Part shown: in pieces, positions 1 through 64,000 of the stretch | Numbering within the stretch: the stretch's first letter is position 1 | Layout of the letters: each line of letters begins with the position of its first letter | DNA from: Candidatus Omnitrophota bacterium | GTDB taxonomy: Bacteria; Omnitrophota; Omnitrophia; Omnitrophales; Aquincolibacteriaceae | Assembly: GCA_022709525.1 (NCBI GenBank) | Contig: JAKLIQ010000001.1 | Span: forward strand, 3,797-67,796 | Direction of reading: 5' to 3' | DNA length: 64,000 bases | The notes under the pieces: model-generated | The model's database searches: none | The model's input: the letters and a program-made list of their open reading frames with translations, nothing else | What the model was told of the DNA's origin: nothing | Made by a program: the position numbers and the translations under genes

Positions 1-2
1 CC

Positions 3-167
3 GTTGCCAACGATCTGATCGTCAGCGACAATCTTCTATCGGCCGCCTTTGAAGGCGCTTATCACACGGCGCATATCAATGTTGTTTACATGAAAAAACA
101 GGAGCGGAAAGAACGCGCCGAGAAAGCGCTTGCCGAACTCCGCGGCCGCCTCACGAAGGGAAGTTAA
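3..167 (+). CDS. 3' end of an upstream CDS (partial, function unknown; possibly a folate-related cyclodeaminase or cyclohydrolase given the folD neighbour)
   Basis: Open frame from the window edge ends ...HINVVYMKKQERKERAEKALAELRGRLTKGS with stop TAA at 165-167, 1 nt before the folD ATG. Confidence 0.3.
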   Translation, partial: VANDLIVSDNLLSAAFEGAYHTAHINVVYMKKQERKERAEKALAELRGRLTKGS

Positions 168-168
168 A

Positions 169-1026
169 ATGGAAGCCAAAAGACTCGAAGGAAGAACCAT
201 TGCCGCGGATCTCCAAGGAAAGATCGTCGAAAAGATTGCGTCTTTTTCGGCCGCGGGCCTTCCGAGCCCGTCGCTTGTCGCGATCCAGACGAGCGCGGAC
301 CCTTCGGCGGCTTGGTATATCAACCAGCAGGAAAAGCTCGCCGCCAAACTCGGGGTCCATTTCAAGCGCATTTCGCCGGAACAAGTTAAGGACGAAAAGG
401 CCTTGATCCAGAAAGTTAAGGAGATCAGCGCCGATAAAGAAGTGCATGGCCTTTTTATTTCCATGCCGCTCCCGGCCGGGATCGACGCCGATAAGATTTT
501 ACTCGCTATGGACCCGCAAAAAGATGTCGAAGGTGTTCATCCGACAAGTTTGGGGCTCATCGTGCTCCGGCGCGGCAAACTTATTCCCCCAACGGCATTT
601 GCGGCTTACACGCTTATCAAGGCAAGCGGCATCATGTTGCGCGGCAAAAAGGCAGCGATCATCGGGCAAAGCGCGATCGTGGGCCGGCCGCTCCAACTTC
701 TTTTGGGCGAAGCGCGCGTGACGACTTTTGTTTGTAACACGGGCACCGCAACGGAAGACATCCGGAAGGTCGTGGGCGCAAGCGATATCGTTATCGCCTG
801 TTCCGGGAAACCGGGCCTGATCAAAGGGTCTTGGGTCAAACAAGGCGCGGTCGTGATCGATGTTGGGACCACCGAAGTCGACGGAAAGCTTCAAGGCGAT
901 GTCGAATTTGACGAAGCCATCAAAAAAGCGGCGTTCATCACTCCGGTCCCGGGCGGGGTCGGGCCGCTTACGGTGACCATGCTTATGGAAAATCTCATCA
1001 CCGCTTATGAGTGGCAGCAGAGATAA
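169..1026 (+). CDS. folD: bifunctional methylenetetrahydrofolate dehydrogenase / methenyl-THF cyclohydrolase
   Basis: ORF 130..1026; internal ATG at 169 preceded by GGGAAG. FolD-like sequence throughout (…AKRLEGRTIAADLQGKI… GLPSPSLVAIQ… GRPL… TVT). Length about 286 aa. Confidence 0.88.
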   Translation: MEAKRLEGRTIAADLQGKIVEKIASFSAAGLPSPSLVAIQTSADPSAAWYINQQEKLAAKLGVHFKRISPEQVKDEKALIQKVKEISADKEVHGLFISMPLPAGIDADKILLAMDPQKDVEGVHPTSLGLIVLRRGKLIPPTAFAAYTLIKASGIMLRGKKAAIIGQSAIVGRPLQLLLGEARVTTFVCNTGTATEDIRKVVGASDIVIACSGKPGLIKGSWVKQGAVVIDVGTTEVDGKLQGDVEFDEAIKKAAFITPVPGGVGPLTVTMLMENLITAYEWQQR

Positions 1027-1027
1027 C

Positions 1028-1099
1028 AGGGACTCGTTGCTCGCGACTCGCCCCTCGTTCTTTGAAAACGAGTCCCGAGGAGCAAGTCCCGAGTCCCGG
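1028..1099. repeat. REP-like composite inverted repeat, GGGACTCG…CGAGTCCC family, copy 1
   Basis: GGGACTCGTTGCTCGCGACTCGCCCCTCG…AAAACGAGTCCCGAGGAGCAAGTCCCGAGTCCC is an imperfect palindrome in the folD-panB spacer. The same motif architecture recurs at 29046, 46975 and 52480. Confidence 0.7.
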
Positions 1100-1108
1100 T
1101 TTTAAACT

Positions 1109-1900
1109 ATGAAACACACCCCCAAAACCATTTATTTAAAAAAACAGGCGGGCGAGAAGATCGTCTCCCTCAGTCTTTACGATTTTCCAACCGCCCGGAT
1201 CGCGGATCAAGCCGGCGTCGATCTCATCATGGTCGGCGATTCGGTCGGCATGGTCCTCTTAGGCCACCCAAGCACGCTTGCCATGACCGTCGAGCAGATG
1301 CTTTACCATACTGCCGCGGTTTCCAAGGCCGTCAAACGGGCCCTGGTCGTTGCCGATATGCCGGCTCATTCCTATGACGATCCCGCGACGGCGCTCCGTA
1401 ACGCGCGCCGTTTCTTAAAAGAATCTGGCGCGGACGCTGTCAAACTTGAGGGCGGCTCAAAGGTCCGCGATCAGATCAAGGAACTTGTCGCGGCGGGGAT
1501 CCCTGTGATGGGCCATGCCGGCATGCTTCCGCAGGGGATCGGCGACGGAAAATACCGCGTTTACGGCAAGGAATCCGCCGAAGCGAAAGAGATCTTCGAA
1601 GACGCAAAGTTGCTCGATCAACTGGGCGTTTTTTCGATCGTGCTGGAGTGCATACCGGCCAAACTAGCTGCCGAGATCACCCGCGCCGTTCGTTGTCCGA
1701 CGATCGGGATCGGAGCCGGGCCTTCTACGGACGGACAGGTGCTGGTGTTGCAGGATTTGCTCGGGATCCGTTCCGGGGTCAGCCCCCGTTTTGTGCGGCG
1801 TTATGCTAAACTAGAAGAAGCGATCCAAAAAGCGGTCGGCCGTTTTTGCCGGGATGTCCGGAAAAAGAAATTCCCTTCCAAAAAGGAGAGCTTTGCGTGA
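1109..1900 (+). CDS. panB: 3-methyl-2-oxobutanoate hydroxymethyltransferase (ketopantoate hydroxymethyltransferase)
   Basis: GVDLIMVGDSVGMV…TVEQMLYHTAAV…VADMP…SY… is typical PanB; 263 aa. Confidence 0.88.
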   Translation: MKHTPKTIYLKKQAGEKIVSLSLYDFPTARIADQAGVDLIMVGDSVGMVLLGHPSTLAMTVEQMLYHTAAVSKAVKRALVVADMPAHSYDDPATALRNARRFLKESGADAVKLEGGSKVRDQIKELVAAGIPVMGHAGMLPQGIGDGKYRVYGKESAEAKEIFEDAKLLDQLGVFSIVLECIPAKLAAEITRAVRCPTIGIGAGPSTDGQVLVLQDLLGIRSGVSPRFVRRYAKLEEAIQKAVGRFCRDVRKKKFPSKKESFA

Positions 1901-3360
1901 TCAAAGGCAAGAAGATCCTCGTTGCGGAAAAGGATGACGCGACGCGGGAACTTATTGTCATGCGGCTTCACTCCCGCCACCACAAAGTTTTCGAAGCTTC
2001 CAAGAGCAGCCAGGTTGTCCGATTCCTTGAACGCGAAGTCATCGATCTCATCCTTCTTTCAAGCGATATGGAGCCGGTGAACGGAAAAATGCTCATTCAG
2101 ATCATCCGTTCCCGTTCTCATCTGATGGCCGTTCCGGTCATTATGATCACCGAAGAGCATAAGTTGACGGAGCTGATGCTCGGGCATGAAAAGGGTTTTG
2201 ACGATTTTCTTGTTAAGCCGTTCAGTCCGCTCGTGCTGCAGCTGCGCGTGAATCTTAATATCGCGAAGACCATGGAGCGCGTGGAAGCCAACGCGCTCAC
2301 GCATCTCCCGGGCAATCACGCGATCGAAAAGATCGTGCTTAAAAAGATCCAGGCCAACGAAAAATTCTCGGTCCTCTATATCGATGTCAATAATTTCAAG
2401 GCCTTCAACGATCATTACAGCTTCCAAAAAGGCGACGACGTGATCTTACAAACCGCGCGGCTTCTGGTCTCGACCAGCCACGCTGTCGCGGGGGACGGGG
2501 AGTGTTTCATCGGGCACATCGGAGGCGACGATTTTATCGTGGTGCTTCCGGTCGAACTCGAAGAGGTCTTCGCGCGCCAATTCATCGATGATTTTGACCG
2601 GATCATTCCGACCTATTACACCCGCGCCGACCGGGACGCGGGATTTATCCGGGTGGAGAACCGCCGCAACAAAATGGAGAATTTTCCGCTCATGTCCTGC
2701 TCTGTGGCGGGATGCACAAATCTCTATCGCAACTATACGAGTCTTCGCGAGATCGCGCAGGACGCCGCTGAAGTGAAAAGTTTCCTTAAAACCCAGCCCG
2801 GCAGCCACTACTTGCAGGACCGGCGGTCGGCTCCGATCAAGAAACTAGACGATGCGGTGCACATTCTCGAGCCCGAGATCAAGCCGGCGAAACCTAAGAA
2901 ACGGGTGGATCCTCTGGGGCAGGTCCTTGTCAGCGCGGGGCTTCTTACGGAGGACGAGCTCGGCCAGGCGCTTAAAAAACATCTCGAAACGGGGCAACGC
3001 CTCGGCCAAACCCTGATCGCCATGGACCTTATCTCGAGCCAGGATATCGGGAAGATGCTTGAGAAGAAACTCAAAGTCCCTTATTTCAGTCTTAAAGAAT
3101 GGACACCGGACCCGGAAGCTTTCCATCTCTTCAACCGGGAGTTTATTTTTCATCATCGCGTGGTTCCGATCGGAGTTTCGGAGGGCTCCTTGCGTGTCGC
3201 GATGTGCGATCCGTTCAATTTAAAGACGTTAGACACTATTGAACGGATCACGGGCTTCCGCCCCGTACCTTATCTGGCCCTCGAAGATGAATTCGAGCAA
3301 TTTTTCGAAGCGCTTACTCCCGAACCCGAACCTGAAACTCGGGCTCAAAAAGTATTATAG
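1897..3360 (+). CDS. response-regulator receiver - degenerate GGDEF (GGDDF) - MshEN/T2SSE_N domain protein; putative c-di-GMP effector or atypical cyclase
   Basis: ORF 1846..3360. The likely start is GTG 1897 (RBS AAAAGGAGAG at 1881-1890), overlapping the panB stop (GTGA). The REC domain has its Asp in LILLSSDMEP. The GGDEF-like core reads IGGDDF and lacks the RYGGEEF Arg. The C-terminus (…LGQVLVSAGLLTEDELGQALKKH…LGQTLIAMDLISSQDIGKML…) resembles the GspE/MshE N-terminal domain. Confidence 0.75.
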   Translation: MIKGKKILVAEKDDATRELIVMRLHSRHHKVFEASKSSQVVRFLEREVIDLILLSSDMEPVNGKMLIQIIRSRSHLMAVPVIMITEEHKLTELMLGHEKGFDDFLVKPFSPLVLQLRVNLNIAKTMERVEANALTHLPGNHAIEKIVLKKIQANEKFSVLYIDVNNFKAFNDHYSFQKGDDVILQTARLLVSTSHAVAGDGECFIGHIGGDDFIVVLPVELEEVFARQFIDDFDRIIPTYYTRADRDAGFIRVENRRNKMENFPLMSCSVAGCTNLYRNYTSLREIAQDAAEVKSFLKTQPGSHYLQDRRSAPIKKLDDAVHILEPEIKPAKPKKRVDPLGQVLVSAGLLTEDELGQALKKHLETGQRLGQTLIAMDLISSQDIGKMLEKKLKVPYFSLKEWTPDPEAFHLFNREFIFHHRVVPIGVSEGSLRVAMCDPFNLKTLDTIERITGFRPVPYLALEDEFEQFFEALTPEPEPETRAQKVL

Positions 3361-3395
3361 AAATAACCTTCTTTAGCCGTCTTTATAATGAGGGC

Positions 3396-3761
3396 ATGAC
3401 GTATATCATGCCGCGGATAAAGGCCATGGGGATCGAATCCTTTCCTGAGATCGAGAATTTTCAAAAACTGCCGCGTGAAGTGATTATCAAAGGCGCCAGC
3501 ACTCACTTCAATGAGGCCGAAGGCGCGTCCCTTCAAGGCATCGTGATCAATAATATTGGCCATCCCATCAAGAATATCCGGGCCCATCTGGTGATCCTCA
3601 ATAAGGACAAAGTGCCCCTCTTGGGGACCAGCGTCCCGACGGATCCCGACCATTTACCCCAGGGCGGGATCGCCAATTTCCGTTTTCATCTCAAAGAACA
3701 TAAAAAAGAGATCAAGGAATACTTCCTGCACGCCAACTGGGGCTTTGACGAAAAGGTATAG
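3396..3761 (+). CDS. hypothetical protein
   Basis: 121-aa ORF co-directional with its neighbours, with GAGGG upstream of the ATG. No recognisable domain. A 102-aa antisense ORF overlaps it. Confidence 0.4.
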   Translation: MTYIMPRIKAMGIESFPEIENFQKLPREVIIKGASTHFNEAEGASLQGIVINNIGHPIKNIRAHLVILNKDKVPLLGTSVPTDPDHLPQGGIANFRFHLKEHKKEIKEYFLHANWGFDEKV

Positions 3762-3823
3762 TTCGTTTAAGCTATGTTCCAGGCACGGAAAGGATCAAAA
3801 AGGTCTTCCGGAAAAGGATCCCA

Positions 3824-4024
3824 GTGGAAAAATATAAATGCCCGGTTTGCGGGGAGGAAATGGAACATGATCTGATGGTCTTCTTGAAGCATACCGACCA
3901 TCACATCATCGACATTATCTTGAAAGAGCATCCCCAGTGGGTGCACGGGGACGGGATCTGCCGGGAATGTCTGGATTATTACAAGAAGAGCATGGGTCAT
4001 ACTTCCTACATGGACGAGCTCTGA
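3824..4024 (+). CDS. small zinc-ribbon protein (CxxC…CxxC)
   Basis: 66 aa: MEKYKCPVCGEEM…GICRECLDYY has two CxxC pairs. Confidence 0.45.
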   Translation: MEKYKCPVCGEEMEHDLMVFLKHTDHHIIDIILKEHPQWVHGDGICRECLDYYKKSMGHTSYMDEL

Positions 4025-4057
4025 AAAGAGCCGGTTAAAAAGTCAGGGATCATAAGG

Positions 4058-4510
4058 TTGATGAAGAAGTTCTGGGTCGGCGGTGTTTTGTTTTTTTCTT
4101 TCGTGCTTGCGGGAGGGCCGGTTCCGGCGGTTTTGGCCGCTGAGGATCTGCCGCCTCTTGAGACCTCCCAGGCCTATCAGGACTTCCTCAAAAAACCTTC
4201 AAGCGATCTTTCAAAGATGATCTGTGTCCTGAACTATTTCAGGACGACGCCGCTCATCGTCCAGTATGACGGGATCGATTATACGGTCCAGTTCGCGTAT
4301 CCCTATGGCCTTGTGTACCTGATGACAAATTATCGTAATGAGCGTCCGGAAGAATGGGCAAAGAAACATTGTTACCGTTCGCTTTTTGGAAATAACATCA
4401 TTTTTTTTAAATTCGAGGACGGCAGTTACCGTCCGGCTCGCGATGTGATCATCGAGAAATTCCATGAGCTTGAAGAAGCTCTGAAGAAACAAGCGTCCGG
4501 GACTTTTTGA
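4058..4510 (+). CDS. secreted hypothetical protein
   Basis: N-terminal signal-like segment MMKKFWVGGVLFFSFVLAGGPVPAVLAAED; 150 aa. Confidence 0.5.
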   Translation: MMKKFWVGGVLFFSFVLAGGPVPAVLAAEDLPPLETSQAYQDFLKKPSSDLSKMICVLNYFRTTPLIVQYDGIDYTVQFAYPYGLVYLMTNYRNERPEEWAKKHCYRSLFGNNIIFFKFEDGSYRPARDVIIEKFHELEEALKKQASGTF

Positions 4511-4535
4511 TCGGATCCAAAAGAAAGGCGTTTTT

Positions 4536-4760
4536 ATGGAAATCGATATGGATGTCAAACCCGTAAGGTCGCGCGATCTTGCGTTGATCGGTTACGATCA
4601 CGCCTCCTCGACCCTGGAGGTCGTTTTCCGCGCCGGCGGTGTTTACCGTTATCGCGAGGTGCCGGAAAGCGTCTATCACGGGCTGATGACCGCTCCGTCA
4701 CACGGCGCTTTTTTCCAGAAGCATATCAAGGCCCAGTACACCTTTACCAAGATCAGCTGA
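4536..4760 (+). CDS. KTSC domain protein
   Basis: LALIGYDHASSTLEVVFRAGGVYRYREVPESVYHGLMTAPSHGAFF matches the KTSC pattern (IGYD…L.V.F..GG.Y.Y..VP..VY..L). Confidence 0.55.
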   Translation: MEIDMDVKPVRSRDLALIGYDHASSTLEVVFRAGGVYRYREVPESVYHGLMTAPSHGAFFQKHIKAQYTFTKIS

Positions 4761-4768
4761 ACCGGCCC

Positions 4769-5596
4769 ATGAAAATGAAACGGTTTTTTGTTCTTATTCT
4801 GGTCTTTTTTCTTTTTTGCCCCGCCGCTTCCCGCGGCGAAGTTTCTCCGCTTGAGATCGAAGCATTTCCGGATCAAAGCACGGTCCAAGCCGGCACGATG
4901 TTCCTTGTCCATATGCGGGTCGTGAATCCGAGCCCGGATTCCTCCACGCAATTCTGGGCTTACAGTTGTTCCTATGAAAAACACTGGATCACGGATAACC
5001 CCGAAGTCCTGATCCAGCCGTGGACTTGCGATGAAAATTCCCTCGAGGAAGTTCCTCTTGGCCCCGGCGAGGCCTACGAAAAAGACATCATGCTCCATAT
5101 CCCCGGCAAGGATCAGACCGGGACGCTCACATTCCATCTCGGATTCAAGCGCATGAGCGAGAACGGCGATGTTGCCGAACCTCTCTGGAGCGACCCCGTG
5201 ACCATGAAAGTCATCGTTCCGGAAGAAATGAAAGAAGAGTCCTCCGGCGTTACAACGGTTCCTCCGGAAGGAACGCAACCTCGCGTTTTTGAGGACTCAA
5301 GCGTTTCCATTCAGGTGCGGGTCGGGGAGGAGTTTTCGATTTCGCTCACCAGCAATCCTTCGACGGGTTATTCCTGGCGGATGACCTTGCCGGAAAATGA
5401 CACAACGGTCAGATCGCTCGGCTCCGAATTTTCCTCGGCTCAAACCGACAGAGTGGGGGCGCCTGGGAAAGAGATCTTCAAGTTCAAGGCCTTGAACCCG
5501 GGCGAGACCAAAGCCGATTTTATTTACCGGCGGTCCTGGGAAGCCGAGACGGACCCGCCCCGGGAAACTTTTACCATCATTGTTTCCGACAATTAA
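4769..5596 (+). CDS. secreted protein with a C-terminal chagasin-like (I42) peptidase-inhibitor domain
   Basis: Signal peptide MKMKRFFVLILVFFLFCPAASRG. The C-terminal domain carries NPSTGYSWR, the hallmark NPTTGY(S/R)W motif of the chagasin family. Confidence 0.6.
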   Translation: MKMKRFFVLILVFFLFCPAASRGEVSPLEIEAFPDQSTVQAGTMFLVHMRVVNPSPDSSTQFWAYSCSYEKHWITDNPEVLIQPWTCDENSLEEVPLGPGEAYEKDIMLHIPGKDQTGTLTFHLGFKRMSENGDVAEPLWSDPVTMKVIVPEEMKEESSGVTTVPPEGTQPRVFEDSSVSIQVRVGEEFSISLTSNPSTGYSWRMTLPENDTTVRSLGSEFSSAQTDRVGAPGKEIFKFKALNPGETKADFIYRRSWEAETDPPRETFTIIVSDN

Positions 5597-5620
5597 TCCT
5601 CTCTCCCTTCGCGGGGCCCC

Positions 5621-7012
5621 ATGCATCACTCTCATGCTGTGATCGTCGGCGGCGGCATTTCCGGACTTACCGCCGCATATTTTCTCCGTCAGAAAGCCCT
5701 TCGCGAGAACTTTCCTGTTAAGATCACGCTGCTTGAATCCTCGGACCGTTTTGGGGGCGCGCTTCAAACGATCGCCTATGAAGATTTTTGGATGGAAACT
5801 GCCGCGGACGCTTTTGATGCGGGGCACAGGGACGTTCTTGATCTTTGCGGCGAGTTGGGGCTTGGATCCGAGCTCCTGGAGGCCTCTCCGGCCTTCCGCC
5901 GTTTTTCCATGTTCAAGGGGGAAAGGATCTTCTCCGCCCTTGATTTTCCCGATTCTTTTCATGAAGCCATTTCCTTTTTAAAAAACGCGCCTTTGAGCCT
6001 TCCGACTAAATGCCGGATGCTCCGAGAACCCTTTGTGTCACGGAAAAAAGAAGAAAAGGACGAAAGTTTCGCCGATCTTATCTGCCGCCGCCTCGGAGCT
6101 GGTTTTGTCCGCGAATTTGCGGGTCCTCTGGCCCGCGGCATTTATATGGCGGGCCCCCAACACCTGAGCGTGAAGGCCGTGTTCCCGCGTCTTGTCGAGG
6201 CGGAACGAAGTTACGGGTCTTTGACGGCATCCTGGCGGGGCCGCGGCGGCGAAAAAAAGGAAAAAAATCCCGGTTTTTTTGCTTTCCGGAACGGATTTGA
6301 AGTATGGGTTAAAAAACTCGCTCAAGAACTGAGGCCGTGCGAACTTCGGCTGTCGACGCCCGTTCGCTCATGTTTCTATGATGCAGGCTGGAAGATCTTG
6401 TTGCAAACAGGGGAGACGCTTCAAGCCGACCTGTTATGCCTCGCCGTCAAGGCATGGGAAAGCGCCCGGCTTCTCGAGGAAGCGTCGCCGGAACTTTCGC
6501 GGGAGCTTTCGGGTATTTTTTATGACTCGATCATCACGGTTCCTATGGTTTATCGGTCCGAAAATATTCCCGCTCAGTTGGCGGACCCTAAATTTTTGAT
6601 ACCCGCTCCGGGCGAAAAGAGTCCTTTTTGCAGTCTGAAATGCCTGGGCGGGAGCGCGGATGGAAAATACCGCCTTTTCCGGGTTTTTATTTCGAAAACC
6701 CTTTTACCGGAAGTGTTCGATTATGATGATGAAGTCATCCGGGAAAAGATCCTCTGTTTTTTTAAAAAGACCGGCCATGTCAGAACTCCTCCTGAATTTG
6801 TCCGCGTAGAACGTTATCCGCGTGCCTTGCCGCGCTATGAGCCCGGCCACCTTGAACGGGTGGCAAGGGTCGAGGAGAAAACCCGCCGGCACCGGGGGCT
6901 TTATCTCGCGGGGAACGGATTTTTTGGCTTTGGCATTACGGATTGTGTGCGCCGCGCGAAACATATTGCCCGCAACGCGGAACTCCCGGATTGGCAACCC
7001 TGCGGCGGATGA
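5621..7012 (+). CDS. protoporphyrinogen/coproporphyrinogen oxidase-like FAD amine oxidoreductase (HemY family)
   Basis: N-terminal Rossmann motif VIVGGGISGLTAAYFL…LLES..R.GG; 463 aa, the typical HemY/PPOX length. Confidence 0.6.
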   Translation: MHHSHAVIVGGGISGLTAAYFLRQKALRENFPVKITLLESSDRFGGALQTIAYEDFWMETAADAFDAGHRDVLDLCGELGLGSELLEASPAFRRFSMFKGERIFSALDFPDSFHEAISFLKNAPLSLPTKCRMLREPFVSRKKEEKDESFADLICRRLGAGFVREFAGPLARGIYMAGPQHLSVKAVFPRLVEAERSYGSLTASWRGRGGEKKEKNPGFFAFRNGFEVWVKKLAQELRPCELRLSTPVRSCFYDAGWKILLQTGETLQADLLCLAVKAWESARLLEEASPELSRELSGIFYDSIITVPMVYRSENIPAQLADPKFLIPAPGEKSPFCSLKCLGGSADGKYRLFRVFISKTLLPEVFDYDDEVIREKILCFFKKTGHVRTPPEFVRVERYPRALPRYEPGHLERVARVEEKTRRHRGLYLAGNGFFGFGITDCVRRAKHIARNAELPDWQPCGG

Positions 7013-7026
7013 GGTAGAATGTCCTC

Positions 7027-7860
7027 ATGGATCCGAAAACTCTTCACTTCAATACGCCGCCGCCGGCGTCCCTGACAAAGATCGAACAGGCGATCGCTTT
7101 AGAGCGCGAGGCGCATCGCCTTCGCGGTGAACGCAAGATCGATCAGGCCTTTCAAACCTTCGACCAGGCGGCGCGGCTTTTTCAGGAGGCGAACGAACCG
7201 CTCAAGGCGGCGGTCTGCTTTTCTTCCGCGGCCACCTGTTGGAACATTCATACCGGTTGGCAGCCGCTTCGCAACGCCGCGACCCGTAACGAATCGGCGG
7301 CGCTTCAGGCTGTTAAGGCCCAGGACTATGGCTATGCCGAAACCCTTTTCAGCGAAGCCGCCCTTCTTTATGAGAAAGAAGGGGATTTTACGAAATATTC
7401 TTACTGTTACCGCCGTTCCAAAGACGCCCGCCTTTTGCGTTTGTGGCGGACCTTCGTCCCCGGGCGGGCGCAAGGGCCTATGGCCGTCGGGATCCAGACC
7501 GTTGCTTGGAAAGACCGCTTTGCGAATTTTTTCAGCTGGATCTTCGGTTCCCTCAACCGTTTGATCTGGGGTTACGGGGAACTGCCGTTCCGCGTTTTCG
7601 GGATCGCCTGCATGATCATGATCGCAAGCGCTCTTTGTTATCATTTTTCAGAAAAAATATTGATCGGCGGATTTGTCCAGAAGATCGATCTTTTCGAATC
7701 TTTCTATTTCAGCATTATCGCTTACACAACGGTGGGTTACGGCGATTATCTTCCGATGGGCTGGACACGCGCTGTCGCCGCATTCGAAGCCCTTTCGGGC
7801 GTTTTGCTGATTCCGCTTTTTGTGATCGCTCTGACGCGCCGTTATTTAAGAACCAAATAA
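7027..7860 (+). CDS. two-TM potassium channel family protein (Ion_trans_2) with an N-terminal cytoplasmic domain
   Basis: K+ selectivity filter IIAYTTVGYGDYLP flanked by hydrophobic helices. Confidence 0.7.
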   Translation: MDPKTLHFNTPPPASLTKIEQAIALEREAHRLRGERKIDQAFQTFDQAARLFQEANEPLKAAVCFSSAATCWNIHTGWQPLRNAATRNESAALQAVKAQDYGYAETLFSEAALLYEKEGDFTKYSYCYRRSKDARLLRLWRTFVPGRAQGPMAVGIQTVAWKDRFANFFSWIFGSLNRLIWGYGELPFRVFGIACMIMIASALCYHFSEKILIGGFVQKIDLFESFYFSIIAYTTVGYGDYLPMGWTRAVAAFEALSGVLLIPLFVIALTRRYLRTK

Positions 7861-7888
7861 AATTCCGTCAACTTTAAGGAGGTATTTT

Positions 7889-8428
7889 ATGAGCCGCATT
7901 CAACCGTTAGATCCCGAAAAAACGCAAGGCAAGGTCAAAGAGCTTTTGGCTACGATCAAGGCGAAATCCGGCCGGGTTCCCAATATCTTCAAGACGATGG
8001 CCCATTCTTCAACGGCGCTCCAGGCCTATCTGGGCTTCAGCGGCGCTTTTGCCGACGCGAAGCTTTCAGCCAAAGTCCGGGAGCAGATCGCGCTTGCGGT
8101 CGGAGAAGACAATCAATGTCAATATTGTCTTTCAGCCCATTCGGCGATCGGGAAACTTGCCGGGCTGACGCCTGAGGAGATCGAATCAGGCCGGCGCGCA
8201 AAGTCCGCCGATCCCAAAACGAACGCGATCCTCAAATTGGCGAAAAAGCTTTCTTCAAACCGAGGTAATATCACGGATGCTGAACTTGCCGAAGCGCGCA
8301 AGGCGGGGTGTTCCGACGAAGAGGTCCTTGAGATCATTGCGGCCGTCGCGCTTAATATTTTTACGAATTACATCAATCACGTGGCCGATACGGCCGTCGA
8401 TTTTCCTCAAGCTCCGCCGCTTTCTTGA
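7889..8428 (+). CDS. carboxymuconolactone decarboxylase-family / AhpD-like peroxidase-related protein
   Basis: CQYCLSAH CxxC motif in a 179-aa all-alpha protein typical of the AhpD/CMD family. RBS AAGGAGG upstream. Confidence 0.7.
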   Translation: MSRIQPLDPEKTQGKVKELLATIKAKSGRVPNIFKTMAHSSTALQAYLGFSGAFADAKLSAKVREQIALAVGEDNQCQYCLSAHSAIGKLAGLTPEEIESGRRAKSADPKTNAILKLAKKLSSNRGNITDAELAEARKAGCSDEEVLEIIAAVALNIFTNYINHVADTAVDFPQAPPLS

Positions 8429-8468
8429 GTCGGAGGATTGAATTGCGGGGGCAGATCAAGGTTCGGGC

Positions 8469-9047
8469 ATGGAACAACTGAAGCATTTCGATTCTTTGAG
8501 TTTGCGCGAAAAAACGAAATACGAGGGCGTTCCCGAGACCTGGAAGTTAAAACCGGTTTGCTGCCTTTCGGATATTTCGGAAAAAGAAGTTTATTATGCG
8601 GTGCTGGAGGGCTGGGCGAGCGCCGGAATGGCGGCGCTCCGGAGCGCGCATGCCTTCACGCTGTTTTTGATCAACGCCCAGGGCGAAGAGATCCTTTATT
8701 TCAAAAAAAGCGCCGGTCTTTTTTCCAATAAAATGGAAGTTTTCAACGACTCCGAGGAGTTGCTCGGTTCGGCGCAAAAGCACGGCTCGGGGTCGGGGCA
8801 TTTCCGGGTCGCGGACGCTTCGAACCAGGTCCTTTATGAGGTCGCGGAGGCGTTCCCGGGTTCGACCGAGACTTTCCGTGTCCGTAAAAACGGCGTGACC
8901 CTGGGGAAGATCAGCCGGCGCCCGGGGCGGACCGTTGAAGGAGAAAAGAAGCGCGTCTCATTCGGGATCACTTTTCCGCTCGAGGCGGACACGGTCGAAA
9001 AAAGCGTTCTATTAGGCGCCCTTTTTTTGATCGATCTTTCGTTTTAA
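8469..9047 (+). CDS. hypothetical protein, possibly LURP-one-related / tubby C-terminal-like fold
   Basis: Pattern …FTLFLINAQGEEILYFKK…HFRVADASNQVLYEV…FRVRKNGVTLGKISR… resembles DUF567/LOR proteins. The true start is uncertain. Confidence 0.35.
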   Translation: MEQLKHFDSLSLREKTKYEGVPETWKLKPVCCLSDISEKEVYYAVLEGWASAGMAALRSAHAFTLFLINAQGEEILYFKKSAGLFSNKMEVFNDSEELLGSAQKHGSGSGHFRVADASNQVLYEVAEAFPGSTETFRVRKNGVTLGKISRRPGRTVEGEKKRVSFGITFPLEADTVEKSVLLGALFLIDLSF

Positions 9048-9085
9048 AGTGAACTTTATCATCTCAGTCATAGAACCGGAAAGGA

Positions 9086-10483
9086 ATGGAAGTGAAAAAC
9101 ATCAAGATCACGCTTAGCGAAAAAGACATGCCCAAACAGTGGTACAACCTTGCGGCCGACCTGCCGACGCCGATGCAGCCGCCGCTTGGGCCGGATGGGA
9201 ACCCGATCTCGCCGGATATGCTCGAAAAAGTTTTTCCTATGAATCTGATCGAACAGGAAATGAGCACGGAACGCTGGATCGATATTCCGGAGGGCGTGCT
9301 GGAAATGCTTTACCGCTGGCGTCCCGCGCCGCTGCGCCGCGCGGTCTTTCTCGAACAGCACCTCAAAACGCCGGCCAGGATCTATTACAAGGATGAGAGC
9401 GTGAGTCCCGCCGGGAGCCATAAGCCGAACACCGCCGTCGCGCAGGCCTGGTATAACAAACAATTCGGGATCAAGAAACTGACGACCGAGACGGGGGCCG
9501 GCCAGTGGGGGAGCGCGATCGCTTTCGCTTCCCAGCTCCTGGGCCTTGAATGCAAAGTCTTCATGGTCCGTATCAGTTTCGATCAGAAACCGTTCCGTAA
9601 AAGTCTGATGCGTGTCTGGGGCGCCCATTGCGTCGCGAGCCCGAGCCATGAAACCCATGCCGGCCGCGAGATCCTGAAAAAAGACCCCAAGACGCCCGGA
9701 AGTCTTGGGATCGCGATCAGCGAGGCGATCGAGGAAGCGGTCGGCGACCCGACCGGAAAAACGCGTTATTGCCTGGGGAGCGTTCTCAATCACGTCATGC
9801 TTCATCAGACCATCATCGGCCTTGAGGCGAAAAAGCAGCTCGCGCTCGCGGGCGAAAAACAGCCCGATATCGTGATCGGGTGTGCCGGCGGCGGAAGCAA
9901 TTTCGCGGGTATTTCCTCTCCTTTTGTTTGCGACAAGATCCACGGGGCGAAGATCAAGATCATTCCCGTCGAGCCCACCGCGTGCCCAACCCTGACGCGC
10001 GGGCCTTTCAGTTATGATCACGGCGATGTGGCGAAAATGACGCCGCTTCTTCCCATGCACACGCTCGGGCATAGTTTTATTCCCGCGCCGATCCACGCCG
10101 GCGGTCTTCGTTATCACGGCATGTCACCCCTCGTAAGCCAGGGCGTGGTCGAAGGGCTTCTGGAGCCGCGCGCCATCGATCAGGTCAAGTGTTATGAGGC
10201 CGCGATGCTTTGGGCCCGGACGGAAGGGGCTGTGTGCGCGCCGGAAACAAGCCACGCAATCGCTACCACGATCGAGGAAGCCGTCAAAGCGCGCGAAGAA
10301 GGAAAAGAAAAAACGATCCTTTTTTGTTACAGCGGCCACGGGCTTATGGACCTGGCGGGATACGACAAGTTCCTGAACGGAGAGCTTAAAGAATATTCAT
10401 TGCCCGATTCCTTGCTTCATGAGGCCGTCGCTTCGATCCAACATCACCCGAAACCCAAGATCGAGAAAACCGGAAAATGGTAA
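9086..10483 (+). CDS. TrpB-like PLP-dependent enzyme (tryptophan synthase beta chain type 2, TrpB2)
   Basis: …IYYKDESVSPAGSHKPNTAVAQA…TGAGQWGSA…GCAGGGSNFAG…; 465 aa. Confidence 0.8.
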   Translation: MEVKNIKITLSEKDMPKQWYNLAADLPTPMQPPLGPDGNPISPDMLEKVFPMNLIEQEMSTERWIDIPEGVLEMLYRWRPAPLRRAVFLEQHLKTPARIYYKDESVSPAGSHKPNTAVAQAWYNKQFGIKKLTTETGAGQWGSAIAFASQLLGLECKVFMVRISFDQKPFRKSLMRVWGAHCVASPSHETHAGREILKKDPKTPGSLGIAISEAIEEAVGDPTGKTRYCLGSVLNHVMLHQTIIGLEAKKQLALAGEKQPDIVIGCAGGGSNFAGISSPFVCDKIHGAKIKIIPVEPTACPTLTRGPFSYDHGDVAKMTPLLPMHTLGHSFIPAPIHAGGLRYHGMSPLVSQGVVEGLLEPRAIDQVKCYEAAMLWARTEGAVCAPETSHAIATTIEEAVKAREEGKEKTILFCYSGHGLMDLAGYDKFLNGELKEYSLPDSLLHEAVASIQHHPKPKIEKTGKW

Positions 10484-10836
10484 AGACCCTCAGAAGGCTC
10501 CTTTTGTTGACAATGCTCGCTGCCGGTTGTTCTGCGCCGCCGCCGGTAATCCCCGACATTCCCAAAGACCATCCGGCGCAGAAATTCTATCAATTCGTGA
10601 GCCAGAACATGGTTTCTGACCGCGTTTGCCGCGACGATCAGGGGGACCCCGGCATTCCGATGGGGGAGATCGTTAAAGGGGAGAAGTACGCGCGTTCGGC
10701 GGAGATCGTTCCCGGAGTTTTCCGTTTTGAAGAAAAAGCGACCGGCAAAAAATTCCTCGGAGTTTCTTTTCTGCAATACAGCGGTCTTCTTCAGATCCCC
10801 AAGGTCTGCGCGTGGGAGGACGACGCGAGGGATTAG
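10477..10836 (+). CDS. putative lipoprotein
   Basis: Lipobox LTMLAAGC after a basic N-terminus. Overlaps the trpB2 stop by 7 nt. Confidence 0.5.
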   Translation: MVKTLRRLLLLTMLAAGCSAPPPVIPDIPKDHPAQKFYQFVSQNMVSDRVCRDDQGDPGIPMGEIVKGEKYARSAEIVPGVFRFEEKATGKKFLGVSFLQYSGLLQIPKVCAWEDDARD

Positions 10837-12026
10837 GTTCCCCAGGTGAGGCTGTTCTGTTCCTGCCAGGCCGTTACGGCCAGCCGTCCGGAACCGCTCG
10901 TTCCCTGAACGTCTTTGAACGCTTCGTCAAAATGGACGGAGCCGTTGCCGGTCTGATCATAGTCCTGCGCGATCACGGCTCCGAAGATGGAGCCGTTACC
11001 GGTATTTTTAACGGGCGCGTTCGGCGCGTAAATGGCCCCGTAAAAATTCCCGTTCCCCGAGACCTTGACCGTGTCGCTTCCCGTGACCATAAGCATGAAA
11101 TTGGTGGGAACGTTGTTTTGGGTCGCGACGCCGTTGCCGGCAAGATTCACGTCGCCGTCCACATAGATCGTCACGGGGCCCGTTAAACTCAGCTTGCCGT
11201 TCCCGGTAATACTGATCGAAGAATAATGATAAGTTCCCGGCATAAGGTAGGTCGTGTTGTTCCCGCTGATATTCAAGGCGCCGGAGGACGGAAGCGTTGT
11301 GGTCGGCGCCGGATAAGAGCTGGCCTGCGCCGCCGCCGTACTGGTTCCCGTGATGGCGGCGTTCCCGTTCAGCCGGATGACGGAGCCCGGATTGCCGCTT
11401 GGGCCTACCACCGCGTCTCCCTTGATCAAAGCGTTCCCGCTCAGGGTCACGGACTGGCTGACGATGCTGTTGGTGCCGATGTCGCCGTTGTTCAGCCGGT
11501 TGCTGCCGCCGTAGGCTCCGTTCCTGGAATCATAACTGTCGACGACCGCATTACCCGTCAAGCTGATGGAATCCTGCGCGAAGACCCCGAAATTAAAAAG
11601 ACTGTTTGGTTGGATCCTGCCGTAAGTCGTGACCGCGGACGCTTGGTAAGCCCGTGAAGTGTTGACATTGGAAGGGGAAAAACCGGACGCCTGGATCATG
11701 CGGATATTGGGATTATTGGTCGGCGTCGTTACGGTGACCGTAAAGCCCCCCTGCGCGGACCCCGAACTCAACGGAACAAAGGTGGCGGTGCCGGTGTAAG
11801 CGGGATTTGCGGCGAGTTGCGCGAGCGCAAAATCCGCGGCCGATTCCGCCATATTGAACGCGATGATCTTGTTGCGGTTGCGTTCCGAAGCCTGGAGAAA
11901 GGCGTTCGCCCTTGCGAAATACGCGAAAGAGAACATCGAAACGAGCATCACGATCAGATAAGTCGCGATCAGAATAAACCCTTCCGTTCGTTTATTTTTT
12001 ACGGAACGAGGTTTATCCTTTTTCAT
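10833..12026 (-). CDS. PilX/GspK-like minor (pseudo)pilin with a Gly/Asn/Thr-rich beta-solenoid-like core, paralog 3 of 3
   Basis: N-terminal TM (GFILIATYLIVMLVSMF) without Glu+5, followed by the PilX_N-like FLQASERNRNKIIAFNMAE. Central repeats read …LMPGTYHYSSISITGNGKLSLTGPVTIYVDGDVNLAGNG…; conserved C-terminus AWQEQNSLTWGT. Confidence 0.65.
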   Translation of the reverse strand: MKKDKPRSVKNKRTEGFILIATYLIVMLVSMFSFAYFARANAFLQASERNRNKIIAFNMAESAADFALAQLAANPAYTGTATFVPLSSGSAQGGFTVTVTTPTNNPNIRMIQASGFSPSNVNTSRAYQASAVTTYGRIQPNSLFNFGVFAQDSISLTGNAVVDSYDSRNGAYGGSNRLNNGDIGTNSIVSQSVTLSGNALIKGDAVVGPSGNPGSVIRLNGNAAITGTSTAAAQASSYPAPTTTLPSSGALNISGNNTTYLMPGTYHYSSISITGNGKLSLTGPVTIYVDGDVNLAGNGVATQNNVPTNFMLMVTGSDTVKVSGNGNFYGAIYAPNAPVKNTGNGSIFGAVIAQDYDQTGNGSVHFDEAFKDVQGTSGSGRLAVTAWQEQNSLTWGT

Positions 12027-12027
12027 A

Positions 12028-13218
12028 TCATGTCCCCCAGGTCAGAGAATTTTGCTCCTGCCAGGCCCGGACACGCGGCGTTCCAAGACTTTGATCATTC
12101 GCTACTTCGGTAAGGGCCTGGTCGAAATGGATCGATGCGTTCCCCGTTTGCGTGTATTTTTTTGCGACCACCGCGCCGAACACAGCCGCATTCCCGGAAT
12201 TTTGAACCTCGGCATTAGGGGCGTAGATCGCTCCGTAAAGATCGGTTTGCCCCGCGAGCGTAACGGTTTGGGAGCCGATCACGTAAATAAGAAAATTTTT
12301 CGGCAAATTATTTTGAGATACCACACTTTGTCCGGTAAGTTCTACGGCTCCGTCCACATAGATCGTCACAGGGCCCGATGCCTGGAGGACTCCCTGTCCC
12401 GAAACTTTCAGGGAAGAATAATGATAGGTCCCTGGCATCAAAATGGTCGTTCCTCCGGTCAACTCCAGGGCTCCCGAGGAAGGAACGCTTGTAGAGGGCG
12501 TCGGGTGCGTGTAAGTGATCGCGGAGGTGCTCTGGGTTCCCGTGATCGTTGCGTTCGGCCCGACCGTAACAGCCGTGGAAGGATTGCCTCCGGGTCCGAT
12601 AAGCACGTCGCCTTTAACGATCGTCTGTCCGCCTAAGGTAATGGATCCCGCCGCGATGCTATTGACGCCGATATCGCCGTTACTGGTAGCGCTCCCGCTG
12701 GCGTATTGTCCGGTTCGGGAATCGTAGCTATCCACGCTCGCGAATCTTCCGCTCCCCGTCAAATTAACGGAATCGGCGGCAAAGATCGCAAAATTAAAAA
12801 GCGGATTGGAGCTGAACTCAAAATAAGTCGTGATGCTTGACGCCTGATAGGCGCGTGAAACCGTATTGTTATCCGGGGCAAATCCGTTGGCTTGAATGAT
12901 CCGCACCCTGGAATTATTAAGCGGCGTCGAGACAGTAACCGTGTAGCCCCCTTGCGCGGAACCGGAATTCAGAGGGGTAAAGGTCGCTGTGCCGGTGTAA
13001 TTAGGGTTGGAAACAAGCTGTCGGACGGCGAAGTCCACCGCGGCTTCAGCCATATTGAACGCCACGATCTTGTTCCGGTTGCGTTCGGACGCCTGCAGGA
13101 ACACATTGCCCCGCGTAAAATAAGCCAGCGAGAAAAGCGAGACTAGCGTTACAATCAGGTAGGTCGTAAGCAGAATGAACCCTTTGCGGTCTTTACGAAA
13201 ACGGCGTTTTGTGTCCAT
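12028..13218 (-). CDS. PilX/GspK-like minor (pseudo)pilin, paralog 2 of 3
   Basis: ORF 12028..13242. The internal ATG at 13218 (MDTKRRF…) is preceded by AGGGGGA just after the upstream stop. About 60-70% identity to its neighbours over the full length. Confidence 0.65.
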   Translation of the reverse strand: MDTKRRFRKDRKGFILLTTYLIVTLVSLFSLAYFTRGNVFLQASERNRNKIVAFNMAEAAVDFAVRQLVSNPNYTGTATFTPLNSGSAQGGYTVTVSTPLNNSRVRIIQANGFAPDNNTVSRAYQASSITTYFEFSSNPLFNFAIFAADSVNLTGSGRFASVDSYDSRTGQYASGSATSNGDIGVNSIAAGSITLGGQTIVKGDVLIGPGGNPSTAVTVGPNATITGTQSTSAITYTHPTPSTSVPSSGALELTGGTTILMPGTYHYSSLKVSGQGVLQASGPVTIYVDGAVELTGQSVVSQNNLPKNFLIYVIGSQTVTLAGQTDLYGAIYAPNAEVQNSGNAAVFGAVVAKKYTQTGNASIHFDQALTEVANDQSLGTPRVRAWQEQNSLTWGT

Positions 13219-13229
13219 TGTTTCCCCCT

Positions 13230-14408
13230 TTAAGTATTCCAAGTCAAACTGTTCTGTTCCTGCCAGGCCGTTACTTCAAAGACCAGCCGCTGGTCGCTTT
13301 CGACTTCCGTCATCGCGAGGTCGAAATGAATGGAGCTGTTGCCTGTCTGGACATAATCTTTGGACACGACGGCCCCGAAAATACCTCCATTCCCGTCATT
13401 TTTGACAAGGGAATTGGGAGCGTAGATACCGCCATAAAAAGAACCGTTGCCCGCCACTTTTACCGTATCGGAGGTTGTCACATAGATCAAAAGATTCGTC
13501 GGCAGATTATCCGCTGTGACGATCCCGTTGCCGGTAATATCCACCGGTCCGCTTACATAAATGATCACTTGCCCCGTAAGACTTAAGGTTCCATTTCCCG
13601 AGATCGAAAGAGAATCGTAGTGATACGTTCCCGGCATGAGCGTTTGAGTGCCGGTGGTGACGGCCAGATCGCCCGAAGAGGGAAGCGTTGTGGAAGGCGT
13701 CGGATAATCCTGAAGCTCCGTCAGCGTTCCGGTCGTTCCCGCGATCGTCGCGTTCGGCCCTATATCCACTCCATCATCCGGGTCTCCGCTGGGGCCGATC
13801 AAGGCGTCTCCCTGTACGATCGTTTTTCCATTGAGCGTAATCGCCCCGGCCGCGATGCTATTGGTTCCGATATCACCGTCGCTGCCGCCCGAAGTATAAG
13901 GGCCGAGGCGGGAATCGTAGCTGTCAACGCTGGCCATCTTATCCGTTCCGGTCAGCGTAAGGGTGTTTTCGGCGAACACCGCAAAGTCAAAAAGATTGCT
14001 TGGCCGGAACATTCCGTAGACCACGACCGGCACGGATTGGTAGGCGCGGGAAGCGCTGTTGTTGTCCGGCGCGAAGCCGGTAGCTTGGATGATGCGGACC
14101 ATGGGATTGGCAGCTTCTCGCGTGACGCTTACCGTAAAGCCCCCGCGTCCGGCGGTCCCGTTCATGGGTACATAGACCGGTGTTCCGCCGTAATTCAGGT
14201 CCGTGTTCAACTGGGTAATGGCAAAATCAACGCCGTTCTCCGCCATATTGAACGCCACGATCTTATTGCGGTTGCGTTCGGACGCTTGAAGGAACGTGTT
14301 ATGCCGGGAAAAGAATACCAGTGAAAAAATGGCCACCAGCAAGACCACCAGAAAAACCACCACGAGTATGAATCCTTTTTCTTTTTGGCGCGTCGCGTAA
14401 GCGTTCAT
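13230..14408 (-). CDS. PilX/GspK-like minor (pseudo)pilin, paralog 1 of 3
   Basis: Same architecture as paralogs 2 and 3: KGFILVVVFLVV…FLQASERNRNKIVAFNMAE…DSYDSR…GTYHYDSLSISGNGTLSLTG…AWQEQNSLTWNT. ATGA overlap with the upstream gene. Confidence 0.65.
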   Translation of the reverse strand: MNAYATRQKEKGFILVVVFLVVLLVAIFSLVFFSRHNTFLQASERNRNKIVAFNMAENGVDFAITQLNTDLNYGGTPVYVPMNGTAGRGGFTVSVTREAANPMVRIIQATGFAPDNNSASRAYQSVPVVVYGMFRPSNLFDFAVFAENTLTLTGTDKMASVDSYDSRLGPYTSGGSDGDIGTNSIAAGAITLNGKTIVQGDALIGPSGDPDDGVDIGPNATIAGTTGTLTELQDYPTPSTTLPSSGDLAVTTGTQTLMPGTYHYDSLSISGNGTLSLTGQVIIYVSGPVDITGNGIVTADNLPTNLLIYVTTSDTVKVAGNGSFYGGIYAPNSLVKNDGNGGIFGAVVSKDYVQTGNSSIHFDLAMTEVESDQRLVFEVTAWQEQNSLTWNT

Positions 14409-14971
14409 GGGTTCCGGACCTCCGCTTGTGCGGTTAATTGCAATGGGGCGGACGGTACGGGGCGTCCCGAAGTCAGGTTCCGCTGGGCGCTGATCGTGAT
14501 CGTCACGACATTCGGCTGAGCCGCGTCGCCCGTGAACTGGAGCGCTGTGACATCGTTAGCCAGCACCGAAGTTCTATTGGTCGCCAGGTCCGTTCGCAGG
14601 ATTTGACGGTTACCGGCGCCACCGAGCGCGTACTGGATCTGATGCGCTCCCGTCCAATTTACCGTATAGCTTGTGGTGCTTACCAGCGAAGCGGGGTCGG
14701 GGACCGCGAACTGGATCGAGGCGCTGTTTCCCGCGATCGTGATGCGGCTTGGCGCGGATTGCCGTATCTCCTGGACCATTTTATAAAGGGCCTCGCGCGC
14801 CGTATCCTGGAGGAGCATCTTGGTTTGGCTGAGCTGGGATTGTTCGGTGCCGACCCGCAGGATCGCAAGCACGCCCATAAACACAACGGAAGAAAGGCCC
14901 ACCACGATCATGAGTTCCGAGACCGTAAAACCTTTTGCGCCCTTCTTTCCCAATATTTTCATAAATGTCAC
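14405..14971 (-). CDS. prepilin-type N-terminal cleavage/methylation domain protein (GspJ/PilW-like pseudopilin)
   Basis: KGFTVSELMIVVGLSSVVF… class-III signal motif with Glu+5; 188 aa. 4-nt overlaps on both sides. Confidence 0.65.
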   Translation of the reverse strand: MTFMKILGKKGAKGFTVSELMIVVGLSSVVFMGVLAILRVGTEQSQLSQTKMLLQDTAREALYKMVQEIRQSAPSRITIAGNSASIQFAVPDPASLVSTTSYTVNWTGAHQIQYALGGAGNRQILRTDLATNRTSVLANDVTALQFTGDAAQPNVVTITISAQRNLTSGRPVPSAPLQLTAQAEVRNP

Positions 14972-15375
14972 CTTTGCGTGATCAAGGTTCTTAAAGCCAT
15001 CGTTGACGGTCTTCGCGTGTTCGAAGTCCAGGTCACCGTTACCGTCGCGTCCAAAGGATCGGTCGCTGTGTTCACATAACTGACCGTGACTTGTTCGCCG
15101 GTCAGATTGGCAAAGCCCGCCACGGCGCCGTTCTGCGGGAAGGCCGTGGTGACGTTGCCCGGGAAAATCCCGGTTTGCGCCGCGCTCCGCATCCTTTCAA
15201 TGACCCGGTGCGCGTCTTGCGTCGCCACCGTCCGCTCGAAGGCCTCCTCCGAGTTCCTCTGGATCACGACATTGGCGCCGATGTACCCCGCGATCGCAAG
15301 CGCCGTCACGAAAAGCGCTATCATCAACTCGATGATGGTAAACCCCCTCTGTCCTCTCAAAAACCCCTTCATCAT
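14968..15375 (-). CDS. prepilin-type pseudopilin (GspH/PilV-like)
   Basis: RGFTIIELMIALFVTALAI… is a canonical G|FTxxE prepilin leader. RBS AAAGGAGAA upstream. First gene of a 5-gene minus-strand operon. Confidence 0.7.
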   Translation of the reverse strand: MMKGFLRGQRGFTIIELMIALFVTALAIAGYIGANVVIQRNSEEAFERTVATQDAHRVIERMRSAAQTGIFPGNVTTAFPQNGAVAGFANLTGEQVTVSYVNTATDPLDATVTVTWTSNTRRPSTMALRTLITQR

Positions 15376-15790
15376 TTCTCCTTTTGGGACGCTTTATACC
15401 ATCCCTACCATTAAGTTTATAGTTTCGTCAGGTGCGGTGCAACTTTATTTAAATAGTAAAAAAAATCATTTTTATTTTAAAAAGTCTTATTTATATCAAT
15501 TTATAGCATTTTTATATCGAAAATCATAAGTCTAAAAAATTGAAATTCGAAGCGAAAATTTCGAAAATCCTTTCTCTATTTCAGTAACGGCCAAGAAAGA
15601 ATTTTTTCAACTCCAGAGATGCCCCCGATCTTTTAAATCGCGAAGATTGAAATTTTCACAACTTATTCATAACGCTGGATTAACGGCCTTGCGATTTTGT
15701 ATACTACGCTTTGTCATAAGTTCCGGTTTTCTTTCCCATTCAAAGGAGCGTCATGACGCCCAAATCTCTATTTTTCGATCAAGGAAGATC
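15376..15790. promoter_or_regulatory. AT-rich divergent intergenic region (promoters for the pseudopilin operon and the kefB-like gene)
   Basis: About 415 bp of roughly 30% GC (…taaatagtaaaaaaaatcatttttattttaaaaagtcttatttatatcaatttatagcattttta…) embedded in about 60% GC DNA, lying between divergently transcribed genes. Confidence 0.5.
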
Positions 15791-17545
15791 ATGGCAAATC
15801 CTTCATTTCTAAAAGAGATCCTTCTGGTTCTTTTGATGGCCACCGCCGTGGCCATGGTTTTTGAAAGGTTCCGCCTCCCCGCCATCCTTGGTTTCCTCTT
15901 AACGGGCGTTCTTATCGGGCCGCAAGGGTTGGGCATTCTTTCCAACAGTGAACATATCCGTATCCTTGCGGAGCTCGGCGTGGTGCTTCTGATGCTTACG
16001 ATCGGACTGGAATTCTCCGTCGAGCGTTTGCGTGGCATGCAGAATATCGCCGTGATCGGCGGGACGCTCCAGATCTTTATTTCGATCGCCGTCTCAGCCG
16101 TTTTCGGCTGGTGGCGCGGGTGGACCTTCTATGAGAGTTTTTTTCTCGGTTCGGTCATTGCGCTCAGTTCCACCGCGATCGTGCTCAAATACCTCATGGA
16201 CCGGGGCGAGATCGACGCGCCGCACGGCCGCATCGCGATCTCGATCCTTATTTTTCAGGACCTTGCGGTGGTGCCGCTTATGATCTTTCTCTCGGCTTTC
16301 GGCCAGCCGATGAGCTCGATCGGTCTTTCCCTTAGTTTGGCGCTTCTTAAGACCATTTTGCTTCTCGCCGGTGCGTTCATTTTTTCCAGATACCTTCTGC
16401 CGCAGCTTCTTTACCGCGTGGCGGTAGTCCGTAACCGGGAGGTCTTTTTCCTTTTCTCGGTTGTGGTCTGTCTCGGCATGGCCTGGGGAAGCGGGGCGCT
16501 CGGTCTTTCGATGGCTATCGGCGCCCTATTGGCGGGTTTTATGTTCGCCAATACGGGGTTTTCGCATCAGTTGATCGGTGACATCCTTCCGTTCCGGCAT
16601 CTTTTCGTAAGCATTTTCTTCGTTTCAATGGGGCTTCTTTTTGATATCCACTTCTTTCTGAACCATGTTGGCCTCGTTCTTCTGGTGGTGGGCCTGGTGC
16701 TTTTCGTGAATTTCGTCATTATGACGCTTCTCATCATGGCGTTCGGCTTTCCTCCGCGTGTTGCCGTGATCACCGGCATTATCCTTTCTCAGATCGGGGA
16801 ATTCTCGTTTCTCCTGATTGAAACGGCGCGGACCTCGGGGCATATTACGCCGGCGCTTTACCAGATATTGCTTTCCACGGCGTTCATCACGCTTTTGATG
16901 ACCCCGCTTTTTTTCGCCGCGATCCCGCTTGTTTTGAAGATCCTCAGCCGGTTTGTGATCTTTGGCGTTCCGCCGCGCAGCTGGACCCGGCCGGATCGGA
17001 CACTTGCCGCTTTGCACGGCCACGTGATCCTTTGCGGTTTTGGGCCGACGGGCCGCGACCTCGCCGCGGCTTTTCAAGAGGAGAATGTTCCCTTTGTGAT
17101 CATCGAAATGAATCCCGTCAAGATCCGCGACGCGAAAAGAATGCATATGAAAGCGATTTATGGCGACGCGTCAAACCGCGAGGTCCTAAAACGGGCGGGG
17201 ATCGGCCGCGCTCGTGCAGTGATCGTAAGCTTTCCAGACGCGCTTGGTATGGCGCAGATCATCCGGGTCGTGCAGGATCTGAACCCCGGAGTGACTTTGG
17301 CGGTCCGTACGCGCTACGAAGGGCAGATGCCGCGGCTTTATGAGCTCGGAGCGGATATTGTGGTGACCGAAGAATGGGAAGCCAGTTATGAGCTGAACCG
17401 GTTGATCCTGGGGCAACTGAATGTTCCGGGCGAGCGCATCGAACACCACCTGCACCGGATCCGCTCCCGCAAGGAAGTCGCCATCGAAGAAGCGATCTTC
17501 AAGCGCTCCGTTAAAAATCCGATTTTGTTCTCAAAAACAAAATAG
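15791..17545 (+). CDS. monovalent cation:proton antiporter-2 (KefB/KefC-like) with a C-terminal TrkA-N/RCK domain
   Basis: ORF 15647..17545. The start MANPSFLKEILLV at 15791 has RBS AAGGAAG. There are 12-13 TM helices, then HVILCGFGPTGRDLAAAFQEENVPFVIIE (Rossmann RCK). Confidence 0.8.
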   Translation: MANPSFLKEILLVLLMATAVAMVFERFRLPAILGFLLTGVLIGPQGLGILSNSEHIRILAELGVVLLMLTIGLEFSVERLRGMQNIAVIGGTLQIFISIAVSAVFGWWRGWTFYESFFLGSVIALSSTAIVLKYLMDRGEIDAPHGRIAISILIFQDLAVVPLMIFLSAFGQPMSSIGLSLSLALLKTILLLAGAFIFSRYLLPQLLYRVAVVRNREVFFLFSVVVCLGMAWGSGALGLSMAIGALLAGFMFANTGFSHQLIGDILPFRHLFVSIFFVSMGLLFDIHFFLNHVGLVLLVVGLVLFVNFVIMTLLIMAFGFPPRVAVITGIILSQIGEFSFLLIETARTSGHITPALYQILLSTAFITLLMTPLFFAAIPLVLKILSRFVIFGVPPRSWTRPDRTLAALHGHVILCGFGPTGRDLAAAFQEENVPFVIIEMNPVKIRDAKRMHMKAIYGDASNREVLKRAGIGRARAVIVSFPDALGMAQIIRVVQDLNPGVTLAVRTRYEGQMPRLYELGADIVVTEEWEASYELNRLILGQLNVPGERIEHHLHRIRSRKEVAIEEAIFKRSVKNPILFSKTK

Positions 17546-17561
17546 AAAAGGAATATCAAGA

Positions 17562-18233
17562 GTGAAACAAAACCGTGTTCATTGGGCCATATTGGCGGTC
17601 CTAACCATTTTTTTGATCCTGATCCTGACAGGGCGTATTTTTAACCCGCAAAACGAGCCGCTTGTTTTTGAACAGAGCCCTTCCAGCTTCGCTTCGAAGG
17701 ACTACGCGCCGCCCGAAACTTCCATAGTTGACGAACAGTTCAATTTTCATTTTGTAACCCCATTTCTTTGGCGGTCCGCTCAGCCAAGCGAAAAATCGCT
17801 TCAAAGGATGAGGGACCACGGCCTGAAGACCCTGATCAATTTGAAACGGGATGAGACGAATCATGCATGGGAAAGATCTGCGGCCGAAAGAATAGGCCTC
17901 CAATATTATTATTTTCCTATGGACGCCGAAGGAGACCATGATCTTGAGCAGATCGCTGAGATCCTTCGCGTGATCAAGGACCCCGCCAATCATCCCGTTT
18001 TGATCCATTGTCATGGCGGAAAGGACCGAACCGGTTTGATCTCGTCGATTTTTAAAATTGAATATACAGAGGAAGATTTTAATGATATCTATAAGGAGAT
18101 GCTGGTGTTTGGCTACCACCAAGAGAGATTTCCCTCTGTTCTGAAGACCATCAGGCGATGGTGCGAAATCCGTCATCGTTCGGAGATCGCCAATAAGATC
18201 GCTCCGGATGGACATGGACTGATAGAATCTTAA
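17562..18233 (+). CDS. membrane-anchored dual-specificity / tyrosine protein phosphatase
   Basis: GTG start at 17562 (RBS AAAAGGAA) in ORF 17421..18233. N-terminal TM, then the HCHGGKDRTG CX5R P-loop. Confidence 0.65.
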   Translation: MKQNRVHWAILAVLTIFLILILTGRIFNPQNEPLVFEQSPSSFASKDYAPPETSIVDEQFNFHFVTPFLWRSAQPSEKSLQRMRDHGLKTLINLKRDETNHAWERSAAERIGLQYYYFPMDAEGDHDLEQIAEILRVIKDPANHPVLIHCHGGKDRTGLISSIFKIEYTEEDFNDIYKEMLVFGYHQERFPSVLKTIRRWCEIRHRSEIANKIAPDGHGLIES

Positions 18234-18253
18234 ATTTCAAAAAGGAGGCGAAC

Positions 18254-19111
18254 ATGAAAACGATTTTAAAATTAGTCGTAGGGATCGTGGTGGTTCTAGT
18301 GGTGCTCGTGCTTGCGCGGAACATTGTGGTCAAAGCGGCGGTGGAAGGCGGCGTCAAGGCCGCGACCGGCATGCCGCTTAGCATTAAAAAACTGGATCTG
18401 GATTTCTCAAAAACCCTGGTGGATATCGAAGATCTTGTCGTGAAAAACCCGGCCGGGTTTCACGATACGTCCTTGGTGGACATCCCTAAGATCCTGGTGG
18501 ATTACCGCCTTTTCAGTTTCCTGAAAGGAAAAGCCCATCTTGAGAATCTCGAATTCGACATGAAGGAGTTTACCGTTGTTAAAAATGAAAAAGGCGAATT
18601 GAACCTGGATCGCTTAAAAGCTCTCCAGGGGACTCAAAAAGCCCCCGCCGAAGCTCCCAAGGAAGCCAAAGCTCCGGCCAAACCCATCCCGATCCAGATC
18701 GATGTGATGCGGCTTAAGATCGGGAAAGTCGTTTATGTGGATTATTCGGGAGGTGCGCCGTCCACCAAGGAATTCAACATCAATCTCGATCAGACGTTCC
18801 GGGACATTACGGATGTCAATAGCGTCGTACGGCTGATCGTTCTAAAAGCCATGATGAGTTCCGGGATCTCCAATCTTGTGAATTTTGACGTGCAGGGTCT
18901 CCAGGGCGCCATGAGCGGCGTTCTCGATCATTCCGCCCAGTTGGCTGCGCAAGCAGCGTCGAAAGGGTTGGATGCCTTTAAAACCGTCACGCAAGATCCT
19001 ACGGCGGCAGCCGGGCAGGCGGGAGAAACGCTTAAAAGCACGGCAGGAGCGATCACGAGCGCTGCGAGCAGTCTTAAAAAATTAAACCCGTTCGCAAAAA
19101 GCGAATCTTGA
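18254..19111 (+). CDS. hypothetical membrane-anchored protein
   Basis: N-terminal TM (LKLVVGIVVVLVVLVLA); RBS AAAGGAGG upstream; 285 aa with no clear domain. Confidence 0.5.
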   Translation: MKTILKLVVGIVVVLVVLVLARNIVVKAAVEGGVKAATGMPLSIKKLDLDFSKTLVDIEDLVVKNPAGFHDTSLVDIPKILVDYRLFSFLKGKAHLENLEFDMKEFTVVKNEKGELNLDRLKALQGTQKAPAEAPKEAKAPAKPIPIQIDVMRLKIGKVVYVDYSGGAPSTKEFNINLDQTFRDITDVNSVVRLIVLKAMMSSGISNLVNFDVQGLQGAMSGVLDHSAQLAAQAASKGLDAFKTVTQDPTAAAGQAGETLKSTAGAITSAASSLKKLNPFAKSES

Positions 19112-19304
19112 TATTTCGGCTTCTAGGAAAGGTTTTTGACGTGGCGCCCAAGTCTTCATCTTCTTTTTATGGACGGCGACTTGGACAGCCCTGGCTTTTA
19201 TTAAAGATTAAAGGTAGTCAGGACTGCACTGATTTCTGATTATTTTTTTAATAAAAATCAAGTGCTGTCATGATCCCAGATCTATTTTTTGATTAAGGAA
19301 AATC

Positions 19305-20531
19305 ATGGCGAACCGGGAAAAAGAGCTGAAGACGCTTCTTGAGATCACCGGGCAGATCAATGCCGGGAAAACGCTCGATGAAGTTCTTGATGACGCTTAC
19401 CACTCCTTGCGCGAGATCATTCCTTATCAAAGGATCGGCTTTTCGCTTTTGGAGGAGAACGACAGCGTCTTGAGGGCTTATTGGGTCCGCTCGGAAGCTT
19501 CCGTGATCAAGATCGGAAAAGGTTATTCCGCGGAAATGCGGGGAAGCAGTCTCGAGAAAGTCCTTCGGAGTGGCAGCCCACGCATCTTAAATGACCTTAA
19601 GGCCTACCTTAGGGACCACCCGCGGTCCAAATCCACGAAGGATATCGTTGAGGAAGGCATGCTTTCGAGTCTGACCTGCCCGCTCATCGCTTCCGGCAAG
19701 TCCGTCGGATTTCTCTTTTTTTCAAGTATGCGCATAAATGAATACAAAAATGCGCATGTCGAACTTTTCCAGGAGATCGCGGGCCAGCTTGCCCTGACCC
19801 TTGAAAAAAGCCGGCTTTATCAGGAGGCCATCCGGCTGAATGATCTTAAAAACAAATTCCTGGGGATCGCCGCGCATGATCTTCGCAGCCCGATCGCGGT
19901 CATCAAAGGCTACGTTGACCTTTTTAAGGACGGGATTTTAGGGGAGATGCCGGAAGCGCAAAAGGAGCCCACGCGGGCTATTTCGCAGCATTGCGATAAA
20001 ATGCTCGCTTTGATCGACGATCTTTTGGATGTCAGCGCGATCGAATCCGGCCGGCTCGATCTTCGGAAAAAGGAGATCGACCTTACGGCCTATCTTGAAG
20101 AAAGTTGTCGCAACAACGCTTTGGTGGCCAGGGCAAAGTCGATCGAACTTAACGCAGAGATCCCTTCGCATCTTCCTCGCGTCCTCATGGATCCCGACCG
20201 CATCGATCAGGTGATCAATAATCTGGTCGCGAACGCCGTCAAATTCTCAAACGCCGGAAGCCGTATCATTCTCCGGGCTGTTCCGCTTTCTCAGGCGGTT
20301 GCCATATCGGTTATCGATCAAGGACAGGGCATTCCTCAAAGCGAGATCCCGAAAATGTTCCAATATTTCGGAAAGACGGATGTCGCTCCAACTGCGGGGG
20401 AAAAGAGCACCGGACTGGGGCTCGCGATCGCGAAGAAGATCGTGGAAGCCCATGGCGGCAAGATCGGAGTGGAAAGTCAGGCCGGCAGAGGCTCCACATT
20501 TACTTTCACGCTTCCCCTGACACATTCCTGA
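19305..20531 (+). CDS. GAF-domain sensor histidine kinase
   Basis: H-box [18 protein letters not shown]. HATPase_c motifs …[10 protein letters not shown]… [20 protein letters not shown]…. Confidence 0.8.
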
Positions 20532-20532
20532 A

Positions 20533-21063
20533 ATGATCAGCATTGAGATCAAAGCGCGCTGTACGGACCTCCTTCGTATTCGCAAGATCCTCAAAGCCCG
20601 CCGCGCCCGCTTCAAGGGCCTTGACCGTCAGGTTGATACTTATTTCCGCGTTCCGTCGGGCCGCTTAAAGCTCCGCGAAGGGAATATAGAGAACGCGTTG
20701 ATCTATTATGAGCGCGCCGATCGAAAAAGCAGCAAGCTTTGCAAGGCCGTTCTTTTTAAATGTCCTGACCCGGCCTCCTTAAAGAGGATCCTTTCGGCCG
20801 CGGCGAGGGTTCTGGCGGTGGTCGATAAGAAGCGCGAGATCTATTTTATTAAAAACGCAAAGTTTCATATCGACCGGGTCAAAAAAATCGGAAATTTTGT
20901 CGAGATCGAAGTCTTCGGCCTTACACGAGACCTCGGGAAGCTAAAGGAGCAATGCGAATTTTACAGAAGATTATTCGGGATCAGATCACGAGACCTTGCG
21001 GCGGATTCCTACAGCGATCAACTCGTCAGACTACAGACAAGAGACCGCAGCCTAAAAAGATAA
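20533..21063 (+). CDS. CYTH-domain protein (class IV adenylyl cyclase / CyaB-like)
   Basis: EIKARC…QVDTYFRVPSGRLKLREG…LIYYERAD…H.DRV..IGNFVEIEV matches the CYTH pattern. Confidence 0.65.
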   Translation: MISIEIKARCTDLLRIRKILKARRARFKGLDRQVDTYFRVPSGRLKLREGNIENALIYYERADRKSSKLCKAVLFKCPDPASLKRILSAAARVLAVVDKKREIYFIKNAKFHIDRVKKIGNFVEIEVFGLTRDLGKLKEQCEFYRRLFGIRSRDLAADSYSDQLVRLQTRDRSLKR

Positions 21064-21104
21064 GGAGTTTTTGCTGTAGTCTGTCGTCTGTGGTCTGAAG
21101 TCTG
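21064..21104. repeat. CAGACNA heptamer-repeat element (reverse orientation) plus a hairpin; bidirectional terminator between convergent genes
   Basis: The reverse complement reads CAGACTTCAGACCACAGACGACAGACTACAGCAAAAACTCC, closely matching the element inside gatB at about 51300. Confidence 0.6.
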
Positions 21105-22184
21105 TCAGGCGAAGTCACTGAGCCTGACGGGCAGACGTTTCGAACCCCAGTTTCCCGGCTTGTCCTCAAAAACGCCGATACAAATAGCCCCGCAAAACTT
21201 GCAAACGATTTTTTCTTTTAGATTCCATTCCGCGATCTCAAACCCGTTCCGCGCGATCAGTTTTTTACCGCACGCATGGCAAAAAGTCGCTTCTCCCTCG
21301 GGGTTTTCTACGTTGCCGGTATAACAGTAAAGAATCCCGTTTTGAAGGGCGATCTCGCGAGCTTTCAGGAGCGTTGAGACCGGAGTCGGGGAAAGCTCCG
21401 TGAGTTTGTAAGCGGGATGAAATGCTGAGAAATGAAGCGGGACATCGGTTCCGAGGTTTTTCACGATCCAAGAAGTCAGGTCCCGCAATTCCTTTTCCGA
21501 GTCGTTAAGTCCCGGGATAAGGAGCGTCGTGATCTCAAGCCAGACAGGAGTCTCTTTTTTGATATAGATCAACGTTTCAAGGACCGGCCGAAGAGAGCTG
21601 TCCGTGTATTTTTTATAAAATTCCTCCGTAAAGCCTTTCAGGTCCACGTTGGCCGCATCTATTGTCTCATAAAATTCCTTGCGGGGTTCCGGGCAGACAT
21701 AGCCGGCCGTTACCGCCACGGTCTTGATCCCGAGCTTGTGACATGCTTTAGCCGTATCGACGGCGTATTCATGAAAGATCGCGGGCTCGTTATAGGTAAA
21801 AGCCACGCTGCGGCAACCGAGGGTTTTTGCGGTCTTGGCGATGAGTTCCGGGGAGGCGGCGTCGGCGAGCGTATCCATTTCACGGGAATGGCTGATGTCG
21901 GCGTTCTGGCAGAATTTACAGCCGAGATTACACCCGGCGGTCCCGAAAGAAAGGACCGGTGTGCCGGGAAGAAAATGAAAGAGAGGTTTTTTCTCGATCG
22001 GATCCACGCAAAAGCCGCTCGATCGGCCGTAGGTGGTGAGCACTATTTGGCCCTTTTCGCACGCCCGGACAAAACAATACCCGCGCTGTCCTTCCGCGAG
22101 TTTGCAATGCCGCGGACAAGCGTTGCACTGAACGCGGCCGTCCTTCAGTTTTTCCCAGTAGTTTGTCGGAACAACGGATCCCAT
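21105..22184 (-). CDS. amrS: AmmeMemoRadiSam system radical SAM enzyme
   Basis: …QCNACPRHC…GYCFVR…DPIEKKPLFHFLPGT…GTAGCNLGCKFCQNADIS… is the characteristic AmrS N-terminus with a CxxxCxxC cluster. Confidence 0.75.
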   Translation of the reverse strand: MGSVVPTNYWEKLKDGRVQCNACPRHCKLAEGQRGYCFVRACEKGQIVLTTYGRSSGFCVDPIEKKPLFHFLPGTPVLSFGTAGCNLGCKFCQNADISHSREMDTLADAASPELIAKTAKTLGCRSVAFTYNEPAIFHEYAVDTAKACHKLGIKTVAVTAGYVCPEPRKEFYETIDAANVDLKGFTEEFYKKYTDSSLRPVLETLIYIKKETPVWLEITTLLIPGLNDSEKELRDLTSWIVKNLGTDVPLHFSAFHPAYKLTELSPTPVSTLLKAREIALQNGILYCYTGNVENPEGEATFCHACGKKLIARNGFEIAEWNLKEKIVCKFCGAICIGVFEDKPGNWGSKRLPVRLSDFA

Positions 22185-22248
22185 AACGTTATTATAGTCT
22201 ACTCTTCAAATATCTCTGGGATAAAAAAGCGGGAACTGATACTGGCTT

Positions 22249-23544
22249 TTATAGCAAGAAATGCAGAAGCGAAAGGCCGGCAATGACCCACATCGCGGGT
22301 TGGATCTCCCGGAGCTTGAGCCGCACGACCTTGAAGACCACAAAACTTAAGAATCCGAACGCGAGTCCCGCGGCGATCGAATAACTTAATGCGATCATCA
22401 CAACGATCACGAACGCGGGGAATCCCTCCTCCATATTTGAGAAATTGATCTCTTTGACCTCCTTCATCATAAAAAATCCCACCAGAATAAGCGCCGGCGC
22501 TGTTGCATAGGCAGGAACGATCGCGATGACCGGAATGAAGAGCATCCCGAGGAGGAACAGGGTAGCGGTCACGATCGAGGTAAGGCCGGTCCGCCCACCC
22601 TCTCCGATGCCGGTCGCGGATTCAACGTAAGTCGTGGTCGTAGAGGTCCCGAAGATCGCACCGATCATGGTCGCGATCGCGTCCAACGAAAGCAATCGGT
22701 CTAGACCCCGGATATTCCCTTTTTCGTCCGTGAACTTCGCTTGATGGCAGCACGCCACGAGCGAGCCGATACTGTCAAAAAGGTCCATGAACATAAGAGC
22801 GAAAATAGAGCCCATGAAGCTCCATTTAAGAGCCCCCAGAATGTCGAGTTTGAACGCGATCGGGGAAAAGCTCATTTCAAAGGAAAGCCACGCTTCCGGC
22901 CAGGCGATCTTCCCCATGAGGAGCGCGATCAAAGTGGATGTCAGAATGCCGAGGATCATGGCCCCTTTTACTTTTTTCATCTCAAGCGTGATCATGACGA
23001 GGAAGCCCGCGAGCCCTATCAATGCGGTGGACGTAACGGGGGCCGCCGAGATCAGCGTCGCCTCGCTTCTTTGAATGATCCCGAGATTGACCAGGCCGAT
23101 GAAAGTAATAAAAAGGCCGATCCCCACGGACATGGCTGAAATAAGCGAACGCGGGATCGCCTGGACGAGTTTTCGCCGCATGCCGGCCAAGGTCAGGATG
23201 AAGAAGCAAAAGCCGGAGATAAAAACGATCCCGAGCGCCGTCTGCCAGCTGATTTTATCCGTCAGGACCAGCGAATAAGCGAAAAAGGCGTTCAATCCCA
23301 TGCCGGGCGCCATGGCGATCGGGGCGTTGGCGAAAAGTCCCGTCATCAAAGTCGTAAGCGCCGTGACAAGGCAGGTGACCGTGATCAGGGCGGTTTTATC
23401 CATACCGGTTGCGGACAGGATGTTGGGGTTCACGAAAATAATATAAGCCATGGCGAGGAACGTCGTGACGCCGGCGATGATCTCGGTATGGAGATTTGTT
23501 TTTCTTTCCGTGAATTTGAACCAGCGGTCAAGGAAGGCCAGCAT
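22249..23544 (-). CDS. NCS2-family purine permease (AzgA/PbuG-like)
   Basis: …TEIIAGVTTFLAMAYIIFVNPNIL… 431 aa, 12-14 TM. Confidence 0.8.
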   Translation of the reverse strand: MLAFLDRWFKFTERKTNLHTEIIAGVTTFLAMAYIIFVNPNILSATGMDKTALITVTCLVTALTTLMTGLFANAPIAMAPGMGLNAFFAYSLVLTDKISWQTALGIVFISGFCFFILTLAGMRRKLVQAIPRSLISAMSVGIGLFITFIGLVNLGIIQRSEATLISAAPVTSTALIGLAGFLVMITLEMKKVKGAMILGILTSTLIALLMGKIAWPEAWLSFEMSFSPIAFKLDILGALKWSFMGSIFALMFMDLFDSIGSLVACCHQAKFTDEKGNIRGLDRLLSLDAIATMIGAIFGTSTTTTYVESATGIGEGGRTGLTSIVTATLFLLGMLFIPVIAIVPAYATAPALILVGFFMMKEVKEINFSNMEEGFPAFVIVVMIALSYSIAAGLAFGFLSFVVFKVVRLKLREIQPAMWVIAGLSLLHFLL

Positions 23545-23548
23545 CGCT

Positions 23549-23902
23549 TTAATCGGCGGAGCGGATCATGATGAGGAGCATTTTAAAAGGCGTTACGGCC
23601 TTAAGCGAATGAGGAATGTTGGCCGGCATGATGATCATCTCGCCTTTTTTGACCGTATGGGATCTGCCACCGATCCGGATTTCCGCTTTCCCGTCAAGTA
23701 CCATGACCGATGCGTCGTAAGGCGCTGTGTGTTCGCTTAATCCTTCCCTCTTATCGAAGGCAAAAAGCGTGAGCGTGCCCGCTTTTTTATTCAGGATTTG
23801 CGTGCTGACCACGGAGTTTTTTTGGTAGGCCATCAAATCTTCGAGTTTCAGGGGCTTTGCCAGAAAATCCTGCGGTCTTGATTTTTTGTCTGGATGTGGC
23901 AT
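23549..23902 (-). CDS. cupin domain protein
   Basis: 117 aa with a …MVLDGKAEIRIGGRSHTVKKGEMIIMPANIPHSL… cupin barrel. Confidence 0.6.
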   Translation of the reverse strand: MPHPDKKSRPQDFLAKPLKLEDLMAYQKNSVVSTQILNKKAGTLTLFAFDKREGLSEHTAPYDASVMVLDGKAEIRIGGRSHTVKKGEMIIMPANIPHSLKAVTPFKMLLIMIRSAD

Positions 23903-23908
23903 GGATCG

Positions 23909-24973
23909 TTAAAAACACTTTCCTGTTTTGGGCCTTGGGCAGGGCGTGATGCTGCACTTGTAGCAAATTTCGTTAACAAGGGAGCCTTTTGAAAAATAGT
24001 CCCGGATATTTGTCAGGGTGGTTTCGGCGATATTATGGAGCGCTTCTTTGGTAAAAAACCCCTGATGGGAGGTGATCACCACATTATTAAACGAAAGGAG
24101 CCGGGCCAGGATGTCATCGGTAATGACCTTGTTCGAAAAATCTTCGAAGAAATAGTCGCTTTCTTCCTCGTAAACATCGAGTCCTGCGTAGCCGATCTTG
24201 CCGGTCTTGAGCCCCTCGATCAGCGCCTTGGAATCGATCAGCATGCCGCGGCCCGTGTTGATGATCATGACACCGGGTTTCATCTTGGCGATATTCGCTT
24301 CATTGATCAGGTGATACGTTTCTTTCGTGAGCGGGCAGTGGAGCGAAATAATGTCCGATTCCTTATAAAGCGTATCAAGGTCCACATAATCAAACCCCGT
24401 TTTTTTCCGGTAATCTTCGTCCGGAAAGGCGTCATAGGCCAGGATCTTCATGCCGAACCCTTTGAGGATCTCGACCGCGGCTCGGCCGATCTTGCCGGTA
24501 CCGATGATGCCCGCGGTTTTTCCGCGCATATCAAATCCCAACAGTCCGTTCAATGTAAAATTATTATCCCGGGTCCGGTAATAGGCCCGATGAACTTTTC
24601 GGTTGAGCGCCAGCATGAGCGCGACCGCGTGCTCGGCCACGGCGTGAGGGGAATAAGCGGGGACGCGGACCGCATGAATCTTTCCGAAAAGTGATTTTAG
24701 ATCGATATTATTATACCCTGCGGCCCGGATCGCAATAAGCCGGATCCCATGGCGGACAAGCGTGTCGATGACTTCTTTTTGGATGGTATCATTCACAAAA
24801 ACGCAGACGGCCTGGAACCCTTGGGTCAGGGAGGCCGTTTCTTTCGTCAGATGATTTTTAAAATAGCTGATATTGAGGCCGAAATCCCGGTTGGCGTTAT
24901 TGAAGGATTCAATGTCATAGGGCTTGGCGTCGAAGAACGCTATTTTAACCGCTTGAAGATCGTTTTTTGCCAT
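23909..24973 (-). CDS. D-lactate dehydrogenase / D-2-hydroxyacid dehydrogenase with a Cys-rich C-terminal tail
   Basis: ORF 23909..25060. Start MAKNDLQAVKIAFFD at 24973 (RBS GGGAGAG). NAD-binding GIIGTGKIGRA; catalytic …ISLHCPLT…INTGRG…; extra tail …EICYKCSITPCPRPKTGKCF. Confidence 0.8.
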   Translation of the reverse strand: MAKNDLQAVKIAFFDAKPYDIESFNNANRDFGLNISYFKNHLTKETASLTQGFQAVCVFVNDTIQKEVIDTLVRHGIRLIAIRAAGYNNIDLKSLFGKIHAVRVPAYSPHAVAEHAVALMLALNRKVHRAYYRTRDNNFTLNGLLGFDMRGKTAGIIGTGKIGRAAVEILKGFGMKILAYDAFPDEDYRKKTGFDYVDLDTLYKESDIISLHCPLTKETYHLINEANIAKMKPGVMIINTGRGMLIDSKALIEGLKTGKIGYAGLDVYEEESDYFFEDFSNKVITDDILARLLSFNNVVITSHQGFFTKEALHNIAETTLTNIRDYFSKGSLVNEICYKCSITPCPRPKTGKCF

Positions 24974-25100
24974 GGTCTTTCTCTCCCGGCCTTCATTATA
25001 GCCCCGCCGGGGGACAAATGCCAAGCGGTCTTGATGCTCCGGACCCCGCGAAATCTTCATGGGCAGAGGGTTTTTTTTGGAGTAGAATCAAATTTCAGCT

Positions 25101-26582
25101 ATGAGCGAAGCCAAAGCCGAAAAACGAAAACTTTTCAAGTACCAATCCGTCGAAGGCACCGATCTTCAGCGGAAGGTCGGCATCGCTTTCTTCCTCATGT
25201 CGCTTGTGCCTATCCTGCTCATGCTTTATATGATCCTGTTCCATTTTAAGCCGGATACGGATCAGGGTTATAAGATCGATCTCCAGCTGCTCGCTTTGCT
25301 CGCGCTTTGCTCCTCCATCATCGGTTATTGGATCATCCGCATGATCGCGTCTTCCATTTCGGCCATGGCGAAGAACGCCCAGGACCTCCTCGACGGAAAG
25401 ATCCTTACGGCCCAGATCGACGTCAAAGACCAGTCCCAGGAGATCCGCAACCTTGTGAAGGTTTTTAACGGAGTCAACCGGAACCTGGAAGACCAGGTCA
25501 AAAAGCTTGAGGAGTCGAGGGCTCTTATCCAAGACCTGCTCAAGAACATAGGGTCTGTCATTAATTCCGAAGAAAAGGTCGAAAGTTTTTTTGATCTCAT
25601 CATTGGCAGCATGATCAAAGCGCTTGAGGCCGAGAGCGGCGCGCTGATCCTTTTGGCGGAAGAGGATAAAGAAAAGTTCTTTTACCATGTTGCGGCCTGC
25701 GGCAAAGAGCGCGAAAAGATCCTTTCACTCGCTTCGCGGAGATCTCCCAGCATCATGTGGATGAGCCAGGAAAAAAGACCTCTTGTGATCAATCGCACCG
25801 CCGAGTCGGACGGCGCGGCGCCGGAACAAGACGAACTTACTTACCGATCCCTTATGTGCGTTCCCCTCCGTTTTCAAAATAAAAACCTCGGATGTATCCT
25901 CGTTCTGAACAAGCGCAATGAACAGCCATTTACTTCCGAAGACACACTGCTTCTGGAGCATGTCGCCAATCAGATCGCGATCGCGGCGGAAAATTCGCGT
26001 CTTATGGCCGATGCCGAACGGAGCTATGTGGAAACGATCGCCGCGCTGGCGGTGGCTGTCGAAGAAAGAGATCCCTACACCCGGGGCCACTTGGATCGCG
26101 TCGCGAACTACGCGGTCCGGGTCGGCCAAGCCATGCGTATGAGCGAAAAAGATGTTCAAACCCTCAAGGACGGCGCGTTCCTTCATGATGTCGGGAAGAT
26201 CGCGATCGAGGACCGCATCTTGCTTAAGCCCGATAAATTCACGCCGGAAGAACGCAAGATCATGGAAAGCCATCCGGAGAAAGGCGAAAAGATCATCGCG
26301 CCGCTTCACTCCTTCAAGGATCTCCGCGAGATCGTGCGTCATCATCAGGAATGGTATGACGGTTCCGGTTATCCGGACGGGGCCAAAGGCGATCAGATCT
26401 CTTTGGGCGCCAGGATCCTCACGGTGGTGGATGTTTATGACGCGCTCACGACCACGCGGCCTTACCGCCAGGCGCTTCCGCCGGAAGAAGCCCTGAAGAT
26501 CATGAACAAAGAATCCGGGACCCATTTCGACCCGGAGGTGTTGAAAGTTTTTTCCGGGATCATCCAGCAAGAACGGCCTTGA
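25101..26582 (+). CDS. membrane-anchored GAF - HD-GYP c-di-GMP phosphodiesterase
   Basis: TM/HAMP-like N-terminus; HD motif HDVGKIAI; HD-GYP signature HHQEWYDGSGYP. Confidence 0.8.
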   Translation: MSEAKAEKRKLFKYQSVEGTDLQRKVGIAFFLMSLVPILLMLYMILFHFKPDTDQGYKIDLQLLALLALCSSIIGYWIIRMIASSISAMAKNAQDLLDGKILTAQIDVKDQSQEIRNLVKVFNGVNRNLEDQVKKLEESRALIQDLLKNIGSVINSEEKVESFFDLIIGSMIKALEAESGALILLAEEDKEKFFYHVAACGKEREKILSLASRRSPSIMWMSQEKRPLVINRTAESDGAAPEQDELTYRSLMCVPLRFQNKNLGCILVLNKRNEQPFTSEDTLLLEHVANQIAIAAENSRLMADAERSYVETIAALAVAVEERDPYTRGHLDRVANYAVRVGQAMRMSEKDVQTLKDGAFLHDVGKIAIEDRILLKPDKFTPEERKIMESHPEKGEKIIAPLHSFKDLREIVRHHQEWYDGSGYPDGAKGDQISLGARILTVVDVYDALTTTRPYRQALPPEEALKIMNKESGTHFDPEVLKVFSGIIQQERP

Positions 26583-26596
26583 GGTTTTAAGCGACC

Positions 26597-28036
26597 TTGA
26601 TCCGAAAAGCGTCGGTTCTGATTTTGATCATTCTGTTCCTTGGGGGAGGGCCTGCCGTGGCTTACGCAAAAGAAAATACCCGCAAGGCTGCTGTCAGCGG
26701 CCAATTCTATCCTTCCGATCCCGTCGAGCTCAAAAAAGAGATCGGGCGGTTCCTTTCAAAAGCGAAAACAAAGCCGGATCCTTCGGTCAGATCCATCATT
26801 GTCCCGCACGCGGGTTATCCCTACTCCGGCCCCGTCGCGGCGCAGGCTTATAAACTGGTCGAGGGCCGGAAATTCGACAGCGTGATCATCGTGGCTTTTC
26901 TCCATCGCGTTTTCTTAAACGGCGTCCTGGTCGACCACGTCGATTTTTATGAAACACCGCTCGGAAAAGTTCCGGTCAACAAGGATCTTGTCAAAACACT
27001 CCGCGCCCAAGACTCTCTTCTTGACGAAGAAGCCCGCGGCGAACTCGAGGAGCATTCTCTGGAAGTTCAGATCCCGTTCCTTCAGGAAACAGTCCCGCAA
27101 CTTAAAATTGTCCCCATTTACATCGGGAAGCAGAATCTGGAGCACGCGAAGGTCCTGGCGAAAGCGATCGCGAAAGCGATCGAAGGAAAAAACGTCCTTG
27201 TCGTGGCGACGACCGATCTTTCGCATTTCTATCCTTATGATACGGCCGTTGGAAAAGACAAAACCGCGATCGACCTGATCGAAAAGGGCGACATCGAAAC
27301 TCTCTACGAGGCGTATCGTCAGGAAAAAGCGGAAGCGTGCGGCATGGGGCCGGTCCTTACGGCCATGCTCTTGGCCGAGCAGATGGGCTGGCGGAAACCG
27401 GCACTGGTCCAATACGCCAATTCGGGGGATGTCACAGGCGATCGAAGCTCTGTTGTCGGGTACGGCGCCTTCGCGATCCGCGGATCTTCGGGAACTTCAG
27501 GGGATATCGGAAAAACACTTCTGGAATATTCCCGCGCCGTTCTCAAGGCGCATTTTTCTTCAAAAACAAAAGAGCCCAAACCGCCCGAGGGCGGGGTGTT
27601 TGAGGAAAAACGGGGCGTTTTCGTGACCTTAAAAAAACACGGGCATTTACGCGGTTGTATCGGACAGATCATCAGCGACCGGCCCGTCAAAACAAATATC
27701 CGCGAAATGACGCTCGCGGCGGCGCTCGAGGACCCGCGTTTTCCTCCGGTGACGGCGAACGAATTGGATCAACTGGATATCCATATTTCGCTTCTTACGA
27801 AGCCGAAAAAGATAAGCTCCTATAAAGAGATCCGGCTCGGGACGGACGGCATCATCGTCTCGCACGGATGGAAAAAAGGCGTCTATCTCCCCGAAGTGGC
27901 GACTGAGACCGGCTGGGATCAGAAGGCCTTTTTTGAGAGTTGTGCGCTTGAAAAAGCGGGGATCTCTCCCGCCGAACTTGATTTAGCCGGGATCGAGGTG
28001 TTCCAGACAGAAGGTTTTGGCGAGAAAGAGGCCTGA
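26597..28036 (+). CDS. fused AmmeMemoRadiSam system protein B (Memo-like) and protein A (AMMECR1 domain)
   Basis: N-terminal half …AVSGQFYPSDP…IIVPHAGYPYSGPVAA… (Memo). C-terminal half …GVFVTLKKHGHLRGCIGQI… (AMMECR1). ORF-track start is TTG 26597 with a signal-peptide-like N-terminus. An alternative GTG at 26654 behind GGGGGAGGG would give a cytoplasmic protein. Confidence 0.75.
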   Translation: MIRKASVLILIILFLGGGPAVAYAKENTRKAAVSGQFYPSDPVELKKEIGRFLSKAKTKPDPSVRSIIVPHAGYPYSGPVAAQAYKLVEGRKFDSVIIVAFLHRVFLNGVLVDHVDFYETPLGKVPVNKDLVKTLRAQDSLLDEEARGELEEHSLEVQIPFLQETVPQLKIVPIYIGKQNLEHAKVLAKAIAKAIEGKNVLVVATTDLSHFYPYDTAVGKDKTAIDLIEKGDIETLYEAYRQEKAEACGMGPVLTAMLLAEQMGWRKPALVQYANSGDVTGDRSSVVGYGAFAIRGSSGTSGDIGKTLLEYSRAVLKAHFSSKTKEPKPPEGGVFEEKRGVFVTLKKHGHLRGCIGQIISDRPVKTNIREMTLAAALEDPRFPPVTANELDQLDIHISLLTKPKKISSYKEIRLGTDGIIVSHGWKKGVYLPEVATETGWDQKAFFESCALEKAGISPAELDLAGIEVFQTEGFGEKEA

Positions 28037-28129
28037 TCCGGCGTTGTAAAAAAAGTGAAAGAAAACGCCGGAACGCCGATACCTAGACAAAGCGGTTTTG
28101 TCTTGTTATCAGAAAAGGAGAATCGGACC

Positions 28130-28492
28130 ATGAGAAAGATCGCCCTATTCCTTGCTTTTATGCTGCTGGTCTCGAGTATTTATGCCAGCGCCTCGACGAT
28201 CGAGAAAATGAATTCCAATAAGGCCCTTACCAAATTTTCCCGCGGCGTCACGAATATCGTAAGCAGCCCGGGAGAATACGCGACCCAGACGCCTACCGCG
28301 ATGGAACAAAGCCCCGATTACCTTACCGGCTTTCTCATGACCATTGGCCGCGGGACGGGTTATATGCTTTTGCGCGCCACGTCAGGGATCTACGATGTCG
28401 TAACGGCTCCCTTTCCCGGTCCGACAAATTACGGCCCGATCATGAAACCCGAGACGATCTTCGACAAAGCCGCGGATTCGGTCACAAAGTAA
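28130..28492 (+). CDS. small secreted protein (possibly exosortase-associated TIGR04073-like)
   Basis: ATG 28130 behind AAAGGAGAA. Signal peptide MRKIALFLAFMLLVSSIYASAS; 120 aa. Confidence 0.5.
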   Translation: MRKIALFLAFMLLVSSIYASASTIEKMNSNKALTKFSRGVTNIVSSPGEYATQTPTAMEQSPDYLTGFLMTIGRGTGYMLLRATSGIYDVVTAPFPGPTNYGPIMKPETIFDKAADSVTK

Positions 28493-28517
28493 AAAAGCGA
28501 CACGGTTCACATCCTCC

Positions 28518-28550
28518 GACCTCCGCCCGAAAAGGCGGAGGTCTTTTTTT
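28518..28550 (+). terminator. rho-independent terminator
   Basis: GACCTCCGCC-cgaaaa-GGCGGAGGTC followed by TTTTTTT. Confidence 0.8.
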
Positions 28551-28609
28551 ATCCGCCTCCGGCGATTCGTGTTAAATTATCCCGTTCTTTTTGGGAAAGG
28601 AGCGGCGCC

Positions 28610-29026
28610 ATGAAGACCCATACGGAATACCTTTATTTTGAGACAAAAAAGAAACGCGATTACATGAATATCACGCCGCAAGTCGAGGCGGCCGTTCAAA
28701 AAAGCGGTGTCCGGGAAGGCCTTTGCCTCGTTAACCCCATGCACATCACGGCGAGCGTCTATATCAATGATGACGAAGACGGGCTCATCCAGGATTTCGA
28801 CGATTTCCTCGAAAAGATCGCGCCCTACGATCTCAAAGGTTACCGCCACCACCGGACCGGCGAGGATAACGGCGACGCGCACCTGAAGCGCCAGCTTTTC
28901 GGCCGCGAAGTTGTGGCCGCGATCACCAAAGGGCATTTGGATCTCGGAACCTGGGAGCGTATTTTTTACGCCGAATTCGACGGACGCCGCCGCAAACGCG
29001 TGATCGTCAAAATTATCGGTGAATGA
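28610..29026 (+). CDS. YjbQ-family (UPF0047) secondary thiamine-phosphate synthase-like protein
   Basis: …[19 protein letters not shown]…[13 protein letters not shown]…[13 protein letters not shown]…LGTWERIF…EFDG.R.R.V.VK… is the YjbQ pattern. Confidence 0.75.
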
Positions 29027-29045
29027 ACTATTAAAAAAAGGAATT

Positions 29046-29120
29046 CGGGACTCGTTTCTAGGGACTCGAAAAACAAGACATAAAGTGAGTCCCTAGTCCC
29101 GAGAGACAAGTCCCAATCTT
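29046..29120. repeat. REP-like GGGACTCG inverted-repeat element, copy 2
   Basis: CGGGACTCGTTTCTAGGGACTCG…GAGTCCCTAGTCCCGAGAGACAAGTCCC after the yjbQ stop. Confidence 0.7.
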
Positions 29121-29130
29121 TTAAGGTTTT

Positions 29131-31179
29131 ATGGCGCACACCTACCGTAACAGGCCCAAGAAATACCGTAAAAAAGTTCATACGCCTCTGCCTCCCAGGA
29201 TCGAGAAGAAAGAAGAGCGCCGGATCTGGGTCGGCGATGAAGCGGTCATCGAGAAGCATTTTTTGAATCTGACGCGCCTTTTGCGCGACGAAGAGCGGGA
29301 AGAGCAGAACCGTTTTAAAGAGGATTTCCTGGACCGGAAACCCGACGAACGGGAAAAAAAGGGAAAAGCGCTCTACCGCCTTGAACTTCAGGAGATCCAT
29401 TACAATCCTTCCGGGCAAAAACTTTTAACTTTCTCATTCCAAAACGGCAGGCCGCTGCCCCGCTATTCATTAATAGCCGGCGACGTTGTGTCGCTTTCGG
29501 GTTTCCAGACGCCGCCCGGGGAATGTCCCGTCGGCACTGTTTATGAGAAGGACCGTTTCCGCATCACGGTCGCTTTTGGCGGCAGGATCCCCGGATGGGT
29601 CGAACAGGAAAAAAGTTTTCAGCTGGGTATCGCCGAGAACCGCACGACTTACCAGCGTATGTACGAAGCGCTTCAGTTGACGCGCGCGGCGGACCATTCG
29701 CGTCTCGCGCTTCTCAGGGATATCAGCCTTGGCCTTAAAAAACCGCGCCTGGGCGATCCTGTCCCCGCCAAGGAACTCAGCGATCTTGATCCCGCGCTGA
29801 ACAGCGACCAGAAAAAAGCGGTCACGATGGCGCTTGAAATTCAAGATATCGTCCTCATCCACGGGCCTCCGGGAACGGGAAAAACGCGCGTTTTGACCGA
29901 GATCATCCGCCAGGCGGTCAAAAGAAATGAAACCGTCCTCGTCTCTGCTCCGAGCAATGCCGCGTGCGATCACATGGTGGAATGTCTCGCTGAAAAAAAG
30001 ATACCCGTCACGCGCCTGGGACATCCGGCGCGCGTCACCGAACGGATCCGCGAGCACACCTTAAGCTACAAACTTGCCGCGCACCCTTATGCCAAGATGA
30101 TCGATTCCCATGAAGCGCAGCTCGAGCAGTTTGCCCGGCAAAAGGAAAGAAGGCAGGAGCGCCGCGTCATGTCCTGGGAAGAGCGCAACGCCATGCGTGA
30201 AGAGGTCCACCGGTTGCGCGAAGATATCCGGGATCTCAAGGCTCAGATCTTCAAACAGGTTTGGAACGCCTCCGATGTGGTCGTTGCCACGCATACTGTT
30301 TGTGGCGATCCGCTGATCCAGGCCAAATCCTTCGATTGGGTGATCCTGGATGAGGCGACACAGGGGATCGAGCCGGCGACCTGGATCCCGATCCGTCATG
30401 GCGGTAAAGTTGTCTTGGCGGGAGACCACTGTCAGCTTCCGCCGACCGTATTACGTCCACGCCCCGGCGGGCATGACCTGAGTTTTACGCTTTTTGAGCG
30501 GCTGCATGAGATCCTGGGCCCGGAATTCAAGGTCCGGCTGGAGAAACAATATAGAATGCACGAGCATATTATGGATTTTTCATCGCGCGAGTTTTACGAA
30601 GGCGCGCTCGCGGCCGATCCCTCCGTTGCAGGGCACACGCTTCTGGATTTTAAGGCCGTCAAAAGAGAAGGGCTCGACGACGCGCCGGTGATCTTTCTTG
30701 ATACCGCCGGACTCGGCTATGAAGAAGAAGTCGAAGAAGGGACTGAAAGCCGCTATAATCCTCAGGAAGCAAAACTTGTGGTCGCCGAGCTTAACCGATT
30801 GGTCAAAGCGGGGATAACGCCCGAAGATATCGCGATCATCAGCCCCTACAGCGCCCAAGTGAAGCTTTTGACAAGCATGATCCTGGGGGACAAAGGGGAG
30901 CCGGCGGTTTTGGCCGCGCTTGAGATCGATAGCGTGGACGCATTTCAAGGCAGGGAAAAAGAGGCGGTGATCGTTTCGCTCGTGCGTTCTAACCGGGAAG
31001 GCCAGCTTGGTTTTTTGACCGATACGCGGCGCATGAATGTCGCGATGACACGGGCCAAACGTAAGCTCATCATGGTGGGCGACAGCGCGACACTTTCAAA
31101 CGACAAATTTTACGAAGATCTGCTGCGTTATATCGAATCAATAAACGGTTACCGCAGCGCGTGGGAAAATAAAAGCTAG
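29131..31179 (+). CDS. superfamily-1 Upf1/DNA2-like helicase (AAA_11/AAA_12)
   Basis: Walker A LIHGPPGTGKT; DEATQ box ILDEATQ; C-terminal motifs …VDAFQGREKEAVIVSLVRSN…. Confidence 0.75.
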   Translation: MAHTYRNRPKKYRKKVHTPLPPRIEKKEERRIWVGDEAVIEKHFLNLTRLLRDEEREEQNRFKEDFLDRKPDEREKKGKALYRLELQEIHYNPSGQKLLTFSFQNGRPLPRYSLIAGDVVSLSGFQTPPGECPVGTVYEKDRFRITVAFGGRIPGWVEQEKSFQLGIAENRTTYQRMYEALQLTRAADHSRLALLRDISLGLKKPRLGDPVPAKELSDLDPALNSDQKKAVTMALEIQDIVLIHGPPGTGKTRVLTEIIRQAVKRNETVLVSAPSNAACDHMVECLAEKKIPVTRLGHPARVTERIREHTLSYKLAAHPYAKMIDSHEAQLEQFARQKERRQERRVMSWEERNAMREEVHRLREDIRDLKAQIFKQVWNASDVVVATHTVCGDPLIQAKSFDWVILDEATQGIEPATWIPIRHGGKVVLAGDHCQLPPTVLRPRPGGHDLSFTLFERLHEILGPEFKVRLEKQYRMHEHIMDFSSREFYEGALAADPSVAGHTLLDFKAVKREGLDDAPVIFLDTAGLGYEEEVEEGTESRYNPQEAKLVVAELNRLVKAGITPEDIAIISPYSAQVKLLTSMILGDKGEPAVLAALEIDSVDAFQGREKEAVIVSLVRSNREGQLGFLTDTRRMNVAMTRAKRKLIMVGDSATLSNDKFYEDLLRYIESINGYRSAWENKS

Positions 31180-31180
31180 A

Positions 31181-31250
31181 AGTCAGAAGCCAGAGGACGG
31201 CAAACGAAGTTTTTATTCTGTTTTCTGATCTCTGTCCTCTGTTTTCTGTT
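31181..31250. terminator. hairpin / terminator-like element built from inverted CAGAnnA-type repeats
   Basis: GTCAGAAGCCAGAGGACGG…T-rich…CTGATCTCTGTCCTCTGTTTTCTG after the helicase stop. Confidence 0.5.
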
Positions 31251-31272
31251 TAAATCGCAAAGGAGGTTTCAG

Positions 31273-31542
31273 ATGCAATGTCCGCTTTCAGGGATTTCGG
31301 GGTGTCTTATGGCGCCGCAAACGCTTTTTTCGGTCATCGCGGCGATCGGTCTGGCGTTCGGGATTTTCTCAACTTTCTGGCCGGCCCGCTCGATCCGGCT
31401 TTACCAATGGATCATGGAACGTTTTAACTGGAAGGTCACGCCGATCGATGAGGCCCGGGAACTCCGGAATACCAAGATCCTCGGGATCGCGTTGATCCCA
31501 TTGAGCGTCGCGATCTTTGTGGCCGTATTTTTGCGCCGCTAA
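31273..31542 (+). CDS. small membrane protein
   Basis: ATG behind AAAGGAGG; two hydrophobic helices; 89 aa. Confidence 0.5.
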   Translation: MQCPLSGISGCLMAPQTLFSVIAAIGLAFGIFSTFWPARSIRLYQWIMERFNWKVTPIDEARELRNTKILGIALIPLSVAIFVAVFLRR

Positions 31543-31572
31543 GCTTCCGTTCGGTCAAACAAAGGGAAACTT

Positions 31573-32313
31573 GTGCTGAACATCCTGCTTTCTGTCTTTT
31601 TTTGGATCGCCTGCGTGACGCTCCTGGCGGTCCTTTATCTTGTTATGCTGGTTCTCCTTGTTTTCACTTTTCCTTTCGACAAACAAAGGAAGATCCTGCA
31701 TCGGCAATGTTTCTGGTGGTCGGACGCGATCATCGGCCTGAACCCGTATTGGAAGCTGCGGGTGAAGGGTCTCGAGAACACGGACCCGAAACGCACCTAT
31801 GTGATCGTCGCCAATCACCAAAGTCTGGCGGATATCGTGGTTCTTTATCAAACCCGGCTGCAATTTAAATGGGTGGCGAAGGAAAGTCTTTTCAGCATTC
31901 CTTTTTTGGGGTGGTGTTTGGGGCTTTGCCGGCATATCAGTCTCAAGCGCAAGGATCACGGAAGTATCCGCGGCGTTTACCGCGAGGCGATCGGCTATGT
32001 CCGCTCAGGGATGTCAGTTCTCTTTTTCCCCGAAGGGTCCCGCAGCGAAACAGGCGAAATGCATCCTTTCCAGAACGGCGCGTTTAAGCTCGCGATCTCC
32101 GAAAAAGTCCCGGTCCTGCCCATTGTGATCAACGGCACGCGCGACGCGATCCCTAAAAACGACTGGGTCATGCGCTCCAAGGTTTTTTGCGAGATGACCG
32201 TGCTCGAGCCCATCGAAACAAGCCAGCTGCGCGCGGACGATTTTGAAAAATTAAGCCAAACCGTCCGCTCGAGGATCGCCAAAACTCTTTCCCGCCCTCC
32301 CGCCATCTCGTAG
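31573..32313 (+). CDS. plsC: 1-acyl-sn-glycerol-3-phosphate acyltransferase
   Basis: HxxxxD motif VANHQSLADI and FPEGSRS acyltransferase motifs; N-terminal TM. Non-ATG start per the ORF track. Confidence 0.8.
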   Translation: MLNILLSVFFWIACVTLLAVLYLVMLVLLVFTFPFDKQRKILHRQCFWWSDAIIGLNPYWKLRVKGLENTDPKRTYVIVANHQSLADIVVLYQTRLQFKWVAKESLFSIPFLGWCLGLCRHISLKRKDHGSIRGVYREAIGYVRSGMSVLFFPEGSRSETGEMHPFQNGAFKLAISEKVPVLPIVINGTRDAIPKNDWVMRSKVFCEMTVLEPIETSQLRADDFEKLSQTVRSRIAKTLSRPPAIS

Positions 32314-32333
32314 CGATTTTCCTTTCAAAGGAG

Positions 32334-32362
32334 TTGACATTCCCGGGGGTATCCGTTACACT
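32334..32362 (+). promoter_or_regulatory. sigma-70-like promoter for fur-feoAB (TTGACA-17-TACACT); possible Fur box just downstream
   Basis: TTGACAttcccgggggtatccgtTACACT, followed by the AT-rich ttcttattcagacttaatcttaataagg before the fur ATG. Confidence 0.5.
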
Positions 32363-32405
32363 TCTTTCTTATTCAGACTTAATCTTAATAAGGAATTTCT
32401 CGTTT

Positions 32406-32834
32406 ATGGTCAAAAATAAAAAAGAATTCGAGGGTTTTATCCGGAATAAAGGATGCCGTCTGACCGGCGAGCGCATGAAACTGATCGAAGGGATCAAGCG
32501 CCAGCGCGGTCATTTTAACGTGGATATTCTCGTCTCTTGCCTAAAAAAACAGGGCCTGAAGGTCTCGCGCGACACGGTTTACCGGAATCTGCCGATCCTG
32601 CTTGAATCCGGCGTGATCGCCCAAAGTTTTCGCACAAGCCGGGACACCTATTATGAGTGCGCCTATACAAAAACCCACCACGATCATTTGATTTGCCGTG
32701 ATTGCGGGCGGGTCGTGGAGTTCAAGGATCCCGGGATCGAAAGGTCGCAGCAGCGCGTTTCCCGGAAGAACGGTTTTAAACTCGAATATCATTGTCATCA
32801 ACTCGTGGGGCTTTGTAAAAAATGCCAACATTAA
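32406..32834 (+). CDS. fur: Fur-family transcriptional regulator (ferric uptake regulator)
   Basis: Start MVKNKKEF at 32406 within ORF 32334..32834. …HHDHLICRDCGRVVEF… and C-terminal CxxC. Confidence 0.8.
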   Translation: MVKNKKEFEGFIRNKGCRLTGERMKLIEGIKRQRGHFNVDILVSCLKKQGLKVSRDTVYRNLPILLESGVIAQSFRTSRDTYYECAYTKTHHDHLICRDCGRVVEFKDPGIERSQQRVSRKNGFKLEYHCHQLVGLCKKCQH

Positions 32835-33115
32835 CGCCTGTAACTTTGGACCAATTGCTTCCTGGCGAAAGCGGCGTGATCTTAGGATACGCCAAAGCGC
32901 AAGCCCTGCATCACCGGCTCAAAGAGCTCGGTCTTGTGGAAGGAACGAGGATCAAAGTAAAACGTTGCGCGCCGCTTGGCGATCCGATGGAGTTTGTGAT
33001 CCGCGGCTATCATCTGTCGATCCGGAAGGAAGACGCCCGTTGTGTTCTCATTCAAAAAGACGAAGATGCAGATTACAGCTGCGGCCGAAGGCACCGGCAT
33101 AGGAGTGGTTCATGA
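32822..33115 (+). CDS. feoA: ferrous iron transport protein A
   Basis: …GESGVILGY…HRLKELGLVEGTRIKVKRCAPLGDPMEF… is an SH3-like FeoA. Confidence 0.7.
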   Translation: MPTLTPVTLDQLLPGESGVILGYAKAQALHHRLKELGLVEGTRIKVKRCAPLGDPMEFVIRGYHLSIRKEDARCVLIQKDEDADYSCGRRHRHRSGS

Positions 33116-35094
33116 CCGCTTCAGGCATGAAGGAAATCGTGCTGGCGGGCAATCCCAACACCGGGAAGACCACGGTTTTTAATGCGCTCACGGGTTTGCG
33201 GCATACGACCGCCAATTATCCCGGTGTGACGGTCGAAAAACGCGCCGGTATGATGAAATTAAAGAACGGTGAAACCGTTTCCGTGATCGACCTTCCCGGC
33301 GCTTACAGCCTTTTGCCGCGTTCTCCCGACGAGAAAGTGGTGCATAACGTTCTTCTTGGCGCGCAGAAGGGAACGCCGCCTCCCGACCTCGTGGTGGTCG
33401 TCCTCGCGGCGAACAACCTTGAACGTAATCTTTATTTCGGGACGCAGGTCGCAAGCCTCGGCTTGAGGACCGTTTTTGCGGTCAATATGTGGGATGCGGC
33501 GCAGGAGCAGGGGCTTGGGATCGATCTCAACCGTCTTCAAAACATGACGGGCGTTCCATGTGTCCCGACCGTTGGGACGGATCCGAAAGGGATCGAAAAA
33601 CTTCAAGCCGCGATCGAAGAAGAGCTTGCGAAGCCCTCGGTCCGGGAAAACACCTTTGATCCTAAGATCTCGCCGGAAGTCCGTTACAAAACCATTGAAA
33701 ATATTGTTACTGCCATAGTCAAGCATCCCGGCGAAAAAAAGATCACCCTCTCAGAGAGGATCGACCGCGTCCTGACGCATCGCGTCTGGGGGCTCCTCGC
33801 ATTCCTGGGCGTCATGACGTTTGTTTTTCAATCGATCTTCAGCTGGGCCCAGGTCCCGATGGACTGGGTTTCACGGGGGATAGAATATCTTGCGTCATGG
33901 ACCCGGGCCATTCTGCCTGACGGAGCTCTTGAAAGCCTCGTGGTGGACGGCGTGATCGCGGGCGTGGGCAATGTGGTGGTGTTCCTGCCGCAGATCATGC
34001 TGCTTTTCTTTTTTATCGCTTTTTTTGAGGATACCGGTTATATGGCCCGCGCGGTTTTTGTGCTCGATAGGATCATGAAAATGGTAGGGCTGAACGGCAA
34101 GGCATTTTTACCGCTTCTCAGTTCTTTCGCATGCACCGTTCCGGGTGTTCTGGCGACGCGGACGATCGAGGATCGCAATGACCGGCTCGCGACCATCCTG
34201 GTTGCGCCGCTTATGAGTTGCAGCGCACGGCTTCCGATCTATACGTTGCTTGCGGCGGCGTTCGTACCCGCCAAGACTTTTTTCCATGTTTTTTCACTGC
34301 AGGGAGCGACGCTTCTTGCGATGTATCTTTTAAGCATCGGGACCGGCCTGGGGATGGCCGCGATTTTTCGCAAAACATTTTTAAAGGGAAACCAGGTCCC
34401 GTTCGTTTTTGAACTGCCGCCCTACCGGATGCCGCATTTCGGGACCATTCTTGCGGCGATGTGGGATCGCTCCAAAGAATTTATCGTAAGGGCCGGGAGC
34501 ATCATCTTTCTTCTTTCGATCGTGCTTTGGTTTTGCGTGAGTTATCCCAAAAATCCCGCCGCCGAAACCAGCTTTTCTTTACTAAAAAAACAAGCGGAGA
34601 CCTCTCTCGCGGGAGACGCATTAAAATCGCGCCTTTCGGAGATCGATCAAACGCAAAAAGATTTCCAGATCCGGACAAGTTTTGCCGGCTCCTTTGGCAG
34701 GGCGATCGAGCCCGCGATCCGTCCCTTGGGTTTCAACTGGGAGATCGGGATCGGGATCGTCGCTTCATTCGCCGCGCGCGAACTTTTGATCAGCACGCTC
34801 GCGATCGTCCATCACGCACAAAGCGAAGGGGAGGGCATGACGGCAAGTCTGATCGAAGCCCTGCAATCCGCCAAATCCCCGGAAACAGGCAAGCCGCTTT
34901 ATACGCCGCTCGTCGCGATCGCGCTTATGGTGTTTTATGTTTTTGCCTGCCAGTGTTTTTCGACCTATGCTGTCCTCAAGCGGGAAACCGGTTCCTGGGG
35001 CTGGACCTTTTTCACGGTCGCCTACATGACAGGCCTCGCCTGGGGCAGCGCTTTTATCGTTTATCAGGGCGGACAACTATTGGGTTTCAAGTAA
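33112..35094 (+). CDS. feoB: ferrous iron transport protein B
   Basis: G-domain IVLAGNPNTGKTTVFNALTG followed by a large polytopic permease; 660 aa. Confidence 0.9.
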   Translation: MTASGMKEIVLAGNPNTGKTTVFNALTGLRHTTANYPGVTVEKRAGMMKLKNGETVSVIDLPGAYSLLPRSPDEKVVHNVLLGAQKGTPPPDLVVVVLAANNLERNLYFGTQVASLGLRTVFAVNMWDAAQEQGLGIDLNRLQNMTGVPCVPTVGTDPKGIEKLQAAIEEELAKPSVRENTFDPKISPEVRYKTIENIVTAIVKHPGEKKITLSERIDRVLTHRVWGLLAFLGVMTFVFQSIFSWAQVPMDWVSRGIEYLASWTRAILPDGALESLVVDGVIAGVGNVVVFLPQIMLLFFFIAFFEDTGYMARAVFVLDRIMKMVGLNGKAFLPLLSSFACTVPGVLATRTIEDRNDRLATILVAPLMSCSARLPIYTLLAAAFVPAKTFFHVFSLQGATLLAMYLLSIGTGLGMAAIFRKTFLKGNQVPFVFELPPYRMPHFGTILAAMWDRSKEFIVRAGSIIFLLSIVLWFCVSYPKNPAAETSFSLLKKQAETSLAGDALKSRLSEIDQTQKDFQIRTSFAGSFGRAIEPAIRPLGFNWEIGIGIVASFAARELLISTLAIVHHAQSEGEGMTASLIEALQSAKSPETGKPLYTPLVAIALMVFYVFACQCFSTYAVLKRETGSWGWTFFTVAYMTGLAWGSAFIVYQGGQLLGFK

Positions 35095-35138
35095 AGGGGC
35101 GAAGCGTTTTAGCCGTCTTATAAGAAGCGGAGATATTT

Positions 35139-35315
35139 ATGGATCAGAATGAGATCATCGCTTTAAGCATCGTCGCCCTCGCCGCGCTTCTGGCGCTCCG
35201 GCATTTCATCTCCACAAAGGGCGGGGGAGGGTGCTGCGGCTCGGATTGCCTGCCGGGAAGCAAGCTGAAATCCGAAAAAAAAGATCAGAAAGAAACGAAA
35301 GAAATTAAAAAATGA
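35139..35315 (+). CDS. FeoB-associated Cys-rich small membrane protein (58 aa; not in the supplied ORF track)
   Basis: MDQNEIIALSIVALAALLALRHFISTKGGGGCCGSDCLPGSKLKSEKKDQKETKEIKK: one TM plus a CCGxxC motif. The stop overlaps the next gene's ATG (ATGA). Confidence 0.6.
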   Translation: MDQNEIIALSIVALAALLALRHFISTKGGGGCCGSDCLPGSKLKSEKKDQKETKEIKK

Positions 35316-36247
35316 CATTTTCTTATCAAAACTTTAAGGCGGCGGTTTTTCTGATCACCCTGCTGTATTTTTGGCCGGTCTTACTTTACGCCACCCACGC
35401 CGACGAAAATATCGTGATGGAAGAACATTCCAAAGTAATGACCACCGACGCGACTCCCAATGATCCTGGCCAAGTGGAGGTTTGGACCTCCTATGCGGTT
35501 CAAGGCGGCAAATTCGATTGGTTATCGGACGGCGAAAGAAAGAACCGGGGAACTTATTTGGCTCAGAGCTGGGAGACGCAGATCACCTTGGGAGTTTATA
35601 ACGGCATCGATATCGGGATCATCGGGTGGTTCCAGCACACCTTGGACAAATCAAACAACTACAATGAGTTTCGAGACATGATGGACCCGGATACCGGCGG
35701 AGTCATGGAGGACACGACGGAAGGGCCGACGCATGGGTTCGGGTGGGGAGATCTCGGCGTTACGGGTCATTGGCGGTTCTATGATTCCGCGGAAAAAAAG
35801 CTCGAGATCTCTTATATCCCTTTGCTTTTTGTCCCGACCGGCCGGCGGAGCAATCTCGATCATATCGGCGCAAGCCAAGGTTATACCAGCCTGGACAACT
35901 CACTCGCCTTCACCAAGGATGTCGGGCGTTGGAACGGGACCCTGAATCTTGGCTACAATTCACCGCTCGCGCACTGGGAGCGCACGGGTCATTATTACGG
36001 GACAGGCCACGTCAATTTTGCGGTTGGGTGTCAGGTGTTGAGCTGGCTTCAGCCGGAAGCCGAGCTTATCTATCAGCATGATTTCGGCGGACACGGTATG
36101 ACCGCGAATCTGTTCAGTGTTGTCGTTGGCCTTATCATGCCTTTCGGGGACCATGTGCGCGCCGAGATGGGCGTTCAACAGGATGTTCTCGGAAGCAATA
36201 AGATCCAGACCACCTCCGGCATCTTCAGCCTCGCGTTTTTGACCTGA
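35312..36247 (+). CDS. outer-membrane beta-barrel protein (transporter / MetA-pathway-like)
   Basis: Signal peptide, then an alternating amphipathic beta-strand pattern ending in a C-terminal aromatic (…SLAFLT). Confidence 0.5.
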   Translation: MTFSYQNFKAAVFLITLLYFWPVLLYATHADENIVMEEHSKVMTTDATPNDPGQVEVWTSYAVQGGKFDWLSDGERKNRGTYLAQSWETQITLGVYNGIDIGIIGWFQHTLDKSNNYNEFRDMMDPDTGGVMEDTTEGPTHGFGWGDLGVTGHWRFYDSAEKKLEISYIPLLFVPTGRRSNLDHIGASQGYTSLDNSLAFTKDVGRWNGTLNLGYNSPLAHWERTGHYYGTGHVNFAVGCQVLSWLQPEAELIYQHDFGGHGMTANLFSVVVGLIMPFGDHVRAEMGVQQDVLGSNKIQTTSGIFSLAFLT

Positions 36248-36955
36248 TCAAAGGGTAAGCGTTCCGCCTTCGCGCAACACCGCGCAATTTTGGGGGTAGA
36301 TTTTTTTGAATAGGCTAGCCGCGACTGCGCCGGTGCAGTGGAGGGGGAGGACCTTTCGGACGCCGAGGGTTTGAAGTTCCGTGATGATCTTTTTGTTTTC
36401 TTCGTGCGTATTATCCTTCATGTGGAATCCGCCGCAAACTGCGTAGATCTTCTTTCCGAATATCTTGACGGCCCGCCTGACAATACGAACGATCCCCGGA
36501 TGGGCGCAGCCCGTGATCACTGAAAAGCCATTCCTTGATTTCACGACCAATGCTTGCTCATAAAGGATACCGCGTCCCGTGCCCGCCCGCATTTGGCCAA
36601 GAGAATAAATGTTGGGAGCGATCCGCCGGGTTTTACGGACTTCAACGGGGATACCACCATTCGCGCGAATCAAGCGCTTAAGTTCTTTTCCGGTCTTTGC
36701 GCAGATATAAACCTTTGTTCCCAGTTGCGTCCGGAGGAATCCTTCGAGCCCCGCGGTGTGGTCCCAATCCTCATGCGAGATCGCCACATGCTTGACACGC
36801 GAAAGGTCGATCTTGAAACGGCGGATATTTTTCCAGAAGATGTCCGAGCGGCCGAAGGTATCGAATAAAACATTGCCGACTAGAAAAGAAACGCCCCACC
36901 GGAGCGCTTTCCGCTCCCGCTTAGTCGATCCTTCCGCGATGAGCCGCAGTTTCAT
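36248..36955 (-). CDS. MBL-fold metallo-hydrolase
   Basis: HxHxDH motif ISHEDWDHTAG; 235 aa. Confidence 0.7.
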   Translation of the reverse strand: MKLRLIAEGSTKRERKALRWGVSFLVGNVLFDTFGRSDIFWKNIRRFKIDLSRVKHVAISHEDWDHTAGLEGFLRTQLGTKVYICAKTGKELKRLIRANGGIPVEVRKTRRIAPNIYSLGQMRAGTGRGILYEQALVVKSRNGFSVITGCAHPGIVRIVRRAVKIFGKKIYAVCGGFHMKDNTHEENKKIITELQTLGVRKVLPLHCTGAVAASLFKKIYPQNCAVLREGGTLTL

Positions 36956-37311
36956 TTTCCTTCTATCGCTTCGGCGGCTTTTTCAACGCAGCCAACGCAT
37001 GGCAGCTTTTTCAGAGCTTTGATCTCCCGGCATTTCAGGGATCCCGCCGCGGAGCGCAGGTATTCCATGCTTTCCGGAGCCTGCCGGGGGAGGTGGTGTT
37101 CCAAAATACATTTGGCCGCGTAGAATGCGCCGCAGTATCCCCCGGGCGCCATGCCGCCGCCGCAGGCAGAAAGAATAGCGGCCCTTTTTTCATCCAAAGG
37201 GAACCGCTCCCGGAATGTCTCGGCGACGGATCGGGCGCAATTGAGCCGGGGCCGCCCGTTTTTCCCAAGAAAATAATCCTTGGCTTTCTCTTTCATAAAA
37301 ATCAGTGGCAA
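36952..37311 (-). CDS. C_GCAxxG_C_C family protein
   Basis: …LNCARSVAETF…ACGGGMAPGGYCGAF… is the characteristic Cys pattern. ATGA overlap downstream. Confidence 0.6.
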   Translation of the reverse strand: MPLIFMKEKAKDYFLGKNGRPRLNCARSVAETFRERFPLDEKRAAILSACGGGMAPGGYCGAFYAAKCILEHHLPRQAPESMEYLRSAAGSLKCREIKALKKLPCVGCVEKAAEAIEGK

Positions 37312-37667
37312 CCGTGCTCGGCGCAGGCGTTCGCGGCGGTCAATTCCGGCAGCCCGCCTTTCAGGAATTGCGCGATCAAGTGCTCAACGGTTCCCGGGAC
37401 GGCGCGATAAACCTTAATTCCGCCCTCGTTCAGCTTTTGAACGGCCCGCCCGCCCATTCCGCCGGTCACGACCACATCGATCTTTTTCCCGGCAAGAGCG
37501 CTCATGGGGTGGCACATGCCGTGAGAATGATGCTGGTTCGCATTATCGATGATCTCGGCCGTATTTTTGTCCGTGTCATAAACAGTAAAATAGGGTGCGC
37601 TTCCGAAATGTTCATAAACCTGCGCGGATTTTCCTTCTTTGGTTTGGGTGGGAATACAGATCCTCAT
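37302..37667 (-). CDS. NifB/NifX-family FeMo-cofactor-binding domain protein (Nitro_FeMo-Co)
   Basis: MRICIPT…VYEHFGSAPYFTVYD… …VVVTGGMGGRAVQKLNEGGIKVY…; 121 aa. Confidence 0.65.
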   Translation of the reverse strand: MRICIPTQTKEGKSAQVYEHFGSAPYFTVYDTDKNTAEIIDNANQHHSHGMCHPMSALAGKKIDVVVTGGMGGRAVQKLNEGGIKVYRAVPGTVEHLIAQFLKGGLPELTAANACAEHGCH

Positions 37668-38263
37668 AAGCTCCTCCTTTGGGCTATAAAAATTTGGTGA
37701 CAGGTATGACGGTAACTTTTTACGATGAAACCGTTTTTCAAAAGGTATTTTCTTAATGTTGAAAGCGGTATGGCGGGTGTTGCATGTTTTTTGCCCTCGC
37801 TTCGATGGACAAGATCCATGATCTTCATGCCTTTTCTATTAAGGTCTGCGAGCGTCAGGATTTTCCGCGCTACTCGCATCATTTCCCGGAGGCAGCGAAG
37901 AGGATTTTTGGCGTGATGAAAAAAATCCACCGAGATCACATGATCGAAGCTCCGGGTCCGGAAGGGGAGTTTTTCGGCGTTCATTTTGCGTAGCAATATG
38001 CGGCGGCCCGCTTTTGCTGTTGAAAGATGGATCTTCGCGGTAGCGAGCGCTTCCGGATCAAGATCAATGGAAATCGCACGGAGGTTCTTTTTCGCGAGGA
38101 GTTTGGTTAAATGTCCCTTACCGGTCCCGATCTCAAGGACCGTTCCATTCCGAATGCCGGATTTTTCCAAGATGTATTTTCGCGAAGCGGGGAGATCATA
38201 GCCATACCGTTTGAATTGGCCGATGCGCGTTGCCAGTTTTGACAGCACCGCTTTTTTCGTCAT
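37664..38263 (-). CDS. class I SAM-dependent methyltransferase
   Basis: Start MTKKAVL at 38263 overlaps the upstream stop (ATGA). Motif I VLEIGTGKGHLT. Confidence 0.7.
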   Translation of the reverse strand: MTKKAVLSKLATRIGQFKRYGYDLPASRKYILEKSGIRNGTVLEIGTGKGHLTKLLAKKNLRAISIDLDPEALATAKIHLSTAKAGRRILLRKMNAEKLPFRTRSFDHVISVDFFHHAKNPLRCLREMMRVARKILTLADLNRKGMKIMDLVHRSEGKKHATPAIPLSTLRKYLLKNGFIVKSYRHTCHQIFIAQRRSL

Positions 38264-38598
38264 GGTCTCCCTCTTTGTCTTTCGCGGCTTTGCCCCCGCG
38301 CCATGCCGGCCATGCGGACCGTTCCGCCATCGATCTTGAGCGCTTTTGCGTTCACGAGACAATCCGAGATTTTTTTGCGGGCTGATTCAATAATATTCCC
38401 AAAAGTTTGACGTGAAATGTTCATCTTTTTAGCAGCATCTTCTTGGTAAAGTCCTTCGAGGTCGGCAAGCCGGACAGCTTCAAATTCATCCACCGTAAGC
38501 AAGACCTCCTCAAGGGCGTCAACGGGAAGTCCTCTTGGTTTGAAATAATTCGTATCGGGTTTGCATCGCACGCGGCGGCACTTAAATGGCCTGGGCAT
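38260..38598 (-). CDS. DUF134 (UPF0251) HTH DNA-binding protein, paralog 1
   Basis: MPRPFKCRRVRCKPDTNYFKPRGLP…LTVDEFEAVRLADLEGLYQEDAAKKMNISRQTFGNIIESARKKISDCLVNAKALKIDGG is the canonical DUF134 pattern. Confidence 0.65.
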   Translation of the reverse strand: MPRPFKCRRVRCKPDTNYFKPRGLPVDALEEVLLTVDEFEAVRLADLEGLYQEDAAKKMNISRQTFGNIIESARKKISDCLVNAKALKIDGGTVRMAGMARGQSRERQRGRP

Positions 38599-38613
38599 AA
38601 AGTCCTTCTGGAG

Positions 38614-38633
38614 TTATTAGCATATGCCAATAA
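38614..38633. promoter_or_regulatory. candidate operator: 20-bp near-perfect palindrome TTATTAGCATATGCCAATAA immediately upstream of DUF134 paralog 1
   Basis: 7-6-7 palindrome centred on CATATG, 16 nt upstream of the DUF134 start codon. Closely related to the palindrome at 40923. Confidence 0.55.
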
Positions 38634-38863
38634 TATCGGCAAGAAATCCTTTTGTCAAGACATGGAGGCATTGGAAAAGCAGCGCGGAGCGGACATTTGG
38701 TTTGCGGACGCCGAAGGGAAACAGCGTTTCCTCGACAACCTGCTTCTTGAGGCGGGCCAGGCGCGCCGGGTCTGACCCCGGTCAAAGCATGACCCGGCTT
38801 GCTTCATGGAGAGGCGAATTTGAAACCATTGACAAATAGGAATGATTACTATATAGTAACTCC

Positions 38864-39301
38864 ATGAAAATCGAGCATGAAGCACTAAAAAGAATGTTTT
38901 ACGATAAATGCGCCGAGAATGGACTTAAGATCACTCCGCAGCGCTCGCTTATTTTCGATGAACTCTCCAAAGCAACGGATCACCCAACAGCTGACGCCAT
39001 CTACCAGCGTGTCCGCAAAAGATTATCGAATATTTCATTTGATACCGTTTACCGGACCCTCTTGTCATTTACCGAAATAGGTATCATTAGCCTCGTGGAA
39101 GGAACGGGCGAGCAGAAGCGTTTTGAGCCTAACCTGCATCGGCATCATCATTTTAGATGCATCAAATGCTACACCATTTTTGATTTCGAACACGATGCCT
39201 ATGACAATATTGCCGTTCCTGACGCGGTGCAGAAGCAGGGGGTCGTTATTAATAAGAGGGTCGTGCTGGAAGGCATTTGTTCAAAATGTAAGGGCAAATA
39301 A
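38864..39301 (+). CDS. Fur-family regulator, probably Zur (zinc uptake regulator)
   Basis: …HRHHHFRCIKCYTIFDFEH… and C-terminal CSKC. Low-GC gene. Perfect palindrome TTACTATATAGTAA 5 bp upstream of the ATG. Neighbours are zinc-related. Confidence 0.65.
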   Translation: MKIEHEALKRMFYDKCAENGLKITPQRSLIFDELSKATDHPTADAIYQRVRKRLSNISFDTVYRTLLSFTEIGIISLVEGTGEQKRFEPNLHRHHHFRCIKCYTIFDFEHDAYDNIAVPDAVQKQGVVINKRVVLEGICSKCKGK

Positions 39302-39321
39302 TATTTTTTTTGTCTATCGAG

Positions 39322-39336
39322 TCGTAATGATTACGA
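39322..39336. promoter_or_regulatory. Zur box (Firmicutes-type) TCGTAATGATTACGA
   Basis: Perfect 7-1-7 palindrome within gagTCGTAATGATTACGAttt, about 115 bp upstream of the PTPS-like gene. Matches the AAATCGTAATNATTACGATTT consensus. Confidence 0.6.
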
Positions 39337-39450
39337 TTTAGTATCGTAGCGCAAATTAAAGGAGGTGTTTGGCCGAGAAAATAAAGCGTGATCAGCCGCA
39401 GCAGTCAATAATATAAAAATAGAAATATCAACCCAAAGGAGATAACGATC

Positions 39451-39945
39451 ATGTCAAACGACAAGTACAGATCCATCGTAAAACTTGACTTCCAGTACGC
39501 GCACAGATTTATGAATTATCCCGGAGAGGCAAGCTATCTTCATGGACATTCGGGATATCTAACGATTGAAATTGAAGGGGAGTTAAATAAACATAATTAT
39601 GCCCACCCTGTAAAAGAGGCGCAAAAATTAGCATGGGCAGTAGCCGATAACTTCCACCATGGAACGATTTTTCAAGAAGGGGATCCCTTACTTGATTTAG
39701 TTCTGAAGGGATATGAGCAAACAGGAATGAAGGGCACAACAAATAGATTTGGGACACCTGCGAAAGCTCTCAACCACGAGCTGGTGAAATCGTTTCCTGA
39801 AAGCAGAGTCGCTGTCAGCAAAGGCCCATCTACCTGCGAATGGTTTTGTACGGTATTCTATGAACTATTGAAAGACAAGTTGAATATCAAGAAAGTAGAA
39901 TTCCGTTCTTCTTCGCTGAACTGCGCATCAAGAGAGTTTAATTAA
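39451..39945 (+). CDS. 6-pyruvoyl-tetrahydropterin synthase (PTPS/QueD) family protein, atypical (no Cys before HGH)
   Basis: …DFQYAHRFMNYPGEASYLHGHSGYLTIEIEGE… aligns with the QueD FEAAHRL…CGRLHGHSF… block, but has Ser/Glu where the catalytic Cys would be. Low GC; RBS AAAGGAG. Confidence 0.55.
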   Translation: MSNDKYRSIVKLDFQYAHRFMNYPGEASYLHGHSGYLTIEIEGELNKHNYAHPVKEAQKLAWAVADNFHHGTIFQEGDPLLDLVLKGYEQTGMKGTTNRFGTPAKALNHELVKSFPESRVAVSKGPSTCEWFCTVFYELLKDKLNIKKVEFRSSSLNCASREFN

Positions 39946-40027
39946 AAAAAGATTATTGGTCTGGCAACCTAAAAGAAAAGCCGGGGACAGGCATCCCGCC
40001 TTTGTGGCGGTGGGATGTCTGTCCCTG

Positions 40028-40843
40028 TTACTTTCCGAACGCGACGTCGAGGAGCATCATGAGGGCGAAGCCGAGGATGGTCCCTGTGGTTGCGAGGTCG
40101 CCGTTCCCGTTCTGCTGGGATTCGGGGATCACTTCCTCGACTACAACGAAGATCATGGCCCCGGCGGCGAACGCGAGCGCGTAAGGGAGGAGCGGTTGGA
40201 CGATCATCACGACCGCGGCGCCGGTCACGGCTGCAACCGGCTCTACGACTCCTGAAAGCCAGCCGTACCAAAAACTTTTTCCCTTAGAAAACCCGTCCCG
40301 GTGGAGCGGAAAAGAGACCGCAAGCCCTTCCGGAAAGTTCTGGATCCCGATGCCGACCGCGAGAGCCAAGGCGGCCATCATGGATATGGAATGCGATGCC
40401 GCTCCTGTGGACCCAAAGGCGACCCCGACCGCGAGCCCTTCCGGGATATTGTGGATCGTCAGCGCCAGGACTAACAGCGTGCATTTCGGCCAGCCGGTTT
40501 TGATGCCCTCGATCTTTTCATCCGGCATCAGGGGGTGGAGATGGGGGAGGATCTTGTCGATCAAACGGAAAAAAGCGGCGCCGAGAAGAAAACCGATCAG
40601 AGCCGGAAGCCACGGGATCATACCTTGTTCTTCGGCCATTTCGATCGAAGGCGCCAGAAGCGACCAGAAGCTCGCCGCGATCATGATGCCGGCGGCGAAG
40701 CCAAGCATCACATCGAGGATCTTCTGGTTGATCCGCCTAAAAATAAAGATCGTGGCCGCGCCGAGCCCGGTCATGGCCCAGGTGAAAAGACCGGCCAGTA
40801 GCGCAGCGGTTACAGGATGAAGTCCCTTCAAGAGAGCTTCCAT
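40028..40843 (-). CDS. zupT: ZIP-family zinc transporter
   Basis: …HNIPEGLAVGVAF… and …IQNFPEGLAVS… ZIP signatures. Start MEALLKGL at 40843 within ORF 40028..40861. Confidence 0.8.
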   Translation of the reverse strand: MEALLKGLHPVTAALLAGLFTWAMTGLGAATIFIFRRINQKILDVMLGFAAGIMIAASFWSLLAPSIEMAEEQGMIPWLPALIGFLLGAAFFRLIDKILPHLHPLMPDEKIEGIKTGWPKCTLLVLALTIHNIPEGLAVGVAFGSTGAASHSISMMAALALAVGIGIQNFPEGLAVSFPLHRDGFSKGKSFWYGWLSGVVEPVAAVTGAAVVMIVQPLLPYALAFAAGAMIFVVVEEVIPESQQNGNGDLATTGTILGFALMMLLDVAFGK

Positions 40844-40922
40844 GCGGCCATTACATCGCAATCAACCCTGTTTGTCAACCTGGCCCCAGACAAAAACTTG
40901 ACAGAAAGAAACCAGGCTATTA

Positions 40923-40942
40923 TTATGCACATATGTGCATAA
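40923..40942. promoter_or_regulatory. candidate operator: perfect 20-bp palindrome TTATGCACATATGTGCATAA upstream of DUF134 paralog 2 / acr3
   Basis: 7-6-7 palindrome centred on CATATG, flanked by TATTAT, 13 bp before the RBS AAGGAG of the DUF134 gene. Sits between divergent zupT and DUF134-acr3. Confidence 0.6.
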
Positions 40943-40955
40943 TTAAGGAGCGGCC

Positions 40956-41258
40956 ATGAGGCCCAAGAAAATAAGGCAGATCGGCTGTAAGCCCGGGGAT
41001 CGGTGTTTTCGCCCCGTTCATGTCCCCCGTAAAGATGTCGTTGTGACCAGGATCACGCTTGATGAGCTTGAGGCGCTCCGCCTCTGCGATGGAATGCGTC
41101 TTGAACAGAATGCCGCTGCCAGGAAGATGAAGGTTCACCGTTCCACCGTCTCGCGCATCCTCACTGCCGCCCGCAAAAAAGTCGCGAATGCACTTGTCCA
41201 CCACCACGGCATCAAGATTGAAGGTGGGCGCTGTAAGATGAAAGGAGAACGATCCTAA
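40956..41258 (+). CDS. DUF134 (UPF0251) HTH DNA-binding protein, paralog 2
   Basis: [91 protein letters not shown]. Stop/start overlap with acr3 (TAATG). Confidence 0.65.
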
Positions 41259-42307
41259 TGAAATGCTGTGATTCGCCTAAGCAACTCTCGTTCCTTGACC
41301 GGTTTCTGACGCTTTGGATCTTTCTCGGCATGGGCATCGGCGTTGCGGCGGGGTATTTCTATCCTCCGGTCGTTGGTTTTTGGAACAAGTTCCAAGTCGG
41401 GACGACCAATATCCCGATCGCGATCGGCCTTATCCTCATGATGTATCCGCCGCTCGCCAAAGTAAAATACGAAGAGCTCGGTGATGTGTTCAAGAACACC
41501 AAAGTCCTGCTTCTATCCCTCGTTCAGAATTGGGTGATCGGTCCCATCCTGATGTTCTTGTTGGCGATCACGTTCCTGCGCGGCTATCCGGAATATATGG
41601 TCGGGCTTATTCTGATCGGGCTTGCCCGGTGTATCGCCATGGTCATCGTCTGGAACGACCTCGCGGAAGGGGACACGGAATATTGCGCGGGGCTTGTGGC
41701 GTTCAATTCGATCTTCCAGGTGCTTTTCTTCTCCCTTTACGCTTGGATTTTCATTACGGTCCTGCCGCGCTGGTTCGGCCTGCAGGGCGCGGTGGTGGAC
41801 ATTACGATCAGCCAGATCGCAAAAAGCGTTTTCATTTATCTCGGGATCCCGTTTATTGCGGGGATGCTTACGCGGTTCGCTTTGCTTAAGATCAAAGATA
41901 AAAATTGGTACGAGACCCGGTTCATTCCGGCGATCAGCCCTATCACGCTCATCGCTTTACTCTTTACAATCGTCGTCATGTTCTCCCTGAAGGGAGACGC
42001 CATCGTCAAGATTCCGATGGACGTCATGCGGATTGCGGTTCCGCTTCTGATCTATTTTGTCGTGATGTTCCTCATCTCCTTTTTTATGAGCAAAAAGATC
42101 GGTGCTCCTTACGGTCAATCTGCCACGCTGTCCTTTACCGCCGCAAGCAACAATTTTGAGCTCGCTATTGCGGTGGCCGTGGCCGTCTTCGGCATCCATT
42201 CCGGCGTCGCCTTCGCGGCCGTGATCGGCCCGCTTGTCGAAGTCCCGGTCCTGATCGGGCTCGTTCACGTGGCCTTCTTCTTTAAAAAGAAATATTTCGC
42301 AAAATAA
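41258..42307 (+). CDS. acr3: ACR3-family arsenite efflux transporter
   Basis: …[21 protein letters not shown]…[22 protein letters not shown]… is typical of the ACR3/ArsB(ACR3) family; 10 TM. Confidence 0.8.
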
Positions 42308-42309
42308 AA

Positions 42310-43740
42310 ATGCTTTCTCCGAGGAGGAAAAGGGTTAGACTGATGACCATGATGATAAAGAAGATGGCAGCTCTTTTTTTAGTTTTTTGCCTCTTGCCGG
42401 GGCCGGCGGCTTTCGCGGAAGGACCTTCCGTGAAAGCCGGCGTTCCGGTGATGACTTTCCTTGATTGTTACAGGAAAGTGCTCGCGCATTATCCCGGGCT
42501 CCGGAAGCGCTATGAGCAGTTGGAGCAGGCCAAAGCCCAGCGCAATCTTGCGATCGCAGACCTTTTCCCCAAAGTCCGCGGCGTTTTCGGGATGGAAACT
42601 TCCGATGATCCCGTTTTTGTTTTCGGAAGCCTCCTCCGGCAAAAGTCCTTCACGGAACAGAATTTCGAGCTCAATTCGCTCAACACCCCTCGCCACCGGA
42701 CAAATTATCATTTCGGGATCGAAGGCGATATGCTGCTTTTTGATTCGTTCAATACGATCTCGAAGATCCGTTCCGCGCGCCGGCTTGTGAAGTCCGCGGA
42801 CCTTCAGGCGGATTTCACGGAAATGGAAGCCGGGATCCTGACGCTTGAAAGCTATCTCGGCATCCTGCTCGCGAGGGAGCTTTACAACATCGCGGTCGAG
42901 GTGAAGAACGCCTCCGATAAGGACCTCCAGCAAGCCAAGGACCTGAATGAAAAGGGTATGATCTTGGGCGCCGATTATTACGCCGCCAAGGTGACCGCGG
43001 CGGGCATTGAACGGGAAGTGAACCGCCTCCAGGGCCTTCTTAAAAGTTCCCGGATGCTCATGAATATCCTGATGGGGGAGGATCCGGAACTTGTTTGGGA
43101 TGCCGTCGGAAGTTTTCCGGACACGGTTCAGGAAAAGGGAGCGCTTCAAGAGTGGCTCGCGCAGGCCTATCAAAAACGATCGGACCTCGCCGCTATCGGC
43201 CAAATGCTCGACGCGCAGCGCATCGAATCGCTCCGCCAGAAGACTTCTTTCCTTCCAAAATTCTACGGCTTCGGCAGTTTGGACGAGAACAGCCACGACT
43301 GGCATACCGGCGGGCAGAGCTTTTCGCTCGGCGTCAAAGGGACCATGGATTTTTTTGACCCCAGTTATCCCGGCCGCGTCAAAGGGGCTAACGCGCAATA
43401 TAGGGAACTCAAGGCCGAACGCGACGCCCTGCGCGACGAGATCGTGAAGGGGCTCATTCAGGAGATGACCCGCTATGAGACCGTGGCCGCCGATACGCCT
43501 GTGATGAAGTCGGCTTACGCGGACGCGAAACAGGCCTCGGAACTGACGGCCAAACTATATCAGGAAGGGCGGAAATCGATCGCCGATCTTCTGGAGATGC
43601 GTCGCGGTTATTTTGAAACGGCAGCGGGGTTTCAAAGCCTTCTCCTGGCGCTTGAACTCGAGTACGCGAAACTTCTTTTCCTTTCCGGCCAGTTGAACGA
43701 AGACGGCCTTCATCAGGTTAACCAAAGGCTTCAAGCATAA
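42310..43740 (+). CDS. TolC-like outer-membrane efflux protein (OEP family)
   Basis: Signal peptide, then two repeats of coiled-coil/beta-barrel OEP architecture; 476 aa. Confidence 0.7.
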   Translation: MLSPRRKRVRLMTMMIKKMAALFLVFCLLPGPAAFAEGPSVKAGVPVMTFLDCYRKVLAHYPGLRKRYEQLEQAKAQRNLAIADLFPKVRGVFGMETSDDPVFVFGSLLRQKSFTEQNFELNSLNTPRHRTNYHFGIEGDMLLFDSFNTISKIRSARRLVKSADLQADFTEMEAGILTLESYLGILLARELYNIAVEVKNASDKDLQQAKDLNEKGMILGADYYAAKVTAAGIEREVNRLQGLLKSSRMLMNILMGEDPELVWDAVGSFPDTVQEKGALQEWLAQAYQKRSDLAAIGQMLDAQRIESLRQKTSFLPKFYGFGSLDENSHDWHTGGQSFSLGVKGTMDFFDPSYPGRVKGANAQYRELKAERDALRDEIVKGLIQEMTRYETVAADTPVMKSAYADAKQASELTAKLYQEGRKSIADLLEMRRGYFETAAGFQSLLLALELEYAKLLFLSGQLNEDGLHQVNQRLQA

Positions 43741-43755
43741 AAAGGCGGGCTTTCG

Positions 43756-46700
43756 ATGACTTCGCATCACTCCGATATCATTAGCGGGATCGTCAGTTAT
43801 TTCGCGAAATCGAAGATCACGCCGCTCGTCATCGCCGTCTCGCTCATTATCGGCGTTTTCGCGGTCATCAATCTGCCGCGCGAAGAAGAACCGCAGATCT
43901 CGGTGCCGATGTTCGATATTTTTGTCTCCTACCCGGGCGCCGATTCCAAGGAGGTCGAACAGCGGATCGTAACTTTGGGCGAGCGTAAACTTTGGGAGAT
44001 CCCCGGCGTCGAATATATTTATTCGACGATCGAACCCGAAGGCGCGCTGATCATTGTCCGTTTCAAGGTCGGGGAAGACGTCGAAAAAAGCCTGATCAAG
44101 CTTTACACGAAGGTCTATTCCAATCTCGATTTTCTTCCCAAAGACGCGAGCCAGCCGCTGATCAAGATCCGTTCGATCGACGATGTTCCGATCCTCACGC
44201 TGACCTTTTATGGTAAGGATAAGAACGCCGTCGCATTGCGCAAAACGGTGGCCAACATCCAGAATATCGTGAACGCCATTCCCGATGTCTCGGATACAAG
44301 CATTACGGGAGGCCGCAAACGCCAGTTCCAGGTCTTTTTTGACGAGGAAAAACTCAAGGCCCGGCTCCTCAACCCGCTTGAAGTCGCCGAAATTATCCGT
44401 TCGGCCAATATCAAGCAGAACGCCGGCCATCTTGAAAGCGCGCCGGAGCTCGAATCGGTCGAGGCGAATTCCTTTTTTAAGACCAAGACCGATCTTGAAA
44501 ATCTTGTGGTGGGCGTGAGCGCGGGTTCGGTCGTCACGCTCAAAGACATCGCTAAAGTGATCGACGGGCCGGATGAGGAAGAGCGGATGACCGAGATCTT
44601 TTTCGGGCCGGCCTCCAAGACAAAAGACAAGGGCCCGTTCGAAGCCGTGACGCTTTCGATCTCAAAACGCAAAGGCGCGAACGCGGCGCATCTTTCGGAA
44701 GTGATCCTGCACACCATCCGGGAACTTCCCGAAGCGACCCTGCCGAAACATATCGAAATGACCGTGACGCGCGATTACGGCGAAACGGCGAAAGAGAAAT
44801 CCGACGAACTTCTTTTTCACATGGCGATCGCCGTATTCGGCGTAAGCGTCCTGATCGCGTGGGCCCTCGGGCTTCGTGAGTCCGGCGTTGTGGGGATCGC
44901 GATCCCGATGACCCTGGCGCTGACCCTCGCGACCTTTTATTTTTTAGGGTTCACGCTCAACCGCATCACGCTTTTCGCGCTGATCTTTTCGATCGGGATC
45001 CTGGTCGACGACCCGATCGTGGATGTAGAGAACATTGTTCGCCACCTGCGGCTCCCCGGCAACAAAGGAAAATCCATCCTTGATATCACGATCGAGGCCG
45101 TGAACGAGGTCCGCAGCCCCCTGATCCTCGCCACGCTGACCGTGATCGCGGCGATCCTGCCGATGGCTTTTGTGCGCGGGCTTATGGGCCCTTACATGCG
45201 GCCCATCCCGATCGGCGCGAGCGCGGCCATGATGTTCTCGATGTTCGTGGCGTTCGTCGCGACCCCGTGGGCGGCCTATCAGATCCTGGGACGGGCGTTC
45301 GCCCAGGGGAAACTCAAGGCGCATCATGAAGGCGAGAAGGAAGATTTTCTGACGCGTCTTTACCGTTCCTACATGAATCCGCTGATCTACAATAAAAAGG
45401 TCCGCAAAGCGTTCCTGATCGGCCTGGGGGCCCTGCTCGGGCTTTCGGTCCTGCTCGTGCCGTTGAAACTCGTGCGCGTCAAAATGCTTCCTTTCGATAA
45501 TAAAAATGAATTCCAGGTCATTTTGAACATGCCCGACGGCACGCCGGTCGAAAAAACCAAAAAAGCGATCACCGAGATCGCCGGTTACCTCGCCACGGTA
45601 CCTGAAGTCAAAGATATCGAACTCTATGCCGGTTCACCCGCGCCGTATAACTTCAACGGCCTTGTTCGCCATTATTTTCTTCGCACCAAGCCCTACCAGG
45701 CGGACCTTCAGGTGAATTTGACAGGAAAACATCACCGTAAACGCCAAAGTCACGATATCGCCAAAGCCGTGCGCCCGAAGATCCATGAGATCGTCAAAAA
45801 ATACGGCGGCCATGTCCAGGTCGCGGAAGTGCCGCCCGGGCCGCCGGTGCTTTCCACGCTCGTGCTTGAAATTTACGGCCCTTCGCGCGACGGGCAGGCG
45901 GAGCTTAATAAAGCCATTGAAGGGCTTCTTGCTTCAAGCGAAGGCGTCACTGATATCGACACCTACCTGCAGGCGCCGGAAAAACTCGCGCGGCTTCACA
46001 TCAATACCGAAAAGGCGTCTTTGAACGGTATTCCGGCTTCGCAGATCTCGGCCGCGATCACGGCCGCTTTGGATGGAAAAGTCGTGGACCTCGCGCACTT
46101 ATCGGAAGAATACGAACCGGTCGAGATCCTTTTAAGGCTTCCTAAAGAAAAACGCGCCGCACTTGATAATGTGCTTAATATGACGCTTTTATCGCGCTAC
46201 GGGAACCCGATCCCCGTCAGGGAGCTCGTCAATGTTGAAAAGGACACGAAGGACCCGGCGATCTATCACAAAAACCTGATGCGGGTTTCCTACGTGATCG
46301 CGGATGTGGCGGGACGCTATGAAAGCCCCGTTTACGCGATCCTGAAACTTAAAAAAGAGATCGCGAAGATGCCGGCGCCCCCCAACCATGAAGGGCAGAA
46401 AACGCTCGATCAGATCTTCACGCGCCAGCCGGCCACCACAGACCGCTGGACCGTCAAATGGGACGGGGAGTGGCAGATCACGTATGAAGTGTTCCGCGAC
46501 CTCGGGATCGCGTTCGCGTTCGTCCTGCTTCTTATTTATGCGCTCGTGGTCGGATGGTTCCAGTCGTTCAAAACGCCCTGGATCATCATGCTCCCGATCC
46601 CGCTTACCTTGATCGGCATCCTGCCGGCGCATTGGCTCGGCGGCGTGTTCTTCACGGCGACTTCCATGATCGGCATGATCGCGGGCGCGGGGATCGTCGT

Positions 46701-46974
46701 GCGGAATTCCATTATCCTTGTGGATTTTATCAAGCTCCGGCGCGCGGAAGGAATGCCGCTTGAAGAGGCCGTCGTCGACGCGGGCGCGAAGCGTTTCCGG
46801 CCGATGCTTTTGACAGCCGCCGCGGTAGTGGTCGGCGCTTCGGTGATCCTCTTTGACCCGATCTTTCAGGGCCTTGCCGTGGCGCTCATGGCGGGAGAGA
46901 TCGCTTCGACCATTCTTTCGCGAACGGCCGTTCCGGTGTTCTATTATATGATGGCTAAAAAAACGAGGGACTAG
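43756..46974 (+). CDS. RND-family efflux transporter permease (AcrB/CzcA-like)
   Basis: 1072 aa, 12 TM, with two large periplasmic loops. Conserved …FSIGILVDDPIV… and …GIVVRNSIILVDF…. Confidence 0.85.
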   Translation: MTSHHSDIISGIVSYFAKSKITPLVIAVSLIIGVFAVINLPREEEPQISVPMFDIFVSYPGADSKEVEQRIVTLGERKLWEIPGVEYIYSTIEPEGALIIVRFKVGEDVEKSLIKLYTKVYSNLDFLPKDASQPLIKIRSIDDVPILTLTFYGKDKNAVALRKTVANIQNIVNAIPDVSDTSITGGRKRQFQVFFDEEKLKARLLNPLEVAEIIRSANIKQNAGHLESAPELESVEANSFFKTKTDLENLVVGVSAGSVVTLKDIAKVIDGPDEEERMTEIFFGPASKTKDKGPFEAVTLSISKRKGANAAHLSEVILHTIRELPEATLPKHIEMTVTRDYGETAKEKSDELLFHMAIAVFGVSVLIAWALGLRESGVVGIAIPMTLALTLATFYFLGFTLNRITLFALIFSIGILVDDPIVDVENIVRHLRLPGNKGKSILDITIEAVNEVRSPLILATLTVIAAILPMAFVRGLMGPYMRPIPIGASAAMMFSMFVAFVATPWAAYQILGRAFAQGKLKAHHEGEKEDFLTRLYRSYMNPLIYNKKVRKAFLIGLGALLGLSVLLVPLKLVRVKMLPFDNKNEFQVILNMPDGTPVEKTKKAITEIAGYLATVPEVKDIELYAGSPAPYNFNGLVRHYFLRTKPYQADLQVNLTGKHHRKRQSHDIAKAVRPKIHEIVKKYGGHVQVAEVPPGPPVLSTLVLEIYGPSRDGQAELNKAIEGLLASSEGVTDIDTYLQAPEKLARLHINTEKASLNGIPASQISAAITAALDGKVVDLAHLSEEYEPVEILLRLPKEKRAALDNVLNMTLLSRYGNPIPVRELVNVEKDTKDPAIYHKNLMRVSYVIADVAGRYESPVYAILKLKKEIAKMPAPPNHEGQKTLDQIFTRQPATTDRWTVKWDGEWQITYEVFRDLGIAFAFVLLLIYALVVGWFQSFKTPWIIMLPIPLTLIGILPAHWLGGVFFTATSMIGMIAGAGIVVRNSIILVDFIKLRRAEGMPLEEAVVDAGAKRFRPMLLTAAAVVVGASVILFDPIFQGLAVALMAGEIASTILSRTAVPVFYYMMAKKTRD

Positions 46975-47033
46975 GGACTCGCTCCTCGTCAAGGGCTTTT
47001 ACGAGTCCCGAGGGACAAGTCCCGAGTCCCGCT
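46975..47033. repeat. REP-like GGGACTCG inverted-repeat element, copy 3
   Basis: GGGACTAGGGACTCGCTCCTCG…ACGAGTCCCGAGGGACAAGTCCCGAGTCCC immediately after the RND gene stop. Confidence 0.7.
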
Positions 47034-47051
47034 TTATCAAGGAGGCAAATC

Positions 47052-47255
47052 ATGACTATCGAAAAATATATCCGCGTCATCGCCGGCAGTTTTATTTTGA
47101 TCAGCCTCGCGCTAGCGATCTGGGTCAGCCCCTGGTGGCTCATCTGGACCGCGCTCGTCGGCGTCAATCTGATCCAATCTGCATTTACGAACTGGTGTCT
47201 TGCCGAGACTATCCTGAAAAAATTCGGCATGAAATCCTGCTGCGAACCAAAATAA
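47052..47255 (+). CDS. DUF2892 (YgaP-like) small membrane protein
   Basis: …RVIAGSFILISLALAIWVSPWWLIWTALVGVNLIQSAFTNWC… is the typical DUF2892 pattern. Confidence 0.6.
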   Translation: MTIEKYIRVIAGSFILISLALAIWVSPWWLIWTALVGVNLIQSAFTNWCLAETILKKFGMKSCCEPK

Positions 47256-47353
47256 TTCGCTGATTCAAGAGGCGGCTCCGCGCAGTGGCTCGCCCCTTTG
47301 ATTGACACTCCCTCCGCCTTCGGGCAGAATGTCTCTTCAACTAGAGGAATCCT

Positions 47354-47638
47354 ATGGAATTTGATATCAAGAAAGTCGCGGAACTCGCCCGCCTGAACCT
47401 GAAGCCCGAAGAGCAGGCCAAACTTGAAAAAGACCTCAGCGCGATCCTCGATTATGTGAAAAAACTCGAGAAACTCGACACCTCCAAGGTCGAGCCCACA
47501 AGCCATGTCCTCGATATGGAGAATGTCTTCCGCGCGGACGAGGTAAAGCCTTCGGACGCCGCCGATAAAGCCCTCAAGCACGCCCCGCAGGCGGACGGCC
47601 GTTTCTTCAAAGTTCCAAAAATTGTGCAGCGAGACTGA
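47354..47638 (+). CDS. gatC: Asp/Glu-tRNA amidotransferase subunit C
   Basis: …[12 protein letters not shown]…L..IL.YV..L…DTS.VEPT. Confidence 0.85.
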
Positions 47639-47639
47639 T

Positions 47640-49061
47640 ATGGCAGACCTCTGCTCTCTTACTTTAAAGGAAGCCATCGAAGCCGCGAAAAAAGACGGCC
47701 CGGGTCCCCTGATCGACGCGTTCGCCAAAAGGGCGCAGGCCGTTAATCCCAAACTGAACGCGTTCCTGCGTTTTGATCCCTCAAAAATTGAAAATGGAAA
47801 AGGCGCGCCGCTTTATGGCGTCCCCATTTCCATCAAGGACAATATCTGTATCGACGGCAGGGAAGTGACCTGCGCCTCAAAGATCCTTGAAAAGCACGTG
47901 CCGCCCTATAACGCGACCGTGATCGAGAAATTAAAAACGGCCGGCGCCACGCTTTTCAGCCAGTGCAATATGGACGAGTTCGCGTTCGGCTCCTCCTGCG
48001 AAACGTCCGCGTTCGGGCCGTGTAAAAATCCGTGGGACCTGATGCGCGTGCCGGGTGGCTCAAGCGGCGGCTCCGCGGCCTCGGTCGCGGCAGACATGAC
48101 GGTCGCGGCGCTCGGGTCCGACACCGGAGGTTCGATCCGCCAGCCCGCGGCGCTTTGCGGCGTGGTCGGCGTCAAACCCACTTACGGCCGCGTGTCGCGT
48201 TACGGCCTCATCGCGTTCGGCTCCAGTTTTGATCAGATCGGACCGTTCGCCAAGACCGTGGAAGACGCGGCGATCCTGATGAATATCATCTCGGGCCATG
48301 ATCCCAAGGATTCCACCTCATCGCCCGAAAAGATGCCGGACCTGACGCAGGCGCTCAAGCGCGACGTAAAGGGTCTCAAGATCGGCCTCCCGAAGGAATA
48401 TTTCATCGAGGGGATCGACCCGGAAGTCGAAAAAAGCGTGCGCGCCGCAGCGGAGATCTATAAAAAGCTCGGCGCTGAGATCAAACAGGTCTCATTGCCG
48501 CATACCGAGCACTCGGTCGCGGTCTACTATATAGTAGCCGTCGCGGAGGCGAGCTCGAACCTCGGCCGCTTTGACGGCGTCGAATACGGACTTCGCGTGC
48601 CCACTAAAGACCTGCGGGAAATGTATTTTGAGACGCGCGACCGGGGATTCGGCCGGGAAGCCAAGCGCCGCATCCTGCTCGGCACGTTCGTCCTCTCGGC
48701 CGGATATTATGAGGCTTACTATTTAAAAGGACAGAAAGTCCGCACGCTCATCCGCCAGGATTTTGAAAAGGCGTTCAAGGAAGTCGATGTGATCCTTTCG
48801 CCCACATCACCCACGCCGGCCTTTAAGATCGGTGAAAAAGCCGCGGATCCGATCGCCATGTACTTGTCCGATATTTTCACGATCCCCGCCAATTTGGCGG
48901 GCATCCCCGCGATGTCCGTTCCGTGCGGATTCACAAGCGGCGGACTTCCGATCGGCCTCCAGCTCATGGCGCGCCCCTTTGATGAAGCCACCATGCTTCG
49001 CGCGGCCTATAGTTTTGAGCAGGAAACCGGCATCTACAAAAAGAAACCGAAGTTAGACTAG
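47640..49061 (+). CDS. gatA: Asp/Glu-tRNA amidotransferase subunit A
   Basis: Amidase signature …[13 protein letters not shown]…[13 protein letters not shown]…. The start at 47640 overlaps the gatC stop. Confidence 0.9.
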
Positions 49062-49086
49062 AGACAAGAGACCTGAGACTGAAGCC

Positions 49087-49302
49087 ATGACGAATAACTT
49101 GCATCACGCCGCCAAAAAATATGTGGAAGTGATCGAGAAGATCGAAAAAACAACCGATCCTAAGGCATTGCAGGCGCTAGAAGAAAAACGGATCGATCTT
49201 CACTGGAAATTCATCGACCTGCTCAAGAAGCAGGGGATCAAGTATAAAGACAGGGACCACGCGACCCGGATCGCCATACGGATCGCACACGGTGAATTAT
49301 GA
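49087..49302 (+). CDS. hypothetical small protein (inside the gatCA|gatB insertion)
   Basis: 71 aa, helical, charged. ATGA coupling to the next ORF. Confidence 0.4.
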   Translation: MTNNLHHAAKKYVEVIEKIEKTTDPKALQALEEKRIDLHWKFIDLLKKQGIKYKDRDHATRIAIRIAHGEL

Positions 49303-49532
49303 CAGTTCTTGAGATCGCGAAGATTTATACGGACTTGGTCAAGGCGGAGCGGGAAATTCCCGAGGAGGAACATCAGGCCAAAGAAAAGATCAATGCCCTC
49401 CGGACCAAATATCACGAGATGCTGATGGCGAAAATGCGCGAAGAAAAAGTCGATTTTTCAGACCGTTTTGATGCCGCCGCCAAGGCTTTTGATCTTGTTC
49501 GCGAAGAAGAAGCAAAATATGGCGAGAAATAA
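49299..49532 (+). CDS. hypothetical small protein (inside the gatCA|gatB insertion)
   Basis: 77 aa, coiled-coil-like; translationally coupled to the upstream ORF. Confidence 0.4.
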   Translation: MTVLEIAKIYTDLVKAEREIPEEEHQAKEKINALRTKYHEMLMAKMREEKVDFSDRFDAAAKAFDLVREEEAKYGEK

Positions 49533-49594
49533 GCAAACCATTTCAACTAGCGCAGTTGAAATCGGTTGCGTTTTTAAAATGGGAAATAGAGGTT

Positions 49595-50008
49595 ATGGCC
49601 GAACGTAAAAATTTTCATCTGCTTTTTTGGGTCCTGCTGCCGGTCCTTATTCTGATCGCGGGGGTCCCGTTCTACACGGCGCATGCGTGGGATCTTAAGA
49701 ATATCGCGGCGGCTACGGGCCTCAGCGCGTTCTGCGCTTTGCTGGCACTTACGGTCTATGACGCTAAAAAATTCTCGTGGGCCGCGCGCGGCATGGCTTT
49801 TTTGGTGTTTCTACTCTTCGCGTTTTATCTGGGCAGCCAGGTCCTCCGGGGGATCGGGGCCCACACATGGTATCCGGAAGGGACAAGATCAACAGTCTCC
49901 GTTCCGAACGCCATCAAAGGATTCCTCGTTTTTGGTTTGCCATGTTTGATATACACCATTTTTGGAAACACTCTATTCAGCAAATGGGGTCATAAAAATA
50001 AAGTTTGA
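49595..50008 (+). CDS. hypothetical membrane protein (inside the insertion)
   Basis: Start MAERKNF behind GAGG; four predicted TM helices. Confidence 0.45.
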   Translation: MAERKNFHLLFWVLLPVLILIAGVPFYTAHAWDLKNIAAATGLSAFCALLALTVYDAKKFSWAARGMAFLVFLLFAFYLGSQVLRGIGAHTWYPEGTRSTVSVPNAIKGFLVFGLPCLIYTIFGNTLFSKWGHKNKV

Positions 50009-50080
50009 AAGAAACCGGCATCTACAAAAAGAAACCGAAATTATAAAAACAAACATAGTTTTTTAAAGTAATGTAAAAAT

Positions 50081-50929
50081 ATGATTGTATATAAATATGT
50101 TACTTCAGCTGGCGATGACATAATCAGAAATTTGAGAATTATGGTAAATAGCTCTCGAAGTTTTAATGATCCGTTCGAATTAATACCTGCCATAGAAAAT
50201 ATAACATCTGAACAGGTAAACCAGGCCGTGTTAAAAAACGATCATTATCTTCGGCATATTTATAAAATTGGGATAGCAAGTGGCAGAATTGAAAAATCTT
50301 ACGATCAGTTTAAACAAGAAAATCAAAATCCCGAAAGAAGCAAAATAGTTTCAAAAAATATGGCTCAAAATACCACTAAAAACATGCGAGCGACTGCTAA
50401 AAAAAGCCGAGAAGACGTCGACAGAGTTGCTTTGATGGCGTGTTTTTGCGGAGAAACCATTGATAATCATCATGAAATATTAATGTGGGCACATTACGCT
50501 GAAGGTTATAAGGGATTACGTATTGCCTTTGATTCAAATATGCTTAATAGTCCTTCCACGCCTTTAATAGAAATGAAATATAGCAAAGATAGATTGCGTC
50601 TCAATCCAATAGATTATTGGAAGAATGGCATCCAATCACTCAACAAATTTTACGGGGAAATGCTGACTGCTAAAAGCAGCGCATGGGCCTATGAGAATGA
50701 ATATAGATGGCTTGTGCCTGTCTCTTTGTGTAAAAAAGATGGTCGGTATTACTATGTTCCAATTGATTCGAAAGCGATTATTGGTATCGATTGTGGCGTT
50801 CAATGTTCAGAAGAACGTATTTCTTATATCAAAAAATTAGTTCAGTCCAATCTTGGGGAATCGACTTTTATTAGAAAAACTGTTATTGATGATTATGAAT
50901 ACAAACTTAAATACATCGATAGCATCTAA
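50081..50929 (+). CDS. DUF2971 family protein (low-GC, likely horizontally acquired)
   Basis: MIVYKYVTSAGDDIIRNLRI..NSSRSFNDPFE… and …MWAHYAEGYKGLRIAF…YENEYRW match the DUF2971 pattern. About 35% GC, against about 60% in the flanks. Confidence 0.6.
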   Translation: MIVYKYVTSAGDDIIRNLRIMVNSSRSFNDPFELIPAIENITSEQVNQAVLKNDHYLRHIYKIGIASGRIEKSYDQFKQENQNPERSKIVSKNMAQNTTKNMRATAKKSREDVDRVALMACFCGETIDNHHEILMWAHYAEGYKGLRIAFDSNMLNSPSTPLIEMKYSKDRLRLNPIDYWKNGIQSLNKFYGEMLTAKSSAWAYENEYRWLVPVSLCKKDGRYYYVPIDSKAIIGIDCGVQCSEERISYIKKLVQSNLGESTFIRKTVIDDYEYKLKYIDSI

Positions 50930-50972
50930 AATCTGCATTGAATAAACAGTAAAAGGAATAACAGGAAGAAAA

Positions 50973-52493
50973 ATGAACTACGAACCAGTCATTGGACTAG
51001 AAGTCCACGTACAGCTGAAGACGAAGAGCAAGATGTTCTGCGCTTGTTCCACGGAATTCGGTGTGGAAGGCAATAAGAACACATGTCCGGTGTGTCTCGG
51101 CTGGCCGGGATCGCTGCCGGTGGTGAATGAAACAGCGCTCAAGCTCGCGATCCGCGCGGGGCTAGCTCTCAATTGCAAAGTCGCAGAGCGGCTCAAGTTC
51201 GACCGGAAAAATTATTTCTATCCTGATCTTCCGAAAGCGTATCAGATCTCGCAATACGATATGCCGGTAAATGGGAAGGGGTTTGTGGATGTGGAAACCC
51301 AGACTACAGACCACAGACTACAGACCACAGCAAAAAACGAAAAAGAGCAAAGCGAAAAACAAAACTCCGAACTCCTTGCTCCTCGCTCTACGCTAAAAAG
51401 AATCGGGATCACGCGTGCGCACCTGGAAGAAGACGCCGGAAAACTTCTGCACGAGGGCATCGCGGACGGAAGCCTTGTCGATTACAACCGCGGCGGCATC
51501 CCGCTTCTTGAGATCGTCTCCGAGCCGGACCTCCGCAGCCCGCAGGAAGCGTACGATTACCTCACGGCGCTCAAGGCCATCCTTCAATATATAGAAGTGA
51601 GCGACTGCGATATGGAAAAGGGGAGTTTGCGCTGCGACGCGAACGTGTCCGTCCGGCCCGTAAGCCAGGAGAAATTCGGGACCAAGGTCGAGATCAAGAA
51701 CCTGAACTCCTTCAAGATGGTGCAGAAAGCGATCCAGTACGAGATCGAGCGGCAGACGGGGATCCTTGAAGATAAAGAAGCCGTTATCCAGGAAACGCGG
51801 CTTTGGGAGGACAAAAAAGGCGTGACGGTCTCGATGCGTTCCAAGGAAGAGGCGCACGACTACCGCTATTTTCCGGAGCCGGACCTTGTGCCGTTCACGT
51901 TGTCGCGCAAGACCGTGGAGGAGATCAAAAAGACACTGCCGGAGCTGCCCCTTGAGAGGGCGAAACGGTTCGTGAAAACCTTCGGCATTTCCGAATATGA
52001 CGCACAGGTCCTTTGTCAGGAGAAAAAACTCGCCGAATATTTTGAGGCATGCGTCAAAGAGGGCGCCGCCGCGAAATCCGCAAGCAACTGGATCCAGTCC
52101 GAGATCTTGGCCATTCTTAATGAAAAAAATTTATCCGTCGAAAATTTTCCGATCACAGCGGCAAGCACCGCAGGAACGATCCGCCTTATTGAAAAGGGAG
52201 CCATCAGCGGCAAGATCGCCAAAGAAGTTTACCGTGAAATGTTTGAGACCGGCAAAGACGCCGAAACGATCGTCAAAGAAAAAGGCCTGACGCAGGTCTC
52301 CGACACCGGTTTAATTGAAAAAGCCGTGGAAAAAGCCATCGCCGCGAACCCCGCCGCCGCCCAGGAATTCAAGGCCGGAAAACAAAAGGCCCTCGGCGCC
52401 CTGGTCGGTTTTGTGATGAAAGAGACCGCCGGCAAAGCCAATCCGAAGCTTGTTAATGAAATTCTCATTAACAAGCTCGGGACTCGTAGCTAG
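50973..52493 (+). CDS. gatB: Asp/Glu-tRNA amidotransferase subunit B (with an in-frame repeat-derived insertion)
   Basis: MNYEPVIGLEVHVQLKT.SKMFC…ISQYD…KRIGITRAHLEEDAGKL…. About 28 extra residues (TQTTDHRLQTTAKNEKEQSEKQNSELLAPRSTL) lie where B. subtilis GatB has VGGKT. Confidence 0.9.
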   Translation: MNYEPVIGLEVHVQLKTKSKMFCACSTEFGVEGNKNTCPVCLGWPGSLPVVNETALKLAIRAGLALNCKVAERLKFDRKNYFYPDLPKAYQISQYDMPVNGKGFVDVETQTTDHRLQTTAKNEKEQSEKQNSELLAPRSTLKRIGITRAHLEEDAGKLLHEGIADGSLVDYNRGGIPLLEIVSEPDLRSPQEAYDYLTALKAILQYIEVSDCDMEKGSLRCDANVSVRPVSQEKFGTKVEIKNLNSFKMVQKAIQYEIERQTGILEDKEAVIQETRLWEDKKGVTVSMRSKEEAHDYRYFPEPDLVPFTLSRKTVEEIKKTLPELPLERAKRFVKTFGISEYDAQVLCQEKKLAEYFEACVKEGAAAKSASNWIQSEILAILNEKNLSVENFPITAASTAGTIRLIEKGAISGKIAKEVYREMFETGKDAETIVKEKGLTQVSDTGLIEKAVEKAIAANPAAAQEFKAGKQKALGALVGFVMKETAGKANPKLVNEILINKLGTRS

Positions 52494-52600
52494 GGACTCG
52501 CCCCTCGTGAAGCAGATCAAGAAACATCGCTCGGACCTCGGGACTCGGGACTTACTTTTTAAAAAACGAGGAACTAGTCCCGAACAACGAGTCCCGCGAG
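52480..52600. repeat. REP-like GGGACTCG elements, tandem copy 4 (two units) overlapping the gatB stop codon
   Basis: CTCGGGACTCGTAGCTAGGGACTCGCCCCTCG…CTCGGGACTCGGGACTTAC…ACTAGTCCCGAACAACGAGTCCCGCGAGG. The gatB TAG lies inside the first unit. Confidence 0.7.
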
Positions 52601-52608
52601 GATCAGCT

Positions 52609-53673
52609 ATGCTGACCCTCGGTATCGAAACCTCCTGCGACGAGACTTCGTGCGCTGTTTTAAAAGGCAAGGACACGATCCTCTCGAACATTGTTTCCTC
52701 CAGTCTCTTCCGGCATAAAAAATTCGGCGGCGTCGTGCCCGAGATCGCGTCGCGGCACTGCATGGAGCAAATCGAATGCGTTTTTCATGAAGCGGTTCGA
52801 CAAGCTCACTGCAAGCCCTCCGATTTGGATTTGATCGCTGTGACGCAGGGGCCGGGGCTTATCGGCTCGCTCCTTGTCGGCGTCGCGTTCGCCAAATCGC
52901 TCGCCTACCAGCTCGGGATCCCGCTTGTGGGCGTCAATCACATGGAAGCTCATCTTGTCGCGAATTTTTTTGGAACCCCCGAGCCCAAACGCTTTATCGG
53001 GCTTCTTGTTTCGGGCGGGCACACGATGCTCACATTTTCCGAAAAAGGGAAGATCCATATCCTTGGCGAGACGATCGATGACGCGGTGGGCGAAGCGTAT
53101 GACAAGGTCGCGAAGATTATGGGGCTAAGCTACCCCGGCGGGCCCATCATTGATAAACTTGCGAGAGAAGGAAACCCGCGCGCTGTTCATTTCACGCGGC
53201 CCAAGCAGGAAGCGCGTTTCGGATTCAGCTTCAGCGGCGTGAAGACGGCCGTCCTTTATCTTGTTCAGGGTTTTAAAAAAACCCCCTCACCTTTATCCTC
53301 TCCCCCTTGCAAAAGGGGGAGAGGGGAGGGTGAGGGGGCGATAAAGAAGAGGTTGGGTGTTTCAACCATCAAAGATCTCGCGGCGAGTTTCCAACACGCG
53401 GTGATCGGATGGCTCGTGGAAAAGGCCATCGACGCGGCGGAATTTAAAAAAGTCAAAGATATCGTCGTAGGCGGCGGCGTGAGTGCCAATTCTTATTTGC
53501 GCGAGAAACTTACGCGGGATGCGGCGGCCAAGGGAATCAAGGTCTGGTTCCCGCCGTTCGAATTTTCGACGGATAACGCAGCCATGATCGCGCGCCGGGG
53601 GTTTGAGCTTTACCAACGGGGAAAACGGTCGAAACTTAATATGACCGGTGATCCGGGATTGACGATTTCATAA
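52609..53673 (+). CDS. tsaD: tRNA N6-adenosine threonylcarbamoyltransferase (with an in-frame palindromic insertion)
   Basis: MLTLGIETSCDETS.AV…VTQGPGLIGSLLVG…GGV.AN..LR. The extra loop TPSPLSSPPCKRGRGEGEGAIKKRLGVS is encoded by a GC-rich palindrome at about 53281-53340. Confidence 0.9.
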   Translation: MLTLGIETSCDETSCAVLKGKDTILSNIVSSSLFRHKKFGGVVPEIASRHCMEQIECVFHEAVRQAHCKPSDLDLIAVTQGPGLIGSLLVGVAFAKSLAYQLGIPLVGVNHMEAHLVANFFGTPEPKRFIGLLVSGGHTMLTFSEKGKIHILGETIDDAVGEAYDKVAKIMGLSYPGGPIIDKLAREGNPRAVHFTRPKQEARFGFSFSGVKTAVLYLVQGFKKTPSPLSSPPCKRGRGEGEGAIKKRLGVSTIKDLAASFQHAVIGWLVEKAIDAAEFKKVKDIVVGGGVSANSYLREKLTRDAAAKGIKVWFPPFEFSTDNAAMIARRGFELYQRGKRSKLNMTGDPGLTIS

Positions 53674-53753
53674 CCCCTTACCACACCCGGTGTGTACACG
53701 AGCGTACACACCGGGTGTGAACAGGGTGTACGGATGCTAAAAGGGAGGTTTTT

Positions 53754-54218
53754 ATGGGCTCTTGGGTGACACCGCAGGATATCGATATCGCGATCCGTCT
53801 GACCGTGGCAACCTTTTTAGGGGCCATCATCGGCCTGGAGCGGGAATCTCACGGGAAAGAGGCGGGCTTTAAGACTTATTCGTTGGTCTGTCTGGGTTCG
53901 GCGCTCATGATGATCGTCTCGATCGATGTTTTTAATATTTTTAGCGGCGTCGCTCAGGTGGATCCGGGACGTATCGCGGCACAGGCGGTGACCGGCATCG
54001 GTTTCATCGGCGCCGGCGCGATCATCCGGTCGCAGCAGGGGAGCATCAAAGGCCTTACCACCGCGGCGGGGATCTGGTCGGCGTGCGCCATCGGGCTGGC
54101 TTGCGGCCTGAAGCTTTATAAACAGGCGATCATCACGACCATTCTTGTCCTGATCATTTTGGTGCTTTTCTCCAAGGTCCAGCGCAAGATCATCAAGAAA
54201 AATCCCCAAGAAGTCTAG
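53754..54218 (+). CDS. MgtC/SapB-family membrane protein
   Basis: …TVATFLGAIIGLERE.HGK.AG..TY.LV…G.GF.GAG.I.R… is typical of MgtC. Confidence 0.75.
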   Translation: MGSWVTPQDIDIAIRLTVATFLGAIIGLERESHGKEAGFKTYSLVCLGSALMMIVSIDVFNIFSGVAQVDPGRIAAQAVTGIGFIGAGAIIRSQQGSIKGLTTAAGIWSACAIGLACGLKLYKQAIITTILVLIILVLFSKVQRKIIKKNPQEV

Positions 54219-54644
54219 TCCATTTGGGCGCATATCACTTGATACGGTTGTCCAAAAGGCTCCGGGCTTGAGCCCTCGGCAACACTTCGAGAATCCCCGG
54301 CGTGGATTCCCTCGTTCGGTCTCACTCCTCGCTCCCTGCTGACGCAGATCCATGCCCGCTCGTCGTTCGAACGCGCCTCGTGCTCAACCCTTTGCCTTTT
54401 TCTTCCAAGTGAAGACGGAAAGTGTGTTGAAGCGACGTAAGGAGGCCCGAGCGCCACGGTTTTATAAAGCGAAGGCCGACGCTTCGAGTGCCGCCATGCC
54501 ACGGTGGGGCATGGCAAACGTTCGCGAAACACACTTTTCGACGAAACGATAGATTGCTCAAAATTAAGCGTACGAAGTCGGATGCGCCCAGGCCTCTTTC
54601 CAGCATTGACACTCCGAGGGCAAAAAGCTAGAATTCGCCCTCTT

Positions 54645-55517
54645 ATGAAAACACTCAAAATCGCATTACCCAAGGGAAGTCTCGAAGAGGCGACCTGTAA
54701 TCTTTTCAAACGCGCCGGATTTATCATCAGCGTCAATCCACGCTCTTATATCCCGTCCGTCAATGACCCCGAGATCGAAGTGATCCTTTTCCGCCCGCAG
54801 GAAATGTCCCGCTATGTCGAAGACGGCATCGTGGATTGCGGCCTGACGGGACATGACTGGATCGTCGAAAACGATTCCAAGGTCGTCGAACTCTGCGAGC
54901 TTCAATATTCCAAACGGACCTCGAATCCGGTCCGCTGGGTCCTGGCCGTGCATGAATCCTCTCCGTTCAAGACCGTCAAGGACCTGAAAGGGAAAAAGAT
55001 CGTGACGGAGCTTGTCGGCGTGACGAAACGCTATCTTAAGAAAAACAAAGTGGACGCCGAGGTGGAATTCTCCTGGGGCGCCACGGAAGCCAAGCCGCCG
55101 CGCCTTGCCGACGCGATCGTCGAGGCGACCGAGACGGGTTCAAGCCTTCGCGCGAACAAACTTAAGATCATCGATACGGTGATCGTTTCGATCCCGAAAT
55201 TCATCGCCAATAAAAAAAGCGTCCAGGATCCCTGGAAAAAACACAAGATGGACAGCCTTGTCATGCTCCTCGAAGGCGCTATACGCGCCCAGGAAAAAGT
55301 CGGGCTTAAGATGAACGTCGAGAAAAAGAATCTCCAAAAAGTTCTCGGCCTTCTTCCGGCCATGAAAAAACCCACGATCGCGAATCTGACGGACAAGAAC
55401 TGGCTCGATGTGGAGACCATTATCGACGAATCGGTCGTGCGTGAACTGATCCCGCAGCTGAAGAAAGCCGGCGCGTCGGGCATTATCGAATACCCGCTCA
55501 ATAAAGTTATTCCTTAA
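54645..55517 (+). CDS. hisG: ATP phosphoribosyltransferase (long form)
   Basis: Start [15 protein letters not shown] at 54645 within ORF 54504..55517. …DCGLTGHDW… plus a C-terminal regulatory domain. Confidence 0.85.
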
Positions 55518-55545
55518 CGCAGCATCACTTAAAGGAGTTCCGTGC

Positions 55546-55644
55546 ATGCCTTGGGCTCGTAAACAGCGCAAGAAGAAGATGAACAAGCACAAGCGGAAGA
55601 AGAAGCTCCGCAAGCATCGTCACAAGAAAAAAGACTGGTCCTAG
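55546..55644 (+). CDS. bS22-like small basic ribosomal protein (32 aa; not in the ORF track)
   Basis: MPWARKQRKKKMNKHKRKKKLRKHRHKKKDWS behind AAAGGAG. Resembles mycobacterial bS22 (…KKRRKRMSKKKHRKLLRKTR…). Confidence 0.45.
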   Translation: MPWARKQRKKKMNKHKRKKKLRKHRHKKKDWS

Positions 55645-55649
55645 TTTAG

Positions 55650-55740
55650 TTCGTCATCTGGTAAACTGAAGACCGGAAACTGAGTCCACGGGCCCGAAAA
55701 GCTTTTGGTTTCAGTTTTCGGTCTTTTGTCTTTAGCCGGG
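55650..55740 (+). terminator. hairpin terminator after the small basic ORF
   Basis: AAACTGAAGACCGGAAACTGAG…CAGTTTTCGGTCTTTTGTC inverted repeat. Confidence 0.5.
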
Positions 55741-55752
55741 GTGAAAAAATCC

Positions 55753-56628
55753 ATGAACCACATCACGATCCAAAGTCCGGCCAAATTAAATCTCCACCTC
55801 CGGATCCTCGGCAAGCGGCCGGACGGCTATCACGAACTTTTGACGCTTTTTCACCGCATTTCGCTCGCCGACACGATCCGGATCCGAAAATCCCAGAAAG
55901 GTTTTAAACTCACCACGAATATCCGCTCGCTTGAGACCGGGGAGGGGAATCTCATCACGAAGGCCTATCGGCTGCTTCAAAAAAAATTCCCCAAACTCGG
56001 GGGAGTTTCCGTTCAACTCGCCAAGCGTATTCCCTTGGGCGGGGGGCTCGGCGGCGGTTCCAGCAACGCGGCATTTTTCCTTTTAGGGATGAAAAAGCTT
56101 TTCAACCTCAAGATCCCGCGCGCCGAACTTATAACCATGGGAAAGAAACTTGGCGCCGATGTGCCGTTTTTTCTCTCTCAATCGGCGCAGGCCGAAGCCT
56201 GGGGGATCGGCGAAAAGATGAGGAGAGTTCCTTCTGGCCGCCGGCTTTGGTTTCTCTTACTCGTTTCAGACCAAGGACTTAACACCAAAAAAGTGTATCA
56301 AAACCTTGCTTGGGCCGGCCGGCCCCTTTCCTTGACAAAGGAGAGGGGTATTGTTAGAATCCTTCGCTCTTTTCTCGAAAAAAATAAGATACGGGAAGCT
56401 TCAGAATTTGCGCGAAATGATCTGGGATCTCCGGCGTTTCGCTTGATGCCGTCCATCCCCAAAGCCATTGCGGTCCTTAAAGATCTAGGTGTTCCTTGGG
56501 TTCTTATGAGCGGGAGCGGACCGACCGTTTTTGCGGTTTTTTCGAGCCGGAAAGAGGCCGTAAGAGCGGCAAAAAAGTTGGCGACGGTGCCCGTCCCCTA
56601 CCGGAAAGTGATCTGTCATTCTTTTTAA
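55753..56628 (+). CDS. ispE: 4-diphosphocytidyl-2-C-methyl-D-erythritol kinase
   Basis: …PAKLNLHLRILGKRPDGYHEL…; GHMP kinase motif PLGGGLGGGSSNAA. Confidence 0.85.
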   Translation: MNHITIQSPAKLNLHLRILGKRPDGYHELLTLFHRISLADTIRIRKSQKGFKLTTNIRSLETGEGNLITKAYRLLQKKFPKLGGVSVQLAKRIPLGGGLGGGSSNAAFFLLGMKKLFNLKIPRAELITMGKKLGADVPFFLSQSAQAEAWGIGEKMRRVPSGRRLWFLLLVSDQGLNTKKVYQNLAWAGRPLSLTKERGIVRILRSFLEKNKIREASEFARNDLGSPAFRLMPSIPKAIAVLKDLGVPWVLMSGSGPTVFAVFSSRKEAVRAAKKLATVPVPYRKVICHSF

Positions 56629-56662
56629 GTTTCAGGATCCGGACGCGTTCTGAGAAGTTTAT

Positions 56663-56735
56663 TGCCCCGTGGTGAAATTGGATATCACACTGCCCTTTGG
56701 AGGCAAGGTTTCTGGTTCAAGTCCAGACGGGGCAG
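56663..56735 (+). tRNA. tRNA-Gln (anticodon UUG), no encoded CCA
   Basis: Hand-folded cloverleaf. Acceptor TGCCCCG/CGGGGCA (U1:A72, G73, as in tRNA-Gln). D-arm GTGA-AATTGGATA-TCAC. Anticodon stem CTGCC/GGCAA with one C.A mismatch. Loop CTTTGGA. T-arm TCTGG-TTCAAGT-CCAGA. Confidence 0.65.
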
Positions 56736-56824
56736 TTGCACCATTGTGCAACTACGGTGCCGTGACGGTTCAAGGATAACCGTCTACGACACTGCAGTTC
56801 AATCGCAATGTTAGAGGAAATAAG

Positions 56825-57736
56825 ATGCTCGACAAGATGAGGGATAAAACAAAGGAAGTGATCGCGGCGTATGTGTTCCTGGCGCCGAACCTGCTTGGAT
56901 TCCTTCTTTTTACCTCGATCCCGGTCTTGGCCTCTCTTGGCCTTAGTTTCGTGAAATGGGATCTTTTGTCGGATGGCCCGCAATTCACAGGGCTTAAGAA
57001 TTTCATCGATCTGGTGCGCGACCCCTTTTTCCTGAAATATTGCTGGAACACGCTTTACCTGATGCTTTCGATCCCGATCAGCATGGCGGGATCGCTTTTG
57101 CTGGCGATCGCGCTCAATCAGAAGCTCAAGGGCACGGTCATTTTCCGGACCGTTTATTTTCTGCCGACGATCTGTTCCGGCGTCGCGATCTTCATGCTCT
57201 GGCGGTTGATCTATAATCCGAATTTTGGCCTTCTAAACACCATGATCGCCGAGTTCGGCGACGCGCTCCGCCTGAAGCTTGCCGGGCCCAACTGGCTGAC
57301 GGATGAGGCGTGGGCGAAGCCGGCTTTTATCATCATGAGCGTCTGGCAATCGATCGGCGGCTATAACATGATCCTTTATCTCGCGGCGCTGCAGGGCGTG
57401 CCGCGCGACCTTTACGACGCGGCGGAAGTGGACGGCGCCAACAGCTGGCAGAAATTCTGGGCCGTGACGTGGCCGCAGATCTCGCCGACAACTTTTTTTA
57501 TCGCGACCATGAGCTTGATCGGCGGGTTCCAGGCGGGGTTTGACCAGGCCTACATCATGACGGGCGGCGGACCGAACGGGTCCACGACGACGATCATTTA
57601 CTATATTTTCAATAACGCCTTCGAATGGTACCGCATGGGTTACGCTGCGGCCATTTCGTGGGTCTTGTTCCTCATCATTTTTATCGTGACGGTCGTGAAG
57701 TGGAAATTTTTCGGTAAGAACGTTCATTACGCCTAG
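56825..57736 (+). CDS. carbohydrate ABC transporter permease (MalF/UgpA-like)
   Basis: EAA-like loop …DAAEVDGANSWQKFWAVTWPQISP…; 6 TM. Confidence 0.8.
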   Translation: MLDKMRDKTKEVIAAYVFLAPNLLGFLLFTSIPVLASLGLSFVKWDLLSDGPQFTGLKNFIDLVRDPFFLKYCWNTLYLMLSIPISMAGSLLLAIALNQKLKGTVIFRTVYFLPTICSGVAIFMLWRLIYNPNFGLLNTMIAEFGDALRLKLAGPNWLTDEAWAKPAFIIMSVWQSIGGYNMILYLAALQGVPRDLYDAAEVDGANSWQKFWAVTWPQISPTTFFIATMSLIGGFQAGFDQAYIMTGGGPNGSTTTIIYYIFNNAFEWYRMGYAAAISWVLFLIIFIVTVVKWKFFGKNVHYA

Positions 57737-57743
57737 GATCCTT

Positions 57744-58700
57744 ATGGGACATCACATTGATTCGCTGATCCAACAGGAAATGAAGCAGGAGATGGCCGCT
57801 TCTCCGTCTTTTTTCAGGAAAAAGAAAAAGGCCGCGGCCGTCATCGAACTTAAGGAAAGATCGCCCTTAAAACGCGCTTCTCAGCGCGCGGTGCTTTTTT
57901 TCGGGTTGCTTTTAGGCGCTATCAGCATGGCGGCCCCGTTCCTCTGGATGGTTTCAACATCGCTTTCCGAGCCGGCCCAGATCTTCGCCGAGAACCGTCC
58001 CTGGTGGCGGGAATGGCTCCCGACGACTTTTGTTTGGCAGAACTATGTCAAGGTGTGGGATGTCGTGCCGTTCGCGCGGTTTTACCTGAACTCGATCTTT
58101 GTGAGCCTTTGCATCACGTTCGGGCAGGTGGCCACAAGCGCCATGGCGGCCTACGCGTTCGCGCGCTTGAGATTCCCGGGCCGCGACAAGCTTTTTTTCG
58201 GTTATCTCGCGACGATGATGATTCCGGGCGCCGTCACGATGATCCCGGTTTTCATCCTGCTGCGGCATTTCGGCTGGATCGACACCTACAAAGCACTGAT
58301 CCTGCCGGGTATCTTCACCGCCTACGGGACTTTTATGCTGCGGCAATTCTTTTTGACATTACCCAAGGACCTTGAAGACGCGGCGAAGATCGACGGCTGC
58401 TCGTACCGCCGGATCTTCTGGCATATCATCCTGCCGCTTTCAAAGCCGGCCTTGGCGACACTGACGACTTTTACTTTCATGGGTTCCTGGATGAACCTGA
58501 TGTGGCCCCTGATCGTGGTCAATACGCACACAAAATACACGCTGCCTGTGGGTTTGGCTTATTTCCAAGGCGTGCACGGCACGGATTGGACGCTTCTTAT
58601 GGCCGCGTCCATGATGATGATCCTGCCGATCCTGATCGTCTTTTTATTCAATCAACGGTTCTTCGTCGAAGGTATCAAGCTGACGGGGATCAAGGGCTAA
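57744..58700 (+). CDS. carbohydrate ABC transporter permease (MalG/UgpE-like)
   Basis: …EDAAKIDGCSYRRIFWHIILPLSKPAL…; 6 TM. Confidence 0.8.
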   Translation: MGHHIDSLIQQEMKQEMAASPSFFRKKKKAAAVIELKERSPLKRASQRAVLFFGLLLGAISMAAPFLWMVSTSLSEPAQIFAENRPWWREWLPTTFVWQNYVKVWDVVPFARFYLNSIFVSLCITFGQVATSAMAAYAFARLRFPGRDKLFFGYLATMMIPGAVTMIPVFILLRHFGWIDTYKALILPGIFTAYGTFMLRQFFLTLPKDLEDAAKIDGCSYRRIFWHIILPLSKPALATLTTFTFMGSWMNLMWPLIVVNTHTKYTLPVGLAYFQGVHGTDWTLLMAASMMMILPILIVFLFNQRFFVEGIKLTGIKG

Positions 58701-58703
58701 GCC

Positions 58704-59954
58704 ATGGAAGCGATCGTCCTCGCGGCCGGAAAAGGGACGCGGATGTGTTCCGAGCTTCCGAAAGTCCTGCATCCGGTGTTCGGGAAACCCGTACTGGGGC
58801 TTGTCCTTGAGACGCTCGCCGCGGCCGGGATCAAGAGCCCGCATGCGGTAATCGGTTATAAAGCCGAAGAAGTCCGTTCTTTCTTAAAGCCTTACGGCGC
58901 GGTCGCGGTGCTTCAGCGCGAGCAGAAGGGAACGGGCCACGCGGTCCTGATGGCCAAGGCCGCTTTAAAAACCGCGCAGGGGCCGGTCTTGATCTGTCCG
59001 GGGGATATGCCGCTCGTGAAGGCGGAGACGCTTAAGGAATTTTTCGCGGCGCATCAAAAGTCAAAGGCGCATGTGAGCGTTCTCTCCTGCGAAAGCGAGG
59101 ACCCTCGCGGCTACGGAAGGATCGTGCGCGAAGACGGCCGTTTTGCTTCGATCCGGGAAGAGCTGGACGCGACGCCCGAAGAGCGCGCGATCACGGAAAT
59201 CAATACCGGTGTTTATCTTTTTGATAAAAAAGTTTTGTTCGAGGGACTTGAGAAGATCGGAAAAGATAATCAGAAAGGCGAATATTACCTGACCGATACC
59301 ATCGAGATCCTCCGCCGCGAGGGCTATTGCGTGGAAGCGTTCCCGCTGGCCGGCGCGGAAGAAGGGCAGGGGATCAATTCCCAGAAAGATCTGGCGACCG
59401 TGACGAAAAAGATCAACGAACGGGAGATCGCGAAACATCAGGTCAAAGGCGTGACCTTCATGGCGCCGGACCAGACTTTTGTGGCGCCCGGCGTGAAGAT
59501 CGGTCAAGGCACGACGGTTTATCCGTGGTGTTATATCGAGTCCGGCGTGGAGATCGGCGCGCGGTGCGAGATCGGGCCGTTCGCGAAATTGCGGAAAGGA
59601 TCCGTCGTCGGCGACGGGTCGGTGGTCGGGAGTTTTGTCGAAGTGAACCGCACACAGATCGGCAAAAAGGTTCTGGCGAAACATCTGGCTTATTTAGGGG
59701 ACGCGGTGATCGGCGACGGTTCGAATATCGGGGCCGGAACGGTCACGGCAAATTTTGACGGGAAAAAGAAGCATCAGACCGCGATCGGAAAGAACGTCAA
59801 AGTTGGTTCGAATACGGTTTTCGTGGCGCCTGTCCGGGTTCCGGACGGAGTGACGACCGGCGCGGGATCCGTGGTGCTCCCGTCAACCAAGATCAAAAAA
59901 GGCGATGTGGTGGTCGGCGTTCCGGCCCGGCCCACGTCCAAGAAAAAAAGGTAA
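58704..59954 (+). CDS. glmU: bifunctional UDP-GlcNAc pyrophosphorylase / GlcN-1-P N-acetyltransferase-like
   Basis: MEAIVLAAGKGTRMCSELPKVLHPV… NTP-transferase domain plus C-terminal hexapeptide repeats. Confidence 0.8.
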   Translation: MEAIVLAAGKGTRMCSELPKVLHPVFGKPVLGLVLETLAAAGIKSPHAVIGYKAEEVRSFLKPYGAVAVLQREQKGTGHAVLMAKAALKTAQGPVLICPGDMPLVKAETLKEFFAAHQKSKAHVSVLSCESEDPRGYGRIVREDGRFASIREELDATPEERAITEINTGVYLFDKKVLFEGLEKIGKDNQKGEYYLTDTIEILRREGYCVEAFPLAGAEEGQGINSQKDLATVTKKINEREIAKHQVKGVTFMAPDQTFVAPGVKIGQGTTVYPWCYIESGVEIGARCEIGPFAKLRKGSVVGDGSVVGSFVEVNRTQIGKKVLAKHLAYLGDAVIGDGSNIGAGTVTANFDGKKKHQTAIGKNVKVGSNTVFVAPVRVPDGVTTGAGSVVLPSTKIKKGDVVVGVPARPTSKKKR

Positions 59955-59963
59955 GGTGTCCTT

Positions 59964-60950
59964 ATGGTGAAATTGACGAAGTCTCAGAAAAAACAGAACG
60001 GCGATATGGTTCTTTTGACGGGCAGCGCGCATCCGGAGCTCGCCCGCGAGATCGCCAAAAAACTCGGGATCCCCGTCGGCGATGTCCTGCTTGGGCGTTT
60101 CCCGGAAGGGGAGATCCAGCTTCAGATCCGCGATAATATCCGCGGCAAGGATGTTTTTATCGTCCAGCCGACCTGCACGCCGCCGAACGAGAGTCTGATG
60201 GAACTGTTGATCCTGATCGACGCCGCGCGCCGCGCTTCGGCGAAGCGGATCACCGCGGTACTTCCTTTCTTCGGCTATGCCCGTCAGGACCGCAAGGACC
60301 GCCCGCGCGTTCCGATCACGGCAAAACTTGTCGCGAACCTGATCGTAAGCGCCGGCGCCAACCGCGTTCTTACCATGGACCTTCATGCCGGACAGATCCA
60401 GGGATTTTTTGATATCCCGGTGGATCATCTTTATTCGATCAACGTTCTGGGCGGCTATTTCAAAAAGAAAAAACTCAAAGACCTCGTGGTTGTTTCCCCC
60501 GATGTGGGCGGCATCAAAATGGCGCGGGGCTATGCCAAACTTTTTGATTGCGACCTTGCGATCGTCGACAAACGCCGCGAAAGCGCGTCCCAGACGCATG
60601 TCATGCACATCATCGGTTCCGTAGCGGGAAAAAATGTCGTGATCGTCGACGACATGATCTCGACCGGCGGGTCGCTTGTGGAGGCGGCCAAAGCATTGAG
60701 GGAGGCCGGGGCAAAAGATATTTTCGCCACGATCGTGCACCCGGTCCTGGCCGGGAAGGCCGTGGAGAAGATCCGTAATTCCGTCATCAAAGAACTCATT
60801 GTGACGAACAGCATCCCGCTCGGCAAAGAGAAGCGGATCAAGAAGATCACGCAGCTTTCGATCGCCACGCTTTTAGCGGACGCGATCTGCCGGATCCACT
60901 ATAACGTTTCGATCAGCACGCTTTTTTCAGGCACAGGTGTTGAAGCATAG
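59964..60950 (+). CDS. prs: ribose-phosphate pyrophosphokinase
   Basis: …LLTGSAHPELAREIAKKLG…FPEGEI…; PRPP-binding motif …VVIVDDMISTGGS…. Confidence 0.9.
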   Translation: MVKLTKSQKKQNGDMVLLTGSAHPELAREIAKKLGIPVGDVLLGRFPEGEIQLQIRDNIRGKDVFIVQPTCTPPNESLMELLILIDAARRASAKRITAVLPFFGYARQDRKDRPRVPITAKLVANLIVSAGANRVLTMDLHAGQIQGFFDIPVDHLYSINVLGGYFKKKKLKDLVVVSPDVGGIKMARGYAKLFDCDLAIVDKRRESASQTHVMHIIGSVAGKNVVIVDDMISTGGSLVEAAKALREAGAKDIFATIVHPVLAGKAVEKIRNSVIKELIVTNSIPLGKEKRIKKITQLSIATLLADAICRIHYNVSISTLFSGTGVEA

Positions 60951-61072
60951 ATCGACCCCGTTAGAAGCTTTGCCAGCTCTTTGGGGGTCGTGTCGGTATT
61001 TAAAAGTGAATAAAAATCAACAAGCCTTAATAAGGCATTTAAGCCTCTAACGGGGCAGGAGAGGAATTTTCG

Positions 61073-61810
61073 ATGCAGACTTTTGAATTGCAAGCCAAAT
61101 CCAGAACCCCGGATGGGACCCGCAAGGCGCGCGCCGTCCGCCGCAATGAGATGCTCCCGGCCGTTGTGTACGGCCACGGTATGAAACCTCTTGCGATCGA
61201 AGTGCCGGAACGAGCGTTCCTCAAGGCCATCCACACCAAGGCCGGCGAAAACGTGTTGATCACGCTCCAGGTCGAAGGTGTTAAATTGAAAGAGTCGACC
61301 TGCCGTATCAAGGATATTCAACAGAACCCGGTCACCGACAAGATCGATCACATCGATTTCATGGTCATTTCGCTTACCGAAAAGATCACGGTCAAAGTGC
61401 CCGTAGTCCTTCTGCATGTCGAAGACGCTCCGGGCGTCAAAGAAGGCGGATCGATCGACCTGGTGCACCGTGAGATCGATGTCGAATGTCTTCCGACGCA
61501 GATCCCGGAAAAAGTTGAGATCGACGTAAAGCCGATGAAGATCAATGACGCCGTTCACGCGAAGGAATTGTCCCTTCCCGAGGGGGTCAAATGCCTCCTT
61601 CCGCTGGACGAGGTGGTTTTTGCGATCCACCCGCCGCGCGAAGAAGAGGTGAAGCCCGCCGAAGAAGGGGCGGCCGCCGAACCGGAAGTCATCGAAAAAG
61701 GAAAGAAGGAAAAAGAAGGCGAAGAGGGCGCTCCTGCCGCCGCGAAACCCGCCTCAGCTCCGGCCGCGGGAAAACCCGCCGCTCCCGCCGCAGGCAAAGA
61801 AGGAAAGTAG
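61073..61810 (+). CDS. rplY: 50S ribosomal protein L25 / general stress protein Ctc, with an Ala/Pro/Lys-rich C-terminal tail
   Basis: …RKARAVRRNEMLPAVVYGHG… is the L25 N-terminal domain plus a Ctc-type extension. Confidence 0.8.
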   Translation: MQTFELQAKSRTPDGTRKARAVRRNEMLPAVVYGHGMKPLAIEVPERAFLKAIHTKAGENVLITLQVEGVKLKESTCRIKDIQQNPVTDKIDHIDFMVISLTEKITVKVPVVLLHVEDAPGVKEGGSIDLVHREIDVECLPTQIPEKVEIDVKPMKINDAVHAKELSLPEGVKCLLPLDEVVFAIHPPREEEVKPAEEGAAAEPEVIEKGKKEKEGEEGAPAAAKPASAPAAGKPAAPAAGKEGK

Positions 61811-61866
61811 TTTCCGATCTCCCGGCCGGCCTCCTAAAGCCTGCCGGGAAGATCTTCGCGATTCTT

Positions 61867-62469
61867 ATGAAGCTTATCGTCGGACTTGGAAATCCCGGGG
61901 ACGAATACGCGAGAACGCGGCACAATATTGGCCGGCGTCTCATGGAATTCATTGCGGCGCGGGAAAAGGTCAAATTCGCTTCCAAGCGCGCGCAAAGATC
62001 TGCCGTCGCATCCTGTTCCTGGAACGGCGAAACCGTTCATCTGGCCTATCCGGCAACCTACATGAATCTTTCCGGCGAACCGGTTTCTTTGCTTGCGAAA
62101 TATTTCAAAATCGAGATCGCACGAGACCTTTTGATCGTGGTGGACGATGCCGCGCTCCCTTTCGGAAAGCTGCGGCTCCGGGGAGACGGAAGCGCGGGCG
62201 GGCACAACGGTCTTGCTTCGATCGAGGAGCGGTTGCATACGCGCGCATACCCGAGACTTCGCTTAGGGATCGGCATTTTGGACGGCGGAAAGAACGCCCA
62301 TAATGCGGACACGGGCGAGCCCCTTCGGGATTATGTTCTTTCCGGATTTGAATCGTCGGAAGAGAAGGCTATGGAAGCTTTTCTTGGGTCTGGGATGGAA
62401 GCGTGCCGTCTCTGGGCTTTGGGATCCATCACCCAGGCCATGAATGAGGTCAACGCGGCCCGCAGCTAG
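61867..62469 (+). CDS. pth: peptidyl-tRNA hydrolase
   Basis: MKLIVGLGNPGDEYARTRHNIG… at 61867 within ORF 61591..62469. Conserved …HNG…. Confidence 0.9.
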   Translation: MKLIVGLGNPGDEYARTRHNIGRRLMEFIAAREKVKFASKRAQRSAVASCSWNGETVHLAYPATYMNLSGEPVSLLAKYFKIEIARDLLIVVDDAALPFGKLRLRGDGSAGGHNGLASIEERLHTRAYPRLRLGIGILDGGKNAHNADTGEPLRDYVLSGFESSEEKAMEAFLGSGMEACRLWALGSITQAMNEVNAARS

Positions 62470-62733
62470 CCGTTTTTTTTGGTTTTTTATCAAACAAGAA
62501 TCAAGGCCTGTTATGCCCTTACTTCTAAAGCGGAAGATTGGCAGAGCAGGTCTTGATAACCTTGGGCCTTTTTATCAAACAAGAATCAAGGTTGCTCACG
62601 CGCGACATTTATGTTACATTGTCTCCTCTTTCAGCCGCTTTGAAGGGCTGAAAACTTCATAACTTCTTCTGTAGCTTCTGCTTACGAGACTTACGGGAAA
62701 GGTTATCGTTTAAATCCAGTATTAAGGGAGTGT

Positions 62734-63075
62734 GTGATGAAAAAATACGAAGGCCTATTTATTTTTCCGCCGGAAACTTCCGGCGAAGGACATAAAGACC
62801 CCGCTTCAGAAGTCGCGAAATGGATCGAGAAGTTCCAGGGGAAAGTGGTCCAGAAGACCGATCTCGGCAAAAAACAGCTCGGCCATATGATCCGGAAATA
62901 CAAAGAGGGAAGAACGCTCGTGGTTGAATTTGAGATGGACCCTTCCCGCACACAGGATTTCCGCAAGGAGCTCGAGCTTCAGGAAAATCTTTTAAAATAC
63001 ATGGTGAGCGTCGCCGTAAAAAAACCGTCGCTGCCGCCGGTGACAGCCGCCTCTTCCGTGCCGCCCAAAGCATAA
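62734..63075 (+). CDS. rpsF: 30S ribosomal protein S6
   Basis: MKKYEGLFIF.P…. Confidence 0.85.
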   Translation: MMKKYEGLFIFPPETSGEGHKDPASEVAKWIEKFQGKVVQKTDLGKKQLGHMIRKYKEGRTLVVEFEMDPSRTQDFRKELELQENLLKYMVSVAVKKPSLPPVTAASSVPPKA

Positions 63076-63105
63076 CCCGTTTAACGCAAAAACATCAGGT
63101 GACCT

Positions 63106-63591
63106 ATGGCCGTCAGTTTAAATAAAGTCATGTTGATCGGAAATCTCACCCGGGACCCGGAGCTTCGTTACATCCCTTCGGGCCAGGCCGTGACGACTTT
63201 TACGATCGCCGTCAACCGCACCTTCAACTCGAAAGCCGGGGAGAAGAAAGAAGAAGTTTGTTTTATCCGGATCGTGGTCTGGGCGCGCCTTGCGGAGATC
63301 TGCAATGAATATCTTAAAAAAGGCCGCTCCGTGTTCGTGGAAGGAAGGATCCAGACCCGCAGCTGGGACGGCCCCGACGGCACGAAACGCTATTCCACCG
63401 AAGTGGTCGCCGAGAACGTCCAGTTCCTCGGTTCCAAACCCGGCGCCGGCAAGACTGAAGACGCCGATGTGCCCGTCATGGACGTCGACGACAGCATTTT
63501 TGAAGCGCCGGAAGGCAACGCGCCTTCCAAAAAGGGTTCCGTCTCCCTTTCAAAGGACGAACTTAAACCGGACGAAGAAATTCCCTTTTAA
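63106..63591 (+). CDS. ssb: single-stranded DNA-binding protein
   Basis: …LNKVMLIGNLTRDPELRY…; OB fold; acidic C-terminal tail …DEEIPF. Confidence 0.85.
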   Translation: MAVSLNKVMLIGNLTRDPELRYIPSGQAVTTFTIAVNRTFNSKAGEKKEEVCFIRIVVWARLAEICNEYLKKGRSVFVEGRIQTRSWDGPDGTKRYSTEVVAENVQFLGSKPGAGKTEDADVPVMDVDDSIFEAPEGNAPSKKGSVSLSKDELKPDEEIPF

Positions 63592-63612
63592 AATCAACCA
63601 GGTATAGGAACT

Positions 63613-63933
63613 ATGGAACCCAGATCTTTTTCATCAAGATTCTCAAAAGACGACAAGAAAAAACCTTTCGACAAGAACGCCCGCGGTGCCAAAAAAGGTG
63701 ACAAGAAATACGGCGCCTCCGACCGCGGTTCGCGCGCGCCGCGCAAACGCATGCGCCGCGTCCTGCCGCCGATGGACTACAAAGATACCGAAGCGCTCGG
63801 CAAATACATTACCGAAAAAGGCAAGATCCTTCCGCGCCGCATCACGCGATTAAGCTCGAAGGATCAGCGGACACTCACGCGTCTCATCAAAAGGGCGCGT
63901 CACTCGGGACTTTTGGCGTTCCAGGCCAACTAA
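63613..63933 (+). CDS. rpsR: 30S ribosomal protein S18
   Basis: …[32 protein letters not shown]…AIKRAR…. Confidence 0.85.
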
Positions 63934-63979
63934 CGGCCGGTTTCGGTTTATCGATCAAAAGAAAAAGGGGAATGGATCC

Positions 63980-64000
63980 ATGGAATTATTGCTCTTGAAA
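63980..64000 (+). CDS. rplI: probable start of 50S ribosomal protein L9 (partial, runs off the window)
   Basis: ATG behind AAAAGGGGA. MELLLLK… in the usual rpsF-ssb-rpsR-rplI order. Confidence 0.35.

Follow-up and report, generated by a model that had tools for sequence, protein, structure and literature searches.

Core-gene-flanked defence hotspots are characterised by constant flanking core genes, unrelated cargo made up mostly of toxin-antitoxin, Abi and defence candidates, atypical GC in the newest cargo, absence of mobility genes at the spot and a patchy pattern of empty and filled sites. Integrated islands, including IMEs and CIMEs, carry direct repeats of the 3′ end of the target gene, through which the functional end is reconstituted, and have empty sites in relatives, a fixed att core with fixed boundaries and a recombinase within or next to the element, save that a CIME lacks one and has intact att sites recognised in trans. 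Integron cassette arrays are stacks of small cassettes, most of them one gene long, that all point the same way from a fixed point and are transcribed by read-through; they are associated with intI adjacent to attI and with imperfect attC palindromes at the cassette 3′ ends. For DUF2971 proteins, phage resistance has been demonstrated only in the case of the lactococcal Abi system Aristaios (PMC11381338), while the motifs of DUF2971-type ADP-ribosyltransferases are H, Y and ExE (PMC12522546).

The locus described here is the gatA–gatB junction of an Omnitrophota bacterium, studied in a stretch of 64,000 nucleotides (the window) and in the corresponding loci and genomes of relatives, which are designated by L-numbers. 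Judged by sequence comparison, the junction is a lineage-specific accessory-gene hotspot, a real but fairly ordinary gene-swapping spot that shows each of the hotspot features listed above. It departs from the described hotspots in that it lies within an essential, ancestrally overlapping operon, all of its cargo is forced into operon orientation, its inserts are very small, often of one gene, and a relic of the 3′ end of the upstream gene is found at the cargo border.

The gatA–gatB Junction and Its Ancestral State

The locus has acrB, ygaP, gatC and gatA upstream and gatB and tsaD downstream, gatA and gatB being ~1.9 kb apart in the window (Table 1). Overlap of the gatA stop with the gatB start (TTATGA) was found in L027, L032, L035, L038, L039, L040 and L048 as well as in other phyla. 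This is the empty-site configuration for which the initial annotation had suggested looking in related genomes, and it supports the claim made there that the window gap is an insertion splitting an ancestrally contiguous gatCA–gatB operon. Comparison of the gatA ends across relatives is instructive as well: the ancestral form ends in ...L-stop and overlaps the gatB ATG, and the window form reads ...KKKPKL-D-stop, its extra GAC codon and TAG stop being provided by a tract of NNNAGAC heptamers. The same tract follows gatA in L013, L022, L023, L104, L105, L107 and L110.

Table 1. Features at the gatA–gatB junction, numbered from the first nucleotide of the window.
Feature	Position	Strand	Evidence or remark
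gatC	47354–47638	+	Pfam GatC, 3.8e-23
gatA, 473 aa	47640–49061	+	Pfam Amidase, 8.4e-156; same gene call in independent assemblies
Repeat copy 1	49023–49055	+	Functional gatA 3′ end; 29 nt exact, 32/33 extended
NNNAGAC heptamer tract, four or five copies	49053–49085	+	Sequence; the "diverged CAGACNA element" of the initial annotation
orf71	49087–49302	+	Small helical protein, first of conserved pair; no family match
orf77	49299–49532	+	Three-helix protein; start overlaps orf71 stop (ATGA)
Hairpin and T run, terminator-like, after orf77	49527–49575	+	Inverted repeat I4; fold −16 kcal/mol, z = −1.8
Four-TM protein, 137 aa	49595–50008	+	Clade-restricted
Repeat copy 2	50011–50046	+	gatA relic (pseudo-3′ end), 33 nt and in-frame TAA; left border of variable cargo slot
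AT-rich foreign segment	50047–50972	+	28–40% GC versus ~55% in flanks (composition profile); current slot occupant
DUF2971 protein, 282 aa	50081–50929	+	Pfam DUF2971, 33 bits versus cut-off 22
gatB	50973–52493	+	Pfam GatB_N 9e-121, GatB_Yqey 1.7e-52; right border of slot

Among genus-level relatives (GatA 81–89% identical), the gap between the same two core genes ranges from 0 to >5 kb and is filled with unrelated cargo, which is enriched in defence and toxin-antitoxin genes. A MazE-like antitoxin with Fic/Doc was identified by Pfam in L023, and L028, L036 and L051 apparently have homologous Phd/Doc-type cassettes, to go by the translations and by a TTGACA-N17-TACATT promoter in common. Further gaps contain RhuM-Fic, AbiJ_NTD4 (AbiJ-like), Bro-N, T5orf172, HEPN_AbiU2 and DUF2806; four of these match the PADLOC single-gene defence candidates PDC-S23, S32, S13 and S57, and some gaps hold metabolic cargo (CDGSH, Rieske-FMN reductase, glycosyltransferases). 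Inspection by eye placed all plausible cargo genes on the operon strand, minus-strand ORFs overlapping better plus-strand genes, presumably because gatB must be transcribed through the cargo. Empty and filled sites are interleaved in the GatA tree.

The Repeat Pair

The 29-mer GAAACCGGCATCTACAAAAAGAAACCGAA occurs exactly twice in the window, at 49023–49051 and 50011–50039, both times on the + strand; no further copies were found in the window even with up to 3 mismatches allowed, and 0 matches are expected from shuffles. Ungapped extension lengthens the repeat to 33 nt with a single mismatch (49023–49055 versus 50011–50043). The first copy codes for the GatA C-terminus. The second is non-coding in its context and, when read in the gatA frame, still gives the 11-residue GatA end followed by TAA at 50044–50046. 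It really derives from the gatA 3′ end, as had been noticed from the window alone.

A chimeric join or a collapsed repeat, the assembly artefact against which the repeat had been set from the outset, has a negligible probability. Contigs from several assemblies do end or start between 49552 and 49882, and nothing else speaks for it, whereas contigs of at least 10 independent samples and different assemblers, one of them 551 kb long, match the window at ≥99.8% identity, and those spanning the region carry both copies in identical arrangement. The structure is therefore not an artefact.

The Segment Between the Copies

The elements reported between the two copies, namely the heptamer tract, two translationally coupled small ORFs and a four-TM ORF, are all present. 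Homologues of orf71 with 83–94% identity lie directly after gatA in L104–L107 and L110, and orf71 and orf77 are paired in other operons in L111, L115 and L122. For orf77, 211 homologous clusters were obtained at E ≤ 0.001; the 120 matches listed are all at least 68% identical, and every named match among these 120 is from Omnitrophota/Omnitrophica. Its alignment (A1) has 26 invariant columns, and its AF2 model has a pLDDT of 94.5 and no PDB match. A type II toxin-antitoxin pair was considered and rejected: neither protein has a toxin or antitoxin domain in Pfam, NCBIfam, PADLOC or PHROGs, and the genes are strongly conserved across Omnitrophota and embedded in housekeeping operons. From its distribution, orf71/orf77 is not typical cargo but a pair specific to Omnitrophota, strongly conserved there and placed in different operons in other genomes, and the segment between the repeats is not a self-contained mobile element.

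The four-TM protein has only 5 homologous clusters, all of them in the gatA–gatB gap of relatives. The last ~50 nt of its gene mark a strain-level recombination breakpoint: up to 49989, L013 is 99.4% identical to the window (6 mismatches), and from there on it carries other cargo. Contig ends of several assemblies lie nearby, between 49552 and 49882, which also fits exchange at strain level.

Heptamer-like arrays are also found at other gene junctions within the window, and TRF detected an in-frame array inside gatB (51300–51330). A heptamer-linked insertion process, which would make 33–57 nt duplications of target gene ends when inserting DNA at gene junctions, accords with such arrays at many junctions of this genome and with the tracts directly following the duplicated gatA end in the window, L013, L023, L105 and L110. 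L017 adds an 80-nt heptamer palindrome with 36 duplicated nt of the gatB 5′ end at its flanks. Nevertheless, we give this process very little credence: by eye, the acrB–ygaP and gatB–tsaD arrays have no flanking duplication, the window-wide repeat scan returned no other gene-end duplicate, the orf71/orf77 pair occurs in other operons without target duplication, and no enzyme can be proposed.

The DUF2971 Gene in the Slot

As stated in the initial annotation, an AT-rich DUF2971 gene follows the second copy and gatB comes next. The DUF2971 gene is not enclosed by the two repeats; its place is to the right of copy 2. Horizontal acquisition from a foreign source is supported by its low GC. The closest homologue, with 68% identity, stands in an unrelated context, homology to the closest relative, L097, is confined to the ORF itself, and other homologues likewise occur in unrelated defence or mobile contexts with homology ending at the ORF.

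The protein matches PADLOC PDC-S31 at 3.9e-31 over residues 4–279 and phrog_1762 at 1e-30. The motifs NDPF, MW.HY and W.YE.E.R are invariant in alignment A3, as are H138/Y139, Y167 and E205-x-E207, which would correspond to the published H, Y and ExE motifs; the motifs predicted to be of catalytic type are therefore intact. The protein is predicted to be a DarT/AbiGi-like ADP-ribosyltransferase of the Aristaios/PDC-S31 type, most likely acting as a single-gene abortive-infection defence. The expectation that DUF2971 is cargo of defence or mobile islands held insofar as the gene belongs to a defence-candidate type (PDC-S31; Aristaios, PMC11381338). It has in common with Aristaios and PDC-S31 a DUF2971 domain spanning most of a ~280–320 aa protein, the single-gene format and homologues in defence-type neighbourhoods. 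It differs from them in that the similarity is at family level only (profile matches), its clade is known from sequence alone and its closest homologues form only about ten clusters.

gatA Relics Across Genomes

In a consensus scan of 1.28 Mb of loci, non-terminal copies of the gatA end were found only in the gatA–gatB gap and always on the + strand. They are carried by the window, L013, L023 (three copies), L105 and L110, a small sample of seven copies in five genomes, some sharing ancestry; ~15 species, comprising most filled sites, have no relic at all. The left edges vary, being ~−57 in L105, ~−45, −31 and −28 in L023 (r3, r1 and r2, respectively), −36 in L013 and −33 in the window and L110, a variation that could be mimicked by erosion. 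The ~57 nt of gatA in L105 abut orf77, and L110 has the same relic/orf77 junction with the adjoining ~24 nt missing. The L013 relic also runs rightward into heptamers, and at least two relic generations can be distinguished, a TAA type and the GAC and heptamer type of L013. The gene to the right of the relic differs by genome (DUF2971, DUF2806, an AT-rich TM protein or a 227-aa TM protein), and in four genomes the relic stands where the cargo begins to vary.

Between the relics of the window, L110 and L023, 1–3 of 36 nt differ, against 34–51% at four-fold sites of gatA, and the binomial probability of so few differences is ~1e-5 or less. Read in the gatA frame, these few differences are synonymous or conservative. 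The functional gatA of L018 ends ...CCGAAATTATAA, resembling the window relic.

These observations bear on a rival explanation, that of a neutral scar: the gatA end would have been copied once, by tandem duplication or illegitimate recombination, the relic would have no further role, and the cargo differences would be unrelated indels, confined by selection to the only place between two essential genes that tolerates them. In relatives, every insertion begins exactly after the last codon of gatA and stops before the gatB ATG, which selection by itself would require. Most insertions have no relic, the L105 relic is decaying (it differs at 8/30 positions from the gatA end of its own genome and has a stop in frame), and L017 has an unrelated duplication, that of the gatB 5′ end. 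We nonetheless regard this explanation as unlikely, as the core is 26/26 identical in three relics of different species, the relic marks the limit of cargo variation, and more than one relic generation is present.

Mobility Genes and Site Structure

Relics so well conserved would also be expected under site-specific integration, with the last ~33–36 nt of gatA as attB and with cassettes whose attP restores the GatA C-terminus. A recombinase encoded at another site in the genome or by a helper element would insert the cassettes in succession; the functional gatA end would then be attL and the relics attR, in the manner of tandem CIME-/IME-like islets. An att sequence resupplying the C-terminus would be coding-like and far more conserved than neutral sites, as the relics are, and selection on a site recognised by a recombinase could account equally well for their near-identity in different species. 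Like integrated islands, the locus has direct repeats of the target 3′ end flanking inserted genes, a reconstituted functional end, tandem relics (in L023) and precise empty sites in relatives; the single orientation of all cargo fits as well.

The search for the enzyme gave no such agreement. The Pfam scan covered all four window-gap ORFs and, from 15 relatives, the large ORFs of the gap, and it gave no recombinase domain; for the gaps of L029, L034 and L051 and the cassettes of L028 and L036, translations were read instead. A phmmer search with two tyrosine-recombinase seeds, of limited sensitivity, found no match in the window or within 8 kb on either side of the relatives' gatA. The initial annotation had called for a search for an integrase or recombinase with the same att-like sequence, and none came to light: the sequence is absent from 2.9 million viral contigs, and in metagenome contigs the pattern was seen only at gatA ends and in one relic. 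No circle or deletion junction was recovered among contigs carrying exact GatA, orf77 or DUF2971 proteins. A fixed att core is not evident either, as the relic left edges differ (~28 to 57 nt) and the L013 relic continues into heptamers; moreover, ~15 filled-site species lack a relic, and in the window it is conserved lineage genes that the repeats enclose, with the foreign gene outside. The loci examined thus differ from integrated islands in having no recombinase found within or next to the element and no fixed boundaries, and we consider site-specific integration possible but rather improbable. The original wording, a footprint of site-specific integration or of repeat-mediated insertion, can be kept in part: the duplication of the target end is real, and repeat-mediated insertion is closer to what the comparison suggests.

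Other classes of element were rejected. Terminal inverted repeats are absent, as are inverted repeats at the relic and post-DUF2971 junctions, and no attC-like fold was found (relic region, −7.7 kcal/mol, z = −1.2; 43 nt after DUF2971, −1 kcal/mol). An integron was discarded for want of intI by locus neighbours and of attC-type imperfect palindromes. The resemblance to integron cassette arrays lies in small, mostly single-gene, co-oriented units stacked behind a fixed point with read-through transcription; the junction sequence is, unlike attC, a copy of a coding 3′ end. A transposon or insertion sequence was excluded by the lack of a transposase domain and of terminal inverted repeats and by a duplication of 33–57 nt. 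Target-site duplications of these elements are typically far shorter.

A bolder reading takes the gatA 3′ end and the relics as the recognition site of an undescribed Omnitrophota cassette-capture system with an integron-like outcome, in which a recombinase located elsewhere would stack co-oriented single-gene defence cassettes at an att site that originated as a coding 3′ end. In a variant, the process would be tied to the heptamer arrays or to a relocating orf71–orf77 pair, with long target-end duplications. We think it quite improbable.

Proposed History and Turnover

The account we put forward, to which we assign about an even chance, is a hotspot at gatA–gatB with the 29-bp repeat as a pseudo-3′ end of gatA inside it. 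The ancestral state is the TTATGA overlap. In an ancestor of the closest relatives of the window, a duplicative insertion would have placed the heptamer tract and orf71–orf77 behind gatA, and downstream a duplicate of 57 nt or more of the gatA 3′ end would have remained, as L105 and L110 suggest; this founding duplication is the suggested origin of the relic, which would since have eroded to 33 nt in the window. The relic now separates a conserved part, made up of orf71, orf77 and in the window also the four-TM gene, from a hypervariable single-gene slot before gatB.

Cargo in this slot probably turns over by homologous recombination with DNA of related strains and species, with two homology arms, the gatA end or the relic on the left and gatB on the right, and no recombinase of the locus's own would be required. 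Known defence islets between conserved genes are exchanged in this way. Functional gatA ends from donors would repeatedly overwrite the relic, which is the reason proposed for its almost unchanged sequence. The strain breakpoint at ~49960–49990 and the conservation of the relic are the signs that bear on this proposal. An arm of 33 nt is inefficient for homologous recombination, which counts against it. No donor genome with gatA-DUF2971-gatB was found, and no mosaic pattern was apparent in the gatA or gatB flanks at the available resolution.

Significance

The locus indicates that an essential, translationally overlapping operon can be a stable landing pad for fast-exchanged defence and toxin genes in an uncultured phylum, the point of exchange being marked by a leftover piece of the upstream gene. 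The analysis also brought to light a conserved and unstudied small-protein pair, orf71/orf77, and genome-wide heptamer arrays in the clade. With the gatA end, the relic, one gene and gatB, the locus is compact enough for tracking strain-level turnover of Omnitrophota defence in anaerobic digesters and groundwater, and it lends itself as a natural experiment on whether a short relic of a gene end works as a homology arm or as a site for a recombinase.

Repeat and Locus Organization

The 29-mer GAAACCGGCATCTACAAAAAGAAACCGAA matches the 64-kb window exactly twice, once at the end of gatA, where it codes for the GatA C-terminus (copy 1), and once between genes (copy 2), as the initial annotation had claimed for a direct repeat derived from the gatA 3′ end. 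It found no match in dinucleotide-preserving shuffles, nor any additional window site at ≤3 mismatches. Extended without gaps, the repeat measures 33 nt with 1 mismatch, and the gatA frame of copy 2 still gives an 11-residue C-terminal reading followed by TAA. The GC content is ~55% in the flanks, ~44–58% between the repeats and 28–40% from ~49950 to 50970.

Features of the window and of related loci (L-numbers; gatCAB or orf71/orf77 loci of relatives)
Feature	Locus	Position	Remark
gatC	window	47354-47638	
gatA	window	47640-49061	
Repeat copy 1	window	49023-49051	+ strand
orf71	window	49087-49302	
orf77	window	49299-49532	ATGA overlap with orf71
Hairpin + T run	window	49527-49575	
Four-TM ORF	window	49595-50008	
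Repeat copy 2 (relic)	window	50011-50039	+ strand
DUF2971 gene	window	50081-50929	282 aa
gatB	window	starts 50973	then tsaD
Relic	L013	1930	
Relic	L110	1238	
Relic	L105	825	
Relics, three copies	L023	~5036, ~5194, ~5276	
Heptamer tract	window	49053-49085	NNNAGAC
Other heptamer arrays	window	1069-1098; 21074-21105; 31173-31251; 46965-47031; 52474-52600	
In-frame heptamer array	window	51300-51330	CAGACTA/CAGACCA, within gatB
ygaP|gatC junction	window	47255-47354	
23-nt direct repeat	window	62484-62506; 62569-62591	exact
tRNA-Gln(UUG)	window	56662-56736	
Heptamer palindrome insert	L017	5160-5310	
17-nt deletion	L005	~4880-4980	JGI 3300025715
REP-like hairpin arrays	L022	3310-3450	
REP-like hairpin arrays	L026	10440-10570; 11060-11260	
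REP-like hairpin arrays	L028	10330-10500	
REP-like hairpin arrays	L107	2080-2260	
CTGTCCC.AAAAGGTGACTGT motif	L023	5238-5265	
CTGTCCC.AAAAGGTGACTGT motif	L103	790-815	
CTGTCCC.AAAAGGTGACTGT motif	L102	1445-1475	

The region is matched at ≥99.8% identity by contigs from at least 10 samples, built with several assemblers, and both copies are present in each contig spanning it; a 551-kb JGI contig is identical to the window. The repeat is thereby confirmed, and an assembly artefact, the refutation foreseen at the outset, is ruled out by the concordance of at least 10 independent assemblies, its probability being negligible. Contigs of several independent assemblies end or start at 49552-49882, inside or just ahead of the four-TM gene (3 terminate exactly at 49646), which suggests strain-level structural variation there.

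Ancestral Junction and Variable Cargo

A GatA scan of species-representative genomes gave Omnitrophota MAGs of ≤89% amino-acid identity as the closest relatives, and gatC, gatA, gatB and tsaD were mapped on 80 loci. The empty-site configuration that an insertion between gatA and gatB implies was indeed found: the stop codon of gatA and the start codon of gatB overlap (TTATGA) in many Omnitrophota (L027, L032, L035, L038, L039, L040 and L048), as well as in Nitrospirota, Smithella and others. The overlap is ancestral and the hotspot is confined to one clade. In the genus-level clade (GatA 81–89% identical), the gatA-to-gatB distance runs from 0 to >5 kb, with empty and filled sites interleaved on the GatA tree. 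Among the recovered contigs of the window's own species, no empty-site or deletion variant was found; the junction of a deletion of 49052-50039 would read gatA...repeat...ATTATAAAAAC, and that of a circle or tandem 4TM-end...repeat...GTTAGACTAGAGAC.

The genes filling this gap (the cargo) vary between species and are mostly of defence or toxin-antitoxin type. The L023 gap carries a MazE-like antitoxin with Fic/Doc (Pfam) behind a TTGACA-N17-TACATT promoter; judging from translations and the shared promoter, apparently the same cassette occupies L028, L036 and L051, and in one further contig Fic adjoins the four-TM gene. Other gaps hold RhuM-Fic (L021, L026), AbiJ_NTD4 (L021), Bro-N (L044), T5orf172/MUG113 (L031), HEPN_AbiU2 (L107) and DUF2806 (L110), and several cargo genes of relatives match the PADLOC single-gene phage defence candidates PDC-S23, S32, S13 and S57. 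Cargo of metabolic type was represented by CDGSH, a Rieske-FMN reductase, and glycosyltransferases with a radical-SAM enzyme. The cargo is co-oriented, all plausible genes lying on the operon strand as judged by eye.

REP-like hairpin arrays (GAATT..CCG....CGG..AATTGG) occupy spaces between cargo genes of relatives, and the window hairpin after orf77 resembles them in design. The motif CTGTCCC.AAAAGGTGACTGT, whose 11-mer core AAAAGGTGACT is absent elsewhere in 103 loci, was observed at cargo borders and may be a common inter-cassette sequence. Directly upstream, the ygaP|gatC junction is a second variable spot, spanning 99 bp in the window versus 1–6 kb in several relatives (L020, L024, L026, L027, L031).

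The DUF2971 Gene

DUF2971 proteins have been predicted to be DarT/AbiGi-like ADP-ribosyltransferases with a Y + ExE motif (PMC12522546), and a lactococcal Abi system whose activity was shown by experiment, Aristaios, consists of such a protein (PMC11381338). The window protein matches PADLOC PDC-S31 at 3.9e-31 and its alignment has invariant motifs including NDPF, MW.HY and W.YE.E.R; our best functional guess is a predicted single-gene abortive-infection role. Homologues were recovered for the phylogeny proposed in the initial annotation, and with only 11 clusters they are too few for a tree. The best non-self homologue (68% identical) adjoins a SocA_Panacea gene, and those at 44% have SLFN_AlbA_2, NYN and integrase genes as neighbours. 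Homology between loci ends at the ORF limits, and neither gatA, gatB nor the relic was found at any homologue locus of the 11 clusters.

Genes between the Repeats

The four-TM protein has five homologous clusters only, all within the gatA|gatB gap. A search with orf77 gave 211 clusters (E ≤ 0.001). Identity is at least 68% for the 120 listed, whose named entries all belong to Omnitrophota or Omnitrophica. When 23 members are aligned, 26 columns are invariant, and the AF2 model is a three-helix protein (pLDDT 94.5) with no significant PDB match in a fold search. The pair orf71-orf77 stands behind gatA, with the heptamer tract and an L-D-stop ending, in L104–L107 and L110. More distant Omnitrophota carry it at sufB|sufC, upstream of rplU-rpmA-obg and at folD|panB, and one distant setting has orf77 without orf71 before an ATPase gene. 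Because the pair occurs in these other operons, and no duplicated neighbouring gene end accompanies it in L111, L115 and L118, it is a relocated, conserved, lineage-specific pair, neither ordinary cargo nor a recognisable toxin-antitoxin pair; an element duplicating target ends wherever it inserts is ruled out by the same three loci.

The housekeeping-operon settings were seen in L111, L115, L118 and L122, the last being the folD|panB case, where the window's own folD|panB junction bears a heptamer array instead. The pair is present twice in at least one MAG. In one strain (L005) a 17-nt deletion truncates orf77, so its loss is possible in natural populations despite the conservation.

Relics of the gatA End

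Each locus was searched with its own gatA tail, and the consensus 33-mer was run against 1.28 Mb of loci. All copies of the gatA end other than the terminal one lie in the gatA|gatB gap, on the + strand, and coincide with cargo borders. The strain L013, of the same species as the window, is 99.4% identical to it through 49989 and diverges beyond, where two other ORFs are followed by a relic running on into GAC and heptamers. In L105 the relic begins directly after the orf77 stop, retains ~57 nt of gatA (RAAYTFEQEI*IYKKKPEL*) and departs from that genome's gatA end at 8/30 positions; the orf77/relic junction is the same in L110, except that ~24 nt next to it are absent. What follows on the right is a different gene in each genome: DUF2971 (window), DUF2806 (L110), an AT-rich TM protein (L105) or a 227-aa TM protein (L023). 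The slot that varies most is thus bounded on its left by the relic.

Only 1–3/36 positions differ among three relics (window, L110 and the third of L023), whose first 26 nt are identical, compared with 34–51% differences among the same genomes at four-fold degenerate sites of gatA; the binomial probability of so few is ~1e-5 or less. Read in the gatA frame, the few relic changes are synonymous or conservative (CCG/CCA; TTA/TTG/GTG), and L018 has a functional gatA ending in ...CCGAAATTATAA. The relic divergence, being far below that of four-fold sites, argues that functional gatA ends refresh the relic or that it is under constraint; that it is a purely neutral scar seems unlikely.

A site-specific recombinase acting in trans on the gatA end as its att site is the main rival, possible though rather doubtful. 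It accounts for the conservation and for the tandem relics of L023. Against it, the left edges vary (reaching ~-57 to -28 into the gatA 3′ end), many filled sites have no relic, and the integrase that the initial annotation suggested looking for did not appear: no recombinase or transposase domain is encoded among the family-scanned gap ORFs of the window and relatives, and two tyrosine recombinase seeds gave no phmmer matches, at limited sensitivity, in window ORFs and relatives (8 kb each side of gatA). The att-like pattern had 0 matches in viral contigs and, in a metagenome search that missed the window's own contig, occurred at 7 loci only, being gatA ends and one relic. A cassette-capture system with a coding-end att site and its recombinase encoded elsewhere is quite unlikely.

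There are no terminal inverted repeats at the locus, and no known RNA family matched the repeat or gap at E ≤ 1. An attC-like structure is ruled out, as the relic shows no such folding, and so is a tRNA or tmRNA target, none being at the site. The sole tRNA of the window, the GatCAB substrate tRNA-Gln, is encoded 4 kb beyond gatB. Promoter and terminator scans gave nothing beyond shuffled expectation except the hairpin after orf77. A literature search for integration at gatA, or for repeats in Omnitrophota, found nothing relevant.

Heptamer Arrays

Tandem 7-nt arrays occur at many gene junctions of the window, with units varying by array (CGAGTCC, CTGTAGT, NNNAGAC, GGGACTN), often as inverted pairs that could fold into long hairpins; no literature on such arrays was found. 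They stand directly ahead of gatB in L017, L026, L036 and L104. The sole gatA-gatB insert of L017 is an 80-nt heptamer palindrome, and on its flanks 36 nt of the gatB 5′ end (MNYEPVIGLEVH) are duplicated, mirroring the window's gatA-end duplication. The L017 duplication suggests a heptamer-linked process making long target duplications, which we regard as very improbable; flanking duplications as a general feature of the arrays were not seen in the window.

The array within gatB is part of a ~35 aa insertion (…TQTTDHRLQTTAKNEKEQSEK…), and the varying length of GatB among relatives (~479–509 aa) suggests a tolerance of this loop for inserted repeats. Elsewhere in the window, the direct repeat TTTTTATCAAACAAGAATCAAGG recurs 85 nt apart.

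Mechanism and Meaning

We propose that a founding duplicative insertion would have brought the heptamers and orf71/orf77, leaving downstream a copy of no fewer than 57 nt from the gatA end. Between relic and gatB, cargo would then turn over by homologous recombination with related genomes, and related species do share samples (L105 and L001 are both from ERZ795054). Functional gatA ends of the donors would overwrite the relic, which would explain its coding-like conservation. We give this scheme about an even chance of being right.

The locus behaves like a core-gene-flanked defence hotspot. Its sole likeness to an att-flanked islet is the repeat of a gene 3′ end, the integrase and fixed att boundaries of such islets being absent, as are the intI and attC of an integron. 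What is unusual here is that the site lies within an essential overlapping operon, that the cargo is of single-gene scale, and that a well-preserved gene-end relic marks the exchange point.

Follow-up and report, generated by a model that had tools for sequence, protein, structure and literature searches.

We identified, within the gatB gene of a 64-kb stretch of Omnitrophota DNA (hereafter the window), a tract that is probably the arm and loop of a dispersed palindromic repeat built of 7-nt units, chimerised, tolerated in frame and overwritten by exchange. The repeat is one of several families of heptamer hairpins that occupy short intergenic spacers, here and in related Omnitrophota, with further in-frame copies in a small number of permissive loops (GatB, TsaD). 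In gatB the reading frame runs through the repeat and yields a segment of ~32 residues, predicted to be disordered, on the tip of a GatB beta-hairpin. The data covered the 64 kb of this genome and ~20-kb pieces of relatives that were chosen for having a GatB insert.

The host gene gatB (50973..52493, + strand) is an ORF encoding 506 aa with the Pfam domains GatB_N (PF02934) and GatB_Yqey (PF02637), and its product matches chains 3h0l_B and 3al0_B (E 1e-154). The whole in-frame insert lies at 51300..51395 on the + strand (96 nt, 32 codons), takes the place of part of an 11-codon native loop and is bordered by GAA ACC (E-T) just upstream and AAA AGA ATC GGG (K-R-I-G) just downstream. It opens with four heptamer units, CAGACTA, CAGACCA, CAGACTA and CAGACCA (51300..51327, + strand), which form the left arm of a CAGAC-family hairpin, followed by CAGCAAAAAACGAAAAAG (51328..51345, + strand), the A-rich loop of the CAGAC element. 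The distal part (51344..51394, + strand) is a remnant of a second family, the AGAGCAA family, consisting of AGAGCAA, AGCGAAA and AACAAAA and then CTCCGAA, CTCCTTG, CTCCTCG and CTCTACG, and it sits where the CAGAC element would be expected to have its right arm, which is missing. For 51300-51330, Tandem Repeats Finder reported a period of 7 with 4.4 copies and a period of 14 with 2.2 copies (100% match), and the tract thus belongs with the heptanucleotide tandem repeats, which have ≥3 units of 7 nt. With ≤1 mismatch allowed, the window contains 8 copies of CAGACNNCAGAC where 1.36 would be expected, a number reached by 0/100 shuffles, and all eight occurrences fall in gatB or in 21027-21104. Arrays of four 7-nt units with ≥4 invariant columns numbered 4 in the window and 0 in the shuffles, and periods 8, 10 and 11 gave 0. 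An earlier note on this DNA had described the tract (51297-51395) with the same sequence, in frame in the 506-aa GatB, and put the gain at ~28 extra residues; however, in the alignment of 120 homologues the native loop ('ET' to 'IGITRAH') measures 11 aa for 71 proteins, compared with 34 aa here, so the net gain is 23 residues.

Five relatives (L185, L186, L090, L187 and L188), whose GatB proteins are 73-80% identical, carry a complete hairpin of 4 + 4 units at the same gatB codon, arranged as GAAACN, four heptamers, a loop of the C(A/G)NNAAAAA type, four complementary heptamers and AAA..ATCGG, with folding energies of -26 to -40 kcal/mol. By position, the units at 51300..51327 correspond as homologues to the 4-unit left arms of these five genes. 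In a sixth relative, L184, the gatB hairpin belongs to the AGAGCAA family and is complete (-33.8 kcal/mol), and 51344..51394 is identical to it at 37 of 51 aligned bases, including all of the first 15. A full hairpin is likewise present in the gatB of L088, of the CCCTCAC/GTGAGGG family, and the gatB DNA of L089 reads (GGGACTC)x4, a one-armed array; two further alleles, a short one of the CAGAC type (KTTDDRLQTTAKK) and another that is AGAGCAA-like, are known as protein only. Judged by these alignments, the gatB insert of the window appears to be a chimera, in which the left arm and loop of a CAGAC-family element are joined to the distal part of an AGAGCAA-family element. Since its right arm has been replaced, the insert lacks the long hairpin, and it folds no better than shuffles (z -0.59). 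An interim idea, that the complementary arm must be noncoding since TAGTCTG contains TAG, was ruled out, as TAGTCTG leaves one of its three frames open and in L185 the entire hairpin is coding.

Heptamer hairpins were also detected elsewhere in the window, where 9 of the 10 period-7 arrays lie outside gene interiors. Across the Omnitrophota loci such arrays reach 1.9 per 10 kb and are almost all intergenic apart from gatB, and thus many copies in several families, mostly intergenic, were found in both the window and these loci; the CAGAC-array repeat itself was found in gatB and in spacers of related Omnitrophota. Intercistronic hairpins of the GGGACTC family, all on the + strand, are located at 1025..1101 (-36.4 kcal/mol, z -4.4), at 29047..29114 (20-nt arms with 17 matches) and at 46965..47035 (-37.8 kcal/mol, z -4.5), the last lying between the stop codon of an ACR_tran gene and the ribosome-binding site of the gene that follows, a position at which relatives have a different heptamer family. 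GGGACTC-family arrays also fill the gatB-tsaD spacer (52475..52596, + strand), with one array (52475-52510) overlapping the gatB stop codon and a hairpin at 52532-52596, and the corresponding spacers of L090, L089, L186, L187 and L009 contain hairpins of other heptamer families. Another intercistronic hairpin, of the NNNCAGA / TCTGNNN family, was found at 31173..31251 on the + strand (-23.9 kcal/mol, z -2.8). Such spacers behave as slots, in that a hairpin is kept in orthologous spacers and its heptamer (GGGACTC, GGATGNC, GGGGAAC or GAGGCCC) is genome-specific. The same family may occupy both kinds of site within one genome, as with the CCACG family in the gatB loop and the gatB-tsaD spacer of L187 and the CAGAC family in gatB and the 21-kb spacer of the window.

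The tsaD gene harbors an in-frame hairpin of ~26 base pairs (53282..53338, + strand; -53 kcal/mol, z -6.2), which belongs to the CCCTCAC/GTGAGGG family, encodes the peptide ..TPSPLSSPPCKRGRGEGEGA.. and is missing from the TsaD of L088, L090 and L009, the family being present in the gatB loop of L088. This bulged hairpin was missed by the ungapped hairpin scan, which is an incomplete census. The hairpin-arm nature of the unit, the two-element chimera, the clade-wide hotspot at the GatB loop and the in-frame tsaD hairpin had all been overlooked in the earlier note.

Read by eye, roughly half of the intergenic hairpins have ≥4 T directly after them, as an intrinsic terminator would (for example 1025-1101 in the window, 6297-6360 in L089 and 11490-11582 in L090), and others lead directly into the ribosome-binding site of the following gene. 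A probable role of the intergenic copies is that of intercistronic stem-loops. A scan of the window at Rfam gathering thresholds returned tRNA only, which places the elements outside the known RNA families, and a generic promoter and terminator scan of the window found no enrichment over shuffles.

Whether the hairpin inside gatB also serves a function bears directly on our reading. Recurrence at this site might reflect selection for an internal stem-loop in the gatB mRNA that contributes to mRNA stability or processing, or to translation pausing, in the gatCAB-tsaD cluster. Stem-loops that tune operon stoichiometry are a known precedent (PMC8219983, PMC10311766). The 4 + 4 complementary units have been kept in five lineages across about 20% protein divergence, with 71% of cells pairing against 27-38% for slid controls, and 10 of 32 arm pairs are altered on both sides, a number reached by 16 of 500 shuffles, which amounts to modest covariation among 5 sequences; an insert is also kept in 28 of 61 close homologues. 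However, the long hairpin has been lost from the window's own copy, L089 has a one-armed array only, 33 of the 61 close homologues are without any insert, and the site is also filled by unrelated inserts of 15-40 aa. Sense RNA was moreover no more stable than antisense RNA among 8 in-frame and 22 intergenic hairpins. We therefore regard a functional gatB hairpin as unlikely and infer that the gatB element is tolerated passenger DNA, although the kept arm complementarity could, contrary to the passenger reading, reflect a hairpin function in gatB mRNA.

The copies outside gatB bear on how the tract arose. A complete CAGAC-family hairpin of 78 nt is located between convergent genes at 21027..21104, with a left arm at 21027-21051, a loop at 21052-21072 and a right arm at 21073-21104, and its RNA folds at -38.1 kcal/mol on the + strand (z -4.4) and -33.1 kcal/mol on the - strand (z -4.0). 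The earlier note had reported a sister copy at 21064-21104, which is real and bigger than described there, being the right arm of an inverted repeat whose left arm doubles as coding sequence for the C-terminal end (..VRLQTRDRS..) of the upstream ORF. When the 21-kb right arm is reverse-complemented, it is identical to the gatB tract at 34 of 37 bases, the non-repeat tail CAGCAAAAA included, and the tract is thus closer to this copy than to its positional homologue in L185 (30/37). The other reported copy, near 49 kb, likewise exists, as a solo arm at 49055..49084 on the + strand, which reads AGACTAG, AGACAAG, AGACCTG, AGACTGA and AG, that is, four AGACNNG units that lack a complementary partner. 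The array shares bases with the gatA stop codon and takes up the spacer to within 2 bases of the next ATG; it most closely matches the 21-kb left arm (21028-21050, 20/23 bases), and it is identical in the relative L088.

A metagenome scan returned 93 matching stretches, many of which are full hairpins of the form (CAGACNN)n-CAGCAAAA-(NNGTCTG)n. CAGAC-type copies were confirmed in frame in TsaD, GatB, Fpg, ValRS, LeuRS and UvrA of other metagenomic bacteria, and in spacers of unrelated metagenomic contigs. An fpg copy on one unrelated contig, L115, shares 29 of 32 bases (counted by eye) with the gatB tract, loop included, and 12 of 14 positions at the peptide level. The A-rich loop of the gatB tract is common to the 21-kb copy (CAGCAAAAA), the gatB of L185 (CAGCAAAAAAGGAAAAAG) and the fpg-borne copy of L115 (CAGCAAAAAATAAAAAAG). 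Heptamer hairpins were also present in a GatB-guided scan of contigs, in which the matches listed came mostly from non-Omnitrophota phyla and formed a control set. The proposal of a small dispersed repeat occupying both intergenic and coding DNA is thus borne out, with the CAGAC array plus CAGCAAAAA in gatB and in the 21-kb convergent-gene spacer, the solo arm at 49 kb, and further copies in relatives and on unrelated contigs.

These copies weigh against the idea that replication slippage expanded native codons into the gatB tract on the spot, which would make it an ordinary long microsatellite with no descent link to the others. In many bacteria, heptanucleotide repeats are reported to be the commonest of the long simple repeats, and polymerase slippage has been named as their cause (Mrazek et al. 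2007, as quoted in PMC4679880 and PMC4692102). The first unit and loop of the element (ACT GCA GAC ... GCA AAA) look similar to the native loop codons for T-A-D-G-K, which back-translation of the peptide gives as ACC GCC GAC GGC AAA, and pairing in registers 7 nt apart is possible. However, slippage leaves unexplained the close match, non-repeat tail included, with a copy 30 kb away, the match with the fpg copy of another organism, and the filling of the same loop by unrelated heptamers in close relatives. It is further disfavoured by the complementary right arm that relatives carry there, since slippage is unable to create such an arm. A slippage-only origin is thus largely refuted and, as an account of the tract, very unlikely; from the resemblance in sequence, some in-situ growth from native loop codons, or microhomology-guided copying, may nevertheless have had a part in the origin of the insert.

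The GatB loop is a hotspot, occupied by inserts in the 28 close homologues mentioned above and in 7 of 59 more distant ones, with at least seven sequence types that are unrelated in sequence and length (15-40 aa). At least four of these types were confirmed as heptamer or palindromic repeats in related species, such as the peptide GLGTRDSGL, which corresponds to (GGGACTC)3, and the peptide TPSLSQGERAGEG, which is the translation of a palindrome; for homologues known without DNA, the loop peptides merely look like translations of heptamers or palindromes. In the AlphaFold model, residues 112-137 have pLDDT <50 and lie between strands 103-110 and 139-153, and the insert stands in place of a short turn that is present in 3h0l_B and 3al0_B. 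On this model the insert is a disordered excursion at the tip of a GatB beta-hairpin, in agreement with the surface-loop position predicted in the earlier note. That note had also named a peptide conserved without any nucleotide repeat as an observation that would speak against its proposal; the loop peptides are in fact unconserved, and those of the 9 gatB loci whose DNA was read are translations of heptamer or palindromic DNA. A neighbor-joining tree of 120 GatBs with the loop removed was too poorly resolved for counting insertions, and, with recombination evident as well, it could not separate one ancient insertion with replacements from many independent ones.

The same observations make it highly unlikely that the additional loop serves GatB as a protein-level adaptation, such as contact with tRNA, with GatA or with some partner protein. 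The insert does stay in frame in an essential enzyme, on the strand leading to the conserved HLEEDAGK motif. However, its peptide is unconserved between lineages and, where DNA was read, is a straight translation of repeats in any applicable frame, and the segment is predicted to be disordered and is missing from half of the close relatives.

The earlier note had further suggested that copy-number change of the 7-mer could shift the frame in a phase-variable manner. A contingency locus toggling gatB by gain and loss of units agrees with a unit length that is not a multiple of 3 and with arrays able to pair in shifted registers, yet it is extremely improbable. The comparison of repeat copy number across strains that had been proposed showed no variation, with 0 differences over gatB and the downstream spacer in 7 assemblies (whose samples may be one clone), and the protein cluster at 90% identity has a single member. 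The units are imperfect, with TA and CA units alternating, all six lineages show the same unit number of 4 (the window with one such set, the five relatives, down to 73% GatB identity, with 4 + 4), and gatB is essential. An assembly or chimera artefact has a negligible probability, as nothing beyond the repetitive sequence favours it, the DNA is identical in independent assemblies (JGI, ENA samples) and homologous inserts occur in many other assemblies.

The variety of inserts at one loop, the full, one-armed and chimeric states, the kept complementarity and the slot turnover therefore point to copying or exchange between loci, and not to local slippage alone. In the dispersed-repeat reading that we favour, an ancestor of the Omnitrophota subclade would have gained a hairpin at the GatB loop, and the site would then have acted as a hairpin slot of the intergenic type, in which the resident element might be overwritten, chimerised or partly deleted via exchange with other genomic copies, an open reading frame being the sole demand of selection. 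With respect to the hallmarks of a MITE (terminal inverted repeats, a target-site duplication and a parent IS), the junctions in gatB and tsaD showed no clear duplication; L089 has GAAACAAA flanking its array on both sides, which may be native sequence. Because neither target-site duplications nor terminal inverted repeats were found for the elements, and no transposase was encountered, in a comparison from which empty-site DNA of close relatives was absent, it is only their distribution that suggests mobility. More tentatively, and with less than even confidence, heptamer-array hairpins could form a widespread, undescribed class of self-propagating elements that overwrite one another at gene-end slots by a dedicated mechanism and colonise permissive loops of essential proteins. 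Such hairpins were seen in Omnitrophota and in Acidobacteriota, Thermodesulfovibrionales and other uncultured bacteria, and in such a loop the joint in-frame and hairpin constraints would drive coevolution of the stem and the disordered peptide.

The gatB locus is unusually informative in this respect, since a single loop of an essential enzyme shows at least seven insert types across close genomes, heptameric or palindromic where the DNA was read, and its full, one-armed and chimeric alleles provide a natural series for testing the role of the stem at the RNA or DNA level. In-frame hairpin repeats generate lineage-specific low-complexity inserts in core proteins of uncultured bacteria (GatB, TsaD, aminoacyl-tRNA synthetases, UvrA and Fpg) that can mislead alignment, annotation and phylogeny, and such repeats can also over-extend ORF calls across spacers, as in the 407-aa tsaD ORF of the window.

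Heptanucleotide repeats have been known since the work on cyanobacterial STRR, whose named units are CCCCAGT, TTGGTCA and CAACAGT. The units observed here (CAGACNN, GGGACTC, AGAGCAA and NNNCAGA) are different from these three. As in the STRR and other heptanucleotide families (Xanthomonas GGGAATC, Beggiatoaceae TAACTGA), the arrays are short and 7-nt based, with several families per genome, and are strongly intergenic, near start or stop codons. Inverted heptanucleotide arrays able to form a hairpin between cistrons have been described for hupS-hupL (PMC2670836) and for Xanthomonas (PMC4692102); STRR-type and Xanthomonas repeats form such hairpins sometimes, whereas those of Omnitrophota do so nearly always and with an A-rich loop. 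STRRs also occur inside the essential RNase P RNA gene, according to a title (Vioque 1997) cited in PMC2858038, and just 10 TAACTGA sets lie within ORFs according to MacGregor (PMC4679880). Unlike the STRR families, the elements described here belong to a different phylum, have other unit sequences and lie in frame in essential protein genes at a recurrent loop. Their sequences suggest the same kind of repeat as the cyanobacterial STRR, in different families.

Simple-sequence contingency loci resemble the gatB tract in being intragenic tandem repeats whose unit is not a multiple of three, and differ in that the tract has no length variation, imperfect units, an essential host gene and a unit number conserved between species. 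REP, REPIN and BIME elements are imperfect palindromes that occur in families in spacers after stop codons, with proposed roles in mRNA stabilisation and termination (PMC3733652, PMC3116915), and palindrome families just 3' of stop codons are common to both systems. However, REPs are 20-40 nt long, have a GTAG or CGTC tag and a link to RAYT transposases, and are without 7-nt periodicity, whereas the arms here are 25-35 nt and the elements 60-100 nt, and GTAG occurs only inside right arms of the CAGAC family and is missing from the GGGACTC, GGATG and GGGGAAC families. Rickettsia palindromic elements (RPE; Ogata et al. 2000, 2002), as summarised in PMC10969869, are small palindromes deemed selfish DNA, which lie both between genes and in frame within housekeeping genes that are unrelated, where they are translated as additional peptide segments at fold-compatible positions. 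Here too, palindromes are both intergenic and in frame in conserved genes (gatB, tsaD), and the modelled loop position is fold-compatible, a likeness of behaviour only. By that account RPE are about 100-150 bp long, have family-specific conserved peptides, lack 7-nt units and are confined to Rickettsia, whereas the elements here are 60-100 nt, periodic and of many families replacing one another at a single site. By analogy, the closest counterparts of the Omnitrophota elements are the heptamer hairpins of cyanobacterial STRR together with the in-frame palindromic elements of Rickettsia.

A 506-aa ORF, gatB, is located at 50973-52493, and its exact protein is present on nine contigs under the NCBI name GatB, Candidatus Omnitrophota bacterium; the window is also matched by a 550-kb metagenomic contig, Ga0116241_10000025 (JGI 3300010429). 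The coding strand at 51300-51327 reads CAGACTA CAGACCA CAGACTA CAGACCA, followed by CAGCAAAAAACGAAAAAG, and TRF returned this tract with a period of 7 (4.4 copies) and a period of 14 (2.2 copies, 100% match). With at most one mismatch, CAGACNNCAGAC occurs eight times in the window against 1.36 expected, a count reached in 0 of 100 shuffles, and all eight matches fall within gatB or 21027-21104. Four-unit 7-nt arrays with at least four invariant columns were found four times in the window, and neither in shuffles nor at periods of 8, 10 or 11.

The element at 21027-21104 is a 78-nt inverted repeat of the CAGAC family, situated between two convergent genes, with a left arm at 21027-21051, an A/T-rich loop and a right arm at 21073-21104. 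Its folding energy is -38.1 kcal/mol (z -4.4) for the plus strand and -33.1 kcal/mol (z -4.0) for the minus strand, and its left arm doubles as the C-terminal codons of the upstream ORF (..VRLQTRDRSLKR*). This ORF, at 20533-21063, which the earlier note took as a CYTH gene, has its C-terminus extended by the element. The gatB tract is identical to the reverse complement of the right arm at 34/37 bases, including the non-repeat tail CAGCAAAAA. At 49055-49084, overlapping the gatA stop codon, four AGACNNG units form a one-armed array, 20/23 bases of which are identical to the left arm at 21 kb. Thus, the direct reading of gatB, TRF and the shuffles bore out the earlier note's in-frame CAGACYA tract; of the two sister copies it proposed, that at 21 kb was confirmed as the right arm of a larger inverted repeat, and that at 49 kb as a one-armed array.

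The loop carrying the tract was compared in 120 Omnitrophota GatB homologues as the segment between 'ET' and 'IGITRAH'. It measures 11 aa (e.g., KTADGKMIERK) in 71 of the 120, and inserts of 15-40 aa were observed exactly there in 28/61 of the closest and 7/59 of the more distant homologues. The inserted peptides show no relation between groups and look like translated DNA repeats, an origin borne out by the DNA in eight loci of related Omnitrophota. L089 carries a perfect (GGGACTC)x4, L088 the palindrome CCCTCACCCCATCCCTCTCCC-AGG-GGGAGAGGGCAGGTGAGGG, and L184 an AGAGCAA-family hairpin (-33.8 kcal/mol), while L185, L186, L090, L187 and L188 share GAAACN, four CRGRCCA-like units, a C(A/G)NNAAAAA-type loop, four complementary units and AAA..ATCGG. 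In nearly all insert-bearing GatBs, the loop ends in K-R before IGITRAH, independent of the insert family, and insert-free GatBs end in E-R/K-K/T. In the AlphaFold model of the window GatB (mean pLDDT 73.9), strands 103-110 and 139-153 enclose residues 112-137 with pLDDT < 50, and the insert is thus predicted to be a disordered excursion at the tip of a beta-hairpin. The equivalent in the solved GatBs 3h0l_B and 3al0_B is a short turn into the strand preceding the HLEEDAGK motif.

Over its first 46 nt, comprising the four units and the loop, the window insert (51300-51395) is homologous by position to the L185-type hairpin's left half, with 30/37 bases of the array and loop start identical to L185. 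After GAAAAAG, the insert does not continue into a complementary arm; it reads AGAGCAA AGCGAAA AACAAAA CTCCGAA CTCCTTG CTCCTCG CTCTACG, and 37/51 aligned bases, with the first 15 all identical, match the L184 element. Because its left half matches the L185-type element and its second part the AGAGCAA element of L184, the insert is a chimera of two heptamer hairpins. Its fold (-11.5 kcal/mol, z -0.59) is no better than that of shuffled sequence. Overall, the gatB tract is genuine: a dispersed heptamer-hairpin repeat is present there in frame, as a chimeric copy, in a GatB loop that is a hotspot for such inserts. A further palindrome with 20-nt arms (17 matches) lies in the final gatB codons (..KLVNEILINKL..) at 52440-52484, just before GGGACTC arrays.

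The heptamer hairpins of the window are a class of elements rather than a lone oddity. Hairpins of the GGGACTC family were located at 1025-1101, 29047-29114 and 46965-47035, with an element of the same family at 52475-52596, and an NNNCAGA-family hairpin at 31173-31251; the hairpins of both families occupy short spacers that follow a stop codon and precede the next gene. Three of four such hairpins folded reach z of about -2.8 to -4.5, with around one mismatch per 7 nt. Within tsaD, 53282-53338 is an in-frame hairpin (-53 kcal/mol, z -6.2) of ~26 base pairs, which encodes ..TPSPLSSPPCKRGRGEGEGA.., belongs to the family of the L088 gatB insert, and is absent from the TsaD of L088, L090 and L009. 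The mechanical ORF list places tsaD at 52450-53673 (407 aa), with its start pushed upstream through the repeat-filled spacer; the true start is likely the ATG at 52609, which would make the protein 354 aa long. Similar gene-caller extensions, all overlapping the gatB end, were seen in L088, L089 and apparently L186. Further long inverted repeats without obvious 7-nt periodicity lie at 53675-53726, 39984-40025, 55669-55725 and 42404-42442, the last being internal to a 476-aa OEP-family ORF, and TRF detected two 27-nt-period tandem repeats at 55565-55616 (1.9 copies) and 61729-61798 (2.7 copies).

The gatB tract is nearer to its paralogous copy at 21 kb (34/37) than to its positional homologue in L185 (30/37), and in L187 the CCACG family is shared by the gatB loop and the gatB-tsaD spacer. 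In orthologous spacers (after the ACR_tran gene; gatB-tsaD), a heptamer hairpin is always there and its unit varies by genome (GGGACTC in the window, GGATGNC in L090, GGGGAAC in L089, GAGGCCC in L009), each family being repeated at several sites of its own genome. A metagenome scan for CAGACNNCAGACNNCAGCAAAA yielded 93 stretches, many of them full (CAGACNN)n-CAGCAAAA-loop-(NNGTCTG)n hairpins, and several were in frame in TsaD, GatB (another loop), Fpg, ValRS, LeuRS and UvrA (NCBIfam names). The Fpg copy CAGACTACAGACTACAGCAAAAAATAAAAAAG matches the window copy CAGACTACAGACCACAGCAAAAAACGAAAAAG at 29/32 bases (manual count) and 12/14 residues. Local slippage offers no route to such matches across unrelated genes or to a complementary arm. 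The earlier note's view of a small dispersed element in coding and intergenic DNA holds for gatB, 21 kb, 49 kb, relatives and metagenome contigs. Its phase-variation-like switching is unsupported at the assembly level: gatB and the downstream spacer showed no differences over seven assemblies, whose samples may be one clone, the 90% protein cluster of the window GatB has one member, and six lineages all have four units.

The density of period-7 arrays is 1.9 per 10 kb in Omnitrophota loci. Across 76 loci from other phyla it is 0.67 per 10 kb, and the arrays there are concentrated, as inverted pairs, in a few genomes (Acidobacteriota L021, L044, L045 and L060; L015; Thermodesulfovibrionales L011). 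Such pairs, e.g., (CGAAATT)n/(AATTTCG)n and (GGTCAGT)n/(ACTGACC)n, are abundant in L021, L044, L045, L060, L063, L015, L011 and L061, which include some Acidobacteriota, a Thermodesulfovibrionales MAG and unclassified MAGs. The LeuRS, ValRS and PurL-like CAGAC carriers (L173, L144, L109, L113, metagenome contigs) hold several more low-complexity inserts resembling translated repeats, such as ..ISNLKFPISNENSKLKIKNS.. and ..RQQTADGRQQQKDTGGVVADSTAVCHPPSAV... In the TsaD of L009 (~11445-12602), a more distant Omnitrophota locus, the N-terminal hairpin contains a 22-aa insert, FGLRPTAPDQSGSAHGTTANNQ, that may be a further in-frame repeat.

Hairpin maintenance was examined in an alignment of the five full gatB hairpins (L185, L186, L090, L187, L188). 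In the register i + j = 96, 71% of cells pair, against 27-38% with partners slid by 1-3 columns, and 7-nt-shifted registers pair too; both sides changed in 10/32 pairs, a value reached by 16/500 shuffles. These five sequences lend moderate support, not proof, to the gatB hairpin being kept in relatives. Sense RNA was not more stable than antisense (12/22 intergenic, 3/8 in-frame hairpins), so there is no specific pointer to selection on RNA.

Between the window (46650-53600) and L088, gatC and gatA are 97-100% identical, gatB ~90% and part of tsaD 53-83%, and 49450-50970 is unrelated. This mosaic indicates that alleles have been shuffled by recent homologous recombination between lineages. The gatA-gatB interval (49087-50929) holds four small or unknown genes (71, 77 and ~137-150 aa, and a 282-aa weak DUF2971); the block is unrelated in L088, and other relatives have Fic, zf-CDGSH or RhuM-type genes in its place, which makes it a variable slot for accessory genes within the gatCAB cluster.

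The literature searched, of incomplete coverage, contained no account of an essential protein gene with heptamer-array hairpins in frame, and none of heptamer-hairpin repeats in Omnitrophota. According to Mrazek 2007, as summarised in PMC4679880 and PMC4692102, the long simple repeats found most often in many bacteria are heptanucleotide repeats. STRR heptamers form a hairpin in the hupS-hupL intergenic region (PMC2670836), and inverted GGGAATC arrays occur in Xanthomonas (PMC4692102). The RPEs of Rickettsia are the classic case of in-frame palindromic repeats (PMC10969869). The gatB repeat shares features with STRR-type repeats and behaviour with RPEs, and unites the two.

Follow-up and report, generated by a model that had tools for sequence, protein, structure and literature searches.

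A palindromic repeat of the BoxC/PIT/TM_ECO type inserted in-frame in the tsaD gene of an Omnitrophota bacterium

Within the tsaD gene of an Omnitrophota bacterium there is a 57-nt two-tier palindrome that adds 20 codons to the reading frame and that, judged from its sequence blocks, is a variant of the BoxC/PIT/TM_ECO family of intrastrand-triplex repeats. We consider it likely that this is a dispersed non-coding repeat of selfish or neutral character, which inserted in tsaD and is tolerated there in a permissive, probably disordered loop. The gene lies in a 64-kb stretch of DNA that was analyzed as a whole and is called the window here. Coordinates are collected in Table 1.

The host reading frame matches the Pfam TsaD family with E = 4e-89, and the TsaD columns His111, His115 and Asp322 are invariant in the alignment. 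The AF2 model of the window protein has a mean pLDDT of 85, and compares with solved TsaD structures at TM ~0.75, those of T. maritima, A. aeolicus and E. coli being the nearest. The element lies in the connection running from the helix after the SGxKT strand to the D(I/L/M)AASFQ helix. This connection is hypervariable, and ranges among homologues from nearly no extra residues up to more than 50. T. maritima TsaD has only ~4 residues at the point of insertion, and its HMMER match to the window protein is broken at residues 222/254. In the model the insert is coil with block-mean pLDDT of 48-59, lying between helices 209-224 and 251-279. The preliminary description held that the frame is kept and that the extra residues fall between conserved blocks, in agreement with this low-confidence coil between two confident helices. 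The 20 inserted residues are predicted to form a Pro/Ser/Gly/Arg/Glu-rich loop that is probably disordered, and we infer that the loop is translated and the enzyme functional.

Table 1. Position of the element, its parts and its host gene in window coordinates
Feature	Positions	Strand	Size or basis
tsaD ORF, hosts the element	52609-53673	+	354 aa; ORF list, Pfam TsaD
Net insertion, T225-A244, TPSPLSSPPCKRGRGEGEGA	53281-53340	+	20 codons; versus nearest orthologues
Two-tier palindromic core element, BoxC/PIT/TM family variant (from sequence blocks)	53282-53338	.	57 nt; inverted repeats, fold, nhmmer profile
Left outer arm, CCCCCTCACC	53282-53291	+	10 nt; inverted-repeat search
Asymmetric internal spacer TTTAT (ATAAA on the other strand)	53292-53296	+	sequence reading
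Inner left arm, triplex block 1, CCTCTCCCCC	53297-53306	+	inverted repeats, block check
Apical loop, TTGCAAAA; TT/AA pairing possible, leaving GCAA	53307-53314	+	inverted repeats, fold
Inner right arm, triplex block 2, GGGGGAGAGG	53315-53324	+	inverted repeats, block check
Spacer GGAG, second loop of the + strand triplex motif	53325-53328	+	block check
Right outer arm, triplex block 3, mirror of block 2, GGTGAGGGGG	53329-53338	+	inverted repeats, mirror check
Canonical G-quadruplex motif G5-AGA-G4-A-G3-TGA-G5	53315-53338	+ only	regex; none on - strand
Rest of loop, divergent (IKKRLGVS)	53339-53364	+	nhmmer tail, loop alignment

We have compared the loop in an alignment of 120 homologues, and built a neighbor-joining tree with the loop masked. 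The segment has a constant length of 19 residues in a clade of ~45 orthologues. The window TsaD is nested within this clade and alone has 39, so that the 20 extra residues are a derived insertion. Insert presence and absence differ between sister taxa in the tree, and comparison at the DNA level finds the element site empty in the orthologue L128. Alignment and DNA comparison thus uphold the proposal that a dispersed palindromic repeat has inserted into a coding region. Its dimensions required revision. A nested inverted repeat of ~60 bp over 53279-53345 with an extra ~25-28 residues had been proposed; the nested repeat and the in-frame insertion both stand, but the element is 57 nt at 53282-53338 and the insertion is exactly 20 codons at 53281-53340. 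On its 3' side the segment IKKRLGVS takes the position of the normal loop, and differs in alignment and tree from the clade loop KTGKPxPxAPS. The DNA of this segment may hold a decayed remnant of element-flanking sequence. Searching metagenomes for the joined flanks with a gap of 0-30 nt gave no match to an insert-less allele, and the 90% protein cluster, made up of the window TsaD and one 144-residue entry, has no full-length allele free of the insert. The insertion event could be old.

The window TsaD protein occurs on 8 contigs in all. Five loci from five samples were fetched, their records being in JGI, ENA and Logan. The contig names point to assemblies of both SPAdes and MEGAHIT style, and across these several assemblers the DNA is identical over 171 nt. 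Short-read assemblers struggle with GC-rich hairpins, which could lead one to suspect an assembly or chimera artifact. Against this, the identical DNA in five independent loci and the protein on 8 contigs leave that explanation a practically negligible probability. The palindrome described earlier inside tsaD is thus real: the two-tier hairpin is in-frame, and five or more independent assemblies show it in identical form.

The outer arms of the element (10 nt each) are 100% complementary, as are the inner arms, which reach 12 nt when the TT/AA pairs are included (53297-53308 / 53313-53324). The 57 nt begin with CCCCC and end with GGGGG, and have a G+C content of ~70% by our count. Folding the RNA, a check put forward with the original observation, gave -59.3 kcal/mol with z = -7.0, and 0 of 200 shuffles were as stable. 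The strongest 70-nt fold across the whole window is that of the tsaD element, at -53 kcal/mol and z = -6.6. On the + strand the G-quadruplex motif (four runs of at least G3 with 1-7 nt between them) is only a putative structure, and would compete with the -59 kcal/mol hairpin. Four of the six reading frames through the element are open.

Blocks 1 and 2 are mutually reverse-complementary on both strands, and in the mirror check block 3 makes allowed triads with block 2 at 10/10 positions on each strand. In the triplex motif the first loop spans 8 nt (4 nt with the TT/AA pairs counted), and the second 4 nt on the + strand and 5 nt on the - strand. The C-block / G-block / mirror-G-block motif is therefore present in perfect form on each strand, and the two motifs share a single central hairpin. 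This is the three-block architecture of the class II purine motif, with G.G:C, A.A:T and T.A:T triads and short loops, and because it equals that of BoxC/PIT/TM_ECO we place the tsaD element in this family. To our knowledge the family has been without an assigned function since the 1990s. BoxC of E. coli, PIT (potential intrastrand triplex) and TM_ECO are one set of G/C-rich class II triplex motifs, for which triplex formation within a single DNA strand in vitro is a defining property; in published tests of BoxC/PIT neither promoter nor terminator activity was detected, nor a triplex in vivo (Holder et al. 2015, PMC4666352). TM_ECO is reported from Proteobacteria only, and in E. coli K-12 as always intergenic (PMC4666352).

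The element shares with this family a C-block of the CCCTCTCCC type, the G-block GGGAGAGGG and the mirror block GGGTGAGGG. In both, copies are many and dispersed, stems are highly conserved and loops variable, pairs in inverted orientation occur, and no linked transposon, phage or transposase was detected. They differ in the blocks themselves, which are G3NGAG3 in TM_ECO and G5AGAG2 (10 nt) in the tsaD element, and in that the latter combines two motifs about one central hairpin in a 57-nt two-tier structure with asymmetric spacers TTTAT and GGAG. The strict TM_ECO pattern CCCTCNCCC-N3-6-GGGNGAGGG-N3-GGGNGAGGG has 0 matches on either strand of the window; it matches 47 fetched loci, many of them in genomes that also carry the variant. 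In contrast to TM_ECO the variant spans ~18 phylum-level groups, with ~5% of sampled copies in genes. The family would thus be less confined than reported, a close variant being nearly unchanged across many phyla and present inside essential genes.

This spread is seen in two scans. The 20-mer GGAGAGGATAAAGGTGAGGG is present in at least 120 GTDB genome stretches, from ~18 phylum-level groups among the matches listed, where by our own arithmetic ~1 match would be expected by chance. The complete variant, with its two arms and the two asymmetric spacers, is found in at least 120 metagenome stretches; the scan patterns demanded TTTAT, and these abundant copies say nothing on conservation of the spacer. 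The L126 locus, reached through its protein and independent of the scan pattern, likewise has ATAAA. Arms are exact among the listed copies and apical loops vary. A profile of 53 metagenome copies matches 53279-53354 in nhmmer (65.8 bits, E = 9e-20), its alignment reaching 53354 at low posterior probability as a weak 16-nt tail. There is also a composite form of ~140 nt, with 28-nt terminal inverted repeats and the same core at its center. We rejected the tsaD copy as such an extended element, since toward the ~140-nt arms it has only the weak, low-confidence tail. Rfam searches with the tsaD region and one composite copy returned only sub-threshold miRNA-hairpin noise. Related copies are mostly intergenic, with ~6-7 of 127 lying within Pfam-verified genes, and of 133 family copies just 30 are a multiple of three nucleotides long.

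The distribution of these copies suggests that the element is mobile. In 133 non-redundant copies no flanking direct repeat (k = 2-5) exceeds the shuffled control, so no target-site duplication was detected. When 1,936 ORFs from 240 loci were clustered all against all, no recurrent transposase-like ORF emerged within ~4 kb; the clusters near copies are generic families only, among them sensor kinases, ABC transporters and SDRs. Mobilization of the REP/RAYT type may still be provided in trans, by a gene at another place in the genome.

Replication template switching can create palindromes, and the lack of a target-site duplication would suit a palindrome made locally in tsaD by template switching or inverted duplication, with no imported repeat. 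Yet exact matches to the arms with the TTTAT/GGAG spacers occur in at least 120 unrelated stretches of metagenome DNA, the profile match has E = 9e-20, and the differing flanks of the copies argue against contamination from a single locus. Because of the exact matches elsewhere a local origin is effectively refuted, and we give it hardly any credence.

The insertion had been likened to Rickettsia palindromic elements (RPEs). The resemblance in behavior holds, for RPEs and for some REPs, at least as they are summarized in PMC10969869 and PMC3733652: a palindromic repeat lies in-frame in housekeeping genes, and the extra segment is compatible with the fold. The sequence, on the other hand, has the BoxC/PIT/TM_ECO blocks. 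In the same summaries RPEs are ~100-150 bp, AT-rich and found only in Rickettsia and relatives (Ogata et al. 2000, via PMC10969869, PMC3733652), and RPE-4 and RPE-6 have a CGTC terminal tag (PMC3733652). The tsaD element is 57 nt with ~70% G+C, lacks the CGTC tag and resides in Omnitrophota; set against these descriptions, the differences in size, tag and host led us to reject RPE membership. Some GTAG- and CGTC-tagged REPs lie in coding regions, and CGTC REPs have no dedicated transposase (Di Nocera et al. 2013, PMC3733652). Like the element, REPs are short stem-loops that sometimes lie inside ORFs of known proteins, and they too may be nested within longer palindromes, as the core is within the ~140-nt form. 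They differ in their terminal GTAG or CGTC tetranucleotide, neither of which is read in the tsaD element. Typical MITEs are 70-300 bp. They share with the element its non-autonomous, palindromic and dispersed nature, and the ~140-nt composite has terminal inverted repeats; the core, however, is shorter, with no target-site duplication in 133 copies and no matching IS in 240 loci. We rejected a MITE, defined by terminal inverted repeats plus target-site duplication, as the element is itself the inverted repeat and has no duplication. An intein, an intron, an integron attC site, a CRISPR repeat and a programmed frameshift site were dropped on size and sequence.

Other TsaD proteins are informative on how the insertion is tolerated. 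In at least two Omnitrophota TsaDs besides that of the window, the same loop likewise holds a copy of this family. The copy in L126 is in the opposite orientation, and that in L249 is a third copy at a different position within the loop. The same loop holds unrelated palindromic repeats in L250, L251 and L252. The copy is 57 nt in the window TsaD and 54 nt in L126, both multiples of three. Pfam-checked in-frame copies are also present in CarA (two loci), PrsA, QueA, an arginase-family protein and PGM/PMM. We argue that the distribution of the element reflects filtering by selection and not a function, because the TsaD copies keep frame when so few family copies are of a suitable length, because orientation, position and even the identity of the repeat vary within the one loop, because presence of the insert differs between sister taxa and four of six frames are open, and because in-frame copies occur in these other enzymes.

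The same observations bear on the possibility that the peptide is an adaptive surface loop, contacting for example TsaB, TsaE or tRNA, with the palindrome incidental. It is retained in every sample of the population, and binding of nucleic acid by its charged Arg/Glu/Gly stretch is conceivable. But the peptide is set by a repeat found unchanged in non-coding DNA, the opposite orientation in other TsaDs yields a different peptide, sister lineages lack it, and the model predicts a segment of low confidence mostly without regular structure. We regard an adaptive loop as very unlikely.

Alternatively, the hairpin could be a selected cis-acting element tuning tsaD expression, with the peptide a by-product. 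It might act in the RNA as a ribosome pause, RNase III site or mRNA stabilizer, or in the DNA as a hairpin/triplex/G4 switch. The very stable fold, the G4 motif confined to the sense strand, the fixation of the element in identical form in the five fetched loci and the strong conservation of the family sequence are all consistent with this. Nevertheless the element is missing from all ~45 close orthologues, and it occurs in either orientation, at various positions in TsaDs, in unrelated genes and mostly between genes. In addition, the published tests of BoxC/PIT detected neither promoter or terminator activity nor a triplex in vivo (PMC4666352). No T-run follows the hairpin on the + strand, where the sequence is CGATAAAG. 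A T7 run is read after it on the - strand, and no gene is read in that direction there. A terminator and promoter scan left the element uncalled, and with the sense-strand hairpin lacking a T-run we rejected an intrinsic terminator. Overall, selection for a cis-acting role seems improbable, if less so than an adaptive peptide.

Taking the element as a tolerated insertion of a dispersed repeat, a copy would have entered tsaD in this Omnitrophota lineage after its split from the closest sampled relatives, by a mechanism that left the target site unduplicated and is not accompanied by a neighboring transposase gene. The most likely process would be insertion dependent on a hairpin or on single-stranded DNA, through either a trans-acting IS200/RAYT-like activity or template switching or gene conversion at the hairpin in replication. 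What would have let the copy survive is largely evident from the data above: a length divisible by three, four open frames of six and landing in a hypervariable connection. The loop would be a neutral or slightly deleterious passenger, not a functional module. Speculatively, the mRNA stem of ~26 bp could slow ribosomes or attract RNase III, and a DNA site prone to hairpin, triplex or G4 formation might raise local instability.

It is hard to reconcile the near-identity of ~50 nt of non-coding sequence across phyla with a purely neutral passenger, and the constancy of the core hints at constraint or a recognition factor. In a stronger reading the two-tier core is an active pan-bacterial mobile or copy-templated element, kept near-invariant over ~50 nt, the asymmetric TTTAT/GGAG spacers included, across ~18 phylum-level groups by conserved recognition machinery, that can enter coding sequences and for which the TsaD loop is a favored site of landing or of survival. 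This is a possibility we hold to be doubtful. If true, the core would parallel the Rickettsia RPEs on a scale of many phyla, and would give rise to new protein loops time and again.

The suggestion that such insertions are general in this genome is weakly supported, because the 64-kb window has a single copy, no further one being found there by exact match, with 3 mismatches or by profile, and because the second example offered, in gatB, is of a different sequence type. An in-frame gatB insert does exist, ~27 aa against one 493-aa orthologue, but it consists of a 14-nt tandem repeat and an A-rich tract with no strong palindrome. The commoner repeat in the window differs again; it is a GGGACTCG/CGAGTCCC palindrome in four clusters, and those checked lie outside the main genes.

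The in-frame copies in TsaD, CarA, PrsA, QueA and others amount to a natural insertion scan marking permissive sites in enzymes. With one TsaD loop colonized by at least four repeat families, there is a system in which insertion targeting could be separated from selective tolerance. The peptides PSPLSSP... and ...GEDKGEG in metagenome proteins are a pitfall in annotation, as they derive from the repeat and are not protein motifs. The unrelated inserts of L250, L251 and L252 start (C)GTCATT..., and look nearer to the CGTC type than does the window element.

The tsaD gene contains a two-tier palindrome with the order CCCCCTCACC-TTTAT-CCTCTCCCCC-TTGCAAAA-GGGGGAGAGG-GGAG-GGTGAGGGGG, as read from the window. 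An inverted-repeat search gives outer arms of 10 nt and inner arms of 12 nt, with 100% complementarity in each pair. The nested inverted repeat of ~60 bp proposed in the preliminary description is therefore real, with its boundaries corrected to 53282-53338. Its RNA would form a hairpin of great stability: a 101-nt stretch around the element folds at -59.3 kcal/mol (z = -7.0, with 0 of 200 shuffles equal), and when the entire 64-kb window is scanned in sliding 70-nt segments, no other fold is as stable (-53 kcal/mol, z = -6.6). The window holds a single copy. Four of the six reading frames are open through the element, and there is a canonical G4 motif on its sense strand and none on the antisense strand. 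On the minus strand TTTTTTT comes directly after the two-tier hairpin, giving it the look of a strong intrinsic terminator of antisense transcription. The terminator scan did not call this hairpin, possibly because of its internal bulge, and no minus-strand gene lies nearby.

Coordinates of the features in the window and in the fetched DNA loci (L-numbers)
Feature	Sequence	Position	Remark
tsaD ORF	window	52609-53673	Pfam PF00814, E = 4e-89
Two-tier palindrome	window	53282-53338	within tsaD
Net insertion in tsaD	window	53281-53340	
Antisense terminator-like T-run	window	53271-53281	minus strand
Inverted repeat adjoining tsaD stop codon	window	53675-53726	23-nt arms
gatB	window	50973-52493	
Insert in gatB	window	51300-51385	
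Octamer clusters	window	1029-1097, 29047-29100, 46967-47030, 52479-52595	
Coding palindrome	window	42405-42437	
ORF with coding palindrome	window	42310-43740	
Composite element	L283	~4120-4270	
TsaD with other loop repeat	L250	1501-2661	P0106
TsaD with other loop repeat	L251	27-1142	P0087
TsaD with other loop repeat	L252	1501-2538	P0084
carA, carbamoyl-phosphate synthase small subunit	L203, L208		Dehalococcoidia; in-frame, same linker in both
prsA, ribose-phosphate pyrophosphokinase	L205		Uhrbacteria genome; in-frame
queA	L155		Binatia; in-frame
Arginase-family protein	L132		in-frame
Phosphogluco/phosphomannomutase (PGM/PMM)	L231		two tandem copies, in-frame

A pre-existing repeat of a dispersed family has entered tsaD as a derived insertion, at a permissive site and with the reading frame kept. 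We compared the protein with its 120 best matches, all TsaDs of Candidatus Omnitrophica/Omnitrophota. All relatives at 72-88% identity have the loop Y-x3-D-(P/F)KTGKPxPxAPSxK-D(I/L/M)AASFQ, where the window TsaD reads YLVQGFKK-TPSPLSSPPCKRGRGEGEGA-IKKRLGVSTIK-DLAASFQ. With the loop masked, a neighbour-joining tree puts the window TsaD deep within a clade of ~45 sequences. The segment is 19 residues long throughout this clade except in the window TsaD (39 residues) and in P0001 (82% identity by BLASTP), a close relative in which a separate insert of 7 residues, NLPAGRQ, occupies this loop. Within the clade the 39-residue form is confined to the window protein, and the insertion is therefore derived. 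An extra loop between conserved TsaD blocks had been proposed, and alignment confirms it; its size is a net 20 codons exactly, rather than ~25 residues. At the insertion point of an 82%-identical orthologue (L128) there is no palindrome, and the loop DNA folds at merely -2.7 kcal/mol. The IKKRLGVS immediately 3' of the element is unlike the loop of the clade and could represent either diverged sequence or a flank of the element that has decayed; profile alignment continues weakly beyond the core to 53354.

The segment is authentic. The identical TsaD protein is found on eight contigs. The five loci fetched, each from a different sample in JGI, ENA or Logan assemblies, show 100% DNA identity across a 171-nt stretch containing the element, ruling out an assembly artefact. 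No empty-site allele was found in the JGI metagenomes or in the 90% cluster of the protein.

The frame is unbroken across the element, as had been proposed. Among the invariant columns of the alignment are His111, His115 and Asp322, which we take to be the counterparts of the TsaD metal-binding residues. The closest solved relatives are the TsaDs of T. maritima, A. aeolicus and E. coli. An AlphaFold2 model calculated from 68 aligned sequences (mean pLDDT 85, pTM 0.84) matches the solved TsaD structures at TM ~0.75. It predicts coil for residues 225-240 and a short low-confidence helix for 241-248, with mean pLDDT of 59, 48 and 58 in successive 10-residue blocks across 221-250, between confident helices at 209-224 and 251-279. 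HMMER matches the window and T. maritima proteins in two pieces with a break at residues 222/254, where the latter has only ~4 residues, and among Omnitrophota TsaDs the extra loop ranges from almost no residues to >50. Taken together, the low-confidence coil between confident helices, the split match and the range of loop length indicate a permissive site, of which the P0001 insert is a further sign. From the predicted fold, the loop would lie on the surface, distant from the TsaB/TsaE interface. Adjoining the tsaD stop codon is a further inverted repeat (CCCTTACCACACCCGGTGTGTAC / GTACACACCGGGTGTGAACAGGG, -39.5 kcal/mol). It has no clear T-run, and may be the tsaD terminator or another palindromic repeat.

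The E. coli repeat BoxC, later PIT (potential intrastrand triplex), consists of G/C-rich class II purine triplex motifs, TM_ECO (Holder et al. 2015, PMC4666352), with the pattern CCCTCNCCC-N3-6-GGGNGAGGG-N3-GGGNGAGGG; 262 proteobacterial genomes together contain 3,610 copies. Those of K-12 are always intergenic, and none is linked to a transposon, phage or plasmid. The repeats act neither as promoters nor as terminators, form triplexes in vitro as single strands with none detected in vivo, and are associated with local genomic variability (PMC4666352). Both strands of the window element follow the same three-block logic: blocks 1 (CCTCTCCCCC) and 2 (GGGGGAGAGG) are complementary, and block 3 (GGTGAGGGGG) mirrors block 2 at 10/10 positions, the second loop of the triplex motif being GGAG on the plus strand and ATAAA on the minus strand. 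Its blocks are G5AGAG2, whereas those of TM_ECO are G3NGAG3, so it fails the strict pattern and is therefore filed as a variant of the family. Judged by its sequence, the element is a BoxC/PIT/TM variant, a 'double' motif around one central hairpin, and not a strict member. Strict TM_ECO motifs occur alongside the variant in many fetched loci, and Rfam has no match to the window element. The earlier likening to Rickettsia palindromic elements holds for the behaviour, colonisation of a coding region, but not for the family.

A second copy lies in the same loop of another Omnitrophota TsaD (P0083, locus L126, 63% identity), as CCCCCTCACCCTTCCCTCTCCCCC-AGAAT-GGGGGAGAGGATAAAGGTGAGGGGG. Apart from a single mismatch in an arm and a different loop at the apex, it equals the window element in reverse complement. 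The 20-mer GGAGAGGATAAAGGTGAGGG, common to both copies, has at least 120 matches in GTDB contigs (one genome per species), where ~1 would be expected by chance in 2 x 596 Gb. Record titles among the matches listed include Dehalococcoidia, Rokubacteria/Methylomirabilota, Nitrospirota, Nitrospinota, Omnitrophota, Desulfobacterota and other 'delta' groups, Binatia, Planctomycetota, Verrucomicrobiota, Clostridia/Bacillota, WOR-3, Chthonomonas, Chlorobiota, Zixibacteria, Stahlbacteria, Sumerlaeota, Uhrbacteria, Alphaproteobacteria and Burkholderiales. About one third of the matches listed are full two-tier elements, the others being the inner hairpin with a GATAAAGGTGAGGG tail. The pattern CCCTCACCTTTATCCTCTCCCC-N3-12-GGGGAGAGGGGAGGGTGAGGG, requiring both arms and both asymmetric spacers, has at least 120 matches in metagenomes; the unconstrained apical loops vary, the arms being exact by design of the pattern. 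A non-coding core of ~50 nt nearly invariant across phyla would be compatible with a recognition factor or with horizontal spread of very recent date.

When we compared the flanks of 85 metagenome copies with at least 150 nt on each side, 53 were mutually homologous. In these the exact core is central in an AT-rich, ~140-nt element whose terminal inverted repeats are 28 nt long (TTATTGACTTTCGCATAAATAATGGAAC ... GTTCCATTACTTTTGCGAAGCTCAATAA); outside them the sequence diverges between loci. Metagenomes from sediment, lakes and groundwater contain this composite at many different loci (among L253-L372), its DNA folds with z = -8.4, and it has no Rfam family. In L283 it lies between ORFs of at least 90 aa that end at 3997 and restart at 4361. 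The tsaD copy matches the composite profile in the core only. A MITE-like carrier may enclose the core, or the copies consisting of the core alone may have arisen from the larger element by deletion; some REPs are nested in longer palindromes (Di Nocera et al., PMC3733652).

Among 127 genome-locus copies, 14 lie within ORFs extending at least 80 codons on both sides. By inspection and Pfam several of the ORFs are genuine housekeeping genes of other phyla, into which the element is inserted in-frame, either between domains or inside one; the other spanning ORFs look like spurious Arg/Pro-rich frames. Intragenic copies thus make up ~5% of the sample. Among 133 non-redundant two-tier copies, just 30 are a multiple of three in length, whereas both TsaD copies are (57 nt in the window, 54 nt in L126), exactly as expected of a selection filter. 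A third TsaD-loop copy of the variant family (L249, P0081) is at another position in the loop, and three further Omnitrophota TsaDs carry other palindromic repeats there, in-frame. These start (C)GTCATTC, CGTCATTCTGAGG or CGTCATTGCGAGG, end AATGAC or GATGAC, fold at -45 to -62 kcal/mol, and resemble the CGTC-tagged REP type. Their peptides ('IPAEAGIQ', 'HSEATG...LRMT', 'HCEEAKPTKQS...LAMT') recur in metagenome proteins. In the tree, insert presence varies between sister TsaDs. Since the families, the orientations and the positions in the loop all differ, we argue for a tolerated site rather than a sequence-specific target.

There was no target-site duplication among the 133 non-redundant copies, and no recurrent neighbouring transposase within ~4 kb at 240 loci. 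By inference the element is a passenger, either selfish or neutral. It would spread via a hairpin or single-stranded form, candidate routes being trans-acting IS200/RAYT-like activity, or template switching or gene conversion. The ~26-bp mRNA stem could be an RNase III substrate or an obstacle to ribosomes, the sense-strand G4 motif is another possible side effect, and by analogy with TM_ECO there may be local DNA instability.

In-frame palindromic repeats are already known as a phenomenon, with in-frame REPs in coding regions reported from a small number of genera including Rickettsia (PMC3733652, PMC10969869), and the window element is a variant of the known BoxC/PIT/TM repeat in an unusual location. 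Its cross-phylum constancy, the presence of this family within essential genes and the repeated colonisation of the TsaD loop appear to be undescribed so far.

An in-frame repeat insertion had also been noted in gatB. The insert is present, ~27 aa (HRLQTTAKNEKEQSEKQNSELLAPRSTL) relative to the L126 GatB. Its DNA opens with 2.2 tandem copies of a 14-nt unit (CAGACTACAGACCA), after which comes an A-rich tract; not being a strong palindrome (-8 kcal/mol), it is an insert of a different kind. A second, unrelated repeat family, which appears to be the commoner repeat of the window, forms clusters of inverted octamers (GGGACTCG / CGAGTCCC) in imperfect palindromes of 70-130 nt (-29 to -45 kcal/mol). 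The spacer between gatB and tsaD, just upstream of the latter, is filled by one such cluster; another starts in the last codons of the RND transporter gene and runs beyond its end. Finally, the second strongest 70-nt fold in the window (-43.8 kcal/mol) is a coding palindrome, GGCTTTCGCGGAAGG-ACC-TTCCGTGAAAGCC, near the N-terminal hydrophobic segment of an ORF that reads like an outer-membrane efflux protein.
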